The translations under genes were made by a program, and so were the position numbers. A stretch of 63,495 bases of DNA, the filler included, from Lentisphaeria bacterium (GTDB lineage: Bacteria; Verrucomicrobiota; Lentisphaeria; JABSQK01; JAWLHB01), in NCBI GenBank assembly GCA_041690595.1. It is 3 parts of 3 records of this genome, joined end to end, with 100 filler letters (N's around TTAATTAATTAA, not from the genome) between each part and the next. Parts side by side here need not be neighbours in the genome. Positions count along the whole stretch, not along the records: positions 1 to 22,174 come from JAWLHB010000071.1; 2 more parts are not named here. One strand, 5' to 3'. Numbering within the stretch: position 1 is the first letter of the stretch; every line of letters starts with the position of its first letter. The notes beneath the pieces are model-generated. The model searched no databases. It saw only the letters and a list, made by a program, of their open reading frames with translations, and had not been told where the DNA came from. This document shows positions 1 through 63,495 of the stretch, piece by piece.

Positions 1-568
1 GCCGGCCATGAGGGCCGATCGACCAACCCGACGACCGGTTGATCGTCCCTGCCGCGGTGTCTTCTGCGAGGGGTGCTACTGCACTCCGTCGTGCCAACGA
101 ACGAGGAACGCGCCAGCCACAGGATCGAGGGCGACATCCGCCATCTCCAGCAGCTCGGAGCCGAGAATTCCCTCGAAGCTCCCGTTGCCGTTCAAAAACT
201 GCGCGAGCTCGGGTGGTTGGTTCGCCGCTCTCGTTCGCGCACCACTAACGATGTGTGGAGTTGGATTTGGGGCCGCGCTCCGGGGACGCGACCGGCGGGA
301 CGTGTTTGGGTCGGTAGCGCCAACTGTCGTAGTTGGCCCTGGTGTCGGTCGTCCCGGAGGCGTGCGTGGAGGGCACCGTGGGCGTGAACGGAAGCGGGCG
401 GCGGGAAGAGCTGGGTCAGACCGATTTCCGCCGACCCTCGTCCGTATTCATCGGCTACCATCTGGTTTCGGTCGCTATACTGTCGCATCCTTTAGTCAGT
501 CTGCCTCCTGTTCCGGATGAGGTAATGTCTCCGGATGTGGGGCGGCCGCTGCAAAACAGGAACGGTAG

Positions 569-789
569 ATGATCAACGAGCCTTGGGTTTTTGGTCGACA
601 ACCTCGCGAAGCATCTCGGAGTGGCCAAATTCCATCCATTGATGGATAGACCACAAGCGACTGCCAGCCCACAAGATCGGCAGATTGTGGAAGTTCAAGC
701 TTTCAGAGGTGGATGACTGGGTGCGAGCAGGCGCCGCCTCTGGTGACGACCCGGGGCAGCAAGGAGAGAGAGGGCGGGGCGATGCATGA
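569..789 (+). pseudogene. Degraded excisionase-like (HTH_17/MerR-type) DNA-binding protein
   Basis: Stitching three frames gives MINEPWV/VDNLAKHLGVAK/SIH*WIDHKRLPAHKIGRLWKFKLSEVDDWVRAG, the typical small excisionase-family HTH often found upstream of RM/defence operons. Two frameshifts and one in-frame TGA are present. Confidence 0.75.
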
Positions 790-851
790 GTCGCAGGTGG
801 TGACCACGGGAATGAGTCACGGCGGTATACGAACAATGTTGGAAGTCAACG

Positions 852-1880
852 ATGTCTAGCATCGCCTGCGTGGACCTGTTCTGTGGCGCGGGTGGGCTGA
901 CTCACGGTCTCCAGTTGGAAGGAATCCCCGTCACGGCCGGTATCGATTTGGATCCGGCCTGTCGCCATCCCTACGAGTCCAACAACGACACTAGATTCAT
1001 ACAGCGTGATATCAGCAAAGTGCGGCCGAAGGAATTGCTGGCACTGTTCGGGAATGCCGATGTTCGGGTACTTGCGGGCTGTGCGCCCTGCCAGCCGTTC
1101 TCAACATACGCACAGCGCTACCAGCTGAACCCGGAGGACGGTAAATGGGGGCTTCTGTATCAGTTCGGCCGACTGGTGCGAGGGGCGCGTCCGGACATAG
1201 TTACGATGGAGAACGTGCCAACGGTAGCGAAGCATGCGGTCTTCGACGACTTCGTTCGTGCCTTGAAGCGACTCGGATATTGCGTGTGGTACGACGTCGT
1301 AGATAGCTCAGCCTATGGCGTTCCTCAGACCAGAAAGCGGATGGTGCTCTTGGCCTCAAGGATTGGTGACATAAGCATGATTCATCCCACTCATAACAAG
1401 CCGCGGACCGTTCGGCAGGCGATCGGTCGCCTACGGCCCCTCGTTGCGGGAGAAGCATCGCCACGGGACCCATTACATACCGCGGCGACGCTTTCCGATA
1501 CGAACTTGAAACGCATCAGGGCGTCTAAGCCGGGAGGCAGCTGGAAAGATTGGCCGGATCATCTGGTCGCGAAATGCCATCGTGCAGATACTGGGAGAAG
1601 TTACCCAGCCGTCTATGGCCGAATGGAATGGGATAAGCCCGCGCCGACGATGACGACTCAGTGCTATGGCTTTGGCAGTGGTCGATTCGGTCACCCTGAG
1701 CAAGATCGAGCCATATCTCTTCGTGAGGCCGCACTACTTCAGAGCTTCCCCCGAGATTATTCCTTTACCGCCGACAATGGTGCGATCAACTTCAAGGTAC
1801 TTGGGCGCCTCATCGGGAATGCGGTACCGGTCAACCTGGGCCGCGCGATCGGGCGAAGCATCAACCAACACTTAGACTAA
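852..1880 (+). CDS. drmMII: DNA (cytosine-5)-methyltransferase (DrmMII-like / Dcm family)
   Basis: Motif I DLFCGAGG, motif IV GCAPCQPFS, motif VI ENV, motif VIII PQTRKR, motif X GNAVP; followed directly by Vsr. Confidence 0.9.
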   Translation: MSSIACVDLFCGAGGLTHGLQLEGIPVTAGIDLDPACRHPYESNNDTRFIQRDISKVRPKELLALFGNADVRVLAGCAPCQPFSTYAQRYQLNPEDGKWGLLYQFGRLVRGARPDIVTMENVPTVAKHAVFDDFVRALKRLGYCVWYDVVDSSAYGVPQTRKRMVLLASRIGDISMIHPTHNKPRTVRQAIGRLRPLVAGEASPRDPLHTAATLSDTNLKRIRASKPGGSWKDWPDHLVAKCHRADTGRSYPAVYGRMEWDKPAPTMTTQCYGFGSGRFGHPEQDRAISLREAALLQSFPRDYSFTADNGAINFKVLGRLIGNAVPVNLGRAIGRSINQHLD

Positions 1881-2371
1881 TGAGGCAGGAGGTGACGCGC
1901 GTAAAGCCATCATCGCCAGACAGCAGCCGCCGAATGGCAAGGGTGCGCCAATCCGGAACCAAGGCCGAACTCGCTTTGCGACATGAACTGTCCCGTCTGG
2001 CACTGAGATACCGCGTCAACTATCCGGTCCTCGAGAAGCCTCGCAGAGTCGCCGATATCGTCTTCCCTAGACTGCGAATCGCCGTCTTCGTGGATGGTTG
2101 CTTCTGGCATGGCTGTCCGTTACACGCCACCTGGCCAAAGCAGAACGCGGATTTCTGGCGGGAGAAGATTGAAACGAATAGGGCAAGAGATGGCGACACC
2201 GATCGTCGGCTTCGCGCCGAAGGGTGGGAAGTGATCCGGATATGGGAGCACGAATCGCCGTGCGATGCGGCTTCTCGCGTGAAGAGATCAGTATGGGCTC
2301 GAAAGAAAAAATCCGATGCACTCAATGGTAGCGCAAAACGACCAAGCAACAAGCGCGGGGGACATCGGTAA
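1880..2371 (+). CDS. vsr: Very short patch repair endonuclease
   Basis: Motifs SRRMARVRQSGTKAELALR, DIVFPRLRIAVFVDGCFWHGCPLH, FWREKIETNRARD and GWEVIRIWEHE; TAATG overlap with the methyltransferase gene. Confidence 0.95.
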   Translation: MRQEVTRVKPSSPDSSRRMARVRQSGTKAELALRHELSRLALRYRVNYPVLEKPRRVADIVFPRLRIAVFVDGCFWHGCPLHATWPKQNADFWREKIETNRARDGDTDRRLRAEGWEVIRIWEHESPCDAASRVKRSVWARKKKSDALNGSAKRPSNKRGGHR

Positions 2372-5300
2372 TGGCGGATACGGCTCCAGGCGGAGAAGCA
2401 TACCGGGCTTTGCCGGAGTCTGGGCAACTGGTAGAGGTCAGAAGACGCCAGTGGCTAGTCGCCGACGTTCACTCGGCCTCACTTTCTTCGGGCCTGGGAG
2501 TTCTTAGCGTCCGAGAGGGCGCTGCCGATTATCAAGTCGGAACCGGGGCTGCTAGTACCTTCGAAACGCAAAATCTCGTCCGTTTGAGTTCCATCGACGA
2601 AGATGGCCTCGGCGAGGAGTTGGAGGTCATCTGGGAGATCGAACCCGGCGCACAAGTCATCGAGCGTGCGGGCCTGCCTTCCATTACCGGGCAAGACGAC
2701 TCCGACACGCTCGAAGCCTTTCTTGATGCAGTGCGATGGGGTGCCGTCACCAATGCAGACCGAGGGTTTCTGCAGGCGCCGTTCCGCAGCGGCGTCAGCA
2801 TCGAGGACTTTCAGCTCGACCCTCTCGTACGCGCCATCGACATGGCCCGCGTCAACCTCCTCATCGCCGACGACGTCGGCTTGGGCAAGACCATCGAAGC
2901 GGGGCTGGTCATCCAGGAGATGCTACTCCGGCACCGCGCCCGTACCGTCTTGATCATCTGCCCCGCTTCGCTCCAGGAGAAGTGGCGTGTCGAGATGCTG
3001 GAGAAGTTCGGCCTCGACTTCCGCGTGGTCGACACTGCCTACATCAAGCAATTGCGGCGTGAACGCGGCATACACGCCAATCCATGGACCTCGCACCCAC
3101 GACTGATCGCTTCGATGGACTGGGCCAAGAGTGGTGAGGGTTTGCGAAGCATACGGGATGTCCTCCCACCACATGCCGACCATCCACGGCGCTTCGATCT
3201 GCTGGTCGTCGACGAAGCGCACAACGTTGCCCCTGCAGCCGGGGCTCACTACGCCCTCGAGAGTCAGCGGACCCGCTTCATCCGCGCGATCAGCCCGCAC
3301 TTCCAGCATCGCCTTTTCCTGACCGCCACGCCGCACAATGGCTACACCGAGTCTTTCACCTCGCTGCTGGAGTTGCTGGACGACCAGCGCTTCGCCCGAA
3401 ACATTCTCCCCGACGAGAAGCAGTTGAGTCAGGTAATGATCCGTCGCCTGAAGAGCGATCTCGTCGATGCTGACGGCAAGCCCCTGTATGCCCAGCGCAA
3501 ACTCCAGGCGCTGGCTGTTCCTTACACGGATGAGGAACGGGAGATACACCAGAAACTGACCGACTACTGTGCCAGTCGCGAGAAAGACGCGGAGAAGACC
3601 GGCAGCACATTCGGCACCTCGTTCGTCAATCAACTGCTCAAGAAACGATTGTCCTCATCGCCCGCCGCGTTCGCTTCCACGCTCGAGAAGCACGTCGCCT
3701 CGCTGTCGAATGGCGCCAAGCCCAAGGCGAAAGATGCTATGACCGAGCGCATCCTGCGCAAAGCCATCCTGAAAGCCGACGAGGATTACGCCGACGACCA
3801 GGAAGTCGAGAACGCCCAGTCGGAGGCCGTCGAGGAGGCATCACGCCGATCCCAGCCGCTGACTCACGAACAGCAACACATGCTGACCGATCTGAGGCAA
3901 TGGGCGCAGCGCGCCAAGAACCAGACCGACTCCAAGGCCAGAGCCATCCTCGATTGGCTCTCAGCCAATCTGAAACCGGGAGGTCACTGGAACGATCGCC
4001 GCGTGATCTTGTTCACCGAATACCGCACCACCCACCAGTGGATGCACGAGATCCTCGCCAGCCATGGTTTCGGTGGCGAACGACTCGGTCTGCTCCACGG
4101 AGGACTCACTCAGGGTGAGCGTGAGCCCACCAAGGCAGCCTTCCAGGCATCTCCCAAGGATTCCCCCGTCCGCATCCTGCTCGCCACGGATGCGGCCTCC
4201 GAAGGTATCGACCTGCAGAACCACTGCAATTGCCTCATCCACCTGGAGATCCCCTACAACCCCAACGTGATGGAGCAGCGCAACGGGCGTATCGACCGTC
4301 ACGGACAACGCGAGAAAGAGGTGCTGATCTGGCACCCCGTCGACGGCGGTGACAAAAGTCATCCCTCGGTCGGTGGCCATGGTGACGACATCCTGCGTGC
4401 GCTGCGCAAACTGGAGTCGATGCGCGCCGACATGGGCAGCGTCAATCCGGTCATCGCGCCCCAGATGTCCGGGCTCATCGAAGGCTCGCTGAAGGATCTG
4501 GACACCCGCCTCGCGGAGGCCAAGATTGCCAAGGCCAGGCGCTTCGTGCGTGCCGAACGTGAGATGAAGGAGCGCGTCGCAAAGCTCCATGAACGACTCC
4601 TCGCCACCCAGCAGGATTTTCACCTCACGCCCGATCACATCCAGATGTCGGTGAAGACTGGTCTCGCGCTGGCGGGCCGCCCCCCGTTGGAACCCGTCGC
4701 CCTCGCAGATGCACCCCAAGGCAGCGCATTCAGGATGCCACCGCTCTCGGGATCATGGGCGCGCTGTCTGGAGGGCCTGCGTCACCCGCATACCCAACAG
4801 ATACGCCCCATCACCTTCGACCACGCCGTGGCCAAGGGGCGAGACGATGTCGTGTTGGTCCACCTGAATCATCGATTGGTGCAGATGTGCCTGCGGCTGT
4901 TGCGCGCCGAGGTCTGGGCGCAGGACGACGTGAAGAAACTCCATCGCGTCACCGTGAGCACATTGCCGGATGGCAGCATCGAGGGTCCGGCTGTGGTCGT
5001 CATCTCGCGGCTGGTCATCACCGGTGGCAACCACCATCGCCTTCACGAGGAACTGACCGTCTCGGGCGGCCATCTGCGCGATCAGTCGTTCCGGCGCGAA
5101 GAGGGCGTCACGCGTGTCCAGCAGTGGCTGGACGAGGCGCAGCCCATCACGGCGAACGATTCGCTGTTCGATGCCCTTCGGGTGCGCTTCGATCGCACTC
5201 GCCCCGCCATCCTGCAGGCAGTCGACGTCCGCTCGAAAGATCGACTCAAGTTTCTGGCCAACACGCTGCAGACCCGCAAGCAACGAGAGATGGACGACAT

Positions 5301-5574
5301 CGGCGCCGTGCTGGACGAGCTCGAGAAGGCGATTCAGAGCGAACTGAAAAAGGACCAGCAGCCCGAGCAGATGTCGCTGTTCACCGAGGACGAGCGCACC
5401 CAACTCAGGCGCGATACAGCCGCGCTGGAGGCGCGCCTCGCGCGCATTCCGGCCGAGCGCATCCAGGAGGTGCAGGCCATCGAGACCCGCTATGCCAAGC
5501 TCGATGATCGCACCTTCCCGGTTGCAGTCGTCTTCCTGGTTCCTGAGTCAGCCATGAAAGGGGGTGCGGCATGA
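2371..5574 (+). CDS. drmD: DISARM SNF2-like helicase DrmD
   Basis: LIADDVGLGKT (Walker A), DEAH, LTATP, ATDAASEGIDLQ, EQRNGRIDRHGQ; positioned immediately before the adenine MTase. Confidence 0.92.
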   Translation: MADTAPGGEAYRALPESGQLVEVRRRQWLVADVHSASLSSGLGVLSVREGAADYQVGTGAASTFETQNLVRLSSIDEDGLGEELEVIWEIEPGAQVIERAGLPSITGQDDSDTLEAFLDAVRWGAVTNADRGFLQAPFRSGVSIEDFQLDPLVRAIDMARVNLLIADDVGLGKTIEAGLVIQEMLLRHRARTVLIICPASLQEKWRVEMLEKFGLDFRVVDTAYIKQLRRERGIHANPWTSHPRLIASMDWAKSGEGLRSIRDVLPPHADHPRRFDLLVVDEAHNVAPAAGAHYALESQRTRFIRAISPHFQHRLFLTATPHNGYTESFTSLLELLDDQRFARNILPDEKQLSQVMIRRLKSDLVDADGKPLYAQRKLQALAVPYTDEEREIHQKLTDYCASREKDAEKTGSTFGTSFVNQLLKKRLSSSPAAFASTLEKHVASLSNGAKPKAKDAMTERILRKAILKADEDYADDQEVENAQSEAVEEASRRSQPLTHEQQHMLTDLRQWAQRAKNQTDSKARAILDWLSANLKPGGHWNDRRVILFTEYRTTHQWMHEILASHGFGGERLGLLHGGLTQGEREPTKAAFQASPKDSPVRILLATDAASEGIDLQNHCNCLIHLEIPYNPNVMEQRNGRIDRHGQREKEVLIWHPVDGGDKSHPSVGGHGDDILRALRKLESMRADMGSVNPVIAPQMSGLIEGSLKDLDTRLAEAKIAKARRFVRAEREMKERVAKLHERLLATQQDFHLTPDHIQMSVKTGLALAGRPPLEPVALADAPQGSAFRMPPLSGSWARCLEGLRHPHTQQIRPITFDHAVAKGRDDVVLVHLNHRLVQMCLRLLRAEVWAQDDVKKLHRVTVSTLPDGSIEGPAVVVISRLVITGGNHHRLHEELTVSGGHLRDQSFRREEGVTRVQQWLDEAQPITANDSLFDALRVRFDRTRPAILQAVDVRSKDRLKFLANTLQTRKQREMDDIGAVLDELEKAIQSELKKDQQPEQMSLFTEDERTQLRRDTAALEARLARIPAERIQEVQAIETRYAKLDDRTFPVAVVFLVPESAMKGGAA

Positions 5575-8500
5575 GCAATCACGACCTGCACCACGACTGG
5601 CTCGGGCTGATCGAGATCTCCGGTCCGTTCCTCGCCGTTCCCGTTCTCAAGGAGGCCTTTCCCCAAGGCCTGGAAGAGCTCGACGGAATCAAGCGCAAAC
5701 GGCTGCGACAGGCATATGAGGAATGGCGTGAGGCGCTAGAGACGGATGATCCACAATTTCCCGAGCTGCACACCGCCTGGATCGATGAGGTATTGGCGCG
5801 TGGCTTGGAAATAGATGAGGATGGCAAAGCCGACGTCCTGAAGCGCGCCGACTGGTGTGCGGCCAACCTGCGTGCCGCCCTGCCAGAGCATGGCGTCATG
5901 CTGGCTCCGGATCTCGCTGTGATCGATGAGCAGCGTGGCACTAAGCCGCTGATGCACATCCACACCTACGGCCAGGATGTCGACCTCGATGCCACCCTGA
6001 AGCAGGATGGATGGGCCGCCACCCCGGCCGATCGCATGGTTCAGTTGTGCCGCGCCACAGGCTGCCGCCTCGGGCTAGTGACCAATGGCGAGCGCTGGAT
6101 GCTGGTCGATGCCCCAGTGGGCGCCGTCACCACCTTCGCCAGCTGGTACGCCCGCATCTGGAGCCAGGAGCCCATCACCCTCCAGGCATTCGTGCATCTG
6201 CTGGGCATTCGTCGCTTCTTCGTCGATGAAGCCGAGCAACTGCCGGCACTGTTCGACCGCTCGCTGAAGTATCAGGATGAAGTCACCGACGCCCTCGGTG
6301 AGCAGGTGCGGCGCGCCGTGGAAGTGCTGATCCAGGCGCTCGACAAGGCCGACCAGGACCGCGATCGCGAGTTGCTGCGCGACGTGAAGGAGCCCGTGCT
6401 CTACGAGGCCGCGCTGACGGTGATGATGCGTCTGGTGTTCCTGCTCGCGGCCGAAGAGCGCGGCTTGCTCTTGCTCGGCGACGAGCGCTACGAGGCCAAC
6501 TACGCGCTCTCGACCCTGCGCATGCAGCTGCGCAAAGAATCCGAGGAGATCCTCGAACGCCGCTGGGATGCCTGGTCGCGCCTGCTGGCGATCTTCCGCG
6601 CCGTATTCGGCGGCATCGAACACGAAAACCTGCGACTGCCCGCACTGGGTGGCTCGCTGTTCGACCCGGATCGGTTCCCCTTCCTGGAGGGTCGCGCAAA
6701 GGGCTCCGACTGGCGTACCGACACGGCCAAACCGCTGCCCATCGACAACCGCACCGTGCTGCTGTTGCTGGAGGCCATCCAGCAGTTCCAGGGCAGGACG
6801 CTGTCCTACCGCGCGCTGGACGTCGAACAGATCGGCTACGTCTACGAAGGTCTGCTGGAGCGTACCGTCAAACGCACCGCCGAGGTCACGCTGGAACTGG
6901 GTGGCACCAAGAATGCCAAGGCCCCCTGGGTCAGGTTGGCCGAGCTGGAATCCGCCCGTCTCGACGGCGCTGAACGTCTGGCCGAATTGCTTCAGGAACG
7001 CTCCGGCAGTTCCGCCAGCCGTGTGCGCAACGATCTGGCCAAGCCGGTCGACGATACCCTTGCCGACCGTCTGCTGGCCGCCTGCCATGGGGACACCAGC
7101 CTTCGTAACCGCATCAAGCCCTTTGCCCATCTGGTACGCACCGATCCATGGGGCTATCCGCTGGTCTACCCTGCCGGGGCCTTCATCGTCACCACCGGCT
7201 CCGACCGTCGCGAGACGGGTACTCACTACACGCCGAAATGGCTCACCGAGGCCATCGTCACCGAGACCCTGACGCCGATCGCCTACGGGGGACCGGCAGA
7301 AGGCACCCCGCGTGAGCAGTGGGTGCTGAAATCCCCCGCCGAACTGCTGGACCTGAAGATATGCGACCCGGCCATGGGCTCAGGCGCCTTCCTGGTGCAG
7401 GCCTGCCGCTGGCTGGCTGATCGCTTGGTCGAGGCTTGGTCACTGGCCGAAGGCAGTGGAAAGACGGTGAGCGTGGATGGCGAAGTGCTGGATGCGCCCG
7501 ACACCAAAGAACCGCTGCCTCGCGACACCGAGGCCCGCACCGTGATCGCCCGCTGCCTCATCGCCGAACGCTGCCTCTACGGTGTGGACCTGAACCCCCT
7601 GGCGGTCGAACTCGCCAAGCTCTCCATCTGGCTGGTGACGCTGGCCAAGGGGCGGCCCTTCGGCTTCCTCGACCATAACCTACGCTGTGGCGACAGCCTG
7701 CTCGGCATCCATCGTCTCGATCAGCTCACCGAGCTCTCAATGGTGCCGACCGGGAAAGGCCAGCAACGCTTGTTCGGGCAGAACATCCAGCAGGCGGTTC
7801 GCGAAGCGATTGAGCTGCGGCAGCGACTGCGCGCGATGCCGATCCGGGACATCCGTGATGTCGAAGCCATGGCAAGCCTGGATGCCGATGCGCGTCGCAG
7901 GCTCGAAGTGCCGGAATGCATCGCCGATGCGTTCATCGGAGAGGTGCTTGCATCGGGCGGCGGCACGGCACTGGAGAACGCGCTGGCGTCGCTGGCCATC
8001 CAAGCCGGACAGGCGATCGACGGCGACCGCGACGCGCTTGCTTTGATGCATCGGCGATCGGTCGTCGCGCTCTCCGCCGAGCTACCCGCAGAGAAGCCCC
8101 CACGTCTACCACTTCATTGGCCGTTGAATTTTCCCGAGGTGTTTGCACGGGACGCTCAGGGTTTCGATGCCGTCGTCGGCAATCCTCCCTTCAGCGGTGG
8201 TCGTTTGATCGGACGCCGTTTTGGTTCGGCGTATCAAGAGTACTTGAAGCTTGTTCGCAATGATGTCGTGGGGTCGCCAGATCTCTGCGTCTATTTCTAT
8301 TTGCGAGCCTTTGTCTTGCTCGCGCCGAAAGGGTGTTTTGGCCTTCTAGCAACAAAGTCGATTACGGAGACTGGGTCCCGCGTAGTTTGTCTGGATCAGA
8401 TTATCGGAGCAGGAGGAATCGTCTATCGGGGGTGCTCAAGGATGGCTTGGCCGGGTAACGCAGCCGTGATCGTCTCAATTGCATGGGTTGCCCGCAATGG

Positions 8501-9899
8501 CTGGCAAGGCCAGAAAGTCTTGGACAATCGAACCGTGCCAGCAATAAATGGTGCACTGGAAGAAGACTTTCAGATCAAGCGTCCAATGAAGCTCAGAGCT
8601 TTGAAGGGCCTGTTCTCCCAAGGCCAGGACTTGATGGGGCGCGGTGGCTTTGAGCTTACGGCCGAAGAGCGCAGGTCGATGCTTAACAATGACCCCAGAT
8701 GTGCGGAGGTGATCATTCCTCTGTTCAACGGGCAAGACCTAAACACCATGCCGAAGCTGGAACCGTATCGCTGGGTAATTTATTTCAGAGATTGGCCAGA
8801 GGAACGGGCGCGCAAATACGAAGCGGCTTTTCGACGTGTTGAAGAGCTTGTTAAACCCTACCGAGAATCTCTCACCGGGCAAATTCACCAGGATTGTTTC
8901 TGGAAATTTTGGGACCTGAGACCCAAGCTCATGGATGAGCTGTCAAGACGCGATCGCATACTTGCGTCTTCTAGAAGGTCAAAGCACTTGTGCTTCCGAT
9001 TTGTTTCGACAAGCTTCGTAATGAATGAAGCAACAAAGTTGTACTTCTTCGACGATTTTTTTGATTTCGCTTGTCTGCAATCGTCCCTGCATACGGTTTG
9101 GGCCTACTGGACGTGTGGAACCATGGGCATGACGACCATGAAGTACTCCACATCTGAGGCTCTCGAAACCTGGCCCATGCCGATAGTTACTGAGCGGGAT
9201 GAGCTTGACCATCTCGGTGGTCTTTATCACAGACTCCGGGATGAGTTTATGGCCGACGACTCAATTGGAATGACTCAAGTTTACAACCGCTTCCATGATC
9301 CACTGGATAGTGATTCCCGTGTTGAAGCAATACGCGAACTTCATCAGGAAATTGATCTGGCAATCACTCGCGCTTATCGCTGGGACGACCTCGACCTTGG
9401 TCACGGTTTCCACGAAGTGCCTTATCTGCCGGAGAACGACCGCGTTCGCTTCACCATTTCGGAGTCCGCGCGTATCGAAGTGCTGCGGCGGCTGTCGGAG
9501 TTGAACCGACAGCGTTACGAGGAAGAAGTCGCCCGAGGCTTGCACGGAGCCAAGACCACAGGATCGGCGACCCGTGCCCCACGCAACAAGCGAACCGGGC
9601 ACGCAGCTACATCACAGCCCTCATTGGACTTTGATGCTAGCCCAGCAAACGAGGGCAACAACCTTACGGCTGCCGAACCGCGCGGCCAGTATAACGCAGC
9701 CCCAGTTCACGCCGTCTTCGAGCACCTGAAAGCCCATTCCGGTTGGCGCGCCAAGTCCGACATCCTCGCCGCGACCGGGATCACGGACGGGCAGTGGAAC
9801 GCCGCGATCGCCGACCTGATCGCGAGTGGCAGCGTCGAGCGCCACGGTGAGAAGCGCGGAGCGCGTTATAGAGTAGTGACCGAGGGGGCGAAAGAATGA
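5571..9899 (+). CDS. drmMI: DISARM N6-adenine methyltransferase DrmMI (Eco57I/type IIG-like) with C-terminal winged-helix-like tail
   Basis: GTHYTP, ICDPAMGSGAFL (SAM binding), LYGVDLNPLAVELAKLSIWL, VVGNPPF (catalytic), followed by a target-recognition region. Confidence 0.9.
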   Translation: MSNHDLHHDWLGLIEISGPFLAVPVLKEAFPQGLEELDGIKRKRLRQAYEEWREALETDDPQFPELHTAWIDEVLARGLEIDEDGKADVLKRADWCAANLRAALPEHGVMLAPDLAVIDEQRGTKPLMHIHTYGQDVDLDATLKQDGWAATPADRMVQLCRATGCRLGLVTNGERWMLVDAPVGAVTTFASWYARIWSQEPITLQAFVHLLGIRRFFVDEAEQLPALFDRSLKYQDEVTDALGEQVRRAVEVLIQALDKADQDRDRELLRDVKEPVLYEAALTVMMRLVFLLAAEERGLLLLGDERYEANYALSTLRMQLRKESEEILERRWDAWSRLLAIFRAVFGGIEHENLRLPALGGSLFDPDRFPFLEGRAKGSDWRTDTAKPLPIDNRTVLLLLEAIQQFQGRTLSYRALDVEQIGYVYEGLLERTVKRTAEVTLELGGTKNAKAPWVRLAELESARLDGAERLAELLQERSGSSASRVRNDLAKPVDDTLADRLLAACHGDTSLRNRIKPFAHLVRTDPWGYPLVYPAGAFIVTTGSDRRETGTHYTPKWLTEAIVTETLTPIAYGGPAEGTPREQWVLKSPAELLDLKICDPAMGSGAFLVQACRWLADRLVEAWSLAEGSGKTVSVDGEVLDAPDTKEPLPRDTEARTVIARCLIAERCLYGVDLNPLAVELAKLSIWLVTLAKGRPFGFLDHNLRCGDSLLGIHRLDQLTELSMVPTGKGQQRLFGQNIQQAVREAIELRQRLRAMPIRDIRDVEAMASLDADARRRLEVPECIADAFIGEVLASGGGTALENALASLAIQAGQAIDGDRDALALMHRRSVVALSAELPAEKPPRLPLHWPLNFPEVFARDAQGFDAVVGNPPFSGGRLIGRRFGSAYQEYLKLVRNDVVGSPDLCVYFYLRAFVLLAPKGCFGLLATKSITETGSRVVCLDQIIGAGGIVYRGCSRMAWPGNAAVIVSIAWVARNGWQGQKVLDNRTVPAINGALEEDFQIKRPMKLRALKGLFSQGQDLMGRGGFELTAEERRSMLNNDPRCAEVIIPLFNGQDLNTMPKLEPYRWVIYFRDWPEERARKYEAAFRRVEELVKPYRESLTGQIHQDCFWKFWDLRPKLMDELSRRDRILASSRRSKHLCFRFVSTSFVMNEATKLYFFDDFFDFACLQSSLHTVWAYWTCGTMGMTTMKYSTSEALETWPMPIVTERDELDHLGGLYHRLRDEFMADDSIGMTQVYNRFHDPLDSDSRVEAIRELHQEIDLAITRAYRWDDLDLGHGFHEVPYLPENDRVRFTISESARIEVLRRLSELNRQRYEEEVARGLHGAKTTGSATRAPRNKRTGHAATSQPSLDFDASPANEGNNLTAAEPRGQYNAAPVHAVFEHLKAHSGWRAKSDILAATGITDGQWNAAIADLIASGSVERHGEKRGARYRVVTEGAKE

Positions 9900-11776
9900 A
9901 AGAGTATCAATTGAATGTCGATCCGCGCATCTTGGAACTTCTCGGCCCGAATCTCTACACGAACATTTACTACGTGCTGGCGGAGTTGATTGCCAATGCG
10001 TATGACGCAGACGCAAAGAACGTCTACATCATTGCCAACAAGGATGACATCCGGGTTGAAGACGATGGCCACGGCATGTCCTACGAGAAGGGCGATATCA
10101 CCAACTATCTAAATGTCGCTGGCGTTTCACGAATCAAAGAAGCCGACTCGTTCTCCAAGTCTGGTGCGCGCCGAAAAATGGGACGCAAGGGAGTCGGGAA
10201 ACTGGCTGCGCTGTCGGTGTCTGAAAATGTCGACATCTTGACCGTGGCAGATGGCGAGAAGTCAGGATTCGTCCTTTCTCGCCATCCAGATGAAGGCAGC
10301 AAGCTCAAAGCAATTGCCGACGCCGACATCACTTTCGATCATGTCGTAGACCATGGCTCCGCCATCGTGATGCGCAACCCGCAGTACAGACTCCACAAGA
10401 CGCTTGCTGCCGTAAAGCGCAATCTTCTGAAGATTTTTCCCTTGATCAATGCTGATTTTCGCATCCACGTCATCAGGGGGCAGGAATCCGAGATGATCGA
10501 CGATTTCGACAGAAACGTGATGGCGGAGCTCGGCACGCTGATCGCGCTTGGTGATGAGTATTCGCCATTGATCGACCTCGTACCAGATATCTATCCACAA
10601 AGGCGAATGGACCTGGTCACCAGCAGGGACGAGAAAGCCATTCCCCTGGTCATGAAGGACAACGAAGGGGTCGAGCACGAATACACCCTTCAGATCGCCG
10701 GTTGGATCGGGACATACAAAACGACGCGAGGTCGCAAGGCCGAGATGTCGGATTTTCCTGATAACTTCATCTCGCTGTTCGCGAACAAAAAGATGGGGGA
10801 GTTCAATATCCTACCTGTCGTTGGCCAGAACAAGTTGAATGAGGTTTATGTCGTTGGGCAACTACACGTCGACTTGTTCGAGCTGACCGAACTGCCGGAT
10901 ATGGCATTGAGCAACCGCCAGGGATACAAATCTGACGATCCGCGATATATCGCAGTTCTGGACTATGTGAGGAAGGAGCTGCTGGCGGAGATTCTGAGAA
11001 AGCGAGAAATTTTCACAGACATAGGAAAGGCGAAGAAGAAGCAGAAAAAGCAAGACGAGCAAAAAGACAATGAGGAACGGCTCCGGCGCAATGTCGATGA
11101 CTTCCGCAGGAAGGCAAGCGAAGAAGCCGCCAACAACCTGCTGGACCTTGGCTCTGGTTTGTCTCGCGAAGCGATCGAAGGTGCCATCACAAAATCGATA
11201 AACGACAACAGCCCAGACCTTGGGCTGAAGTCGCTCATCGATTCCCAGAAGAAAAAGATACTCATCAGTCAGACCTATCCTGACAAACCGTTCGCCGACA
11301 TCATTTATCAGATGCTCCTGCACAACAACGTGCCGGCCGAGGACATCCTGTACACGAATTGTGATGATGAAATCTGCCGCGTACCCGAAGGCAGAGGTGT
11401 CTACGACTATTTGAGAGATTTTTTCGTAGAGAGCTATTCGACCCAGAAAATATTTGTCCTTTTCGTGACGAGCGAGAACACCAAGGTGTCATGGGGTGCG
11501 ATCACGGAAGTGGGCGCGTCCTGGATCACCCAGGTCGACCACAAGATCTTCAATGTTCATCCGTTCAGACCCGAGCATCCTCTGAACGATGAGGTGCAGT
11601 GGCAAAGCACCAACCGGGAGGAACCAACCAGAGGCGAGCTTTGGATGATCCCACTGAACGCGGATGTCTTCTGCCAGAAGATCGAAGCGGTCTGTGATGC
11701 GCTGGGTTATGAGAAGAAGACCAGAGCTGACAACAAAGCGTACCTCGGGACGCTGATTCCTATTCGAAGCGCCTGA
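9896..11776 (+). CDS. GHKL/MORC-type ATPase with coiled coil and C-terminal TIR-like domain
   Basis: N-box LAELIANAYDAD, G1 EDDGHGM, G2 GRKGVGKLA. A Lys/Glu-rich helical linker follows. Residues about 454-560 (KILISQ...DKPFADIIYQML...DILYT...IFVLFVTSEN...SWGAITEVGASW) follow the TIR beta-alpha pattern. Confidence 0.8.
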   Translation: MKEYQLNVDPRILELLGPNLYTNIYYVLAELIANAYDADAKNVYIIANKDDIRVEDDGHGMSYEKGDITNYLNVAGVSRIKEADSFSKSGARRKMGRKGVGKLAALSVSENVDILTVADGEKSGFVLSRHPDEGSKLKAIADADITFDHVVDHGSAIVMRNPQYRLHKTLAAVKRNLLKIFPLINADFRIHVIRGQESEMIDDFDRNVMAELGTLIALGDEYSPLIDLVPDIYPQRRMDLVTSRDEKAIPLVMKDNEGVEHEYTLQIAGWIGTYKTTRGRKAEMSDFPDNFISLFANKKMGEFNILPVVGQNKLNEVYVVGQLHVDLFELTELPDMALSNRQGYKSDDPRYIAVLDYVRKELLAEILRKREIFTDIGKAKKKQKKQDEQKDNEERLRRNVDDFRRKASEEAANNLLDLGSGLSREAIEGAITKSINDNSPDLGLKSLIDSQKKKILISQTYPDKPFADIIYQMLLHNNVPAEDILYTNCDDEICRVPEGRGVYDYLRDFFVESYSTQKIFVLFVTSENTKVSWGAITEVGASWITQVDHKIFNVHPFRPEHPLNDEVQWQSTNREEPTRGELWMIPLNADVFCQKIEAVCDALGYEKKTRADNKAYLGTLIPIRSA

Positions 11777-11787
11777 GGGAAGCTGGC

Positions 11788-14700
11788 ATGGCACACAACA
11801 CGAACCCCAACGCATGGATCGCCATTGATCATGGTCTCGGCACCGACTACAGGCTTGCGCCCTACGCCCTGGTTCTTAGGGGCGAACGCTCCCTTTATCA
11901 GGCCATCGAGGAGGACGACTGGGTTCTGGTCCTGAACCCCGCTGGCGACATCACCCGTGTCGGGCGTGTGCTGCGGGTTCGTTCCGATCTCAAGACCACC
12001 ACGCTCTATTTCGACCGACTGCTGTCGGTCACCGACCCCGTCTCGATCGGCCTCACTGCACTCACGCCACCGTCTTCGGGAAGTATTGGTCGGGTCCAGT
12101 GGACCGATTTCGTCGAAGCCCTGCCCAAGGCATTACACAAGACCATCGCCGACGTGCCGACGGTCGGGTCTGACGCCCGTTCACCCCAGCATCAGCAGGA
12201 ACTCGCCTATATCCGCGAATTGCTGCAACTGGCCGTGATGGACGATCTGCTCGGTCCGGCTGGCGGTCCTCATGAGCGTATCGTCGACATGGGTGTGCGG
12301 GATCGCTATCTGGTGGGCAAGCTTGCTCCGCGTGAGGCAGCACAGGGCGGCATCGAAGGGCTCGAAGGGCCACTGGCAAACGACGATGCCGAAGAGCCTA
12401 GCGATCCCCAAGCACCAGGCCAGCACGAACCAGGCGCGGAGTTCGGCACGGCGACGGGGCGTGTCGAGCCCGAATCCGATGCGGCAGACGAGATCGACGC
12501 GGCCAGCAATCAGTCGCTGGTGCCGAGTAGCCTCGGCATGACCTTTTGCGTGGATGGCGACGCCGAGCGAATCGAGATCGAAGTGCGCTGGGGTCGCTAT
12601 GAGCGCAGCGACGAGCACGAGATCTCCCGCACCCGCAAGAACAAGGAGACCGGCGCCGAGGAGCAGACCAAGGCGAAGGTATGGCAGCGCATCCCCTGCG
12701 GCGGCAAGCTGGTGCTGCCGCTCACCGAAGGCGTGATCCCCCATCAAGCGCCGGATAAGAGCTATCCCGAAGTGCGGGTGCAAGGCTCCGTGCGTGCCAA
12801 GAACGCGAACGGTGACCGCCTGGTGACATTGTTCCTGGTCAATGCACAGGAAGAACCCGAGACCAACCGGGATTCCGCCTGGGTGTTCCAGCCGGAGCTG
12901 ATCGTTCGATCGGAAGCAGAAGCCCCCAAGCGCGCCATCTTCCGCCGCCGGCCCGTACTGGATGCGGACGGCATGGACCCGGAGCGTGAATCGCTGGAGA
13001 TGATCTACCGCAACCGGGTGGAGTTCGCGGTGGGTCATGGCGTCGCCGTCCATGCCGACACGGCGGATGACGTGACGCTGGCCACCGAGGTGCGCACCAC
13101 CGTCATGCCGCAGTACGAGGTACAGGTCACCGAGACACCGGGTCTCGATCCTGCCGACCGACCGGCGATGAAAGAAATGGTGAGCAGTGGTCTGCTCGAC
13201 ATGCAGCGCCTCGCCAACCTGGACATCGATCCACTGGTCGATGCCCTGAATCTGCTGACCAAGGATTACGCCGCGTGGATCGGCGAGCAGCGTGCTCGGG
13301 TCAGTGTCGACGTGCTCGGCTACGACGCGCAGGCCCGACAGGCGATGGATCGATGCCAGGAGATCCATACGCGTCTGCAGCAGGGCATCGATACTCTCAA
13401 GAGCGACGAGAGAGCGCTGGCAGCCTTCCGTTTCGCCAACCAGGCGATGGCCACGCAGCGCGTGCGTAGCCAATACTCCCTCGAAATCCGGCGCGGTAAG
13501 GACGTCACCGTCGACCAGTGCGACGTGCTGAAGAACCGCAGCTGGCGCCCGTTCCAGTTGGCTTTCCTGCTGCTGTCGATCCCATCGCTGGCCGACCCGA
13601 CGCACCCGGATCGCATGCAGCCCGTCGAAGCCTATGCCGATCTCTTGTGGTTCCCCACCGGTGGCGGCAAGACCGAGGCCTACCTAGGTGTGGCCGCCTT
13701 CACCATGGCCATTCGGCGCATGCAGGGCAACCTGGGCGGCTACGACGGCTCGCGCGGTCTCGCCGTGATCATGCGTTACACCCTTCGCCTTCTGACGTTG
13801 CAGCAGTTCCAGCGTGCCACGGCATTGATCTGTGCGATGGAGGTGCTGCGTCGCGAGGCGCTGGCCAAGGGTGACGAATCGCTCGGCACCGAACCCTTCA
13901 CCATCGGACTGTGGGTCGGCAACAAGGTGACGCCGGGCACAACCGAGGACAGCCATCGGGCCATCGAGGACATCCGCAACCCCGGCAAGTACAACGCCGG
14001 GGCGGCGTCTCCCGCGCAACTGACCAGTTGCCCCTGGTGTGGCTCCGAAGTCGCCCCTGGGCGCGACGTAGAGGTCGACAAGGGGCGTGGGCGCACCTTC
14101 GTCTACTGCGGCGACAAGAAAGGCCGCTGTGACTTCTCTAAGGGCAAGTCCAGCAAGCTCCCTCACCCGGGCATCCCGGTGCTCGTCGTGGACGAGGAGA
14201 TCTACCACCGTCCCCCGACGATGATGATCGCCACCGTGGACAAGTTCGCCATGATGGCGTGGCGGGGCCAGGTACGCACGCTGTTCGGCCGGGTTGGCCA
14301 GGAATGCGAGCGGCACGGCCTGCTATGGCAGGGCGCGGACTGCAATGGCAATCACCAAGCCGGCAGGGGACTCGGTGCGACCAAGGTCAAGAATATGAGC
14401 CCGATCCGACCGCCGGATCTGATCATCCAGGACGAGTTCCACCTGATCAGTGGGCCGCTCGGCACCATGGTTGGCCTGTACGAGACGGCCGTGGACGAAC
14501 TGTGCGGCTGGAAGTTTGGCGAACGTATGGTCAAGCCGAAGATCATCGCGTCGACCGCCACGGTGCGTAAGGCCCGCGAGCAGGTGAACAACGTCTTCAT
14601 GCGCCAAGTGTCGGTGTTCCCGCCGCATGGGCTGGACGTGGAGGACAACTACTTCTCTGTCCAACGACCCATCGAGGACAAGCCGGGACGGCGCTACCTC

Positions 14701-15813
14701 GGGGTCTGCTCTCCCGGAAGTTCACGACCTGCGATGCTGATTCGCGTCTACACGGCATTCCTGACCGCTGCTCAGGCGTTGTTCGACCGCTTCGGCGAGC
14801 CCGCAGACCCCTACATGACCATGGTCGGCTACTTCAACTCGCTGCGAGAGCTGGGGGGTATGAAGCGCTTGGCCGAGGACGACGTGCAGACGCGTTCCTA
14901 TCGGGTGCAGATGAGCATGGTCGAGCGCCCCGCGCTGGCGCAACGCAGCGTCAGCAACATCCGCGAGCTGACATCCCGCGTCTCCAGCCAGGACATCCCG
15001 AAGTACCTCGACAACCTCGAGGTGAAGTTCAAGTCCGAGTTCGATGACTCAGCCGGCAAGTACGTGACCAAGTGGCAAGAGGGCGACACCCGGGCGATCG
15101 ACGTGGTGCTGGCCACTAACATGCTGTCGGTGGGGGTGGACGTCAACCGGCTGGGACTGATGGCGGTCAATGGCCAGCCCAAGGGCACGGCGGAATACAT
15201 CCAGGCCACCAGCCGTGTGGGGCGTTCCTTTCCAGGCTTGGTCTGCACCGTGCTCACCTGGGCACGGCCACGCGACCTCTCGCACTACGAGACCTTCGAG
15301 CACTACCACGCCACCTTCTACAAGCACGTCGAAGCGCAGTCGGTGACACCCTTCTCGCCGCGCGCGATGGACCGAGGCCTGACCGGCTCGCTGCTGAGCC
15401 TGATGCGCCTGGAGAACGATGTGTTCAGCCCCAACGAGGGGGCAGGCAAGTTGGACAAGTCAGATCAGAGCGAGATCACCGATGCCATCGATGTGCTCGT
15501 CAAACGGGCATGGAATGTCAGCGAACTGTCCAGCACCAAGAGCCTGGCCGAACAGGAACTGAAGGAGCGCGCAGACGAGTGGGCCAAGGAGGTGGGCAAA
15601 GGCGGCCGCATCCTGGCCTATGAGAAGCGCGGCCCCGAGAAGGACAAGACCGTTGCATTGATCAGGTCACCGGGCATCCAGGCCTGGGACAACTGGACCG
15701 TGCCCATGTCGATGCGTGAGGTGGAGCCCGGTGTGCGCTTGATCATGAATACCAGCCGCATCTCGGACGACCACAATTGGAAGCCTCGTCCTGCGACGAA
15801 GGATGAGGATTGA
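11788..15813 (+). CDS. drmA: DISARM SF2 helicase DrmA
   Basis: FPTGGGKT, IIQDEFHL, STAT, ATNMLSVGVDV, YIQATSRVGR, CPWC zinc motif; acidic loop at about aa 180-245. Confidence 0.93.
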   Translation: MAHNTNPNAWIAIDHGLGTDYRLAPYALVLRGERSLYQAIEEDDWVLVLNPAGDITRVGRVLRVRSDLKTTTLYFDRLLSVTDPVSIGLTALTPPSSGSIGRVQWTDFVEALPKALHKTIADVPTVGSDARSPQHQQELAYIRELLQLAVMDDLLGPAGGPHERIVDMGVRDRYLVGKLAPREAAQGGIEGLEGPLANDDAEEPSDPQAPGQHEPGAEFGTATGRVEPESDAADEIDAASNQSLVPSSLGMTFCVDGDAERIEIEVRWGRYERSDEHEISRTRKNKETGAEEQTKAKVWQRIPCGGKLVLPLTEGVIPHQAPDKSYPEVRVQGSVRAKNANGDRLVTLFLVNAQEEPETNRDSAWVFQPELIVRSEAEAPKRAIFRRRPVLDADGMDPERESLEMIYRNRVEFAVGHGVAVHADTADDVTLATEVRTTVMPQYEVQVTETPGLDPADRPAMKEMVSSGLLDMQRLANLDIDPLVDALNLLTKDYAAWIGEQRARVSVDVLGYDAQARQAMDRCQEIHTRLQQGIDTLKSDERALAAFRFANQAMATQRVRSQYSLEIRRGKDVTVDQCDVLKNRSWRPFQLAFLLLSIPSLADPTHPDRMQPVEAYADLLWFPTGGGKTEAYLGVAAFTMAIRRMQGNLGGYDGSRGLAVIMRYTLRLLTLQQFQRATALICAMEVLRREALAKGDESLGTEPFTIGLWVGNKVTPGTTEDSHRAIEDIRNPGKYNAGAASPAQLTSCPWCGSEVAPGRDVEVDKGRGRTFVYCGDKKGRCDFSKGKSSKLPHPGIPVLVVDEEIYHRPPTMMIATVDKFAMMAWRGQVRTLFGRVGQECERHGLLWQGADCNGNHQAGRGLGATKVKNMSPIRPPDLIIQDEFHLISGPLGTMVGLYETAVDELCGWKFGERMVKPKIIASTATVRKAREQVNNVFMRQVSVFPPHGLDVEDNYFSVQRPIEDKPGRRYLGVCSPGSSRPAMLIRVYTAFLTAAQALFDRFGEPADPYMTMVGYFNSLRELGGMKRLAEDDVQTRSYRVQMSMVERPALAQRSVSNIRELTSRVSSQDIPKYLDNLEVKFKSEFDDSAGKYVTKWQEGDTRAIDVVLATNMLSVGVDVNRLGLMAVNGQPKGTAEYIQATSRVGRSFPGLVCTVLTWARPRDLSHYETFEHYHATFYKHVEAQSVTPFSPRAMDRGLTGSLLSLMRLENDVFSPNEGAGKLDKSDQSEITDAIDVLVKRAWNVSELSSTKSLAEQELKERADEWAKEVGKGGRILAYEKRGPEKDKTVALIRSPGIQAWDNWTVPMSMREVEPGVRLIMNTSRISDDHNWKPRPATKDED

Positions 15814-17675
15814 ACATGACGACGACCAATAAGACTCCAGTCGGAGAAGTTAGACCCAGCCAGTTGCTCTGGACCTACGGGCCAGGGGCATTGATCGACC
15901 TGCCGAGCCTGTCCGTCGTGACGCTCGGCATCGACCGATGGGAGAAGGACCGCTGCCAACCAATCCAGGAAGCCAGACTGCTGGCCGCCGTTCGGAAGGT
16001 GCTTGGAGCACAGGTCGAGAACCTGCGGATGCCGCCGTTCCAGAAAAGCGAGCTCGTCGATGTCTGGTCGGCCGAGGCCAACATCGGCGTTCCCGTTCGG
16101 CCGTTCCCGCGTTGGATGCGCTGCGTGAAGTGCGGCCTGCTGTCCCCGATCGAGTCAGGACTTTTCAGAATCAAGGAAAATCGATATCGGCCAGAGATGA
16201 CACGTTTCGTTCATGAGTCGTGTCGCGGTTGGGATGGAAAAGGAAGGGCATGGAATGCAGATGTAGTACCGGCTAGATTGCTTCTGGCATGTCGTGACGG
16301 GCATCTGGATGATTTTCCATGGCACTATTTCGCTCACCGGGGACCGAGCTGCTGCAAAGGCACACTTCGGTTCATCGAGAGTGGCGCTTCTCTCCAGACG
16401 GAAAACCTGTGGGTAAAGTGTGACGAATGCGGGTCTGCGATGAACCTCGCGCAAGCATTCGGCAGGGCAGGTAAGGTAAATCTCCCAGCCTGTCGGGGCC
16501 GCCACCCCCACCTCGACCACTTCGATAACGAATGTGGCGAGGAGGCGCGGGCGGTTCTATTGGGCGCCACGAATAGCTGGTTCCCGATTACGCTCTCCGC
16601 CCTCGCGATTCCCCAGACCAAGGACCCACTCAGTCAGCTGATCCAGGATGGTTGGGAGTTCTTCGAGGAACTGGAATCCGAAGCCGAAGTGTCGGTGACG
16701 GTGAAGACCTTGAAGAAGACCGGGGCGCTGCCAGGGATCGACAAATATCCAGCGGCGGCGATCTGGTCGGCCATCAAGGCGCACCGTACTGGTGTCGGAC
16801 AGGAAGTCGTAGGTGAGGCGGACATCAAGGGCCCCGAGTGGGACGTGCTGACAGAGGCGAACCCACCCACGGACTACCCGCACTTCATGAGCAAGAAGGT
16901 CGGTACGCCACCGGCTTTTGCGAAGCACATCAGCAGGGTGCTGCTTCTGGAGCGACTGCGTGAGGTCAATGCCTTACTCGGTTTCACTCGCGTGGAGGCG
17001 CCCGAAGAAACGGGTGACCCGAACGAACGGCCCCAGATGGCCAACCTCTCACGAGGCAAACCGGACTGGGTTCCTGCAAACCAGGTGCATGGTGAGGGTA
17101 TCTTCATCCAGTTCGACGAGCAGGCGCTCGTCGCTTGGGAAGCACTACCTGCCGTCGCGCAGGTCGACAAGATGCACCGGGGAGGCCACAGGGGATGGCG
17201 CAATTCACGTCATCTCGATCCTGACGAGGGCTACCCCGGCATTCGCTACGCCATGCTCCACACACTCTCGCACCTGCTGATTCGTGAGCTGGCGTTGGAG
17301 TGCGGCTACAACGCAGCGAGTATCCGCGAGCGAATCTATGCCGACACCTCGGGCGAGAGTCCGCAGGCCGGTATCCTCATCTACACGGCAGCGGCGGACT
17401 CCGATGGAACGCTGGGCGGTCTCGTCGATCTCGGCAAGCCGGAGAATCTGGGTCGCCTATTGGAGCAAGCCTTGAATCGCTCGAAGATCTGCTCCTCTGA
17501 CCCGCTTTGCTCCGAGCACGATCCCGAGAAAGATCGCTCACTTCATGCTGCGGCGTGCCACGCTTGTAGCCTGGTGGCTGAGACCTCCTGCGAGCGCGGC
17601 AATCGCTACCTGGATCGGTCATTGCTGGTTCCGACCCTGGAACGCATCGACGCGGCTTTCTTCAAGGGCTTGTGA
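15810..17675 (+). CDS. drmB: DISARM DUF1998 protein DrmB
   Basis: VRPSQLLWTYGPGALIDLP N-terminus; LHTLSHLLI; C-terminal Cys cluster CSSDPLC...AACHAC...ETSCE. The start may instead be the ATG two codons downstream. Confidence 0.93.
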   Translation: MNMTTTNKTPVGEVRPSQLLWTYGPGALIDLPSLSVVTLGIDRWEKDRCQPIQEARLLAAVRKVLGAQVENLRMPPFQKSELVDVWSAEANIGVPVRPFPRWMRCVKCGLLSPIESGLFRIKENRYRPEMTRFVHESCRGWDGKGRAWNADVVPARLLLACRDGHLDDFPWHYFAHRGPSCCKGTLRFIESGASLQTENLWVKCDECGSAMNLAQAFGRAGKVNLPACRGRHPHLDHFDNECGEEARAVLLGATNSWFPITLSALAIPQTKDPLSQLIQDGWEFFEELESEAEVSVTVKTLKKTGALPGIDKYPAAAIWSAIKAHRTGVGQEVVGEADIKGPEWDVLTEANPPTDYPHFMSKKVGTPPAFAKHISRVLLLERLREVNALLGFTRVEAPEETGDPNERPQMANLSRGKPDWVPANQVHGEGIFIQFDEQALVAWEALPAVAQVDKMHRGGHRGWRNSRHLDPDEGYPGIRYAMLHTLSHLLIRELALECGYNAASIRERIYADTSGESPQAGILIYTAAADSDGTLGGLVDLGKPENLGRLLEQALNRSKICSSDPLCSEHDPEKDRSLHAAACHACSLVAETSCERGNRYLDRSLLVPTLERIDAAFFKGL

Positions 17676-17676
17676 C

Positions 17677-18438
17677 GTGGAGAAGCTCTTGGACGCTGTC
17701 GCAGCCGTGGTCTGTCTGGTCTCTCCAGAGAAGGTCCAGGCCATAGCCAGCCGGATTCGTCGGACTGATGCCAGCAAAGCAGCCGGTGCGCTGTCGGGCG
17801 CAGTAAGCACCCCCGTTGCTGCTGAGGTTGTGGATCAGCTCATCGACGCTTGGCGAAGCACCTCTGTAAACGCCGAGGAAGTGGCATCGATGCTGCTCGC
17901 CGCCGGCCACGTCTTCACCAAGGCCACCAATCAACAATCCACCGAACTCGTGTGGACGGGGCCGACGACACCCTTCGTCTCGGCACGACGAACCGAGCAG
18001 GCGCTACTCCAGGTCATCAACGCCGCTGAGCAGACCCTGTTCATCACCAGCTTCGTGGCCTATGACGTCTCGACCATCGTCAAGGCGCTGAATGCCGCAA
18101 ATGATCGCGGAGTGGTCATCTCCATGCTGCTCGAATTGTCTCAGGACCACGGCGGCAGCATCACCTTCGATGCTATCGGCAAGATGAGGACGCTGGTCCC
18201 CGCGGCAAGACTTTATGCTTGGCGAGACAAGGCCGACCCTTTCTCCGACGGACGCGTCCACGCCAAAGTCGCTGTAGCCGACGACAGGATGTGTTTCATC
18301 ACCAGCGCGAATTTGACCGGGCACGCCATGGAAAAAAACATGGAGGCTGGGGTACTGGTCTCAGGAGGAAACGTCCCCCAATTGCTCGCGCAGCACCTGC
18401 AGGCGTTGGTCGAGACCAGGGTGGTTGCTGAACTCTGA
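17677..18438 (+). CDS. drmC: DISARM phospholipase D-family nuclease DrmC
   Basis: ELVWTGP, HKD motif HAKVAVAD, ITSANLT, NMEAG; GTG start 1 nt after the drmB stop. Confidence 0.92.
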   Translation: MEKLLDAVAAVVCLVSPEKVQAIASRIRRTDASKAAGALSGAVSTPVAAEVVDQLIDAWRSTSVNAEEVASMLLAAGHVFTKATNQQSTELVWTGPTTPFVSARRTEQALLQVINAAEQTLFITSFVAYDVSTIVKALNAANDRGVVISMLLELSQDHGGSITFDAIGKMRTLVPAARLYAWRDKADPFSDGRVHAKVAVADDRMCFITSANLTGHAMEKNMEAGVLVSGGNVPQLLAQHLQALVETRVVAEL

Positions 18439-18639
18439 AAGGCTATTCTCGATTCTCCTCCGGACGAGGTCGCACTTTCTATCTATGTTTGTTTCTCCTT
18501 AGAGCCTCTTGTCGGCAATGAGCTGGCGCTTCCGCTCACCGACTCCGTCGCAGTCTGTGACGTGTGGCGGCGCCCTTGTCGGCCGACGACGGCATCATCC
18601 AGGTTTGATCTTCCGGTCTACCGCGGCACCTCGTCCGCC

Positions 18640-19310
18640 TAGGCTTCACTGGGCGGCGCTGTTCGCCCTGCTGGTGTCCGGCCGCACTCAGGTCCACCAG
18701 GTCGAGATCCCAGACACCGTCCCGGAGCTCCGGCCGGGCATCCTACAGGGCTATCTCGACCCGGAGGCCCTGCCGGACAGTGCTGCGCTCGTGCCGCAGC
18801 CGCCCGCGGAAGGCTCCACCGCCCTGGCGCGAGACCAGGAGGCCTCGGCCTCCGCCCTAAGTCTGCGCGGCACCCCACGCTGGAACCTCGCCGCGGCGGA
18901 CGCGGCCCTGACCTTTCCGGAATCCGCGGGCAGCTTCTCGTACGCGCTCGGCGCACCCATCACCGAACAGGCCGCGCCAAACCTCTACATGCTGCTCCGC
19001 CGTTCGCTGGCGGATCGCCCTGTCGACCTTTGCCGCCAAGAGTCGATATGAGCGTCCGCGGCCATTCATGGTGAACGGCGAGCCGGTCTGCACCCCCGAG
19101 AATGAGGAGGAAGCGCGCGGCAACGGCTCCTACCCCTCCGGCGCCGCGGCCGTCGCCCGGCTGCACGCCGATCCCGTGTTCCGCGCCCAGCCCGACGGGG
19201 CGCGCGGCGAGGTTGACGCACTCCTCGCTAGCGGCGAGTCTCCGGCCCGGGACTGCGCGGCCGAAGCGGCAGCCCTCGACCAGACCGACGGCTCAGGAGG
19301 CCGAACCGCA
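18640..19310 (+). pseudogene. Class A nonspecific acid phosphatase (PAP2) pseudogene
   Basis: GYLDPEALPDS...PQPPAEGS, then a frameshift near 19015-19020 into KSRYERPRPF. The SYPSG motif lacks the catalytic His and joins directly to AAAVARLH, so the SRxxxxxHxxxD motif is deleted. No stop before rlmJ. The 5' coordinate is approximate. Confidence 0.8.
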
Positions 19311-20138
19311 TTGCTGAGCTATCGCCACGCCTTCCACGCCGGCAACCATGCCGATGTACTGAAGCACCTGGTGCTGGTTGCACTGCTCGACCACCTGACG
19401 GCGAAGCCCAAGCCGCTCTGGGTGATCGACACCCATGCCGGGGCCGGCGTCTACGATCTGCGGCGCGGCTTCGCCACTCAGCTCGCCGAGTACACCACCG
19501 GCATCGGTCGGCTCTGGAAGGAGCCGGGGCCGATGCCGGCGCTGGAGCGGTACCTGAGCCTGGTGCGAAAGTTGAACCCCAACGGCCGCCTCACCCGCTA
19601 TCCCGGTTCGCCCTGGCTCGCACGAACCCTCACCCGCGCCGACGACCGGCTGTGGCTCTACGAGCTGCATCCCGCCGATTACGCCGCGCTGGGTCGTAAC
19701 CTTCAGGGAAAGGGCGTGCGGGTGACCCAGGAGGACGGCCTGCAGGCGCTGCGCGGGCTGCTCCCGCCCCAGCCCAAGCGGGCGCTGGTGCTCATCGACC
19801 CGTCCTACGAGGTGAAGTCGGACTACCGGCAGGTGGCGGCGACGTTGCGCGAGGCCTTGCAGCGCTTTCCCACCGGCACCTACGCGGTGTGGTATCCGCT
19901 GCTGGAGCAGCCGGCGGCGCCGGAGCTGCCTGGCGCGCTTCGAAAGCTCTCCCGCAACTGGCTCGACGCCCGCCTGCAGGTTCGCAAGGCGGGGCCCGGC
20001 CTCTACGGCAGCGGCATGTTCGTCATCAATCCGCCCTACACGCTGCCCGAGACGCTGGAACCGGCGCTTGCGTCCCTGGTGCGGCTGCTGGGCCAGGACG
20101 AGGGCGCCGGCCAGCAGCTCGAGTGGAACATCGTTTAG
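19311..20138 (+). CDS. rlmJ: 23S rRNA (adenine-2030-N6)-methyltransferase RlmJ
   Basis: MLSYRHAFHAGNHADVLKH, IDTHAGAG, YPGSP, LIDPSYE, GSGMFVINPPY; TTG start with AGGAGG at 19295-19300. Confidence 0.93.
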   Translation: MLSYRHAFHAGNHADVLKHLVLVALLDHLTAKPKPLWVIDTHAGAGVYDLRRGFATQLAEYTTGIGRLWKEPGPMPALERYLSLVRKLNPNGRLTRYPGSPWLARTLTRADDRLWLYELHPADYAALGRNLQGKGVRVTQEDGLQALRGLLPPQPKRALVLIDPSYEVKSDYRQVAATLREALQRFPTGTYAVWYPLLEQPAAPELPGALRKLSRNWLDARLQVRKAGPGLYGSGMFVINPPYTLPETLEPALASLVRLLGQDEGAGQQLEWNIV

Positions 20139-20166
20139 CCCTGGCCCTCTGCGCGTGCTCCACCCT

Positions 20167-20565
20167 TCACGTGCGCCACGGCAGCTCGATGGCCTCGCCG
20201 TCCGGCAGGTACGCGGCCACCGGGGTGGCGCTGAAGACGGCGACCATGTGCAGCGGCTCGTCGCCCGCGTTGACGATCTGGTGCAGCACGTGCGGCGGCA
20301 GGTGCAGCGTGCTGTCGGGGCCGAACGGGTGGCTCGTCTCGCCGTCGATGCGCAGCTCGCCGTGGCCCGCCGTGCACAGCACCACTTCCTCGCAGTCGTG
20401 CCGGTGGGGCGGCGTGGCGGCGCCGGGCTCGAGCACCTGCTGCCAGACGGAAAGCTCACGCAACCCCTGGTGCACGCCGGCCAGGGTCACGTGATGGATT
20501 CCGGGCAGGGTGCTCGGCGCCGGGCCGGGGTTCTCGAACACGAATTGGGCTTGGGAAGTGGACAT
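20167..20565 (-). CDS. Cupin domain protein
   Basis: TPPHRHDCEEVV and LPPHVLHQIVNAG cupin metal motifs; divergent from LysR. Confidence 0.88.
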   Translation of the reverse strand: MSTSQAQFVFENPGPAPSTLPGIHHVTLAGVHQGLRELSVWQQVLEPGAATPPHRHDCEEVVLCTAGHGELRIDGETSHPFGPDSTLHLPPHVLHQIVNAGDEPLHMVAVFSATPVAAYLPDGEAIELPWRT

Positions 20566-20700
20566 GTTGCGCCTCCGCTGTCGGTATCAAGCGAATGCCT
20601 GATCGGGAGCGTAGTGTCCGGCAACGACGTTGGTGAAAGAACCGTCCTGTGTGTCCTAAGATTGCCGAAGGTTCTTCATTAATCACGCGGGTGAGGGACG

Positions 20701-21600
20701 GTGAACAACATCCAGCAGATCCTGGTGTTCGTGCGCGCCGCCCGGCACGCGAGCTTTGCCGAGGCGGCCCGGGAGCTGGGTCAGAGCCCCTCCACCATCG
20801 CCAAGAGCATCCGCCGGCTCGAGGCGCAGTGGGGGGTCAAGCTGTTCTACCGCACCACCCGCCAGGTGAGCCTGACCCCGGACGGGCAGAGCCTGTTCGA
20901 ACGCTGCCAGCGCATCCTCGACGAGGTGGAGGCGCTGCGCGCGGAAGCCGAGGGGGTGCGGGGCGAGCCGACGGGGGTGCTGCGTATCGACGTGCCGCTC
21001 ACCTACGGCAAGCGCGTCGTGCTGCCGCTGCTCGCCACCCTGACGGCACGCCACCCCGGCTTGAGCCTCGACGTGCGTTTCTCCGATCGTTTCGCCGCCG
21101 TCATCGCCGAAGGCCTGGACGCGGTGATTCGCATCGGGCCCCTGGCCGATTCGCGCCTGGTGGCGCGCCGCATCGGCTGGCAATACCTCCTGGTGTGCGC
21201 GAGCCCCGCCTATCTCGACGCCCGCGGTGTGCCGCAGACCCCCGCTGAGCTCGAACAGCACGACTGCGTGCTGTTCCGTCAGCCCACCACGGAGCGTGAG
21301 CGCCCGTGGCAGTTCCGGGTCGACGACGCCGACGTGGAAATCCATCCCGAATCCCGGGTTCGGCTCAATGATGGCGAAGCCTTGGTGGAAGCGGCCTGCG
21401 CGGGGATGGGCCTGGTCCAGGTGCCCGACTACATGGCCGGCGACGCCATCGAGGCCGGGAAGGTCGTGGAGGTGCTGCGCGCGTTCCGCGCGCCGCCCCT
21501 GCCCATCAGCGTGGTCTATCCGAGCAACCGCATGCTGCCGCCGCGGGTGCGGGCGTTCGTGGATGCGCTGGCGCAAGCGGTAGACGGCGCCTATTCATAG
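20701..21600 (+). CDS. LysR-family transcriptional regulator (CrgA-like)
   Basis: SFAEAARELGQSPSTIAKSIRRLE...KLFYRTTRQVSLT HTH; C-terminal substrate-binding domain ending PPRVRAFVD. Confidence 0.95.
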   Translation: MNNIQQILVFVRAARHASFAEAARELGQSPSTIAKSIRRLEAQWGVKLFYRTTRQVSLTPDGQSLFERCQRILDEVEALRAEAEGVRGEPTGVLRIDVPLTYGKRVVLPLLATLTARHPGLSLDVRFSDRFAAVIAEGLDAVIRIGPLADSRLVARRIGWQYLLVCASPAYLDARGVPQTPAELEQHDCVLFRQPTTERERPWQFRVDDADVEIHPESRVRLNDGEALVEAACAGMGLVQVPDYMAGDAIEAGKVVEVLRAFRAPPLPISVVYPSNRMLPPRVRAFVDALAQAVDGAYS

Positions 21601-21626
21601 ACGTTGCCGCCGCGCTCGAGGGCCAC
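21591..21626 (-). pseudogene. Possible 5' remnant of a PemK/MazF-type toxin
   Basis: GTG start 3 nt after the antitoxin stop encodes MALERGGNVYE*, resembling the (K/R)RGDVY start of PemK/MazF toxins; it ends within the LysR 3' end. Confidence 0.35.
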
Positions 21627-21629
21627 CGG

Positions 21630-21863
21630 CTACAAGCCATCGCCGGTGGCCGAATCCAGTTCCCGCCGCACGGCGGTAGCCTGAGAGCGCGTCCGGCGGG
21701 ATGCCTCGCGTAGCTGTCGCCGCAGCGCGTCCCGTTCCAGTTGACGTTCGTAGCTCTGCACCGCCTCACGAATCACCGCGCTTCGCGTGGTGTCGAGCTT
21801 TGCCGCCAGACGCGAGAGCAGCTTGTCGAAGTCGTCGTCTGCCTTCAGCGTGATCGTCTTCAT
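21630..21863 (-). CDS. Ribbon-helix-helix (CopG-like) putative antitoxin
   Basis: MKTITLKADDDFDKLLSRLAAKLDTTRSAVIREAV RHH pattern, 77 aa, ending ATGDGL. Confidence 0.75.
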   Translation of the reverse strand: MKTITLKADDDFDKLLSRLAAKLDTTRSAVIREAVQSYERQLERDALRRQLREASRRTRSQATAVRRELDSATGDGL

Positions 21864-21982
21864 CCGGATGATTGATTTGGTATTACCTAGGTGATACTGC
21901 TCCCGATCTGCCTGCCAGCCAAGCGATCCGTAATCGACGCCGGGCTGTCGGCCTGACCCGACCACGAATTTGGAGTAATTGC

Positions 21983-22174
21983 ATGGCCACCGGCCTGATC
22001 GCACTGCTCGACGACATAGCCGGCATCGCCAAGGTCGCTGCCGCGTCGGTGGACGATGTCGCCGCCCACGCCGCCAAGGCGAGCGCCAAGTCGGCCGGCG
22101 TGGTCATCGACGACACCGCGGTGACCCCGCGCTACGTGGTGGGTTTCGCCGCGGATCGGGAGCTGCCCATCGTC
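21983..22174 (+). CDS. DUF808 (YedI-like) membrane protein, truncated by contig end
   Basis: MATGLIALLDDIA...VVIDDTAVTPRYVVGFAADRELPIV; GGAG RBS upstream. Confidence 0.85.
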
Positions 22175-22274
22175 NNNNNNNNNNNNNNNNNNNNNNNNNN
22201 NNNNNNNNNNNNNNNNNNTTAATTAATTAANNNNNNNNNNNNNNNNNNNNNNNNNNNNNNNNNNNNNNNNNNNN
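22175..22274. other. Artificial contig linker
   Basis: 44 N + TTAATTAATTAA (stops in all six frames) + 44 N. Confidence 0.99.
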
Positions 22275-22363
22275 GTTATCAACATTTTATTGACGCACTC
22301 GTCGCAGCCATTCATAAAAAATCTGGAGATCTTTTAGCCATGAACACTTGAAGGCATACATAG

Positions 22364-24097
22364 TTGGGAGGGGCTCTCCGAGCCGCGATTGCAGCGAATG
22401 CCCCCGATGCCCCCAAAGTGGGAGGGGCTCTCCGAGCCGCGATTGCAGCCAAGGCCCCCGATGCCCCCAAAGTGGGAGGGGCTCTCCGAGCCGCGATTGC
22501 AGCGAATGCCCCAAAACGCTTTGGCTTCATCACCACCAACTCCCTCCGCCAGACCTTCAACCGCCGAGTCCTCGAAGCCCACATGAGCGCCAAGGAGCCT
22601 CTCAGCCTCCTCTTTGCCATCCCCGATCACCCTTGGGTCGACTCCACCGACGGCGCCGCCGTCCGCATCTCCATGACCGTCGCCACCGCCGGCAGCCACC
22701 CCGGCCTCTTGCAACGAGTCGTCGCCGAAGAGCCCGGCAGAGGCGAAGGCCGCGAGGTGATCCTCAAAGCCTCCACCGGCATCATCCACCCGGATCTGAC
22801 CTCCGGCGCCGATGTATCCTCAGCGATGACCTTGAAGGCAAATGAAGAAATCAGCTGCCCAGGGGTCAAGCTTCACGGAAGCGGCTTCATGGCCACCCCA
22901 GTGGAGGCAAGCCAGTTGGGGCTTGGTCGAATCGACGGGTTGGAGCAGCACATCCGCCTCTATCGCAATGGACGCGATCTCACCGCGACGCCGCGCGATG
23001 TCATGGTCATCGACCTTTTCGGCCTTTCCGCCGAGCAGGTCCAATCTCGCTTCCCCGAAGTCTATCAGTGGGTTCTCAATCGGGTCAAACCCGAGCGCGA
23101 CCAAAACAATCGCGCATCCTACCGCGACAACTGGTGGATCTTCGGAGAGCCCAGGAGAAATTTCCGGCCTGCCCTCGTCGGCCTCACCCGCTACATCGCC
23201 ACCGTCGAGACCTCCAAGCATCGCTTCTTCGTCTTCCTCGACGCCTCCATCCTCCCCGACAACAAGCTCGTCTGCATCGCCCAAGACGATGCCTATATCT
23301 TCGGCATTGTCTCCAGCACGATTCACGAACGCTGGACTCTCGCTGCCTGCGGTTGGATGGGGGTAGGCAATGATCCCATCTACAACAAGACCCGCTGCTT
23401 CGAAACCTTCCCCTTCCCCGATGCCACCGACGACCAGAAGGCGCGCATCCGCGAGCTCGGCGAGCGGCTCGACGCTCATCGCAAGCGCCAGCAGCAGCTC
23501 CATCCTGCGCTCACCCTCACCAACATCTACAACGTCCTCGAAAAACTCCGCGCCGGCGACCCCCTCACCGCCAAGGAGAAGATCATCCACGAGCAGGGCC
23601 TCGTCACCACCCTCCGCCAGCTCCACGACGATCTCGACGCCGCCGTCCTCGACGCCTACGGCTGGTCCGATCTCCGAACGGCGACCGCGGCTCCCGAAAC
23701 CGAGCAGCAGCTCCTTCAGCGCCTGGTCGACCTCAACCACCTCCGCGCCGCCGAAGAAGCCACCGGCCACATCCGCTACCTACGCCCCGACTACCAGGCC
23801 CCCACCGCCACCGCCCCCACACCCACCCCCCAAGACCTCGACCTCGACGACGAAGCCCCGCCGCCAACTGCCGCCCCGGCCCCCCTGAAGCTCACTTGGC
23901 CGTCCAGCCTGCCCGAGCAATTCCAAGCCATCACCACCGCCCTCAGCCACTACACCCTCCCCGTCGACGCCACCTCCCTCGCCCGCCACTTCGGCCGCGC
24001 CACCCCCAAGCGCGTCGCCGAAATCGAAGGCATCCTCCAGACCCTCGTAAGCCTCGGCCAAGCCAAAGGCGACGGAGGCGGCTATGTGGCAAAGTGA
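22364..24097 (+). CDS. C-terminal part of an MmeI/YeeA-like type IIL/IIG restriction-modification enzyme (5' truncated)
   Basis: [64 protein letters not shown]. The nuclease and SAM/NPPF motifs are absent and an in-frame stop lies just upstream. Confidence 0.82.
22365..22515 (+). repeat. Three tandem 54-bp REP-like units, in frame within the RM gene
   Basis: TGGGAGGGGCTCTCCGAGCCGCGATTGCAGC... starts at 22365, 22419 and 22473 and encodes [18 protein letters not shown]; the third copy is partial. Confidence 0.9.
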
Positions 24098-24106
24098 AAA
24101 GAAACA

Positions 24107-24169
24107 TCGATTTCCTCGATTCTTTCGATTCCCTCGATTCTTTCGATTTCCTCGATTCCCTCGATTTTC
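24107..24169 (+). repeat. 9-bp tandem repeat (TCGATTYYY x7)
   Basis: tcgatttcc tcgattctt tcgattccc tcgattctt tcgatttcc tcgattccc tcgattttc, just upstream of the four-helix-bundle gene. Confidence 0.92.
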
Positions 24170-24199
24170 TCCCAACCCGCCCCTGGTGAGGCACTCCTG

Positions 24200-24416
24200 A
24201 TGTTTGGCAGCACGAACGGTTGTTACTTCCTGGATTCCTGGGTTCTGGCCAACATCGTTCAGCTGGGCACCCAGCAATTCTGTCGGCAGTTCCTCAACCG
24301 GCGCAATGATCCATGCGGTCGCCAATACGACCAGATGACCCAGGCCGCCCGCTCCGGCTGCGCCAACATCGCCGAAGGCTCTGCCCGTCGCGCCACTTCC
24401 AGACAGACCGAGATGA
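24200..24416 (+). pseudogene. Truncated four-helix-bundle protein (TIGR02436/23S rRNA IVP-like)
   Basis: RQYDQMTQAARSGCANIAEGSARRATSRQTEM is the family core; homology stops where the palindromic repeats begin. Confidence 0.78.
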
Positions 24417-24668
24417 CCCCCACGTCCAGCGTCCCAGCTTGCCGAGGTGGCCGCAATCATCCTGATTGCGCAAGAAAGTCTTTGCAGGCATCCCAGCTTG
24501 CCGAAGTGGCCGCAATCATCCTGATTGCGCAAAAAAGTCTCGGCAAGCATCGCTGCTTGCCAAGGTAGCCTTTCTCCCCACGTCCAGCATCCCAGCTTGC
24601 CGAGGTGGCCGCAATCATCCTGATTGCGCAAGAAGAAAAGTCTTGGCAAGCATTCTTGCTTGCCAAGT
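24417..24668. repeat. Cluster of REP-like palindromic repeats
   Basis: Three copies of CCCAGCTTGCCGARGTGGCCGCAATCATCCTGATTGCGCAA, each with hairpin CGCAATCA-TCC-TGATTGCG, plus two GGCAAGC-N6-GCTTGCC hairpins. Confidence 0.88.
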
Positions 24669-25264
24669 TCCCCCAAAAATGCATCACCGCAGGGACCGGT
24701 ACATTTTGGCCCTCCGAGCCGCGACTTGGGCCGTTACCCCCAACGGCCATACCATTACTTGGTCCCGTTCCCGCCGTTGCCCCCAACGGCCGGCCTCGCC
24801 CCCAACTTGAGCCGCTCCCCGAGCGGCGCAGCCCCACTGTGGGAGTCCCCACCAGGCCGTTGTCCGTACATTCCTCTTCATAAGTCCAAGCCATTGCCTT
24901 CCCCCCAACGTGAGCGCAATTCCACACAGGGCTTAGCCTCGACAGGCCCAGCAATGTGGAGGCCATCCACATTGGACTTGAAGCAACAACATCTGGCGAA
25001 ACTATCTGGCTTCGTCAGTTTCCCTTCTGCATTCACCATCATCCCTACGGGCTCACACCGGAGAAGATGATCGCGGTTGAAATGCACCTTCAAAGGAAGC
25101 CAGCCATGTGTTCACAAGATGAAGTAGAAGTTTTTTTCGAAAATCATTGCAATCACAGTTGACACTGCGGCGGAGCGAGGTAAGTTCAGCCAGAATTGCA
25201 TTGTTTGTCATGATGTGACGGGATTGGTTCTTGGCCGATCCTCTAACGCTGATTCGGGCATGCC

Positions 25265-27361
25265 ATGATAGTATCGCATAGCTGCACTCGGAACATAAGC
25301 TCGGCAATGGTTATTACGGTTATTATCGGCGGCATGATCAGCGCCTTGCAACTCCACGCTACGCTTCCACGGCTGCCTTCCGGACTGTGCTATCCCACCG
25401 AACCGTTGGTAGAGTTGCCGGACCCGCTCCGGTCCCACGCAGCCTGTACAGGATGCGGCGATCAACAAGACATGCTTCAGTTGCACGACCGAGATTTCGT
25501 GGGACATCGGCTCAACATCGATTTCCATGCGCCCCGTTGGACAGGGGAGCTTCTCACCTTTGAGACGGGCTACCAGGAGGTGTGGAGACCGGAGTTGTCA
25601 TTCCGGCTCCATGCGGGCGGTCCTCAGGGGCAGGCGGATTATGTACAGTTCATCGGGCGCAGCCGACTGGTGGTCTTCAAGCAAGAGAGCGCGGAGGATG
25701 GGACCATTTCGCTCCAATGCGTCTCCCACCCGGATCACCGCCTCTACCGGCGAGGCGATCGGATCGTCGTCGAGCAACTCGGCAGATGCCGATGGTATTT
25801 CGCTTCGCCGGATTTTGGCGGCACCTGGCGCTTGGAGCGCATGGAAGAGCCGGCGTACCCTGGTATGGGCGTGGATCTGGTCTATGATGGTGATCTGCTT
25901 GTCGCGCTGGTGTATCCGGACCGAAAGCGAGCGCGGTTCGAATACAAGGCACAAGCATTGTCGGCGATTCACTTTCCCAACCATTATGCGGTCACCATCA
26001 GCCGCGATGCGAACGGTTATCCCGCCTCCATTACCATGCTGGCGCCTTCGGACCGGCAGGCTGAACGCCAAGTGGCCGGCTTCGACATCTGGTCCGATGG
26101 CGGCGAGGTCAAGCAGCGGCTCCTCTACCGAGACAAGACTCCCCCGAAGCCGCAAGTAATTGGCACATACGCTTATGAACATGACAACCGAGGACGCATT
26201 CGCCACTATGTCAGCGCGTGTGGGCGCGAGTTCAAAGTCGACTATGCGAGTGACGATACAGGCCCTCATCCGGTGCATGTGGCGATTGTCACCGATCTGT
26301 CCACGGGCAATTATCGTTTCATGCGCCATCAGGCCATGGGGCGTAACTTGAGCCTGGAGTACGGGGAGGGTCTCAAGGATCAACCGCTCGATAAGGCTAC
26401 CGTGACCGAGCGACGGGTCAAGCAGAAAGACGGTTTCCGAATGATGACCAGCGAAGTGCAGTTCGGCAACGCTTCACCGGTCAAGATCGACATTGCTGGG
26501 CTGAAGCAGTCCTCGCGAGCAGCCGCCTCTCCACCGCCGGACTTGGGCGCCACTGAGGCCGCGGTTGAGAAGCCGAAGCCGACGGCAAGATTCCATTATG
26601 AGTTTGACGACCGCGGCCTGCCCCGCGTGGCTATTCAAGGGGATCGGCGCTGGGAGCTGCACTTCGATGAGCTGGGCAGAGTCGACTATTGCCTCGAGCC
26701 GAACGGCAACTGCTGGCGCTGGAAGTATACGCCCACAGGTCAGCTGGCGGCGCGCATTGTTCAGTATGGCGCGTCGCCCCATGCGCCCGAGCAGATCACC
26801 CGCTATACCTATTGGCCGGATCGGCGACTCCGGCGAGTGACCAGCCCGGATGATACACATCGGGATTATACCTGGAGTTGCGGGCAGCTCAGCACCTTCA
26901 CCGACCGGCAGGGACAAGTGACCCGGTATCGGTACAATGCGTTGCTTCAACTGCGTGGACGGCAGACCGCGGAAGAGGAAGAGCGCTTCGACTATGATTC
27001 GCTGGGACGTTTGCATGTGCGCCGCCGTCGCCACCAGGGTCGCATCTATCGGCTTGTCTATCGATATGGGGGGGGCGCCACGCCGGTGGCAATCACGGGC
27101 GATGACCCTTCCCTGCCTGCTGACGACCGCCGCGTCGCCCGTCGCGCTCGCCACTATGAGGCCGACGGCTCTTACGTAGACGAAGCATTCAACGCGCGCG
27201 GACTGCTTCTCAGCCGTATCGGCTCCAACCGGCAAGACCGCCAGTATTTCTATACCCCCGATGGCGAACCACGTGTGGCCGACGGAACATCCGCCAGCCA
27301 CAGGGCCACCGCTACCGCCTCTGCAACCACCACCACACCTGCTCAGGAGACCACCCGCTGA
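25265..27361 (+). CDS. YD/RHS-repeat protein without a recognisable RHS core or toxin tip
   Basis: Repeats such as YEHDNRGRI, YEFDDRGLP, HFDELGRV, YTPTGQLA, FTDRQGQVTRYRYNALLQL, FDYDSLGRL. Hydrophobic N-terminus; no DPxG motif. Start uncertain. Confidence 0.8.
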   Translation: MIVSHSCTRNISSAMVITVIIGGMISALQLHATLPRLPSGLCYPTEPLVELPDPLRSHAACTGCGDQQDMLQLHDRDFVGHRLNIDFHAPRWTGELLTFETGYQEVWRPELSFRLHAGGPQGQADYVQFIGRSRLVVFKQESAEDGTISLQCVSHPDHRLYRRGDRIVVEQLGRCRWYFASPDFGGTWRLERMEEPAYPGMGVDLVYDGDLLVALVYPDRKRARFEYKAQALSAIHFPNHYAVTISRDANGYPASITMLAPSDRQAERQVAGFDIWSDGGEVKQRLLYRDKTPPKPQVIGTYAYEHDNRGRIRHYVSACGREFKVDYASDDTGPHPVHVAIVTDLSTGNYRFMRHQAMGRNLSLEYGEGLKDQPLDKATVTERRVKQKDGFRMMTSEVQFGNASPVKIDIAGLKQSSRAAASPPPDLGATEAAVEKPKPTARFHYEFDDRGLPRVAIQGDRRWELHFDELGRVDYCLEPNGNCWRWKYTPTGQLAARIVQYGASPHAPEQITRYTYWPDRRLRRVTSPDDTHRDYTWSCGQLSTFTDRQGQVTRYRYNALLQLRGRQTAEEEERFDYDSLGRLHVRRRRHQGRIYRLVYRYGGGATPVAITGDDPSLPADDRRVARRARHYEADGSYVDEAFNARGLLLSRIGSNRQDRQYFYTPDGEPRVADGTSASHRATATASATTTTPAQETTR

Positions 27362-29553
27362 TGAAACGTCTATCGCCCAAGGGCCACATCGAATCCCGTC
27401 TTGCCATTGCCCTCCTGCTGTTCGGGCTGGTCGGTTCCATGGTAGGGCTCTATGTATCGAAAACCGTGGCGCAGGATGGCATCATCATGAGTACCCAAAC
27501 CACCACGGCCTCCGGTGGTCCATGCTCAGGTGGCGGCGGCGGTGGCGGTCTCTGCGTTGTCGAGAGCTGCGAGACCGACTTCTGCGACTCCGTTACGCAG
27601 GGTCAGTTAAAGGCAGATTCTCTCAGCTTGAGTTCAGATACCATCACCATGGGCACCAGCCAGATTTCCGCCACCCTCATGGATGGTGCCAATGCGGCAA
27701 CCGTTGAAGACGCGGCGGTAAGCATCTCGGTGACATGTACCACCACCACCTATGACGATACCGACGGCGACGGCGTACTCGAAGTCGTCGACGAGACTGA
27801 GAATACGCAGGACGATCCGAGCTTCACCGTCCCCGTCGATGCCACCTACTGCTGGACCTTCTCCGGCGGCGACGAACTCATCAGTGGCGGCGAGACTACG
27901 GCCACCATCGACACGTCCAACCTCTCCGCCGACACCTACACCGTCGGTTGTACCGTCACCCTGAGTTTGATACCCACCACCTTCGCCGGCAAAGACGTCA
28001 CCTGCGGCGAGCTTGTGCAGAGCACCTATTCCTTCAGCGAGACGCTGACCGTCTCCAGTGTCACGGTCACCTTCCAGAAGCCTGACGGCAGCGCTCTTTC
28101 ATCATTGGTCATCCCGACTGGTGAGACCATCGACATTCAGGCAGTGATCGACCCCGATACATCCGCAACGGACGTTACCTTCGTTACCGGCGACGGGAAC
28201 ATCGCTACCGTCTCGCCTGGAAGTGCTTCTGGTTCTCCTCAGGCATTGAGCATCTCGGGCGTTGCGAAAGGAGGAACCACGATATCCGCCAAGGTAGCAG
28301 GACAGGATGTGGGGTCGCTTTCGGTCACCGTGGAGGATATTGTATGGGAGCTGTCGTACTGGATCGTCGACGATGAAGGGGGAGGCGCGGCAATTGCCAG
28401 CATGTCCGCTTCCTCCAGCGTTGCGCTGATGGATGAGGGCGGCAGTGGGGGTGATGCCACTCTCATCAACGATGGGGACAGCATCGTCATCCTTGCAGGC
28501 TCAAAGGTGAGGCTAAAGTATGAAGCCACAGGGGATCCCATGCAGACACTATTCGCTTCATGCGACATCACATGGTCCAATAACATGACCGAGCAGAGCG
28601 ACACCAACGCAGTCTCCATTGCTGAAGGCACCTTTGCGGTCGGCAGCCACTCTGTCACCGCAACCGCTAACTGGACCTATCAGTGGGGGCTTCCGGCAGG
28701 CTCACAAGACATCACAATTGCCATTGAGGCCGTCACACTGCAAATCGTACTACCTTCACGCGGCGACGGCTTGCCCCCAAGTATACCAGTTGGCCAAACG
28801 GCCTCGGTAGACGTCTATTTCAGTCAAGCTTTGGTCCATGCTTCAGTCTACTTCGAGATAGAAGGCCATAGCGTCACAAAAGGGAGTGCCGAAATAGTGG
28901 GAAACATCAGTTTAACCGATTCTGGTACAATCCAGGTCCGCGGAACTGCAATGACCGACCCTGGTCATAGTGGCAACCTGACCATAGTCGCCAGAAACGG
29001 TGCACTTCGCAAACTGGGGGCGTCCAATGGGTTCACGGTATGTCCACATGCTGTAAACTGGACAATCTCATCTCCAATTGCTGTTGATGATCCTTATGTG
29101 TATGGAATTGACATCATCTATGGATGGGACTCCGATTCAACACTTTCTGGAATCAATCCGTTACAACTTTTGATTTCAAGCAATCTTAAAGAAACAATCG
29201 TGAATGGTATTCATGACGACCCACCGTTTTGCCCAGGTGATTTTAAAGCAGGTGAAGTGACAAGACTTGGAGGTTCGAGCAGTTTATCCGATCATATTAA
29301 TGTTGGAAAACATCTCGTATCTAGATATACGAATGGTCAACACCAATTCGCCCAATCGTGGACATACACTTGCGAACGGTGCGGAGGCTCAAGGGTGATT
29401 GCGAGTAATGTAGTCACTGCTATCATTGAAAAGGATGAAAATAGCACGAGAGGACTTTTTACTGTCAATTATCAGGGGCCAACTCGGCCACCAACACCGT
29501 TTCTGCCGGAAGCTGAATTTTCACTTGGCGATGACCCAGGAGGGTGTCCATGA
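27361..29553 (+). CDS. Secreted/membrane-anchored Thr/Ser/acid-rich protein with Ig-like (Big_2-type) segments and a divergent C-terminus
   Basis: N-terminal hydrophobic helix; beta-rich repeats (DVTFVTGDGNIATVSP...ISGVAKGGTTISAKV); several Cys pairs; TGATG coupling to the YD gene. Confidence 0.7.
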   Translation: MKRLSPKGHIESRLAIALLLFGLVGSMVGLYVSKTVAQDGIIMSTQTTTASGGPCSGGGGGGGLCVVESCETDFCDSVTQGQLKADSLSLSSDTITMGTSQISATLMDGANAATVEDAAVSISVTCTTTTYDDTDGDGVLEVVDETENTQDDPSFTVPVDATYCWTFSGGDELISGGETTATIDTSNLSADTYTVGCTVTLSLIPTTFAGKDVTCGELVQSTYSFSETLTVSSVTVTFQKPDGSALSSLVIPTGETIDIQAVIDPDTSATDVTFVTGDGNIATVSPGSASGSPQALSISGVAKGGTTISAKVAGQDVGSLSVTVEDIVWELSYWIVDDEGGGAAIASMSASSSVALMDEGGSGGDATLINDGDSIVILAGSKVRLKYEATGDPMQTLFASCDITWSNNMTEQSDTNAVSIAEGTFAVGSHSVTATANWTYQWGLPAGSQDITIAIEAVTLQIVLPSRGDGLPPSIPVGQTASVDVYFSQALVHASVYFEIEGHSVTKGSAEIVGNISLTDSGTIQVRGTAMTDPGHSGNLTIVARNGALRKLGASNGFTVCPHAVNWTISSPIAVDDPYVYGIDIIYGWDSDSTLSGINPLQLLISSNLKETIVNGIHDDPPFCPGDFKAGEVTRLGGSSSLSDHINVGKHLVSRYTNGQHQFAQSWTYTCERCGGSRVIASNVVTAIIEKDENSTRGLFTVNYQGPTRPPTPFLPEAEFSLGDDPGGCP

Positions 29554-30560
29554 AATCGTATGAAACCAACAGAGCCGTAACTGCTATGCTTTGTCCACGT
29601 CATTATCGGATGATCCTCTTCGTGCTCATGTGTTGTCGGCTGGGGGGCATTGCTGAGACGACGGGGAATGGCGATGTTCGCTTTGAAGTGGTGAGCAACG
29701 ACTACTCGTTCCCGCTCAATGCTCCAAAGCGAGTTGACCTGAAGGTGACCAACGGCGACCAGCAGTATATCTCGTTCAAGATCGACGGACTCTTGATGTC
29801 CCTGAAAGCTTCGGTCGAGGATTCAGTCGCTTCAGAAAACTTAGAGGAGCACAGGTACGCCCCAAAAGTTCATCGTGACCTGAGAAAGTTGCGTTCACGG
29901 GGGGACTACCCGCTTTACCTTGGACTTGGACCTGGTGAGCACAATATTTTCAAACTTGACCTGAACGGCTTCCTGAAGTTCCGAAAGGCGGGTACCTACT
30001 CCATTGAGTTGTCCGGCACTCTTGAGCTTTTGATGCGGGACGGAGGCAAGGAGAAGGTCGAGGTCTCGACGGCAGCGACAGTGCGAATCATGCCGGAGTC
30101 GGAAAGTGCATTACAAGGAGCGATTGCTGAGCTTTCGCCTGAATTGATCAGCCCTGATATGTGGCGGTCGACATCGGCAGCGATTTCGCTCTTCCTACTG
30201 GACCATCCCGATGCTTACAGTGCCTTGCTTGGTGTACAGAAGTGGCCATTAGAGGGGGAACTTGCAATCGTTATTATTGCTGTCTCCTTCATCGGCCACG
30301 GGAATGAAGCAACTAATGAGTTGTTGCTGGATTACTTAGCTGAACATGAGGTTGATCCCAGGCTGATTGCACGTATAATTAGTAGTTCCAGCTACTATAA
30401 TTATGAGCCCTTTTATCCCCTTATCGTCCTATTTTCCACTCATCCATCGCAGTACGTGCAAGATTCAGTTGACTATGGTGTGTCTGTGACTCCATGGGTG
30501 GAGGAGCAGGTCCAGAGCATGAGGGCGAAAGAGAAAATGCCACCTGAAGCGACCGAGTAG
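29550..30560 (+). CDS. Exported hypothetical protein (beta-sandwich N-half, helical C-half); candidate immunity/partner protein
   Basis: ATGA overlap with the upstream gene, AGGAGG RBS, hydrophobic N-terminal segment, lower GC than the flanks. Confidence 0.65.
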   Translation: MKSYETNRAVTAMLCPRHYRMILFVLMCCRLGGIAETTGNGDVRFEVVSNDYSFPLNAPKRVDLKVTNGDQQYISFKIDGLLMSLKASVEDSVASENLEEHRYAPKVHRDLRKLRSRGDYPLYLGLGPGEHNIFKLDLNGFLKFRKAGTYSIELSGTLELLMRDGGKEKVEVSTAATVRIMPESESALQGAIAELSPELISPDMWRSTSAAISLFLLDHPDAYSALLGVQKWPLEGELAIVIIAVSFIGHGNEATNELLLDYLAEHEVDPRLIARIISSSSYYNYEPFYPLIVLFSTHPSQYVQDSVDYGVSVTPWVEEQVQSMRAKEKMPPEATE

Positions 30561-30569
30561 TCGCGGTCG

Positions 30570-31052
30570 CCGCGTCCCCGCGTCCCCCCAATCTTCATGC
30601 CCTTCAAGCTCTTCATGGTGAACGCTACCGCCTTTCTGCTCATTGGCCACCGCGGGAAGCGCAAGGATTAACCACAAGGAACGCAAAGATCGCAAAGATT
30701 CGGAGACGAAGACGCGGGCAGACTGCGTCAGGAGCTTGTTTGGTATGCAGCGGAATGGCTGCAATAGTTTCTTTTGTTTCTTCGTGCTCTTCGTGTCCTT
30801 CGTGGTTATCAATTATCATGCTCTGTGCATACGGAGGTGATGGAGGGCAACTGGAGTGAGTCACGTGGACAAGGGTTACCACGAAGAGCACGAAGGATGA
30901 AACGTTGCCGAGCCTGTCGACGCTGCCCTTTTTTGCTACTCTTATCTCCGTGCCTCCGTGTCTCCGTGGTTTCCTTCCTCTCCGCGGCCCCGCGTCCCTG
31001 CTCGTTCTTTGCGATCTCTGCGCTCTTTGTGGTTAGTTCCTGCCGCGTCTCC
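30570..31052. repeat. Cluster of 9-bp-periodic (AACCAC/CACCAY-headed) repeats in both orientations
   Basis: Elements at 30592-30623 (-), 30667-30697 (+), 30779-30808 (-), 30876-30896 (+), 30945-30972 (-), 31007-31046 (-). Confidence 0.85.
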
Positions 31053-31199
31053 CACCCCACCAGTTGCTTCAAGTCCACTGGTGTGTGGCAAACCTGCCTG
31101 CGTCCGGGTTCCTGGTCTGGAAAGCGTCGACGTGCACGGCTATTGTCTACGCGCAGCGGTTATACGGCACACGAAACTTCAACCTGGCGGGGACAGATC

Positions 31200-32303
31200 A
31201 TGAGCGGATTCAATGGACTGGGCATGAACCTTGGGAATATCTCGCGTCTGGCGAACGCGCGCAGCCGTTCGATCAGCGCCGAGAATGTCTATGGCGAGAA
31301 GGGGCGCGGCGGCATGGCGGAGATGAGCGAGACTCCGCAGGCGGAGGTGGCGAAGATCGGACAGGAATGGACAGGGGTGCAGAGCTGTGCGCGCGACCTG
31401 GGACGCGGCTGGAAGGTACGCCCGTGCATCAAGATCTCGGCCGGCGCGACGGCGACGCTGATGGATGTGGAGGGGCCGGGGGCCATCCAGCACATCTGGA
31501 TCACCTTTGCCGAGAAGTACTGCCGCGACCTGATCCTGCGCATGTACTGGGATGATGAAGAGTTGCCGAGCGTGGAAGTGCCGGTGGGCGATTTTTTCTG
31601 CAATGGGTGGAAGGTACGCACCAACGTTCTCTCGATCCCTATCAACGTCAATCCGAGCGGTGGTTTCAACTGCTACTTTCCGATGCCGTTCCGCCGGCGG
31701 GCGCGGGTGACGCTCGAGAATCGCGCTCCCGAGGCGATCAGCCACTTCTTCTACACCATCAACTATACCCTCTGCGACATCGCGCCGGACGAAGCGTATT
31801 TCCACGCGCAGTTTCGGCGCAGCAATCCCCTGCCCTACAAGGAGGATTATACCATCCTCGACGGGGTCAGAGGGCGCGGGCATTATGTGGGCACCTGCAT
31901 GGCCTGGCAGCAGAACTCCTCCGGCTGGTGGGGTGAGGGCGAGTTCAAGGCCTTCCTGGATGGGGACGCGGAGTATCCGACGATCTGCGGGACGGGCACG
32001 GAAGACTACTTCGGCGGCGCCTGGGGTTTCATGGCGACCTTTTCGGCTCCTTTCCTCGGCTACCCGATGGGTGGCACCGATGGCAAGCCCGGCAGCCGCC
32101 ACAGCCTCTATCGCTTCCACATCATGGATCCGATCCGCTTCGAGAGCGAGCTGCGGGTCACGATGCAGGCGATCGGCTGGCGCAGCGAAGGGCGCTACCT
32201 GCCGTTGCAGGATGACATCGCCTCCGTCGCCTACTGGTACCAGGCAGAGCCGCACCATGCCTTCCCCCAGCTCGGCTCTCGCGACGATCTGGAGATCATC
32301 TGA
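31200..32303 (+). CDS. DUF2961 family glycoside hydrolase (GH172-like)
   Basis: SRSISAENVYGEKGRGGMA, GPGAIQHIWIT, NCYFPMPF, WWGEGEFK, GTGTEDYFGGAW, YRFHIMDPIRF, DDIASVAYWYQ. The ORF track's upstream extension runs through repeats. Confidence 0.9.
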   Translation: MSGFNGLGMNLGNISRLANARSRSISAENVYGEKGRGGMAEMSETPQAEVAKIGQEWTGVQSCARDLGRGWKVRPCIKISAGATATLMDVEGPGAIQHIWITFAEKYCRDLILRMYWDDEELPSVEVPVGDFFCNGWKVRTNVLSIPINVNPSGGFNCYFPMPFRRRARVTLENRAPEAISHFFYTINYTLCDIAPDEAYFHAQFRRSNPLPYKEDYTILDGVRGRGHYVGTCMAWQQNSSGWWGEGEFKAFLDGDAEYPTICGTGTEDYFGGAWGFMATFSAPFLGYPMGGTDGKPGSRHSLYRFHIMDPIRFESELRVTMQAIGWRSEGRYLPLQDDIASVAYWYQAEPHHAFPQLGSRDDLEII

Positions 32304-32313
32304 GGGTGGCGCA

Positions 32314-32760
32314 AGGGGACGCGGAGAGGCGGCAGGAATTAACCACAAAGAACGCAGAGATCGCAAAGATCGGACTGGGCGGATCTCAAGGACGGGTTCG
32401 CAGACTACAGTGTTTTCTGCGAGCCTTTCATTCTTTATGTTCGTACTCTTCGTACTACTATCCGCCAGAACCTTGTCTGCTGTGCAAGGGTTTCGGGAGA
32501 ACGAATCGGACAATATTTAACCACGAAGTGCACGAAGAACACGAAGGATGGGGTGATAGACTATAAAACAATGACGGTAGGTCAGTGGAAACGTCATAAG
32601 GTCAGGAACTATTATTATTATTACTTATCGGCAACTTCGTGCTCTTCGTGTTCTTCGTGGTGATCCTAATCGCGTCAGATGTTGAAGTACGTGAAGTGTC
32701 ATTCCGAGACGAAAACCTTTTGTTGCGACCAGAGGCCTCGCCAGGTACTTCGTGGTGAAA
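32314..32760. repeat. Second cluster of 9-bp-periodic repeats
   Basis: Elements at 32329-32368 (+), 32517-32547 (+), 32635-32663 (-) and a partial one at 32748-32760 (-). Confidence 0.85.
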
Positions 32761-32880
32761 GAATCGTATCGCGAAAGCCAGGCTATGTGGGAGGGTTGAT
32801 TTGATCGAGTTGTCTGTCTACTCTATAGATAGAAGGTTTGCCGCGAAGGATCAGTCGCATTACACGCAGAGAGTAGCGTC

Positions 32881-33777
32881 ATGAAGACGACCAGACGTGC
32901 CTTTACCTTGATTGAGTTGCTGGTTGTCGTCGCGATAATCGCGATTCTGGCGTCGTTGCTGTTGCCGGCGCTGAGTGTGGCGCGGGAGAAGGGCAAGCGG
33001 AGTGTCTGCCTGGGGAATCAGCGTCAGTTGTATACGGCGGCGGCGATCTTTTCGGACGATCATGACCAGTATCTGCCTGGTGGCAGCAATGCGATGTCAC
33101 ATCCGGGACTGATCTACCTGATGGATGTTCCGGTGCATGCGCAGTGGGTGAGCGTGGTGGGCAACAACGGGGTGTATACGTGGTCGCGGGATCTGCTGGT
33201 GGAGTACATGACGACGCCGGTGAATGCGAGCGGCTATCCGGAGCTTGGCACCGCGGTCTTCTGCCCCAGTGAGTCGGCGTCGATTCGCAATCGCATGGAC
33301 AACTATGGCCAGAAGGGTCGCATCAGCTACCAGACGCCGGGGCTGAGCGCGATCGAGATTCCGTACTGGCAGCCGTTCGCCCTGGCGCGTAACAGCAAGT
33401 GGCTGGGGAGCGTGAGCGGGGCGCCGCGGGTTTTCAGCTACGATGCATCGGCGGGGGGTGTGCTTGGCACCAGTGGGCAGAAGTACTTTGGGTTGACTCC
33501 TCATCGTAGCGGCATGATGGGGGCGGGAACGAATCTGGTGACGGTGGATGGCGCCGGCAAGTGGATTCCGTATGGCGACTGCAATGGCAATGGCACGGGT
33601 TGGTGGGTCTATTACCAGAAGCTGATACCACGCCATTACGAGATCATCGGCGGCGTTCATCGGGATCATGGCGGCACCATCCAGGCGGGGAATGTCATTC
33701 CGACGAGTGCGGTGAATATCGGGGTCTACATCAAGGGCAGCCTGACGACGCAGAAGGCGGGTTCGTTTGGCTACTGA
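32881..33777 (+). CDS. Prepilin-type N-terminal cleavage/methylation domain protein (DUF1559-like, H-X9-DG type)
   Basis: [33 protein letters not shown]...CLGNQRQL; C-terminal [18 protein letters not shown]. Confidence 0.9.
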
Positions 33778-33838
33778 GCTGGCACCGGCCATGCGGGCTG
33801 GTGGCTTTGAGGAACACTAACTTCATGCAGAGGGGCGG

Positions 33839-36800
33839 GTGATGGGTCGTTTTATCCGGTTGCTGTTTCTGATCGCGCTGAGCGCTGGAGGTGGAGAGGT
33901 GGAGGTGAGGCTGACGGAGCATCTGAATCGACAATGGAATCATGAGCGCGTCTCGTGGGAGGTGGAGTTTCCGCCGAACAGCTGCATCGCGACAGGTGTG
34001 GGCCTGTATGAGGGCGAGCGGCAGCAGTCGTGTCAACTGGAGGATATCGTCCTGCAGGATGGCACCGAGTTCGTGAAGCAGGCGCGGCTGGTGACGGTGA
34101 TAGAGGAGCTGGCGCCGCTGAGCAGCCGCTCCTTTGTGGTGCGCCATGGGGTGGAGCCGGTCGGGCAGCCAGCTGGGGATCTGCGGGTGGAGGAGCAGAC
34201 GGGGAGCGTGGTGCTGGCGACGAGCAGATTTGCCGTCAAGTTGACGCTGGGGGAGGAGACATTCGACACGCCCCGGCCGGCATCGGCGGTGGCTGGGCCG
34301 ATCGGCGGGTGGAGTTTCGACGGCAAGCGTTGGATGGGGGGAAGTGCGCTGTATGGGGAGCGGGCCGTGCTCTCCTGGTCGGGCACGCTGATGGCCAGGG
34401 GGCCGATCACGGCCCGGGTGCGGACGCTCTACACGTATGCCGATGGCGAGACGCTCGAGGTGCTTTCGGAGTTGGATGCCGAGGCGGAGGTCGTCACGGT
34501 GACGGCGCGGGTCGGTACGACTCGCCAGGACGAGGGGTGGCGCCTGGTGATGGGCGGCGAGACACGGCCGCCGCTGGTTCATTTTGTCTTTGGCCAACGC
34601 AGCTATGCGAAGGAGCTGCAGGTGGATCTGAGCCAGCCGCTGGAGGCGCCGCCGCTGTATCTGAGTCCCTACGTGGGGGATGCGTGGTTCCGGGATCGGG
34701 CCAATACGATGCGCTTTGCGGTGCCGGGGCTGGAGAGTCAGCTGCTGCTGACGGCGCGGCAGGTGGAGCGCTGGGTGGAGCCACAAGCGCGACCGCCATG
34801 GGCGCGCTTCGACGAGTGGGACTACCCGACGATCGGGGAGATGTGGGAGGGATGGATGAGCCAGGGAGCACCGATTGTACCGGTGGCGGAGGCTGTGCAT
34901 GTGGATTTTCCGCATGTGGCCGGCGTGCGCATCTGGAGCCTGGGACAACTGGTCGATCCAGAGTTGATCCTGAAGCGGTACCGGCGGGAGGTCATGAGCG
35001 TACCCACGGCGATGCCGCGGCTGGAAGAGGTCCAGAAGATGGTGCTGGAATGGCCGCTGGAGGATCGCAGCCATCCGAGTCTCTACGTGGACGAGGTGCC
35101 GGAGTTGAGTGAGGCGGAGGCAGCGACGCGGATCGAAGAGCTGGCCAGGGAGCTGAACCTGCTGGGCAATTTCGACATCTTTCGCTACATCATGCGGCTG
35201 GCGGGGAAGTATGACCGGGTGATCGATCATGCGGCGGTGACGCCGGAGCAGCGTCGCCTCTTCCGGGCGCAGGCGGCGTACCTGGCGTATGTGAACGAGC
35301 ATCCGCTGCACTGGTCGCTGGAGCGGGGCATGAACTCGGGGAATCCGAACATGAGCGTCTCGCGGATCACGAATGTGGGGGTGCTGGGTTGTTTGCTTCG
35401 GGATCACCCGCGGTCGGCGGAATGGGTGAAGTATGCGTATGACTGGTGCGACTGGTGGTTGACGCATGTGGTCGACGAGGATGGCGGCTGGCCGGAGAGC
35501 AGCCATTATGCGCGGGTGACGATGGCGGAGTTGGTTTCGTTTGCCACCATGGCGAAGCGGGCGGGCCATGGGGATCTTTTCGCGCATCCGGGTTTCCGGC
35601 GCATGGCGATCTTCTATGAGAAGACGCTGACGCCGCCCCACCCGCTTCGCAAGGTGAATCCCCGCCATGCGCTGGTGGAGCAGCCCATGCCGGTGCGGGT
35701 GGGAGCGCCGTATGGACGGGGTACACGTGGCGACGCGTGGGGCTTCGGCGGCCTGCTGGCAGCGGCTTATGAAGGGAGCGATCCGGAGTTGGCCAAAATT
35801 TTCCAATGGAGCTGGCAGGGGAGCGGCTTCACTTGGCAGACCAGCCATTCGGTCGACGGTCTGGAGCTGTTGACGCTGGATACCACGCGCCCGGTGGCGA
35901 TTCCGACCTGGGGATCGGAGTACCTGGCCTCGGTCGGCTATCTGCTGCGCGACGCGGTGGGCCGGCCAGAGGAGGAGTACCTGCTGCAGGTGACGGAGTT
36001 CTACCAGTGCCCGGATGGTCACATCTGGCCGCCGGATACGGGGAGCATCCCGATCTGGTATGCGGGCGGAAAGCCGCTCGCCAGCCATTTCCGGCGCGTA
36101 CCGGAGGTGACATCGGTGCTGACCACCAACCGGGTTCTCCTGGCAACGAACTGGGGTCCGGAGACCAAGCCGAAGGTGAAGAGCGGCTACCGCACAGTGA
36201 CCAGCCACGATGGATTCGCCAGGCTCCCGGCGGTGGATTATGTGAATTGCCGCTTCGATGTCGAGAGCCTGATCGATCACCACCTCTCCGTGCCGGGGAA
36301 TCTGCCGGCGATGCCGGTCCGGCGGAAAGAAGGCGAGCTGCCGCTGAAGTGGCGGCGTCAGCTTCTTTACGCGCATGGTGCCGATGGATTGCTCGTGCTG
36401 CGCGACACGATCAGCAGCTTGAGCCCGACCCAATGGCACTTCTGGACCCTCTCCGAGAAGGTTGGAACGCCCGGCGACCTCGCCGACCGCGAGGCCTTCC
36501 TGGCTGACCAGCCCGGAGCGAAAGTGACGGATGCACGGGAGCTTCCGGGCAACCAGTTCGTGGCCTTCGGGCAGTTCGGCCTGGATCTGGACACCTTCGT
36601 CGCCAGCCCGGTCGGCACGCCACGCTTCACGATGCGCTATGGCAACCGCGGCGGTGCCTATGGATGCCTGGACAACGTGAACGAGTACATGGACCTGCTG
36701 CAGTTGCAGTTGGAGGGGCCGGGCGACTACTATGTGGTCATGGTTCCGCGTGAGGCGAGCAAGGCGGCGCCGGTTTTCGCGACGTTCGCCGCTGGGGATA

Positions 36801-37204
36801 TCCTGAAGATCCAGTCGAGCGCCACGACGAGTTGGGCATTTCTGGCGCCGGAGGTGCGCGAGGCAGCCTCGGACGAGGTGAGCTTCGCTGGTACTGCCGG
36901 CTTGCTGACACAGTCGGCTGGACGACTCGATCTGGCGCTGAGCGCGCCGGGGAGCGTGGGCGGTTTTGGAGTGAGGCTGGAAGCAGAAGTGCCGGCCAAG
37001 TTGACGGTGATCGGTGACACGGCCGAGGTGGTGCTGGACACTGGGGAGGCAGCGCGCTTGTCATGCGTCCTGCCGGAGCTGGGAGCCTGGCGGCTCTCCA
37101 CGGACCAACCCGGTGTAACGCTGGAACGCCACGACCAGCTTCTGACCGTGGCGATGGCGGCGGGAATCCGTACGGTCAAGCTCAGGAGAATCACTCAAAG
37201 GTGA
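33839..37204 (+). CDS. Large secreted protein, possibly heparinase II/III-like lyase fold
   Basis: Signal peptide; helical core with GNPNM and DEDGGWPESSHY; beta-rich C-terminus. The function is inferred only. Confidence 0.55.
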   Translation: MMGRFIRLLFLIALSAGGGEVEVRLTEHLNRQWNHERVSWEVEFPPNSCIATGVGLYEGERQQSCQLEDIVLQDGTEFVKQARLVTVIEELAPLSSRSFVVRHGVEPVGQPAGDLRVEEQTGSVVLATSRFAVKLTLGEETFDTPRPASAVAGPIGGWSFDGKRWMGGSALYGERAVLSWSGTLMARGPITARVRTLYTYADGETLEVLSELDAEAEVVTVTARVGTTRQDEGWRLVMGGETRPPLVHFVFGQRSYAKELQVDLSQPLEAPPLYLSPYVGDAWFRDRANTMRFAVPGLESQLLLTARQVERWVEPQARPPWARFDEWDYPTIGEMWEGWMSQGAPIVPVAEAVHVDFPHVAGVRIWSLGQLVDPELILKRYRREVMSVPTAMPRLEEVQKMVLEWPLEDRSHPSLYVDEVPELSEAEAATRIEELARELNLLGNFDIFRYIMRLAGKYDRVIDHAAVTPEQRRLFRAQAAYLAYVNEHPLHWSLERGMNSGNPNMSVSRITNVGVLGCLLRDHPRSAEWVKYAYDWCDWWLTHVVDEDGGWPESSHYARVTMAELVSFATMAKRAGHGDLFAHPGFRRMAIFYEKTLTPPHPLRKVNPRHALVEQPMPVRVGAPYGRGTRGDAWGFGGLLAAAYEGSDPELAKIFQWSWQGSGFTWQTSHSVDGLELLTLDTTRPVAIPTWGSEYLASVGYLLRDAVGRPEEEYLLQVTEFYQCPDGHIWPPDTGSIPIWYAGGKPLASHFRRVPEVTSVLTTNRVLLATNWGPETKPKVKSGYRTVTSHDGFARLPAVDYVNCRFDVESLIDHHLSVPGNLPAMPVRRKEGELPLKWRRQLLYAHGADGLLVLRDTISSLSPTQWHFWTLSEKVGTPGDLADREAFLADQPGAKVTDARELPGNQFVAFGQFGLDLDTFVASPVGTPRFTMRYGNRGGAYGCLDNVNEYMDLLQLQLEGPGDYYVVMVPREASKAAPVFATFAAGDILKIQSSATTSWAFLAPEVREAASDEVSFAGTAGLLTQSAGRLDLALSAPGSVGGFGVRLEAEVPAKLTVIGDTAEVVLDTGEAARLSCVLPELGAWRLSTDQPGVTLERHDQLLTVAMAAGIRTVKLRRITQR

Positions 37205-37289
37205 GATCTGCTGGTTGCATTTTCCGCATCCGTCTGGTAGATTAAAATAGTGGATATTTCTATGATTTTACCGATGAGGAAGTTATTCA

Positions 37290-37853
37290 ATGCCCTATCT
37301 TCAGCGCATCCGCAGCAAAGAAGAGATTGTGGTGCCTTTGGGGAAGTCACTGACGGTGATCGGCCGAGCCGAATCGTGTGATGTGACGCTTGAAGGTCAT
37401 TCGGAGATCAGCCGCGAGCATTGTGCCGTACACAGCTACGAAGATGGTACGGTGAAGGTGGTCGATCTGGGCTCCAAGAATGGTACTTGGGTGAATGGCG
37501 CGCGTACGTTCGAGGGCTGCCAACTGAAAGACGGCGACATTGTCCGTCTCAGCCGCAAGGTGGAGTTCCGCTTTACCGAGAACGAGCCTGAGATGTCGGG
37601 TATGGATCGTGATCAGCCATCCATGGAAGAGATGACGATCGCGGAGGATCACATGCCACGTTCGCCGGGGGGCCGGCATGGCACCGCGCTGAATGTACGC
37701 ACTCCTTCCGAAGATCTCTCCGCGGCCGCGAGCCACATGGAGAAGGAACTGGAGCAGCAGGACTTCAAGTCCATCATGCAGAAGCTCTCCGAGCAGGCGA
37801 AGAACCGGCCGAAGAAGAAGAAGACGGAAGAAGGCGGCGAAGAGTACTGGTAG
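37290..37853 (+). CDS. FHA domain protein
   Basis: IGRAESCDV...ISREHC...VVDLGSKNGTWVNG. Confidence 0.93.
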   Translation: MPYLQRIRSKEEIVVPLGKSLTVIGRAESCDVTLEGHSEISREHCAVHSYEDGTVKVVDLGSKNGTWVNGARTFEGCQLKDGDIVRLSRKVEFRFTENEPEMSGMDRDQPSMEEMTIAEDHMPRSPGGRHGTALNVRTPSEDLSAAASHMEKELEQQDFKSIMQKLSEQAKNRPKKKKTEEGGEEYW

Positions 37854-37914
37854 GCAAGGTGCAGTCGCACCGGCGCATCGCCGTGGAAACACAGAAACGA
37901 GCGGGAATGATCTC

Positions 37915-39024
37915 ATGAAGATCGATGCCAACCTGCCCGGTGGCAATATTGTTGTGGAGCGAATCGAGGGTGACGAAGCGTGGGTGCATCAGGATCTGCG
38001 CACGACTCAGGGCTCGTGGTTCTACTGGTACTTTCGCGTAACCGAGGCGGCGGGCCGCACCATACGCATCCACTTCACGGAAGGCCCTGCCCTTGGTGCG
38101 CGCGGTCCGGGCTGCAGCCTCGACGGCGGCCGAAGCTGGCACTGGCTTGGGACGGAGTGCGTGGATGGGCAATCTTTCGTCCATACGGTGGACGCCCAGG
38201 CGGCGGAAGTGCACTTCAGCTTTGGCATGCCGTATACAGAGAAGGATCTGCTCGTGTTTCTGGAGCGACACACAGGGAACGAGCGACTGAGCGTGGAAGA
38301 GCTGTGCCGCTCGCGCGAGAAGCGCAGTGTCCGGTTGCTGCGCGTGGCTTCCCCGGAGCGTCACCAGCCGCAGGTTCTGGTCACCAGCCGCCACCATGCC
38401 TGCGAGATGATGGCAAACTATGTCTTGGAAGGTCTGCTTGAAGAGACGCTGCTGACTGCGGTCATGCCCGCCGAACTGATCGCGGTTCCCTTCGTGGACA
38501 CGGACGGTGTCGAGAATGGTGACCAGGGCAAGAACCGCCAGCCATGCGATCACAACCGCGACTATAATACTGGTCGCCACCCGGAGACCGTAGCCATTCG
38601 CCACTATGTGAATGAGTTGCGGCGGTTGATGGTGACGCTCGACCTGCACTGTCCATACATCAGCGGTAAGTGGAACGAGCTGATCTACCAGGTAGGCGCG
38701 CCGGAACCACCGATCTGGCACGAGCAGCAGGTATTTGGCGCAATTCTGGAAGATGCCTGCACCGGTCCGCTGCCGTATAAGGCGAGCAATGACCTGCCGT
38801 GGGGAGAGGCGTGGAATACCACCGCCAACTTCGCTCAGGGCAAGGCGGCCAGCCACTGGCTTTCACACCTGCCGCACACGCGGCTGGTGAGCAGCTTCGA
38901 GATACCGTACGCAAATGCCGAAGGTGCGGAAGTCAACGCCGAGAGCGCCCGGGCCTTTGGCGCCAATCTGGCACAGGCGATCGGTGCCTATCTCAGGGAA
39001 CAGGAAGGGCTTCTCTTGCGCTGA
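37915..39024 (+). CDS. M14-family zinc carboxypeptidase-like protein
   Basis: MKIDANLPGGNI start; HxxE motif (RHHACE), DHNRDY, LDLHCP, FEIPY. Confidence 0.85.
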   Translation: MKIDANLPGGNIVVERIEGDEAWVHQDLRTTQGSWFYWYFRVTEAAGRTIRIHFTEGPALGARGPGCSLDGGRSWHWLGTECVDGQSFVHTVDAQAAEVHFSFGMPYTEKDLLVFLERHTGNERLSVEELCRSREKRSVRLLRVASPERHQPQVLVTSRHHACEMMANYVLEGLLEETLLTAVMPAELIAVPFVDTDGVENGDQGKNRQPCDHNRDYNTGRHPETVAIRHYVNELRRLMVTLDLHCPYISGKWNELIYQVGAPEPPIWHEQQVFGAILEDACTGPLPYKASNDLPWGEAWNTTANFAQGKAASHWLSHLPHTRLVSSFEIPYANAEGAEVNAESARAFGANLAQAIGAYLREQEGLLLR

Positions 39025-39032
39025 CTGCCGGC

Positions 39033-39872
39033 TCAGCCGAGGGCGCGGGCCATGGCAGCCTTGATCTTCTCCAAGCCGGTCCGGGCAACCAAGGTCGCAT
39101 CCTGCTGCCAGTACTCGGCATTGAAGAGCTCGACCGAAAGCATGCCGACATAGCCGTTGGCGGCGAGGATGCGCAGGATCTCGTCCAGCGGGGCGATGCC
39201 GTCGCCGGGATAGACGCGATCGGCGTCGGTGATCGTCTCCCGCGCGATCTTCGGGTAGTCATTGACATGAAAGAGGCCGATGGCGTCGCCGCTGAGCAGG
39301 CGCAGACAGTGCGCCGGTGTCCCGCCTTTGTAGAGGTGATAAACATCGAGGAGCATGGCGGCTTTCGGATGGCCGCCAGCCAGCGCCACATAGGTGGCTT
39401 CTTCCAGCCGGCTGAGTGTCTGCGACATCCCCCACAGCTCCAGAAGGGGGGCGACACCTGTGCGTTCGCCCAAGGCACAGAGCGCAGCATAGCGCTCCGC
39501 GGCGCGATCGAGGCAAAGCCCGGAAGTCTTGACGGCTCCGAAAGGCGGTGCGGCGAGGCAGGTGCCGCCCAGTTGGTGGACAAGCTCCATGTTGCGTTCA
39601 GCCTCGGCGAAACCGGCCTCACGGGCGGTCTGGTCATCGACAATCCATTCGAAGAAGCCGATGGCGCCGGCAAGGCGAAGCCCATGCCCATCAAGGCGGC
39701 GTCTCACCTCGGCGAGGGAGCCGCCCTCGGCGACGTGGCGATCGATGTCGGCAATCCATGGCTCGATGCCGTCATAGCCGGCGGCGGCGGCGACATCGAT
39801 CTGCTGGAGCAGGGTCAGCTTCTGGCCGCGGATGGTGCTGGTATTGAGGGCACAGTGGAAGTGGGTGCTCAT
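39033..39872 (-). CDS. Sugar phosphate isomerase/epimerase (AP endonuclease 2 TIM barrel)
   Basis: ALNTSTIRG, GYDGIEPW, LLDVYHLYKGG, FHVNDYP, DRVYPGDG, LSVELFN. Confidence 0.9.
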   Translation of the reverse strand: MSTHFHCALNTSTIRGQKLTLLQQIDVAAAAGYDGIEPWIADIDRHVAEGGSLAEVRRRLDGHGLRLAGAIGFFEWIVDDQTAREAGFAEAERNMELVHQLGGTCLAAPPFGAVKTSGLCLDRAAERYAALCALGERTGVAPLLELWGMSQTLSRLEEATYVALAGGHPKAAMLLDVYHLYKGGTPAHCLRLLSGDAIGLFHVNDYPKIARETITDADRVYPGDGIAPLDEILRILAANGYVGMLSVELFNAEYWQQDATLVARTGLEKIKAAMARALG

Positions 39873-39891
39873 GGGTCGTTCCTTTTCAGCT

Positions 39892-42303
39892 TCATGGAGA
39901 TCCGGTACTGCGCAGGGCGTCGTCGGCGCGCAGGATATCCGGGGAGGCAAGTGGTGGTCGGGGCAAGGCGGTTGAACCGGCGGGGGCGCGGAGCGAGCCA
40001 CGCAGGAGGGTCAGCAACCGCTCTTCAACCTGCTTGTAGGGAGGGAGTTCCTGGTTGCGGCTGATGAACGATTTCGCCACCGCGACAGCGTAGCGCAGAC
40101 TGCCGACTTGCAGATACTGCTCGATTTCGTTGACGCGCTCTTCGTACAGGCTGCCGATTTCCGCATCGAGAGCGGCCAGGTTGAGGTCGGGCAGGACGAT
40201 CTGGCGGGCGACGCGGAAATCGCCCATGCACCAGGCGAAGTTGAAGGCAGCGCGCTGGTATTTGCCGTCCGCGGGCCAGGCCTTGGCAGCGAGTGCCATG
40301 AAATCTTCGGTGGTCAGGCTGGCGAGAGGTGCTTCCTCGTAGTTGATGATCGGTCCTTCGGCGATGGCAAGCTTGAGGATGCCGCCGGCTATGGAGGTGA
40401 TGCGTCCCGCGCCGATGCGTTCGCCCTTGAAGCGGATACCGCTGTCGTAGACGCTCAGGTAGAGGCGCTCGGCATCGATGACTCTGGCCAGCAGGTTGGC
40501 GCGATGATCGTCGAGACCGGGAATGCTGCCGACTGCTGCTATCGAGCTCAAGGCGCGGCGCGCGGCTTCGAACTGGAAATTGCTGACGAGGTCGATGATC
40601 CGCCAGGTCAGGGCGAGCTTGGCGCGCTTGCCCAGTTCCACTTCGCGCTCAGTCAGGCGCATCTGCCATTCGGCCAGCTGCGCGGCCTGTTCGTCGACCA
40701 GATAGATCTCTCGCTGGCGCTGCTCATCGCCCGCCTGCAACTGGGCATTGGTGGCAAGCAACTGGCCGTAGTCGACCCGCAGATCGGCCAACTGCCGGTT
40801 CAACTCGCTCCTTTCGGCAAGCAGTGTTCCCCGCTCCTCGCGCAAGCCTGCAAGCTGTTCCTGGAGTTGGGCATTGAGAGCATCGCGCTGTTCGAGCAAC
40901 CAGGCCTTGTGCTGGTTCTCCATGGTCAGGGTGTGATTGACCAGCAGTTCCCGCGCAAGACGATCCCGGAGGGTCGGTTCAGAGCGCGGCATCTGGGCAA
41001 GGAGCCGGTGATCCATGTCAACCAGTTGACGCAGGGAGAGCATCTGAGAATTGTCGAGAGGCAGACTCTGGGCTTCAAGATGCGCCATAACCTGATCCAG
41101 ATAGGGAGATTTCTGCTGGTCGCGAACGTACCAGACGCCGCCAAGCAGGAGGATGAGAACGACCAGCAACCCTCCGATCAATCCGAAGTACCAGCTCATC
41201 GGCCAGGCGGTCGTTTCGCGCTCGCGTTTGCGCTGGGCGATGGCGATCATCTTCTGCTTCTCGCTGCGCTTACGGAAGATGGCCGACGGGGTCTCCGACG
41301 GCTGCAGCTCTTCCCGCATGCGGTACTTGCTGAAGGAGATCGTATGGACGCTGGGGACCATGTTCTCATCCGGCGCCAAGCGCTTGCGAATGAAGACGAT
41401 CTCTTCGAGAAGTTCATCGTAGGTCTGGAAGCGCTCGTTGAGATCCTTGGCCATCATGCGGCTGACGAGCCGCTTGACCCGGTTGGGGAGCATGACGAGG
41501 CTGCGGTCGGGGAAGACGAGCTGGTTGTACATGTGCTTCCGACCGATCTCCTGAGCCGTTTCACCTTCAAAGGGGCTGTAGCCCATGAGCGAGGTGTAGA
41601 GGGTGCAGCCAAGGGAGTAGATGTCGGTGCGGCAGTCGAGGGACTGCTGGGAGAACTGCTCGGGCGCCATATAGGCGGGCGTGCCGGAAACGTCGGCGGT
41701 CTCCGCTTCCTGCTTGGTGATGGCGATACCCAGGTCCATGACTTTGGCGTACCCGTCGTCCGCCAGGATGATGTTGTCCGGCTTGATGTCACGGTGGATC
41801 AGCCCCTCGCGCGTCCATGCCGCGTGGAGCGCTTCGGCGCATTGCTGGGCGATGTTGAGCGCTTCGTCGCAGTCAAGGGTCTTCTCGCGCTCGAGTCTCT
41901 CGCCGAGGGTCATGCCCTTCACGTATTCCATCGCATAGTAGAGGGCCCCCTCCTCTTCACCGACCGCAATGGAGGTGACGAGGTTGGGATGGTTGATCCG
42001 CGCCGCCGCCTTCGCTTCCTTAAGGAAGGCAAGCACGTACTTCTCCTCGCGAAGCAGATTGGCCTCGAGCACCTTGAGGGCTACAGGGCGATCCATGGAG
42101 AGCTGGCGCGCCAGGTAGACGGTAGCCATGCCGCCGCGGCCAACCAGGCTCTCGATGACAAAATCGTCGATGACGCAGCCAGTCTCGAAACGGGACTTGG
42201 GAACGGCGAGATTGTTGCCGCAATTCGGGCACGCGAGCTTCTGCGGGCGGTTACTATTCCCCACCCGTATGATTGTGAAGCACATGATACACTGAAAACG
42301 CAT
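39892..42303 (-). CDS. Hanks-type Ser/Thr protein kinase with N-terminal zinc ribbon, TM helix and C-terminal coiled coil
   Basis: CxxC...CxxC; GRGGMATV, VALK, HRDIKPDN, DLG, GTPAYMAPE, DIYSLG; TM segment WYFGLIGGLLVVLILLLGGVWY. Confidence 0.95.
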   Translation of the reverse strand: MRFQCIMCFTIIRVGNSNRPQKLACPNCGNNLAVPKSRFETGCVIDDFVIESLVGRGGMATVYLARQLSMDRPVALKVLEANLLREEKYVLAFLKEAKAAARINHPNLVTSIAVGEEEGALYYAMEYVKGMTLGERLEREKTLDCDEALNIAQQCAEALHAAWTREGLIHRDIKPDNIILADDGYAKVMDLGIAITKQEAETADVSGTPAYMAPEQFSQQSLDCRTDIYSLGCTLYTSLMGYSPFEGETAQEIGRKHMYNQLVFPDRSLVMLPNRVKRLVSRMMAKDLNERFQTYDELLEEIVFIRKRLAPDENMVPSVHTISFSKYRMREELQPSETPSAIFRKRSEKQKMIAIAQRKRERETTAWPMSWYFGLIGGLLVVLILLLGGVWYVRDQQKSPYLDQVMAHLEAQSLPLDNSQMLSLRQLVDMDHRLLAQMPRSEPTLRDRLARELLVNHTLTMENQHKAWLLEQRDALNAQLQEQLAGLREERGTLLAERSELNRQLADLRVDYGQLLATNAQLQAGDEQRQREIYLVDEQAAQLAEWQMRLTEREVELGKRAKLALTWRIIDLVSNFQFEAARRALSSIAAVGSIPGLDDHRANLLARVIDAERLYLSVYDSGIRFKGERIGAGRITSIAGGILKLAIAEGPIINYEEAPLASLTTEDFMALAAKAWPADGKYQRAAFNFAWCMGDFRVARQIVLPDLNLAALDAEIGSLYEERVNEIEQYLQVGSLRYAVAVAKSFISRNQELPPYKQVEERLLTLLRGSLRAPAGSTALPRPPLASPDILRADDALRSTGSP

Positions 42304-42395
42304 AAGTCCCTTGCCTTTGATACCTGTCGACTAGCTCAGATGCGCGTGAAGCGGCTGAGTTCCTCCGGACGGCGTGTTCTCTGGGAGAAGAAAGA

Positions 42396-43190
42396 TCAGG
42401 TGTAGAGACACACAGCCGTAATATTGTCATGACCGCCACGTTGCAGGGAGGCTCGCACAAAGCCCTTGACGGCCGCGGTCGCATCGCCTGTATCGCGCAG
42501 AATCTCCTCGATGGTGCCCTCGTCGATCTGACTGGAGACGCCATCGGAGCAGAAGAGGAAGCGGTCTCCCTCATGGACGCTGGTGGTACGAAACTCGATG
42601 CGCAGATTTCGCAAAGCGCCAACACAGTTGGTGAGCATGTTGGCCAGTGGATGCAAGGCTGCTTCCTCGTGGGTGAGGTAGCCATGCTGCACCATCTCTT
42701 CCTTCCACGTCTGGTCAGTCGTCAATTGAGTGAGCTTGTGCTTTCGCCAGCGGTAGCAACGGCTGTCGCCGCAATGGCCGACGATCAGCTTGTTGTTCCA
42801 GAGAATACCCAGCGTCGCGGTCGTCCCCATGGCCCAGCGAATGCGCAGGACACGGTTGACATGGAAGATGTGGTTGTTGGAGTTTTCGAGCGCTCTGGTA
42901 AGGAAATCGCGCACGTCCTGAACGGACTCGAACTCGCGGTCGTCATGCTGATGCCACTCGGTGAGGAGGTAGCGAAGGACAAAGTAACTGGCTATCTCGC
43001 CGAACTCATGGCCGCCCATGCCGTCGGCGACACCCACCAGCACCGCCTTGATATCCTGGAGGGAGGCGCAGATGTACGCATCTTCGTTGACGGTGCGCAC
43101 CAGCCCTACATGCGAGTCGCCTGCTATCTGCGAGGCCAGTTGGGGTGTACCCTGGCCGGAGCGGCGGAGGAGATCACGAATCAACGCCAT
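42396..43190 (-). CDS. PP2C-family Ser/Thr phosphatase
   Basis: VGLVRTVNED, VADGMGGH, MGTT, GHCGDSRCY, FCSDG, GGHDNIT. Confidence 0.95.
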   Translation of the reverse strand: MALIRDLLRRSGQGTPQLASQIAGDSHVGLVRTVNEDAYICASLQDIKAVLVGVADGMGGHEFGEIASYFVLRYLLTEWHQHDDREFESVQDVRDFLTRALENSNNHIFHVNRVLRIRWAMGTTATLGILWNNKLIVGHCGDSRCYRWRKHKLTQLTTDQTWKEEMVQHGYLTHEEAALHPLANMLTNCVGALRNLRIEFRTTSVHEGDRFLFCSDGVSSQIDEGTIEEILRDTGDATAAVKGFVRASLQRGGHDNITAVCLYT

Positions 43191-43397
43191 GGAAAGTCCC
43201 GATTCAACCGTTTCGTCCGGCCTGTCTGCCGTGCTTGACTACAAGAGCAATTACTATAGCGGAGTGTTGCCAAACTGACAGCGCGACTTGGGCTTTTTTC
43301 AGTGCTGACGAATCATGCTCTCGCTCAAGTTCGCGCACGCGGCCACTCGTCACCATGGTGGTGCCTGCAGTCCATCGGGGCGTGAGCATTGCGTTGG

Positions 43398-43497
43398 NNN
43401 NNNNNNNNNNNNNNNNNNNNNNNNNNNNNNNNNNNNNNNNNTTAATTAATTAANNNNNNNNNNNNNNNNNNNNNNNNNNNNNNNNNNNNNNNNNNNN
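43398..43497. other. Artificial contig linker
   Basis: 44 N + TTAATTAATTAA + 44 N. Confidence 0.99.
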
Positions 43498-43596
43498 ATC
43501 ATGAAGCCTCAACGATCCTGGCATACCCCAGAGAGCCAGTAGTGACGAAAAATGAAACACTCAGCCTCAAAATCATCGAAAAGTGCTGAAGTTGGG
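43498..43596 (+). mobile_element. Possible right end of an IS1634-like insertion sequence
   Basis: AT-rich contig edge ending ...AAAAGTGCTGAAGTTGGG (reverse complement CCCAACTTCAGCAC), reminiscent of IS1634-type termini; no transposase core visible. Confidence 0.35.
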
Positions 43597-43639
43597 TTAG
43601 CCATAACGGCTGTACGAACACTTTACCAAGAGGGAGCTC

Positions 43640-43895
43640 ATGGGGGTAGTAAATGCCAAGACTCAGATGTTTCGTCGTCTGGAGTGCAAGAATCTTGATG
43701 CCAGTTTTGTGGCTCGTGTCCGGGAAGGGTTGAACTGCTCACCTTTCGAGGCCGAAGCGGTGCTGAAGGAAGTGCATGCGGTGTATGGCTCATTCTTGGG
43801 GGAGACGCCGCAGCAGCAGTTGCCCGGCTGCATCAGCCTCACCTGTACGGATGCCGATGAACCCGCTGGCAAGCCGATTGATAAGTGTCAGCAGC
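43640..43895 (+). pseudogene. N-terminal fragment of a DUF1670-like protein
   Basis: RRLECKNLDASFVARVREGLNCSPFEAEAVL...PG..S....DADEPAGKPIDKC; similarity stops abruptly and unrelated sequence follows. Confidence 0.6.
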
Positions 43896-43996
43896 GCGTC
43901 TACATCAACGGCCAGCTCGCCTTCGAGCACACCGTCGCATCCACCGGCCTGCCCGTGGAGATACTGTGGAACAAAGCCTTCGTCTTCGATGCCCGC

Positions 43997-44320
43997 CCCG
44001 CCAGGGCGTCGCGCCCGTAAGGGGTGCGGGTGACATTGAAGTCGGTCGTCGCCGTATTCCACAGGCAGAAGCCGTCGAGATGTTTGGTGGTGAACACCAG
44101 ATAGCTCACACCGGCCGCCTCGGCCAAGTCGATCCAGGCGTCCGGATCGAAGGCGGTCGGGTTGAACCGCGCCGCCAGCTTGGCATACTTGGCGCGGGGT
44201 GTTTTCAGGCGCAGTTGGTGCTGCTCCTGCCAGCCGGGAATGGCATAGATCCCCCAATGGATGAACAGGCCCAGGCGGCGGGAAAAGAACCCACCGGTCG
44301 TAGTCGATGTAGGTGCGCAT
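43997..44320 (-). pseudogene. Alpha-L-fucosidase (GH29) N-terminal fragment
   Basis: RRLGLFIHWGIYA, FNPTAFDPDAW, VFTTKHLDGFCLW, TPYGRD; a +1 frameshift after MRTYIDYDRW; truncated after about 105 aa. Confidence 0.85.
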
Positions 44321-44324
44321 TGCA

Positions 44325-45272
44325 TTATGATTGCTCCGTAGCTGTTTGGAGGAGCGCCGCGATGTTGGCCGGCGGAATATCCGGCAGAATGGCTTCATGG
44401 CTGGGTGCAATGATCAGACCTGTCGGCAAGATCCGGTGCAGTTGCCTAACCTTCTCCTGCACCTGCTCCGGAGCGCCGTTCACCAGCAGGTTCTGGGCAT
44501 CGACGCCGCCGCAGAAGGCCACGCGGTCACCGAAGTCATGCCGGAGCCCTTTGGGCTCCATGCCAACGGCCAGCGCCTGGATAGGGTGGATGGCCTCCAC
44601 CCCCGCCGCAATCAGGTCGGGAATGATTTCGCGCACCGCGCCGCATGAATGGTGGATAACCTTGTAGCCGCGTGCCTTGGCCTGGGCGACCAGTTGCCGG
44701 GTGCCCGGCAGGACAAATTCGCGGATCAGCTCCGGCGACAGCATCAGGCCGCTCTGCGAACCGAGGTCGTTGCCGATCAGCACGGCGTCGAGCCGGTCGC
44801 CGGCGGCGTCATAGAAGATGGCGTTGGCTTCAAGGTAGAAGCGGGTGATGCTGTCGATGACGGCTTGGAACATCTCCGGCGCCGTGAGCAGGGTCATCAG
44901 GGCGTTCTCCATGCCGAAAGCGGCACAGGCATCTTGGAAATGCGCCGACCACATGATGCCCAGGCGCGCGAAGTCCGCGGGCACGGCGGCCACGGCGGCG
45001 CGGCATTCCGCCGCATACATGTGCTCCCGCGGGTCGGGCCATGGGAAGTCCTCGACGGCAGCCGGGTCGGTCATGTCCTCGAAATGGCCGGGACTGGTCA
45101 GGGTGCGGTGCTCGTAGTCACCAGTGTCCTTGGCGAAATCAAAGGCGCAGGCGATATGGTTGGCCGGCGGGTGGTGGTAGGGCACTTCCACGGGCCAGAT
45201 ATCGTCGTTCAGGCGACGCTTGAGCCCCTCCATACTGCCGACTCCGAAGTGGGCGAAGAGGGCGGGCAGAGC
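44325..45272 (-). CDS. Uroporphyrinogen decarboxylase/MtaA-CmuA family protein lacking its native N-terminus, fused in frame to the MCP fragment
   Basis: FPWPDP, FGMENAL, GNDLGSQSGLMLSPE, HHSCG, FCGGVDAQ, APSHEAILPDIPPANI. Confidence 0.82.
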   Translation of the reverse strand, partial: ALPALFAHFGVGSMEGLKRRLNDDIWPVEVPYHHPPANHIACAFDFAKDTGDYEHRTLTSPGHFEDMTDPAAVEDFPWPDPREHMYAAECRAAVAAVPADFARLGIMWSAHFQDACAAFGMENALMTLLTAPEMFQAVIDSITRFYLEANAIFYDAAGDRLDAVLIGNDLGSQSGLMLSPELIREFVLPGTRQLVAQAKARGYKVIHHSCGAVREIIPDLIAAGVEAIHPIQALAVGMEPKGLRHDFGDRVAFCGGVDAQNLLVNGAPEQVQEKVRQLHRILPTGLIIAPSHEAILPDIPPANIAALLQTATEQS

Positions 45273-46182
45273 CATCGCGCGCTGACCGTTGTCAGTCGCA
45301 CCGCGGGCATGCCCGGCAGCGACGTTGGCCTGGCGTGCATTGTCAGCGTTCTGGTTGGTCATGCTGGCCATCTGCTCGAGGGATGCGCTTGTTTCTTCAA
45401 GTGAGGATGCCTGCTCATTGGCCCCTTCGGCCATCTGCTGGCTCGACTGGCTGACCTGCTGGGAGGCGCTTTGCACGTGGCGCGCGCCGGCGTTCAGACC
45501 GTCGATGATAAGGGTCATCGGTTTGACGATAAAGCGGGCATTGGCGAAGAAGATACCGAAGCCGACAGCCAGCAGTGAAACCAGGCCGATGCCGCCAATG
45601 GCCATCCCAAGCTTGCGGCTCGTCTGGTAGAATTCGAAACGGTCGACGATCGCCATGATCGTCCAACTGGTACGCGAGTCGGTGGCGAAGCTCGCGTGCT
45701 TGGCGACCCCCTTGAAGGTATAGCGCAACTCGCCCCACGCTTCACCCTCCCGGGCCGCCGCCGCATTTCTCATGTAAACCGGGATCTTGCTCAGGTCGAT
45801 CTGGTTCGGATCACCGCCTGCACCCATGACCAGCAGCTGCCCGGCCGGGCTGGCAAGGAAGAGATTCTCCAGCCCTTTGCTCTTCTGGAAATAGGCCTCC
45901 AGGTAAGCCTTGGCCGCCTCCGGCTGGTTCGAAGCCAGAGACTCCTGGACAAGGGGGTTGGCCGCGATCAGCTCGGCGGCCCGGAAATTGTCATCGATCC
46001 AGCGCGAAAGTGCCACACTTGTCTGAGCAACCGTCGCATTGACCTGCGCCCGCATGCGACCCTCGATAGCCCGCGAGGCCATGTAGAAAGCCAGCCAGGC
46101 CAGAAACGCGATCGACAGCGCAACAATCGGTAAAATGGTGAACATGAGCTTGGCACGCAGGGATCGTCGTCTTCTCGGTCAT
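45273..46182 (-). pseudogene. Methyl-accepting chemotaxis protein fragment (Cache sensor internally deleted, signalling domain truncated)
   Basis: TM1, partial Cache, TM2, then SASQQVSQSSQQMAEGANEQASSLEETSASLEQMASMTNQNADNA. There is a frameshift between the ATG at 46182 and RRSLRAKLMF. Confidence 0.8.
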
Positions 46183-46339
46183 GTTGAAACTCCAGAATAG
46201 GAGGTTGGTAAATGAGGCGAAAAACCGGCCTGCCCGCACGAATTGTGCTAGCAAAACCGCCATTTGCGCGATTCATTCGCTCACCTCGACTACCGCCCAA
46301 TCCTGGATCATTCGCCTGGTCGTCGCCGCGCCATGATCC

Positions 46340-49300
46340 TCAGTCGGGGGGCTGCCAGAGAAGCTCCATTTGGGGTACGGGGCTCTTGTCGAGGCGCTGC
46401 CGGTCAGCTACCCAGCGGCTGGCGGGCAGCCAGCGAAGGCGGTTTTGGGCGCCCTGCTCACGGACGAGGCCACTGATGTCGAGCCGGGTCATCCAGGCAG
46501 GAGTCTGCAGCGGTTCGCCATTGATCTCCAGGTAGCCGAGGTGCAAGAGCGCCTGGAGAAAGAGGCGCTCCGCCGGCCATTCGTCCGGCAGCGTGAAGTC
46601 GATCTGCAGATAGGTGCGCGGCGTGGTGGCGCCGATGTCGACGGGCTCCAGATGATTGAAGGCGGTGGCCGCGAACCATTGCCCGGCGAGCGGCTCGATC
46701 TTCACCGGCGGCATGGTGGCCTGCAGGTAGAAGAGGCCATTGATGCCGTGCGGCTTGGCCTGCCGGTTGGGATCCCGAACCTTGGTGCCGTCGATCTCCA
46801 GCGTGATCGTCAGGGTGCCGTCAGCGGCAGCTTCGGTGACATCGAGAGAGAAGGCGGGCAACGGGGCCGGGAGAATCGGCTGCTTCATGGAAGCCTCGGC
46901 GCCATCGATCCACAGGCGAGCGTGTGGCAGGATACCCCAGAACCAGTGTTCGGAGTCGAAGATGAGGGTGACCGGCCGGCCCTTCCAGGCATCAGGCAGC
47001 TCCACCTTGCGCTCAAAGCGGGCGATAGCGTCCTCCGGCAGGCCGAGCGTGGCAAAGGCGGCAGTGCTGACCGTGCGCTCCGGCTCTCCCTCGATCCGCA
47101 GGCTCCACCCCTCCTTGAGGGAAAGCAGGTCGTCCGGCATGGCGACTCGTCGCGGCTTCTGGACCGCGCTGATCGGCGGCAGGGCGTGCCATTGCCGCGA
47201 TTGCGACTGAAACCATTCCAGCCCTGCCCGGGCGATGTCCTCGCGTGGCGCGATGAAGACGCGGCTCTGCATCAGGGAATACGGCGCGGCCGGCAGGGTG
47301 AAGGCGCCATCCTGCCATGCAACCGGGTGGCTTGGGTGGCCGAGGACGCTGATCTCGGTGATGCGCTGCAGCGGCCCCTCGCGGCGCAGGCGGATCTCGC
47401 CTGCCAGAAGCTCGTCTCCCCTGGTCGCCATGCGGGCGACGGGATAAAGGTCGAAGAGGGCGTTCTTGCTGCGCCAGATCTCCGCCCAGAGTTCGGGCGT
47501 GTTGGTCCAGCTGTCGCGCGGCACCTCCAGGGCGGTCAGGAAATCGTCCAGCAGGGCATTGCGGTCCTCATTGTTGATCCAGACGCCGTTGACGTCGCGC
47601 ATGCGCATGTAGAAGGGAGTTCCCAGCATGATCAGGCGGCCGCGTCCGAGGCGTGCGTCGACAATGGCCATGGAGCTGTCGTCCTCCCAGGTGGCCACGG
47701 GGTGAATACGATCGTCAGCCCCTGCCGCATAGGCGACGGCGCCTGTATGTGTCTTGCCGAGGTAGTCGATCGCCACGCCGCTCCCCTCGATGGACTGGCC
47801 GCGCAGCTTCGGAAGGAGGCTCTGGTCGTCGCCTACCTTGATCTTGGCCAACTCCCAGCGGTGGTAGTTCTCGTCACTCATCCACTTTGGGGTAACCGTC
47901 AGGCCGAGCGCTTGGGCGAGGGGCCAGGCGTCGGCTCGGGCCGGCAGGTGGCGCGCGGTGTGATGCTGAGCGACGAAGGTCCCGCCGGCGCGGACGTAGC
48001 GAAGGATTCCCTCCACTTCTTCCGGGGTCATCAGCACGGTGCCGCAGTCGATCAGCACGGGGTACTGGTCGATGGTGCCGTCGAGGACGTCCGGCACTTC
48101 GACATAGGCGAAGTTTCGGCCGATGGCCTGCAGGGCGCCCCGCCCGATATCCCAGTTCCAGGGTTCAGCGAAACCCATTCTGGTGGCGCGGGTGGAGCGC
48201 AGGATGCCGATACTCGGCGTTGGCAGATGCATCTTGCCGATGACGTGGATCAGTTCGAGGTTCTGGTCGAACCAGGCGGCGACATTCGGCTTGTCACGAT
48301 AGTGGCCAACGCCGAAGACCATATCAAGGGCATCGTTTCCGAGCATGATATAGCGGGTGATTTGGCTTTGGAAGCTGGCGGCGTCGGCGGGTGGCCCCCC
48401 CTGCTCGGAACTCCAGGGGAAGCCGTGACTGCGGGCGAGGCGGGCGCCGGTCATGGGACACCAGTAGCCGCCGGCACCGCCGGTGTCATGCTGGTAGGCG
48501 CCGTATTGGCGGCAGAGGCGGGTGGTCATATCGAGCAGGTTGATGGTGGCCATCATCTTGAGGGGACGATTCGGCTCGGCGCTGCGGGAGGCGCGCAGCT
48601 GGCCTTCGATCTTGCGCACGCGAAGCCATGCATCGAAGTTGACGCCGTCGAACCAGAGGCGGTTCTCGTGATCGGTCATGCGCGGATAGGGACGCAGCGG
48701 CGTGGGGCCGAGAAAGCAGTAGCCGGGGATGGGATTCCCACGGGTGTTGAAGACGAGCAGGTTTTCGCCCTCCCGTGGGAGCTCGTTGAGCGGGTAGCAC
48801 ATGTCGAAGTCGCCCCGTTGCCCGCTCATGGGTTCGAGCTTGGTGTCGTTGAGCCAGACATCGAACCATGGGGTCGGATTGCCGTGATAGGAGGAGCGGG
48901 CAATATGCAGGTAGCGGAGGCTGGAGAGTTGGGCGGACGTTACCTGCAGCGAGCGCCGCATCCAGTAGTGCGGTTGCTCTTCCGGTTTGCCACGCCGCTT
49001 GGGGGTATACATCAGCAGCATGACGTCGTTGCCATCCCCTTCGACCCAGCCCTCAGGGGCCGCCAGGGGATCGTGCCAGCGCTCCTCGACGCCAACCTGC
49101 TCGAGGTCCTCGCGCATCTGCCAGACACCCCGCAGATCGATACAGGTGGAGGGATCCCAGCCGATGAAATCGGTGGGCTTTGGCGGCAGCACCTCCGCCC
49201 AGGAGGCGTAGAAGTGGCGATCCCCCTTGTGGAGCAGGCCCACCGTATCCAGATCCATCCCCAGTTCGGTACTCAGGTATCCGTGCCACAAGGCGGCGAT

Positions 49301-50212
49301 GCCGGGCGTCTCGACGACCGCGGCAAGAAGGTCGACCCCGGCATCGGGAATCTCGGTGCAACCATGCATGCCCAGGAAGTTGGGATCGTCTTCCAGATGC
49401 TCAGCCAGGCGGCGACGCGCGTCATAAATGTGGCGGTCGCGCTGGGCGACCGGCTCGTAGGCATTGGCCGCGGCATTGACCTGGTACTGCAGCCAGGGGG
49501 CGCCGATATATCCTGGAGTGGGGCGGACATACGGCAGGGGTTCCCGGTTCCAGAGCCACTCGTGCGCCGCGGGAAAGAAGAGCACACGGTAGGGGATGTC
49601 GTACTTCGCTGCCATGGCCCGGTGCCAGTCGAAGATGCTGGTATCCATCAGCCCCGGCGCGACCAGGCGTGACTCCGTCGGGGAAAGGGTGCACATCGCC
49701 AGCCGACGCTCGCGCAGCCACTCGAAGTCGTTTGGCAGCACGTATTGGTCGCCCCCGCCGCCCACCCAGATAGCCGGGCCGTTGGTATCGAATCCGTCCA
49801 GCCAGCGCGGATGAGTGTCGGGGGTCACCGCGGTCCAGTTCGCGGCACCCGCTGCCTCCGCCTGAGTCCGCAATCCGGTTGCATCCCGGGCATAGAGTTC
49901 GTGGAAGTAGGCCCCATCCAGTCCAAGCAGCCACATACCCGCATCCTCCAGCGCCAGCACCGTGCCGGGAAGACCGCTGTCCTTCACCAGAGCCAGGTTG
50001 CCGAAGGCAAGGAGGTCCCCCAGACGCTTCGAGGCGATCACGCCGGCATGTGTCGCATCCTCAGCCTGAAAGCTGGTCCACGAGCCGTTGTCGTCAAAGC
50101 GGGCCTGGACCTGCACATCGCCAAAACCACGGGTCGTGGCATGGAAGTTCTCGATCTCAGCCGCGGCAGCCAGCAGGGGCAGCAGCGTCATGGTCAGGAT
50201 GAGTTGCCGCAT
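46340..50212 (-). CDS. Large secreted glycoside hydrolase-like protein (GH42/beta-galactosidase trimerisation-like and sugar-binding modules)
   Basis: Signal peptide MRQLILTMTLLPLLAAAA; TIM-barrel-like segments; GATase-like module (ILRYVRAGGTFV...LGRGRLIMLG); IDLRGVWQ and SLKEGWSL GH2-type sugar-binding starts. Confidence 0.65.
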   Translation of the reverse strand: MRQLILTMTLLPLLAAAAEIENFHATTRGFGDVQVQARFDDNGSWTSFQAEDATHAGVIASKRLGDLLAFGNLALVKDSGLPGTVLALEDAGMWLLGLDGAYFHELYARDATGLRTQAEAAGAANWTAVTPDTHPRWLDGFDTNGPAIWVGGGGDQYVLPNDFEWLRERRLAMCTLSPTESRLVAPGLMDTSIFDWHRAMAAKYDIPYRVLFFPAAHEWLWNREPLPYVRPTPGYIGAPWLQYQVNAAANAYEPVAQRDRHIYDARRRLAEHLEDDPNFLGMHGCTEIPDAGVDLLAAVVETPGIAALWHGYLSTELGMDLDTVGLLHKGDRHFYASWAEVLPPKPTDFIGWDPSTCIDLRGVWQMREDLEQVGVEERWHDPLAAPEGWVEGDGNDVMLLMYTPKRRGKPEEQPHYWMRRSLQVTSAQLSSLRYLHIARSSYHGNPTPWFDVWLNDTKLEPMSGQRGDFDMCYPLNELPREGENLLVFNTRGNPIPGYCFLGPTPLRPYPRMTDHENRLWFDGVNFDAWLRVRKIEGQLRASRSAEPNRPLKMMATINLLDMTTRLCRQYGAYQHDTGGAGGYWCPMTGARLARSHGFPWSSEQGGPPADAASFQSQITRYIMLGNDALDMVFGVGHYRDKPNVAAWFDQNLELIHVIGKMHLPTPSIGILRSTRATRMGFAEPWNWDIGRGALQAIGRNFAYVEVPDVLDGTIDQYPVLIDCGTVLMTPEEVEGILRYVRAGGTFVAQHHTARHLPARADAWPLAQALGLTVTPKWMSDENYHRWELAKIKVGDDQSLLPKLRGQSIEGSGVAIDYLGKTHTGAVAYAAGADDRIHPVATWEDDSSMAIVDARLGRGRLIMLGTPFYMRMRDVNGVWINNEDRNALLDDFLTALEVPRDSWTNTPELWAEIWRSKNALFDLYPVARMATRGDELLAGEIRLRREGPLQRITEISVLGHPSHPVAWQDGAFTLPAAPYSLMQSRVFIAPREDIARAGLEWFQSQSRQWHALPPISAVQKPRRVAMPDDLLSLKEGWSLRIEGEPERTVSTAAFATLGLPEDAIARFERKVELPDAWKGRPVTLIFDSEHWFWGILPHARLWIDGAEASMKQPILPAPLPAFSLDVTEAAADGTLTITLEIDGTKVRDPNRQAKPHGINGLFYLQATMPPVKIEPLAGQWFAATAFNHLEPVDIGATTPRTYLQIDFTLPDEWPAERLFLQALLHLGYLEINGEPLQTPAWMTRLDISGLVREQGAQNRLRWLPASRWVADRQRLDKSPVPQMELLWQPPD

Positions 50213-50222
50213 CGTGATACCT

Positions 50223-52364
50223 TCAGGATTGAGGATTGGAATAAGGGACTTCGTGGGGGAGGCCACGAGAGCCGATGCCCCAGGTGTTATTGTACGGATG
50301 AACATCGAGCGACTTCCACGGGAAGAAGGGTTCATCGCGGGGAACTGGACCGCTGACGAAGGGGAGCGTGGCGACATCGAGTTCGCTGCTGGCGATGGGC
50401 GGACGGTCAGGTGCGCGGCCATCGATCGCGGCGCTCTGCACGCTCATGGGGTCGAGCGAGGTGACCATCTCCAACTCGAGATCTTCGCGCTCGAAGACCA
50501 CGTAGCGCAGGTGCGCCCAGTAATCGTGGATGCGCACCCGGCACATGGCCTCGTGAAATGCTTCGAAGCTGGCATAGTCGGAGCGAGGGCGGAGGGTGAC
50601 GACGCAGCCGTTGAGCATGCGGGCCAGTTCCTCCGACGAGAACGCTCTGGCGGGGCCATGATAGTTGATCAGGTGAATCGCTTCGTAGCTATTCTCGCGC
50701 ACCAGCTCGATGGCGCACTCCCGCGGCGCGTTGGTGGGCAGGAGCGGATCGATGTGGAGGTAGACGTCTCCGGTGTCGATGGAGATGGGGAGGACCGCTT
50801 CACCGCGGAAGGTGAAATCGGCGACCCGATGGTTGCCGACCAGCACTGCCTTCGAGCGACCATAGTGGCAGGGCATCAGCAACGAGAGCTTGAGGGAGTG
50901 AATACCTTCCCTCTCGCCCAGCGCCGTCAGCCCCTGCCTGGGCAGGTAGTGGGGCTGCGCGAGGAGCATGGCGGTGGCATCCTTCTGGAGGGTAAGCAGA
51001 TTACCCTGAGACTTGACGAAGGCTTCGCCAAAGGGGGGCTTGGCGGTATCCAGAAAGCGCTTCTGAGCGTCAGGTTCTCCATGGCGTGCATCATTGACAA
51101 GGTACCGGACGAAGAGAACGCCCGCGTCGCGGAAGGAATCGGGGCTGGCCTTGCGGCGCCAGGTGGCATAGAGGCTGTTGGTCTGTTCGCCACCACAGAA
51201 GGCGCTGTCCACGGTGCCCAAGGAAAAGGACTCTTCCATGTAGGTGACCGTATGGCAGCGACCGCTGCCGCCGGCATGCTTGGGGGTGCTCATCTGCTCG
51301 ACGGCGCCCCGCAGGCGCGCGGGATAGCGGCGTTCGGTGATCAGCCGTCCCAGGGCGGCGGGAACATGCAGCTCCGTGTCGAGCATCTCCACGTATTCGA
51401 CGATGTTGGAGGGCTGATAGCCGTCGAAATGGACAACCTCGATGCCGTCGTGGTCGAAGCAGCTCTGGAGGAGGTCGTGGGAGGTTGCCCGCGTTCCGAA
51501 CGCCATCCAGAGGAGGGCCTGCTGATTGTGCATGTGGTTGGCGCTGTCGACGGTGTAGGCGCGGGCGGAGGGTCCCGCCTGGCAGAAGGTGCCGGGATGC
51601 CAATGCAGGAGGATTTCGGCCCAGAGCCGGTGCTCGATGGCAAGGGCCAACTCGCGCACTTCGGGGGTACGGGATTCGGCGGCCAGCTTGGCCATGGAGG
51701 CGAGGGTGATGCCAGAATAGGTGCCGGAGTTGTACTCGGCACACCAGCCGTTGCGGGCGAGCATGCGGCGGAAGCGCTTCAGCTTCCAGATGCCATGTTC
51801 GATGGCCGGCGGATAGTCCAGCACTTCGCCGCCAAGGATGAGGCCCACCGTCGACATGGCGGGCATGTTGTCGTTGGCGCCGTGAAAGCTGAAGTCGATC
51901 TGGGCGCTGCCGGGGCGATGCTCGAAGACGAGGCGAGTGTGATACTCGAGGACGCGGGCCGCTTCGGGGGTGAGCAGGCTTCCGTACTTGTGGAGGAGGC
52001 TGGCGGCATTGTTGGACTGGAAGATGCCGAACTGAAGCGCCCGTTCTTCGCCAGGGGCGTAGGTTGGAGGGCGGTAGACAGCGGGCGGATTGCAGTAGCG
52101 GGCCACCATGGCGTTGGCCATGGCGATATGCCGCTGATCGCCGGTATAGAGGCAGGGCGCGCCGCGGAAGGGCTCTCGGTTCGGATACTCGTTGCCCTCG
52201 CTGACCCCCGCGAAGACCTTGTGCGGCTTGCGATGGGTACCGTCCTCGTTGACCCACTCGAACATGGCTTCCCGCGCCCGTGCGAAGAAGGCGTCGCGGC
52301 GCGCCAGCATGGGAGCCGGGTCGAGCCAACTGATGGTTTCTGGTGCGGTGCTTGCGGTCGTCAT
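50223..52364 (-). CDS. Hypothetical protein, possible alpha/alpha-toroid lyase/hydrolase fold
   Basis: Long GC3-biased ORF in the operon; motifs HGANDNMP, AEYNSGTY and QAGPSARAY; no signal peptide. Confidence 0.6.
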   Translation of the reverse strand: MTTASTAPETISWLDPAPMLARRDAFFARAREAMFEWVNEDGTHRKPHKVFAGVSEGNEYPNREPFRGAPCLYTGDQRHIAMANAMVARYCNPPAVYRPPTYAPGEERALQFGIFQSNNAASLLHKYGSLLTPEAARVLEYHTRLVFEHRPGSAQIDFSFHGANDNMPAMSTVGLILGGEVLDYPPAIEHGIWKLKRFRRMLARNGWCAEYNSGTYSGITLASMAKLAAESRTPEVRELALAIEHRLWAEILLHWHPGTFCQAGPSARAYTVDSANHMHNQQALLWMAFGTRATSHDLLQSCFDHDGIEVVHFDGYQPSNIVEYVEMLDTELHVPAALGRLITERRYPARLRGAVEQMSTPKHAGGSGRCHTVTYMEESFSLGTVDSAFCGGEQTNSLYATWRRKASPDSFRDAGVLFVRYLVNDARHGEPDAQKRFLDTAKPPFGEAFVKSQGNLLTLQKDATAMLLAQPHYLPRQGLTALGEREGIHSLKLSLLMPCHYGRSKAVLVGNHRVADFTFRGEAVLPISIDTGDVYLHIDPLLPTNAPRECAIELVRENSYEAIHLINYHGPARAFSSEELARMLNGCVVTLRPRSDYASFEAFHEAMCRVRIHDYWAHLRYVVFEREDLELEMVTSLDPMSVQSAAIDGRAPDRPPIASSELDVATLPFVSGPVPRDEPFFPWKSLDVHPYNNTWGIGSRGLPHEVPYSNPQS

Positions 52365-52374
52365 CGTTCGGGCC

Positions 52375-55300
52375 TCACGGGTGTGGCGTTTCCTGTAGAA
52401 GATAGAGTTGACAGTCATCGACAAAGGCATCGCCGGCAGCCCAGTTATAGGCAAAGCTGATGCTCAGGGAAGAGGCTTCGTCGGGAATGGCGAAGACGGC
52501 CTCCAGTGGCTGATAGGCATCGCGATGTACCACCTTGGCGACAGTCAGGCTCACATCCCGCCCATAGTTGGAGGTGGCGCCGGGGGAGAGGGGCTTGATC
52601 CACGCCAGTGACGGCATTCCTTTGCCCGCCGCATCGACGGGCGTCAGCCAGGTCATGATCGCTCGTTCGGAGGCGCGAACCCGGGCGCGAAAGAGATAGA
52701 CTTCGCCGGGTTGCACGGGGAGGGACCAGCCGCCCACGGTCATGACGCCAGTGCTGTTGAGGCGCTCGATGCGCAGACATCGGCCGGCCCAGGCGCCCTC
52801 GGTGACGAGGGCGGCGCGGGCGTTCCGCTCCAAATCGCTCGGCCACCAGAGCCGCCAGCCTTCGAGGTCCGGCCCGGGCGGCAGAGAGGGGTCCTCGAAA
52901 TTGCCATTCGGAAGGAGGTTCTCGCGCACGTCATGGGAATCGGCGAGAACGATGTCGCCGAAAGCAGCGGGATTCTTGTCGGATACCAGGCTGAACCATG
53001 ACATGGCGCGGCGGCCGGAATTGCCGCCATCATGATCGTTGAAGGTGAAGGCGATGCTGATGGCCTGACCGAGTCCGGGGGCGAAGTCGGCCGCCAACTC
53101 GCGCCACGGCACCATGGCTTCATAATGGGTTTCGTTGCCGTCGCGGCGGAGGGCGATGCGGGCGGCGGTGACCTGCCCCTTCGGCAGCGGCCCATCGTAG
53201 CGATGCACCCTCGGCTGCCCGTCTTGGAAGCCCGCGAGGGTGATCATCTGGAAGGGTGCATCCTTGCTGAGGCCGCGGTTCGGGTCGATGAGCAGCTCGA
53301 TGGCGTCACAGTTGAACTCTCGACCGGGTATACCCGAGACTGCCAGCACCTCATCGGTGACGCGGGCGGCAAGGTAGAGATTCGCGTCATCCCAGCGCAG
53401 CCACAGTCGACCCGAGAGATCCTCGGTTCCCCCCCATGTTTTGGGGGAACTGAAGGGGAAGAACTGATCGCCGCGGTCGGCGACGAGGGGGAACGCCGCG
53501 GGCCAGTCGGCTAGATCGCCGTCGATGGTCGGAGGTCGGAGGGCGCGTGTGGCGACATGGAAGTTGAGGTTCTCGACGGCCTCGTAGGAGCGGTTGGGGG
53601 TAGTGAGTCGGATGCGCACGGGCAGCCGCGCGTCACGGTCTGCATCGATCGCAGTGGCGTCGAAGTAGAACGTGCGGCTTTCCCCGTGTCGCAGAGTGGA
53701 GACCGGGTAGGCGGATGGCGAGATCTTCAGGGGGGATTCGGGTTGGAGAACGATGGTGCCGACGATCTCCTCCCGGCGTTCGTTGGTGACGGTGACGGCG
53801 AGTCGCGGCCGGTGGGGGTCGCGGGTGGCATGTTGGGCCGTGAGCTTGACAGTGCGGGCAGGGGCGATGCGTTGTGCGCCCACCAGATATTGGGGCATCG
53901 GGGTAAGGTCGATCACGGCAATTCCCCCGGGCGCTTCCAACTCCCGGCGGTTTCCCATGACGTCGACAATCGTCACCTTTTCGACGCCGACCTCCAACTC
54001 GGCGATGGCTTCCGGCCCAGTCGACCATAGTACCGCCACCGGCCCCTGGCGGACGGAACGCTCACGCACATAAACGATGCCCCGGGGAATCTCATGGCGC
54101 GCGACAAACCGGCCTGCGCCCAGGAGATCCGTCATGGTCGCATAGGCCAGATACTGTGGGCGGACCCGTTTGCGGTAGGTCAGGCTGCCGTTGTCGTCGC
54201 CCAGAATCATCCCCCATTGTTCGAGATGGAAAAAGGAAGGAAACGCGGACAGGACGGAAGTCCAGTAGACGATCATGCGTCGGACAGCCTCACGTTCCTC
54301 GTCGATACGGTTTGGCCCCGTGGGGGAACATCGGGCCTGCGCATCGAACTCGGAGACGAAGATGGGCAGGTCGGGGCAGTTGGCTTTCTCCAGCTCGATC
54401 AGGTTTGGTGGCCAGATGGCGAAGGCGCTGATGTAGGTATTCATGCCGAAGCAGTCAATGCGGTCGGCCGTGGTGAGCTGAAAGAAGAGTCTGAGGACAT
54501 TGCCTTCGATGTCGCTCGCACACTGCGGCCCGAAGAGGGAGTCGGGATCGGCCTGCTTGGCCGCGGCGAAGGCCACGAAATACTCGTCCCAATACTGTCG
54601 CACGGTGCCCTGTCTCCCCCAGTAAAGGTAGCTGCGTCCGCCCTGGCCATTCCTGGCATCCTCTTCGACGGTATCGCGATCCAGCTCTTTGACGGCGCCG
54701 TGCATGGATTCGGTGCCGTATCGCCAGTGGCGTATGTCCTCCTTCAGGGCGCTCACCAGGGCGGTGACCACTTCGGCGAGAATGGGGTAATCGTCGGGTG
54801 CCATGAGATGTGGGCATTCGAGGTGTCCCATGGGGGTGATGCCGTACCGGCGCCATGCGGCGATGGCGTCCCGGGCCAGCTCCACACGTTTGGCGATGGC
54901 CTCCCGCCGGGCCTCGGGATCACGGATGCTGACGAGCTGGCTGAGGTAGATGGGTCCGCCGGCGCCAAACCAGGTCTTGCCCATGCCGGCCATCTTCATC
55001 AACAGCCCCATCTCCGCCTCGTCGGGCGTGCCGATGACGGTACGGAAGCGATGATTCCACAGGCTGAAGGGGTAATCCATGCGCCCGCGCTCGGCAGCGG
55101 TGACCTCGCGCGGCGCGAGAAGGGCGAAGCGGGTCTCTCCGTGCTCCTGCTCTTCACCATCCTGGACGATCGCATAACGAATGGTGTACGCCCCGAGCAG
55201 CAACTCATGGGGACGCTCAATCGGCAGGCGTACCCGGCCGAAGGGTGGGACCATGGTGGCCACCCTTCCGCGGCCGGTCGAGTGGCCGAACCAGTCGAGG

Positions 55301-56760
55301 ATGTCGTAGTTGATCATGATCTCGCGCGGATCGCCCAGCCAGTTGGTCAGCCTCAAAGCCAGTTCGGAATGGTCGTTTCCGGCCATGAGAATGCCGCCGG
55401 GAAGGGCAGACTCGCTCTCCAGCGAGAGGGTGTTCTGGCGCTGCCTGCTGCTGCTTGGCACAAAGGGCATGGCGCCGGCCTCCACGGTGTCCCAGAAAGC
55501 ATCGAGCGGGCTGATGGCGGGCGCGCGTCCTCCATCGGTCTTCGTCTCCCGGTTGGTCTTTACCTGGTAGAGTGCGAGGTTGTCGACGAGGACAAAGCCG
55601 CGCTCGTCGGCGCGCTTGCGCTGCATACCGCCGTCGACATCATGGAAGGCATGAAACATGACGACGGCGGCGCGTACGGCCGCAGCCTTGGCGGGAGCGG
55701 GAATGGGTTGGCTGATGACGTGCACCCAGCCGGAGATCTGGAAGGGGTTGGAGTTGGGCAGCCAGTCCTGCCAGACATTTTCGTAAGGGAGGACCTGTCC
55801 GCGGGCGTCGAGGAACTGGATGCGAACGGGGTTGACGTTGCCACGGTCGAGGTACTGGCGGTTGGCATACCAGAGGAAAGCCGTCGCCTGATAAAGCTGG
55901 CCGGGCGTTGCGGGCGCGGGCTCCGAGACCCAGCGAGCACTGACTTCCTCTCGGGCAAGCGCATAGTTTCCGCCGGGCGAGCCGCCCGGAACGTAGACGG
56001 ACTTGTCGTCGCCCCAGCTTCTGACGTAAGGGCCGCGGTCGAAGAGCTTCAAGCACCGTCGGCCGGAGAAGGCTCCGCCATCCTGCCAGAGAGCGGCGCC
56101 GCCGCTGTTATCCCCCTCGATCTGCCAGCCAGTTGGCGCTTCAACGCCATCCTCAAGGGCGCCGTTGCCAACCAGATTGGTGCCGAAGGGCCAGGCGGTC
56201 GGCGCAACCGAGAGAGGACCGGCGTCGTGAGGTCCCGATGGGGGAAATTCGAGGCCGGTGACGGTTACCTCGTCATCCCCGATGGTGACGGTCTGCAGAA
56301 TGGCATGGGCAGCGCGACCGGGAGCGTGTCGTTCCAGACGAAAGGAAAGCTCGGCGGTGATGGCGGTATCCGGGACCGAGATGTTGTCGGCGACCGGCAG
56401 CAGCGTGCTGGCGGCTCGCGTGATCGTCCAGTCCCGAGCCACGGGAGGAAAGCCGAGTTGCCTTCGTTGATCGTCGACATCCTGGCCCGCTGCATCGAAC
56501 CAGCGAATGGCGACCCTCAGCACGACCTCGGAGCTGAGGTTTCCGGCGGTGTAGCTGAATGAGAGGCCGATGCGCGCATTGGCGGCTACGGGAAAAGGGT
56601 CGCTGACAACGGCGCTGGAGCCGGGTTCCGCCAATTCCAGCCGCAGTGCCTCGTCACTGAGGCTGGCCACCCCATTTCCCGGTGCGGGTGTCCAGGTCAG
56701 TTCGGCGGCCAGGCCAATCATACTGAAGGCGAGAAAAAGCAGCAGTCTGGCAGCATTCAT
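52375..56760 (-). CDS. Secreted multimodular CAZyme-like protein (CBM-like modules, clan GH-A-like core, CBM9/DOMON-like domain)
   Basis: Signal peptide; NLVGNGALE and NLLPNGNFE CBM-type starts; PIFVSEF nucleophile-like strand; PPTIDGDLADW...LWLRWDDANLYLAARVTD CBM9-like motif. Confidence 0.7.
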   Translation of the reverse strand: MNAARLLLFLAFSMIGLAAELTWTPAPGNGVASLSDEALRLELAEPGSSAVVSDPFPVAANARIGLSFSYTAGNLSSEVVLRVAIRWFDAAGQDVDDQRRQLGFPPVARDWTITRAASTLLPVADNISVPDTAITAELSFRLERHAPGRAAHAILQTVTIGDDEVTVTGLEFPPSGPHDAGPLSVAPTAWPFGTNLVGNGALEDGVEAPTGWQIEGDNSGGAALWQDGGAFSGRRCLKLFDRGPYVRSWGDDKSVYVPGGSPGGNYALAREEVSARWVSEPAPATPGQLYQATAFLWYANRQYLDRGNVNPVRIQFLDARGQVLPYENVWQDWLPNSNPFQISGWVHVISQPIPAPAKAAAVRAAVVMFHAFHDVDGGMQRKRADERGFVLVDNLALYQVKTNRETKTDGGRAPAISPLDAFWDTVEAGAMPFVPSSSRQRQNTLSLESESALPGGILMAGNDHSELALRLTNWLGDPREIMINYDILDWFGHSTGRGRVATMVPPFGRVRLPIERPHELLLGAYTIRYAIVQDGEEQEHGETRFALLAPREVTAAERGRMDYPFSLWNHRFRTVIGTPDEAEMGLLMKMAGMGKTWFGAGGPIYLSQLVSIRDPEARREAIAKRVELARDAIAAWRRYGITPMGHLECPHLMAPDDYPILAEVVTALVSALKEDIRHWRYGTESMHGAVKELDRDTVEEDARNGQGGRSYLYWGRQGTVRQYWDEYFVAFAAAKQADPDSLFGPQCASDIEGNVLRLFFQLTTADRIDCFGMNTYISAFAIWPPNLIELEKANCPDLPIFVSEFDAQARCSPTGPNRIDEEREAVRRMIVYWTSVLSAFPSFFHLEQWGMILGDDNGSLTYRKRVRPQYLAYATMTDLLGAGRFVARHEIPRGIVYVRERSVRQGPVAVLWSTGPEAIAELEVGVEKVTIVDVMGNRRELEAPGGIAVIDLTPMPQYLVGAQRIAPARTVKLTAQHATRDPHRPRLAVTVTNERREEIVGTIVLQPESPLKISPSAYPVSTLRHGESRTFYFDATAIDADRDARLPVRIRLTTPNRSYEAVENLNFHVATRALRPPTIDGDLADWPAAFPLVADRGDQFFPFSSPKTWGGTEDLSGRLWLRWDDANLYLAARVTDEVLAVSGIPGREFNCDAIELLIDPNRGLSKDAPFQMITLAGFQDGQPRVHRYDGPLPKGQVTAARIALRRDGNETHYEAMVPWRELAADFAPGLGQAISIAFTFNDHDGGNSGRRAMSWFSLVSDKNPAAFGDIVLADSHDVRENLLPNGNFEDPSLPPGPDLEGWRLWWPSDLERNARAALVTEGAWAGRCLRIERLNSTGVMTVGGWSLPVQPGEVYLFRARVRASERAIMTWLTPVDAAGKGMPSLAWIKPLSPGATSNYGRDVSLTVAKVVHRDAYQPLEAVFAIPDEASSLSISFAYNWAAGDAFVDDCQLYLLQETPHP

Positions 56761-58811
56761 GGCTTGCTCCTCAGGATGAAGGCGGCAATGCCGTTGAAGG
56801 GGTGTGTACCGGGGCCGAAGCTCTCGTCCGTGCCATGAATGGGCTCGGCGCGGAAGCCGGCGGGTACGGTGATGGAACCGCTACCGACGGCAAAGAGGCA
56901 TCCCGTGCCGCGGTCGGGGCTCCGCCACTCGATGCTGCCGTCGTGGTGAAGCGTGCGCACCTGCATGACCGGCGAGAGGCGATGATAGAGATGGTTGATG
57001 GTGCCGACGTAGTCGGGCAGCTCCGGCGGCGGTTCAAGTGGCAGGTCAGCGCGGGCATGGCTGGCAATCCCCCCCAGCGGCGCCTTGTTCGCCATCATCC
57101 GGAAGTAGCTCGTCTCGTCGAGGGTGCCATCGTTCAGCAGCCTGGCGTTGAAGCGATAGTGGCTCCAGTAGGCCAGCTCGGGAGAGGCGAGGTACTGGGG
57201 CCAGAGTCCACAGCTGGTGACGCCGATGGGGCCGACCGTCTCGATCAGGCAATCCAGCCCGAGCTGACGGCACTCTCCCTGGAAGGAAAGCAGCTCGCCC
57301 ATGTGGGGTGGCAGAGCCGGATCGCCGAAGTCGATCGGGGAAGCGGAAAGGTTGTTGTAGGAGTCGATGAAGAGCAGGTCGAGCCCCTGCTCCTTCAGCT
57401 GTCGCAGTTGGTCGAGCAGCCATTGGCGGAAGCCGCTGCGCAGTGAGCAGGAGGCCATGATGCGGTAGTTGCCGTCCCACGGAGCGGACGAGTCGTAGCG
57501 CATCACCCAATCGGGGTGCGCCTGGAGAGTCGGTCCGCGCAGGGAGAGGTGAAAGCAGAGCCACATGGAGACCTTGATGCCGCGTTGATGGGCTTTGTCG
57601 CAGAGCTGGGTGAAGGCCTTGGGGCCCCCAAATCGAGGTAAGACCAGATAATCGTCCGGCTCGCAGGCATTGGCGGTTTCCGGCATGTCGAGGCCGCGAT
57701 GGTTGCCCCAGTGGCCCGTATAGAGGCAGTTGAAGCCGTGCTGTTGCATCCAGTCGAGCCTGGCCTCCATGCGCTCCATCATGTCGTCGGGCGGATGTCC
57801 CCAGCAGGGAGGCGTGGTGATCCAGGTCATGGAGTAGCTGATGACGGGATCGTTGCGGTGGACGCCGGCCTGGCCGCGCCAGCTATCGGCGACATGTTCC
57901 CAGAGGTCGGTCCAGCGATTGAGCGCTTCGGCGCGGGTGAGGCCTGGGAGCGGTGCGGCGAGGATGGTCTTGGGGGCGGTGGTGTGCTGGCAGGTGAGCG
58001 GGAAGTAGTGGTGATCCAGATGGCCGATGCCGACATCGCCCGGACGCCATTCGATCAGCGTGCGATAGTAGCCGGGCTGCTCGAAGTAGCCGAAGAGGAT
58101 GGCCGAGTCACTGTAGTGTGCATCGATGAGGGCGCCGCCGGCGCCGCGCAGTTGCGCCTGGAGGGGCAGAATGTAGCCGAGGGAGGGATCCGCGGGGATA
58201 CTCGGCACCGTGGTGGCGCTGTTGCTGGCCTTGGGGATGAAGCTCTCCGCGGTCGAATAGACCGCTCCCTGGCGCGAAAGGGTAGCTTCCATCGCTCCGG
58301 CGCAGGGGTGCATGTGCCGGGAGATGATCCGCATGCCCTCGGGATCGCCGCCGACTTCCCAGGTGCCTGCATCCAGCACCCAATGGAAGGGATGGTCAAG
58401 TTCGAACTGGTACTGATAGGAGAAACCGTGGTAGAGATTCTCGCGGACCGCTGGATTGCCGATCGTCCGCGCTTCAGCCTGGAAGATCCAGCGAAAGGTT
58501 CCGAGGCGGACGGGGCGGCGTTCCGGCGTCGCGAGGAAGGCGAACTGGAACATGTCGAGCTTGCGGCCGATGGGGGGACGTGTGCCCCAGGCTTCGCAAA
58601 CCAGAACGAGGGCCCCTTCCTCCGCCTGCAGCCGGTTGCGGAGGATGAATTCATCGATCCGCCAGCCGTCGCGGCTTTCAACGTAAGGGAGACGGAGGCT
58701 CTCCGGCGCCATGAGGGTCACCCCATCGACCGAGGCCTGCGAGAGACCACGCAGCACCCGGTCCTCGACGACAAACTCCAGTTGCACCCGGTCGTTCAGG
58801 TTGATCTTCAT
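56757..58811 (-). CDS. Glycoside hydrolase-like TIM-barrel protein (GH13/GH36-like)
   Basis: RLDWMQQHGFNCLY, PRFGGPKAFTQLCDKAHQRGIKVSMW, GLDLLFIDS; ATGA coupling at both ends. Confidence 0.65.
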   Translation of the reverse strand: MKINLNDRVQLEFVVEDRVLRGLSQASVDGVTLMAPESLRLPYVESRDGWRIDEFILRNRLQAEEGALVLVCEAWGTRPPIGRKLDMFQFAFLATPERRPVRLGTFRWIFQAEARTIGNPAVRENLYHGFSYQYQFELDHPFHWVLDAGTWEVGGDPEGMRIISRHMHPCAGAMEATLSRQGAVYSTAESFIPKASNSATTVPSIPADPSLGYILPLQAQLRGAGGALIDAHYSDSAILFGYFEQPGYYRTLIEWRPGDVGIGHLDHHYFPLTCQHTTAPKTILAAPLPGLTRAEALNRWTDLWEHVADSWRGQAGVHRNDPVISYSMTWITTPPCWGHPPDDMMERMEARLDWMQQHGFNCLYTGHWGNHRGLDMPETANACEPDDYLVLPRFGGPKAFTQLCDKAHQRGIKVSMWLCFHLSLRGPTLQAHPDWVMRYDSSAPWDGNYRIMASCSLRSGFRQWLLDQLRQLKEQGLDLLFIDSYNNLSASPIDFGDPALPPHMGELLSFQGECRQLGLDCLIETVGPIGVTSCGLWPQYLASPELAYWSHYRFNARLLNDGTLDETSYFRMMANKAPLGGIASHARADLPLEPPPELPDYVGTINHLYHRLSPVMQVRTLHHDGSIEWRSPDRGTGCLFAVGSGSITVPAGFRAEPIHGTDESFGPGTHPFNGIAAFILRSKP

Positions 58812-60436
58812 CGGGCCGCATCCTGCCGGGGCGCCACGAGAAACTCCGCCCATACCAGCGCGCCAGGCTCTCGTGGCGGAACGAACTCGACCACATTGAT
58901 GTCGTCGTGGAGTATGTGCGGCGGCACGCCGTAGCGCAGGATCTGCGTGGCTTCGGCCGGCGGTTGCCCGTGGATGAAATCACGCAGATGATCGACGGCG
59001 GGGAGGTCAAAGGGGGGAGGCGCCTGATCGCAGGGGGTGCAGATCGCCTGGTTCACCCGCAGGGGCATGGCGGCGGCATCCAGCTCCGGGGTGTCGGCGG
59101 AGAAGCCCAGTTGCAGGCAAACGGCGCCGTCGAGAGGTTTTGGCCCGATGGCAATCCGCAGGGTGATGTTCTGCTCCATCCGGCCAAAAGCGACGCCAAC
59201 ACTGGGAACCGTCAGCGGTATGGGCAGGAGAGCGCGGCTGGCTTCGCCCGGCGCGCAGACCTGGGGATAGGTGAGCGCCTGTCGGCGCGGTCGCCGCGCG
59301 ATGGCCGCCAGATTGGCCACGTCGCGATAGAGGGCGTGCAGGTCGGCGGCGGCTTCGGGCCCCTCCAGCAATTTGGTGGGGCAGTGATTGAAGAGGTGAA
59401 TGCCGTCCACGCCACGCTGGAGGGCGGCGGCGGCGGCGCCAAAGGTGAAGGCGGTGGTGCCGACGTAGCCGCTTGACGCAGGCGAGGGCCCGGGATGGGC
59501 GCCGACCACCGGTTCGGCATTGGCAATCAGTTTGACCGCGGGACCCAGAAGGCGACGCCAGATGCTGACCGGATAATCGAAGTTGGCGGTGCCGAGGAAG
59601 GAAGAGAGAATGACCATGTCCACGAGCCCTTCGTCCGCCCAGCGGGGCACGTCGTAACCGAGTGCCAGGCAGGTGGCGGGTTCGGCGGGCACACGCACCG
59701 CTACCTTCACGGGATGGCCCACGCGCTGGGCGCTGGTCTCGGCATGCTTGCGTGTCTGGCGCATGAAGTCGGTCAGGATATCCAGCCCCTCTGCTTCGCC
59801 GCCCGGGGCGAACATCATGCCCCAGCGCATCCAGTCCAGCTCGAATCCAGTCATGTCGTAGCGTTCGAGGACTTCCTGCACAAGGGCCATGTGATGCTCG
59901 CGGACGGCGGGATGGGCGTAGTCAAAGGCCCCTTCCCAACTGCGCTCGTCACGCCAGGGGGCGCGGCGGTATTCGGGATGCTCCCGCCACCAGGTGGAGG
60001 CCCAATGGCGCGTCCAGTGGGTCGCATTGGCACCCGACGCCTTCTGCACGGCCTCCTTGAGACCGTGGCAATCGTTCATGCGCATGCTCAGCCAGCCTTC
60101 GATGCCATGGTGGCGGCAGCGTGCCAGCCAGCGGGCATGATGATCGATACCCCGCTGCGCCAGCAGCCACAGGTTCCGGGCACCGTGACGGCGCCACATG
60201 GCGGGCTGCTCGTCCCCTTTCGTGGGATCGTAGTCGCTGTAGAAGCTCTCCCAGACCCGGCTTTCGAACAGGGCACGCTGCACATTCAGGCAAAAGGCGA
60301 TGCCGGTGACCGGGAATTGCGCGGCTGCATCCACCATGCGGTCCACACCTGCCTCAGTCATCTCCGACTCGGGCCGGGAATTGTAGAAACTCTGGTTATC
60401 TTCATTGATATAGAGTTCGCTCATGACGCTTGCCAT
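58808..60436 (-). CDS. GHL10/DUF187-like glycoside hydrolase
   Basis: GIEGWLSMRMND, FDYAHPAVREH, EVLERYDMTGFELDWMR, GVDGIHLFN. Confidence 0.72.
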   Translation of the reverse strand: MASVMSELYINEDNQSFYNSRPESEMTEAGVDRMVDAAAQFPVTGIAFCLNVQRALFESRVWESFYSDYDPTKGDEQPAMWRRHGARNLWLLAQRGIDHHARWLARCRHHGIEGWLSMRMNDCHGLKEAVQKASGANATHWTRHWASTWWREHPEYRRAPWRDERSWEGAFDYAHPAVREHHMALVQEVLERYDMTGFELDWMRWGMMFAPGGEAEGLDILTDFMRQTRKHAETSAQRVGHPVKVAVRVPAEPATCLALGYDVPRWADEGLVDMVILSSFLGTANFDYPVSIWRRLLGPAVKLIANAEPVVGAHPGPSPASSGYVGTTAFTFGAAAAALQRGVDGIHLFNHCPTKLLEGPEAAADLHALYRDVANLAAIARRPRRQALTYPQVCAPGEASRALLPIPLTVPSVGVAFGRMEQNITLRIAIGPKPLDGAVCLQLGFSADTPELDAAAMPLRVNQAICTPCDQAPPPFDLPAVDHLRDFIHGQPPAEATQILRYGVPPHILHDDINVVEFVPPREPGALVWAEFLVAPRQDAAR

Positions 60437-60713
60437 CCCTTTCGCCTATTTCGAACATTGTTCAGGTGAATAATTAGTATATTAACACGGCCTTACTCGC
60501 CCGCAAGCCCCCACTTGAAGAATCTCGACGGACGAAGCGGGAGGTGGCGGCATAATCCGATCTCCTTGTGACACAAGAACTTACGCGTCTTGATGGCCTG
60601 ATCGGGGTTGACGCTGGGCGAGCCATGCGTATGGTGCATGGTGTCACGGTCTTCACCGCCACCATAAGGCCATCGACTTTCAGGAAACTGCACACATCAG
60701 GGGAAGTGTTGAG

Positions 60714-62075
60714 ATGACGACGCCCGCATCATATCGGTTCGAGACAGAGGTTCCAATCGCCCATGAGACGGATGTTCTGGTGATCGGCGGGGGGCCGGCC
60801 GGTACTGCCGCCGCCTTTGCCGCGGCTGAGATGGGATGCTCCACCATGATCGTCGAGCAGTTCAACTGCCTGGGCGGTGTCGCCACGGCGGGCGGTCACG
60901 GGCACATCTGCCTCTACTCCGCCTATTGTACCCGGGAACGGGTGGTGGGCGGCTATCCGTTCGAGATGGCGCGGCGGGTCGCCGATGCCGGCTACGGCCA
61001 TTGCACCAACTCATCCGTCGACTTTGAAATCGAGGGAATGAAGCTGATCCTGGACCGTATGGCCGGCGAACTGAAGGTGAAGCTGCTCTATCACACCTTC
61101 TTTTCGAACGTGGTCATGGACGGCGATACGGTCGTTGGCGCGATCGTGCAGAACAAGAACGGCCTGCAGGCGATTAACGCCAGGCAGGTCATCGACTGCA
61201 CGGGCGACGGGGACGTCGCGGCCAGGGCGGGATGCGATTTCGAGTACGGGGAGAGCGGTACCGGCCATTGCCAGCCGGTGACTCTGATGTTCACCATCGG
61301 TGGCGTCGATTATGAGCGGGTCAAGGCTTTCCGCGGCAACGACTACAAGTTGGCTCACGTCTGGGCGGAGGCCCAACGCAATGGGGATATGCGCCCCTTC
61401 CAGGACGGCATCATGGGCTGGTGGTGGACTCCCACCCGTCCGGATCAGCTTGGGATCAACTTCACGCATGTCAACTACATTGATGCGACCGATGCCGCCG
61501 CGTTGACGCGGGCCACCATCGAAGCCCGCGAACAGGCCTACGAGACTATCGACGTCTATCGCAAGTACGTTCCCGGCATGGAGAACTGCTACATGGTGTC
61601 GACCCCCAACACTATCGGCATCCGCGAAAGTCGCCGCATCCTTGGTGAGTATTACCTGACGCGTGACGACGTGGTGGCGCAAAAGCCCTTCCCCGACAGC
61701 ATTGGCTATGGCTCGTTCTTTATCGACATTCACAACTGCACCGGCCCGGGCATGGACCGCAAACGCTTCATTCCGGAAACCGGCTTCAAGTACCAGATTC
61801 CCTACCGTATCCTCGTGCCTCGCGGCCGGCGCAACCTGCTGGTGGCGGGGCGCTGCGTGAGCGTCGATCACGAGGCGCTCGGCAGTCTGCGGGTCATGCC
61901 TCAATGTGGCGTCATGGGACAAGCCGCGGGCGTCGCCGCGGCCCTCGCCATGCGCACCGGCAACGCCGTACGCGATGTGCCTGTCGACCTGCTTCGCGCG
62001 GAACTCAAACGCCAGCACTGCATTCTCGACGAGCAGGACATCCGCCTGCACAACCCACCTGAACCCGCGCCGTGA
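60714..62075 (+). CDS. FAD-dependent oxidoreductase (FAD_oxidored family)
   Basis: DVLVIGGGPAG, LGGVATAG, IDCTGDGDVA, GIRESRRILG, YQIPYRILVP, NLLVAGRCVS, LRVMPQCGVMGQAAG. Confidence 0.93.
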   Translation: MTTPASYRFETEVPIAHETDVLVIGGGPAGTAAAFAAAEMGCSTMIVEQFNCLGGVATAGGHGHICLYSAYCTRERVVGGYPFEMARRVADAGYGHCTNSSVDFEIEGMKLILDRMAGELKVKLLYHTFFSNVVMDGDTVVGAIVQNKNGLQAINARQVIDCTGDGDVAARAGCDFEYGESGTGHCQPVTLMFTIGGVDYERVKAFRGNDYKLAHVWAEAQRNGDMRPFQDGIMGWWWTPTRPDQLGINFTHVNYIDATDAAALTRATIEAREQAYETIDVYRKYVPGMENCYMVSTPNTIGIRESRRILGEYYLTRDDVVAQKPFPDSIGYGSFFIDIHNCTGPGMDRKRFIPETGFKYQIPYRILVPRGRRNLLVAGRCVSVDHEALGSLRVMPQCGVMGQAAGVAAALAMRTGNAVRDVPVDLLRAELKRQHCILDEQDIRLHNPPEPAP

Positions 62076-62119
62076 CCGCCGAGGTCGACGAGTGCAACGG
62101 GCGCGAGTGAAACCGTTCA

Positions 62120-63397
62120 TCACGGTCTCCTCGTTGGCATCTGGGCGTTGGTTTGCCGGCGCCAGGCGGCGAGGGATGTTTGCAGCTCGCGGGCGAGGTC
62201 CGGGCGCTCGGCCGCCAGGTTGTGGCTCTCGCCCGGATCGGTGGACAGATCGTACAGCTCGATGATGCCGCTGACCAGGAACTCGATCAGCTTGAACCTT
62301 CCGCGGCGAACGGCGCTGCACGGCTCGAGGTGCATCGAATAATGGGGAAAGTGCCAGTAGATGGCGGGCCGGTCCGGCGCTGCGCCACCACGCAACAGCG
62401 GCATCAGGTTGACGCCATCTGGCACCTGCGCCTCGATACTGGCGGCCGCCAGCAGGGTCGCCGTCAGGTCGGGGGTGATCACCGGCGTTGGCGAAACGCT
62501 TCCCACGGCCACAACGTCCGGCCAGCGGACGATCAACGGCACCCGGTGACCGCCTTCGTATGGCGATCCCTTGGCGCCGCGCCACGGCGCGTTACTGGTC
62601 ACCGCGCCGAAGCCGCCATTGTCTGAGGTGAAGATGACCAGAGTGTTGGCGGCCAGCTCGAGGTCGGTCAGCTTGTCGAGTACTCGTCCGACAGCCTGGT
62701 CCATGTGCTCTATCATGGCGGCATAGGTTGGGTTTGGCGCGTTGAGATGCTTCTCGATCAGCTCGGGGCGGGCCTGAAGCCGGGCGCCGATCGCCGTGTG
62801 TGGCGTGAAGAGAGACAATGACAGCAGGAACGGCCGCGCGCGGTTGGCCTCGATGAAGCGCTCGGCCTCGGTGGCCAGACGCTCGGTCAGGTACTCGCCT
62901 TCAGGTCCGGGATCGAGCTCGGCCAGCGCATAGTCGCGGCCATTGACGGTTCTCCGGTAGGGCGAGAAGTAGTCGGGCGGCTGCCCCAACTGGCAGCCGG
63001 CTACATTCACCGCATAGCCGTACCTCAACGGATCGGTCGTGGCGGCGAGCCCGGGGGCAGTGTCCCCGAGGTGCCACTTGCCGATATGCCCGCTGGTGTG
63101 ATGATTCAACAGCCGCGGCAGCACCTGTGTATCCTGTGGCAGATAGGGCTGGATGCGCGGTTCGAGCCAAGGGGTGCTCTCGGGCGGCCGACGCTGGGCG
63201 ATGTGAGTCAGGTGCAGCCGTGCCGGGTACTGGCCGGTGAGCAGGCTGGCCCGCGTCGGCGTGCAGACTGACGAGGCGGCGTACGCATCGGTGAAGCGCA
63301 TGCCTTCAGCCGCGAGTCGATCGAGCCGGGGCGTCGTGTGATGCCGGTTGCCGTAGCAGGCAAGATCGCTCCAAGCCAGATCGTCCGCCAGGATGAG
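62120..63397 (-). pseudogene. Formylglycine-dependent sulfatase, 5' end interrupted by IS66
   Basis: Reading upstream of the listed ORF gives LILADDLAWSDLACYG...TPRLDRLAAEGMRFTDAY; signature CTPTRASLLTG, GKWHLG, FTSDNGG, KGSPYEGGHRVP. The start codon and RPNI-type motif are replaced by IS sequence. Confidence 0.85.
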
Positions 63398-63495
63398 GTA
63401 AGCGTCAAAAATACCCCATGTTGTTTTTGGGGCCAGACGCCTACGCGGCTTGGGCCTTGGCTTCGCGCTTTGCTTTCCAGACGTCGGGGAGGAAG
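63398..63495 (-). mobile_element. Right end of an IS66-family insertion sequence
   Basis: Terminus GTAAGCGTC... at 63398 (IS66 ends start GTAA); the minus strand encodes FLPDVWKAKREAKAQAA*, matching the LLP..W C-terminus of IS66 TnpC. Confidence 0.8.

Follow-up and report, generated by a model that had tools for sequence, protein, structure and literature searches.

The DNA analysed here (hereafter the window; 63,495 nucleotides, filler included, from the Lentisphaeria bacterium assembly GCA_041690595.1) carries a class 1 DISARM operon in which drmD, drmMI, drmA, drmB and drmC are all present and in order (Table 1). The original prediction, made from the sequence alone, had recognised this defence context, and PADLOC and NCBIfam together identified DrmD, DrmMI, DrmA, DrmB and DrmC. 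It had also described a 626-aa reading frame between drmMI and drmA, and this was borne out: the gene overlaps drmMI by an ATGA at 9896–9899, and 11 nt separate its stop codon from the drmA start at 11788. Its GC content is 0.517 versus 0.622 for drmD, 0.606 for drmMI, 0.635 for drmA, 0.601 for drmB and 0.605 for drmC, which agrees with the lower, foreign-looking composition noted previously. The C5 methylase and vsr genes at 852–2371 had gone unmentioned. The region of drmMI at ~8190–9370 is variable and spans the target-recognition region, and DNA alignments to close operons break there. The real start of drmC is probably ~45 codons downstream of the called start.

Table 1. Genes of the DISARM operon and domains of the GHKL-S5-TIR protein, with positions along the window.
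Feature	Position	Strand	Evidence or remark
C5 cytosine methyltransferase, DrmMII-like	852..1880	+	Pfam DNA_methylase E 1.7e-54; PADLOC DrmMII 308 bits
vsr very-short-patch repair endonuclease	1880..2371	+	Pfam Vsr E 1.2e-14; optional companion of methylase
drmD, SNF2 helicase	2371..5574	+	NCBIfam DISARM_DrmD 1417 bits (cut-off 610)
drmMI adenine methylase	5571..9899	+	PADLOC DrmMI 1888 bits; MmeI_TRD aa 1017-1204
GHKL-S5-helix-TIR gene	9896..11776	+	626 aa; subject of study
GHKL + S5 ATPase module, aa 1-370	9896..11005	+	Homologous to N-terminal part of BbrUII/HgiDII enzymes
Long charged helix + second helix, aa 349-442	10940..11221	+	Model helices 349-417, 424-442; joins ATPase to TIR
SpbK-like TIR domain, aa 452-626	11249..11773	+	Profile, sequence and structure searches
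drmA helicase	11788..15813	+	NCBIfam DISARM_DrmAS 1507 bits (cut-off 950)
drmB (DUF1998/MZB)	15810..17675	+	PADLOC DrmB E 1e-80
drmC phospholipase-D nuclease	17545..18438	+	PADLOC DrmC on aa 46-296, E 4.9e-119

All motifs quoted in the original prediction were found in the protein, with KILIS at 454–458 and the putative catalytic Glu at 538 (codon 11507–11509); the N-box residues are E30 (codon 9983–9985) and N34, rather than E29 and N33. The proposed GHKL clamp matched Pfam HATPase_c_3 (aa 26–130, E 5e-18), and its ATP-binding residues are invariant, with E30, N34, D56, G58, G60, G99, G101 and R341 of the GHKL-S5 module unchanged in sets of 33 and 51 sequences. Besides, the ATPase part of the structure model resembles the ATPase modules of Hsp90, MORC3 and MORC4. 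The earlier description as a MORC-like ATPase held for the GHKL part and failed for the MORC label: the MORC GhXhhpXXRhl motif is absent from S5, where on inspection the strand aligned to its HgiDII-type equivalent lacks both Gly and Arg, and "paraMORC" is therefore a better label. Values of dN/dS were 0.008–0.067 in the 7 of 9 pairs for which they were computable, and on this basis we rejected the status of a pseudogene or neutral passenger. The ESM Atlas gave no named system, with the domain falling into TIR_2-type clusters and the whole protein into unnamed ATP-binding clusters. Complex prediction for the full-length protein and the C5 methylase scored 0.00 with controls that were not folded either, and it counts neither for nor against binding.

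Pfam gave no TIR match on the protein, and TIR_2 appeared weakly in distant relatives. The PADLOC spbK profile matched aa 446–558 (E 1.3e-15), and the PDB sequence of SpbK matched the protein with an E of 5e-4. Among the matches listed for the full-length model, Foldseek returned ATPase folds only, and we therefore modelled the TIR separately. The model of aa 445–626 gave a TIR fold in Foldseek (E 1e-8) and a VIA-align Z of 16.0 to SpbK (next best 12.4), which upheld the C-terminal TIR fold that had been proposed; a PD-(D/E)xK or receiver fold was rejected on the same searches. Judged by this model, the nearest solved structure to the TIR domain is the NADase SpbK. Glu538 pairs with SpbK Glu192, and its expected conservation was confirmed, a Glu occupying this catalytic position in 77 of 77 relatives. 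A pairwise alignment (numbering offset of 24, set by hand) equated SpbK E192, G194 and W197 with E538, G540 and W543, all invariant in the sets of 33 and 51 sequences. According to the available part of the SpbK report (PMC12847820), the G194R and W197A changes abolish filaments, NADase activity and defence, and the products are ADPR and N1-cADPR. The BB-loop residue D158, which SpbK requires for its active head-to-tail interface, corresponds to G499 here in one pairwise alignment, and Asp is found at this position in 4 of 51 relatives; the GHKL dimer by itself may fall short of an active TIR assembly. By profile and model, the TIR domain looks like an NAD+-destroying enzyme.

The original prediction knew no name for this architecture. 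The domain combination is not new: it was predicted in 2008 as paraMORC4 by Iyer, Abhiman and Aravind (PMC2292703), who computed GHKL-S5-TIR proteins in R-M neighbourhoods and guessed at a nuclease or allosteric role for the TIR. The available part of that paper makes no mention of NADase activity, HgiDII or DISARM. In the literature searched, no experimental paper on the GHKL-S5-TIR architecture was found. The Hx[ST]xD motif that the 2008 account, as available, places after the first TIR strand of paraMORC4 reads, unlike there, QTYPD (459–463) in our protein. In the diverse set of 33 relatives, 23 had the His and 31 the Asp; Gln replaced the His in 35 of 51, and the full motif occurred in several distant members. 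Our protein departs from the motif, which the wider family largely retains.

The ATPase module is akin to restriction enzymes. The BbrUII/HgiDII profile NF050001 matched aa 4–412 with 212 bits, under its cut-off of 550, and hhalign against the HgiDII-type protein of locus L116 gave 100% with 28% identity, the homology stopping near aa 377. This ATPase is the sole part common to the TIR and nuclease versions. HEPN-type ends (Hypoth_Ymh) were also found on it, suggesting that suicide-type effectors recur on this chassis. The nuclease sister had the same methylase partner in 55 of 60 viral loci, and the target-recognition region of the methylase showed a single consensus across TIR and nuclease loci; the same methylase family also partners DUF262+HEPN genes. 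HVO_C0040, a described M.HgiDII homologue, is 31% identical to the window's methylase and has target-region motifs in common with it. The methylase of the window belongs to the family found beside HgiDII-type enzymes and is the putative partner of the GHKL-S5-TIR gene. M.BbrUII itself is named an adenine methylase in one review passage and a 5mC enzyme in another. We found nothing in the literature locating the sequence specificity of HgiDII; should the nuclease end be its seat, sites would go unread by the TIR form. Judging from sequence, the GHKL-S5-TIR gene is a HgiDII relative that bears a TIR domain in place of the end that cuts DNA.

We surveyed the neighbourhoods of 80 genome loci carrying the gene, a DISARM locus being defined by drmMI plus drmA. 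The gene occupied the drmMI–drmA interval in 22 of these loci, and the other 58 were outside DISARM. A homologue of the C5 methylase was located within 600 nt of the gene in 53 of the 58; the remaining five comprised two with a methylase within 2.7 kb, two at a contig edge and one with a 32% methylase. The vsr gene was found within 2 kb in 19 of the 58 stand-alone loci. The constant partner of the gene is usually the C5 methylase rather than DISARM. A recurrent third gene was sought in the 80 loci (31 of the 58 stand-alone loci had 5 kb on both flanks) and none occurred in more than 7, a pattern easier to reconcile with a direct effector than with a signal maker. The cassette is spread over many phyla and archaea. 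On the tree, DISARM copies were nested among stand-alone copies, with 6 changes of the DISARM label versus a shuffled mean near 18.5, that is, clustering above shuffled labels. Co-variation of gene and methylase was weak: the Mantel rho was 0.22 (n=63), a value reached in 1 of 999 permutations.

The slot between drmMI and drmA was surveyed in 60 complete DISARM loci retrieved via DrmMI. It held the TIR version in 9 and the nuclease version in 11, and elsewhere many unrelated defence genes, or it was empty. We therefore rejected the gene as a DISARM core gene, given this count and the 58 of 80 copies outside DISARM. The two versions never shared a slot (0/60), an absence given little weight because merely ~1.7 cases were expected by chance (hand arithmetic). 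At the DNA level, the operons of L104 and L116 match the drm genes of the window with 87–94% identity, yet have a BbrUII/HgiDII-type gene in the slot. The C5 methylase was found in 36 of 41 evaluable DISARM loci without the GHKL-S5-TIR gene, so its presence in DISARM is no proof that it serves this gene. In a family-level survey of DISARM, the window's own genome was the sole match. In class 1 DISARM, the drmMI–drmA junction is thus a defence hotspot and is worth mining as such.

The domains, their conservation, the partner genes and the exchange at the slot were observed; the reading we prefer to build on them, whose chances we judge to be about even, is that of an R-M-like module in which an NAD+-depleting effector replaces the nuclease and which serves here as a swappable DISARM accessory. 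The GHKL-S5-TIR gene would be the effector half of a two-gene unit and the C5 methylase the other half, with vsr optional; that is, a TIR counterpart of HgiDII/BbrUII seated in the variable slot of methylase-bearing class 1 DISARM. Self DNA would carry the mark of the methylase, probably at a site that contains TCGA, and the ATPase clamp would engage unmarked DNA and bring several TIR domains together. The assembled TIRs may then hydrolyse NAD+ through Glu538 in the fashion of SpbK, so that the infected cell would be arrested. Counting against this reading are the methylase in DISARM loci without the gene, its pairing with DUF262+HEPN genes, the weak co-variation of gene and methylase, and the Gly at the position of SpbK D158. 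For Serratia class 1 DISARM in E. coli, the available part of the report (10.1101/2021.12.28.474362) gives 67% of sites, no more, as methylated by DrmMII, and a strict suicide switch set off by unmethylated sites would therefore be risky. Partial methylation would bring no autoimmunity if the ATPase were blind to methylation and acted as a PrrC/RloC-like guard, monitoring the methylase or sensing an anti-restriction protein or DNA damage inflicted by phage before freeing the TIR NADase. Such a role was proposed for paraMORC-Ymh HEPN fusions by Anantharaman et al. 2013 (PMC3710099, available part), Ymh HEPN fusions on related ATPases adjoin C5 methylases in the loci surveyed, and tight methylase linkage fits a guard equally well. 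However, no nuclease that a guard could back up recurs in the stand-alone cassettes among the 80 loci, and curators class the nuclease sister, which has the same methylase, as a family of restriction enzymes, which points to reading of DNA marks on this chassis; we consider a guard unlikely.

The original prediction favoured a nested backup dependent on DISARM, triggered either when DrmA/DrmB are active or when DISARM is inhibited. Translational coupling within the operon, the 22 of 80 loci with the gene between drmMI and drmA and the clustering of DISARM copies on the tree are in its favour, but it now appears very improbable given that 58 of 80 loci are devoid of drmMI+drmA, that 51 of the 60 complete DISARM loci are without the gene, their slot holding unrelated defence genes or nothing, and that the constant partner is the methylase. 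A Thoeris-like signal, such as a cADPR isomer made by the TIR for a receptor encoded elsewhere, would be consistent with the conserved Glu and with the N1-cADPR that SpbK makes besides ADPR (PMC12847820, available part); we hold it to be very improbable, since no recurrent receptor gene was seen in the 80 loci within the flanks covered and a distant receptor would hinder spread through many phyla and archaea. Highly doubtful, too, is that nucleic acid is the target of the TIR, or that the TIR is just a dimerisation or allosteric domain, with the module restricting DNA directly. This possibility was raised by Iyer et al. 2008 (PMC2292703, available part) and accords with replacement of the nuclease at the same protein and operon position, whereas the residues found invariant belong to the NADase helix of SpbK and the His of Hx[ST]xD is replaced by Gln here and in most of the 51 relatives. 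If the R-M-like reading is true, this would be a TIR NADase gated by DNA methylation, joining R-M to abortive infection in a two-gene unit. More broadly, we suggest tentatively, and with slightly less than even confidence, that cytosine methylation tells self from non-self and that an ATP-driven clamp couples this distinction to NAD+ destruction, not DNA cleavage, with one mark-reading ATPase chassis having swappable outputs (DNase, HEPN RNase, TIR NADase, kinase) exchanged at a fixed DISARM slot. Since operons that are nearly identical carry either a nuclease or a TIR on one ATPase, nature has provided a domain swap, which can reveal where HgiDII-type enzymes read sites and what the ATPase does.

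The BbrUII/HgiDII family (NF050001, with M.HgiDII-type C5 methylases) has a homologous ATPase module (~28–30% identity over ~360 aa), a neighbouring methylase of the same family and the same DISARM slot, but ends in a Shedu-like PD-(D/E)xK region (weak SduA_C matches) instead of a TIR. SpbK (Bacillus subtilis ICEBs1; PDB 9PHB) has the nearest TIR by sequence profile and structure, with equivalents of E192, G194 and W197 conserved; however, TIR identity is ~20%, the D158 equivalent is absent from our protein, and the N-terminus of SpbK is a small domain binding the phage portal protein YonE, in contrast to an ATPase clamp. In the available part of its description (PMC2292703), paraMORC4 similarly has a GHKL domain with intact ATP-binding motifs followed by S5 and a C-terminal TIR, with cytosine methylases, Vsr and SF2 helicases nearby and a patchy distribution; what prokaryotic paraMORCs do is still presented as no more than a proposal in a 2026 preprint. 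A GHKL ATPase also governs a C-terminal defence effector in VcSduA, a paraMORC3-like Shedu protein with GHKL whose defence requires the ATPase Glu (PMC12137116), although its effector is a DNase, restriction is direct, the cell survives and there is no TIR. The same holds for the paraMORC-Ymh HEPN fusions (PMC3710099, available part), where the effector is a predicted RNase, again with no TIR. Finally, class 1 DISARM with drmMII from Serratia sp. SCBI (10.1101/2021.12.28.474362) shares drmD-drmMI-drmA-drmB-drmC and the C5 methylase with our operon, whereas the available part of its description includes no GHKL-TIR gene.

The protein of the GHKL-TIR gene, in which a GHKL-S5 ATPase and a long helix precede a TIR domain, carried a HATPase_c_3 domain at aa 26–130 (Pfam), and its aa 4–412 matched the BbrUII/HgiDII restriction enzymes (NCBIfam NF050001) at 212 bits, below the family cut-off of 550 bits. 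Pfam gave no TIR match in this protein. SpbK was the top PDB sequence match, and PADLOC, run on the locus, assigned aa 446–558 to spbK (E 1.3e-15). We found that a structure model of aa 445–626 (pLDDT 81.6) was closest to SpbK in Foldseek (E 1e-8) and aligned with it at a VIA-align Z of 16.0 (rmsd 2.9 over 152 residues; runner-up Z 12.4), with other TIRs ranking after SpbK, in agreement with the C-terminal TIR domain of the original prediction. The E and N of the predicted N-box were also present, but their true numbers are E30 and N34, one above those proposed.

In a pairwise alignment (offset of 24 by hand), E538, G540 and W543 corresponded to SpbK E192, which we take to be the catalytic residue, G194 and W197, and G499 stood opposite D158. 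None of the three residues varied among 33 diverse sequences or among 51 sequences taken from the loci, and the conservation expected of E538 was borne out in 77 of 77 TIR segments (79 matches minus two partial ones). SpbK G194R and W197A are reported to abolish filaments, NADase activity and defence, and E192A is among the mutants given in the accessible part of that study (PMC12847820). Because dN/dS of the TIR domain was 0.008–0.067 in seven of nine pairs (the other two were saturated), this domain is under purifying selection. The product is a real, conserved, predicted TIR effector, probably an active one.

A role specific to DISARM, as first proposed, was not upheld by a genome scan for homologues. 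Of 592 confirmed matches the 80 best were kept; drmMI and drmA occurred together in 22 of these loci and not in the other 58. A homologue of the window's C5 methylase (at least 44% identical) lay within 600 nt in 53 of these 58, and the other five comprised two with a methylase within 2.7 kb, two at a contig edge and one with a 32% identical methylase. A vsr gene lay within 2 kb in 19 of the 58, and no other gene family recurred in more than 7 of these best 80 loci; 5 kb of flank on both sides was present in only 31 of the 58. The methylase was also seen in 16 of the 22 DISARM loci, the DNA ending too soon in five and the methylase not being found in one (L017). Hosts included many phyla and archaea. 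In a quick phylogeny built from 74 full-length proteins (six loci omitted as split or short), DISARM copies were interspersed with stand-alone ones, with six label changes, two of them forced by strong branches. The distance correlation between gene and methylase was weak (rho 0.22, n=63). The gene was split into two ORFs in L022, L058, L079, L136 and L208 (frameshift, stop or assembly error).

The methylase family also had other company. On plasmids it was paired with DUF262 and MAE_28990 HEPN genes, and in the P2-like phage PhiR44_1 with a gene named ParaMORC3 by its depositors, between replication and portal genes; our literature search found no paper on this pair. In Haloferax volcanii, the gene HVO_C0040, treated as a type II methylase in print, is followed downstream by genes for a helicase, DUF1998 and phospholipase D, an arrangement that resembles DISARM.

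Coordinates of features in the window and in comparison loci (L-numbers)
Feature	Position	Strand	Length
GHKL-TIR ORF	9896-11776	+	626 aa
C5 methylase, DrmMII-like	852-1880	+	
Divergent 3' part of drmMI	8190-9370		
Interruption of L104/L116 alignment	8192-11807		
Partial ORF after drmC, acid phosphatase PhoC-like	18509-19051		
N run where separate contigs join	22175-22274		
ORF on next contig, MmeI target-recognition domain	22364-24097		
Window matched to L001	1-21773 (L001 106-21878)		
Second DrmD-like SNF2 helicase with accompanying gene	L163:16011-19151 with L018:15020-16720		accompanying gene ~570 aa
Another GHKL protein with Methyltransf_35 gene	L191:14086-15498, L123:16138-17130		471 aa, 331 aa
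drmD-drmMI slot genes	L134:5065-7083, L127:5146-5781, L191:9282-9992		
Viral-contig GHKL cassette	L263:5001-6647		
Plasmid methylase/DUF262/HEPN loci	L204:566-3373, L205:1643-4529		
PhiR44_1 methylase/ParaMORC3 pair	L202:3498-6546		
HVO_C0040 locus	L285:9494-20462		

In the window, the ORF, its ATGA overlap with drmMI, the 11 nt to drmA and its lower GC (0.517 versus 0.60–0.635 in five drm genes) were all as originally described, and profiles identified its neighbours as the C5 methylase, vsr, drmD, drmMI, drmA, drmB and drmC. We sampled DISARM independently of the GHKL-TIR gene, using DrmMI as the anchor (10 loci from two 401-genome samples plus the 80 top-ranking metagenome matches out of 516). 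The drmMI-to-drmA span was complete in 60 of these 90 loci, and this slot held the TIR gene in 9, an HgiDII-type gene in 11 (one partial) and nothing in 8; other occupants included KAP NTPase, helicase with DUF2290, PRTase with reverse transcriptase, AspBHI, GmrSD with HEPN and OLD-type genes (30 clusters, representatives scanned for 27). In the same sample, the methylase was present in 57 of the 66 loci that could be evaluated; 41 of the evaluable loci lacked the TIR gene, and 36 of these had the methylase. Class 1 DISARM carrying an extra drmMII was already known (10.1101/2021.12.28.474362). In drmD, in the 5' portion of drmMI and from drmA onward, loci L104 and L116 were 87–94% identical to the window DNA; they carried an HgiDII-type gene (NF050001 score of 865 bits in L116) that overlapped drmMI by 4 nt and ended 12 nt before drmA. 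Because their match to the window breaks across the slot, nuclease and TIR versions stand in for one another in near-identical operons.

Besides, a second DrmD-like SNF2 helicase and a ~570-aa gene recurred in the slot in 13 loci, often immediately after the TIR gene, the ~570-aa product having no Pfam or NCBIfam match; the second GHKL protein and Methyltransf_35 gene occurred there in 7. The drmD-drmMI junction was a second variable slot, with a Schlafen group 3 helicase in 13 loci, an Mrr-type nuclease in 10 and an uncharacterised 237-aa gene in 4. The 3' part of drmMI diverged, with lower GC, among operons otherwise 87–93% identical, consistent with specificity swapping. The first contig was 99.995% identical, flanking genes included, to L001, a contig of another assembled genome, which reflects either very recent transfer or binning overlap.

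The same ATPase carried several C-termini. Among 79 viral-contig loci the end was of nuclease type in 60, TIR in 4 and other or broken in 15, and the window's methylase family was adjacent in 55 of the 60 and 3 of the 4; Hypoth_Ymh HEPN and a second kinase-type domain were further ends. On a quick tree of 57 hand-chosen ATPase modules, TIR rows having been found by likeness to the query (a bias), the TIR label needed four changes, which argues that C-terminal ends were swapped repeatedly. The target-recognition region of the methylase followed a single consensus across TIR and nuclease loci. M.HgiDII methylates GTCGAC (PMC5867850) and Serratia DrmMII MTCGAK (10.1101/2021.12.28.474362, both in the accessible text); from these targets we infer a TCGA core for the window methylase. 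Three viral contigs (L263, L264, L266) had cassettes of a methylase, a GHKL protein and a vsr-like gene. The C-terminus of this GHKL protein had no confident Pfam match, and its RxxxxH stretch is suggestive of HEPN.

Because the ATPase-helix part is the only one common to nuclease and TIR forms, both of which keep one methylase family, a methylation-linked function is probably seated there. We give roughly an even chance to a model in which an ATP-driven clamp would close on DNA without the methylation mark, clamping would cluster the TIRs into SpbK-like active assemblies, and these would consume NAD+. Counted against it are the occurrence of the methylase in DISARM without the TIR gene, the weak co-variation, the apparent absence of a D158 equivalent, the partial (67%) methylation by Serratia DrmMII (10.1101/2021.12.28.474362) and a possible seat of HgiDII specificity in its nuclease end, the C-terminus of that enzyme being unassigned in the accessible part of PMC2441816.

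A PrrC-like guard, in line with the PrrC/RloC-like roles proposed for paraMORC-Ymh (Anantharaman 2013, PMC3710099), is possible if unlikely. A DISARM-dependent backup would suit the slot position of the window gene and not the 58 loci outside DISARM, and we consider it improbable. About as improbable are a signal-making TIR and, to the same degree, a TIR that acts on nucleic acid or is structural, in the spirit of the nuclease or allosteric site suggested by Iyer et al. 2008 (PMC2292703).

Our literature search, thin on subscription journals and defence-screen supplements, found no experimental study of any GHKL-TIR protein, and an earlier test is possible. The accessible parts of PMC10853773, PMC5829577 and 10.1101/2020.08.26.268516 contained nothing further on the fusion, a term search of Wang et al. 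2024 (PMC11350192) returned no mention of HATPase, GHKL or methyltransferase, and the accessible text of the Tiamat preprint (10.64898/2026.09.30.754977) treats paraMORC function as proposed, with no mention of TIR. In VcSduA, a GHKL-nuclease fusion defends and requires the ATPase Glu (PMC12137116). The original prediction knew of no named system with this architecture and allowed that one might have been described. The architecture is not new: Iyer et al. 2008 predicted paraMORC4, a GHKL-S5 ATPase whose C-terminal TIR carries an Hx[ST]xD motif and whose genes lie in R-M neighbourhoods (PMC2292703). The window protein matches paraMORC4 in architecture and context but not in the Hx[ST]xD motif, and is called paraMORC4-like, short of a proven member. 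Relative to that prediction, three points appear to be new: the TIR reads as an SpbK-like NADase (a predicted activity), the gene is almost always paired with a single C5 methylase family, and within DISARM it is exchanged directly for the HgiDII nuclease.
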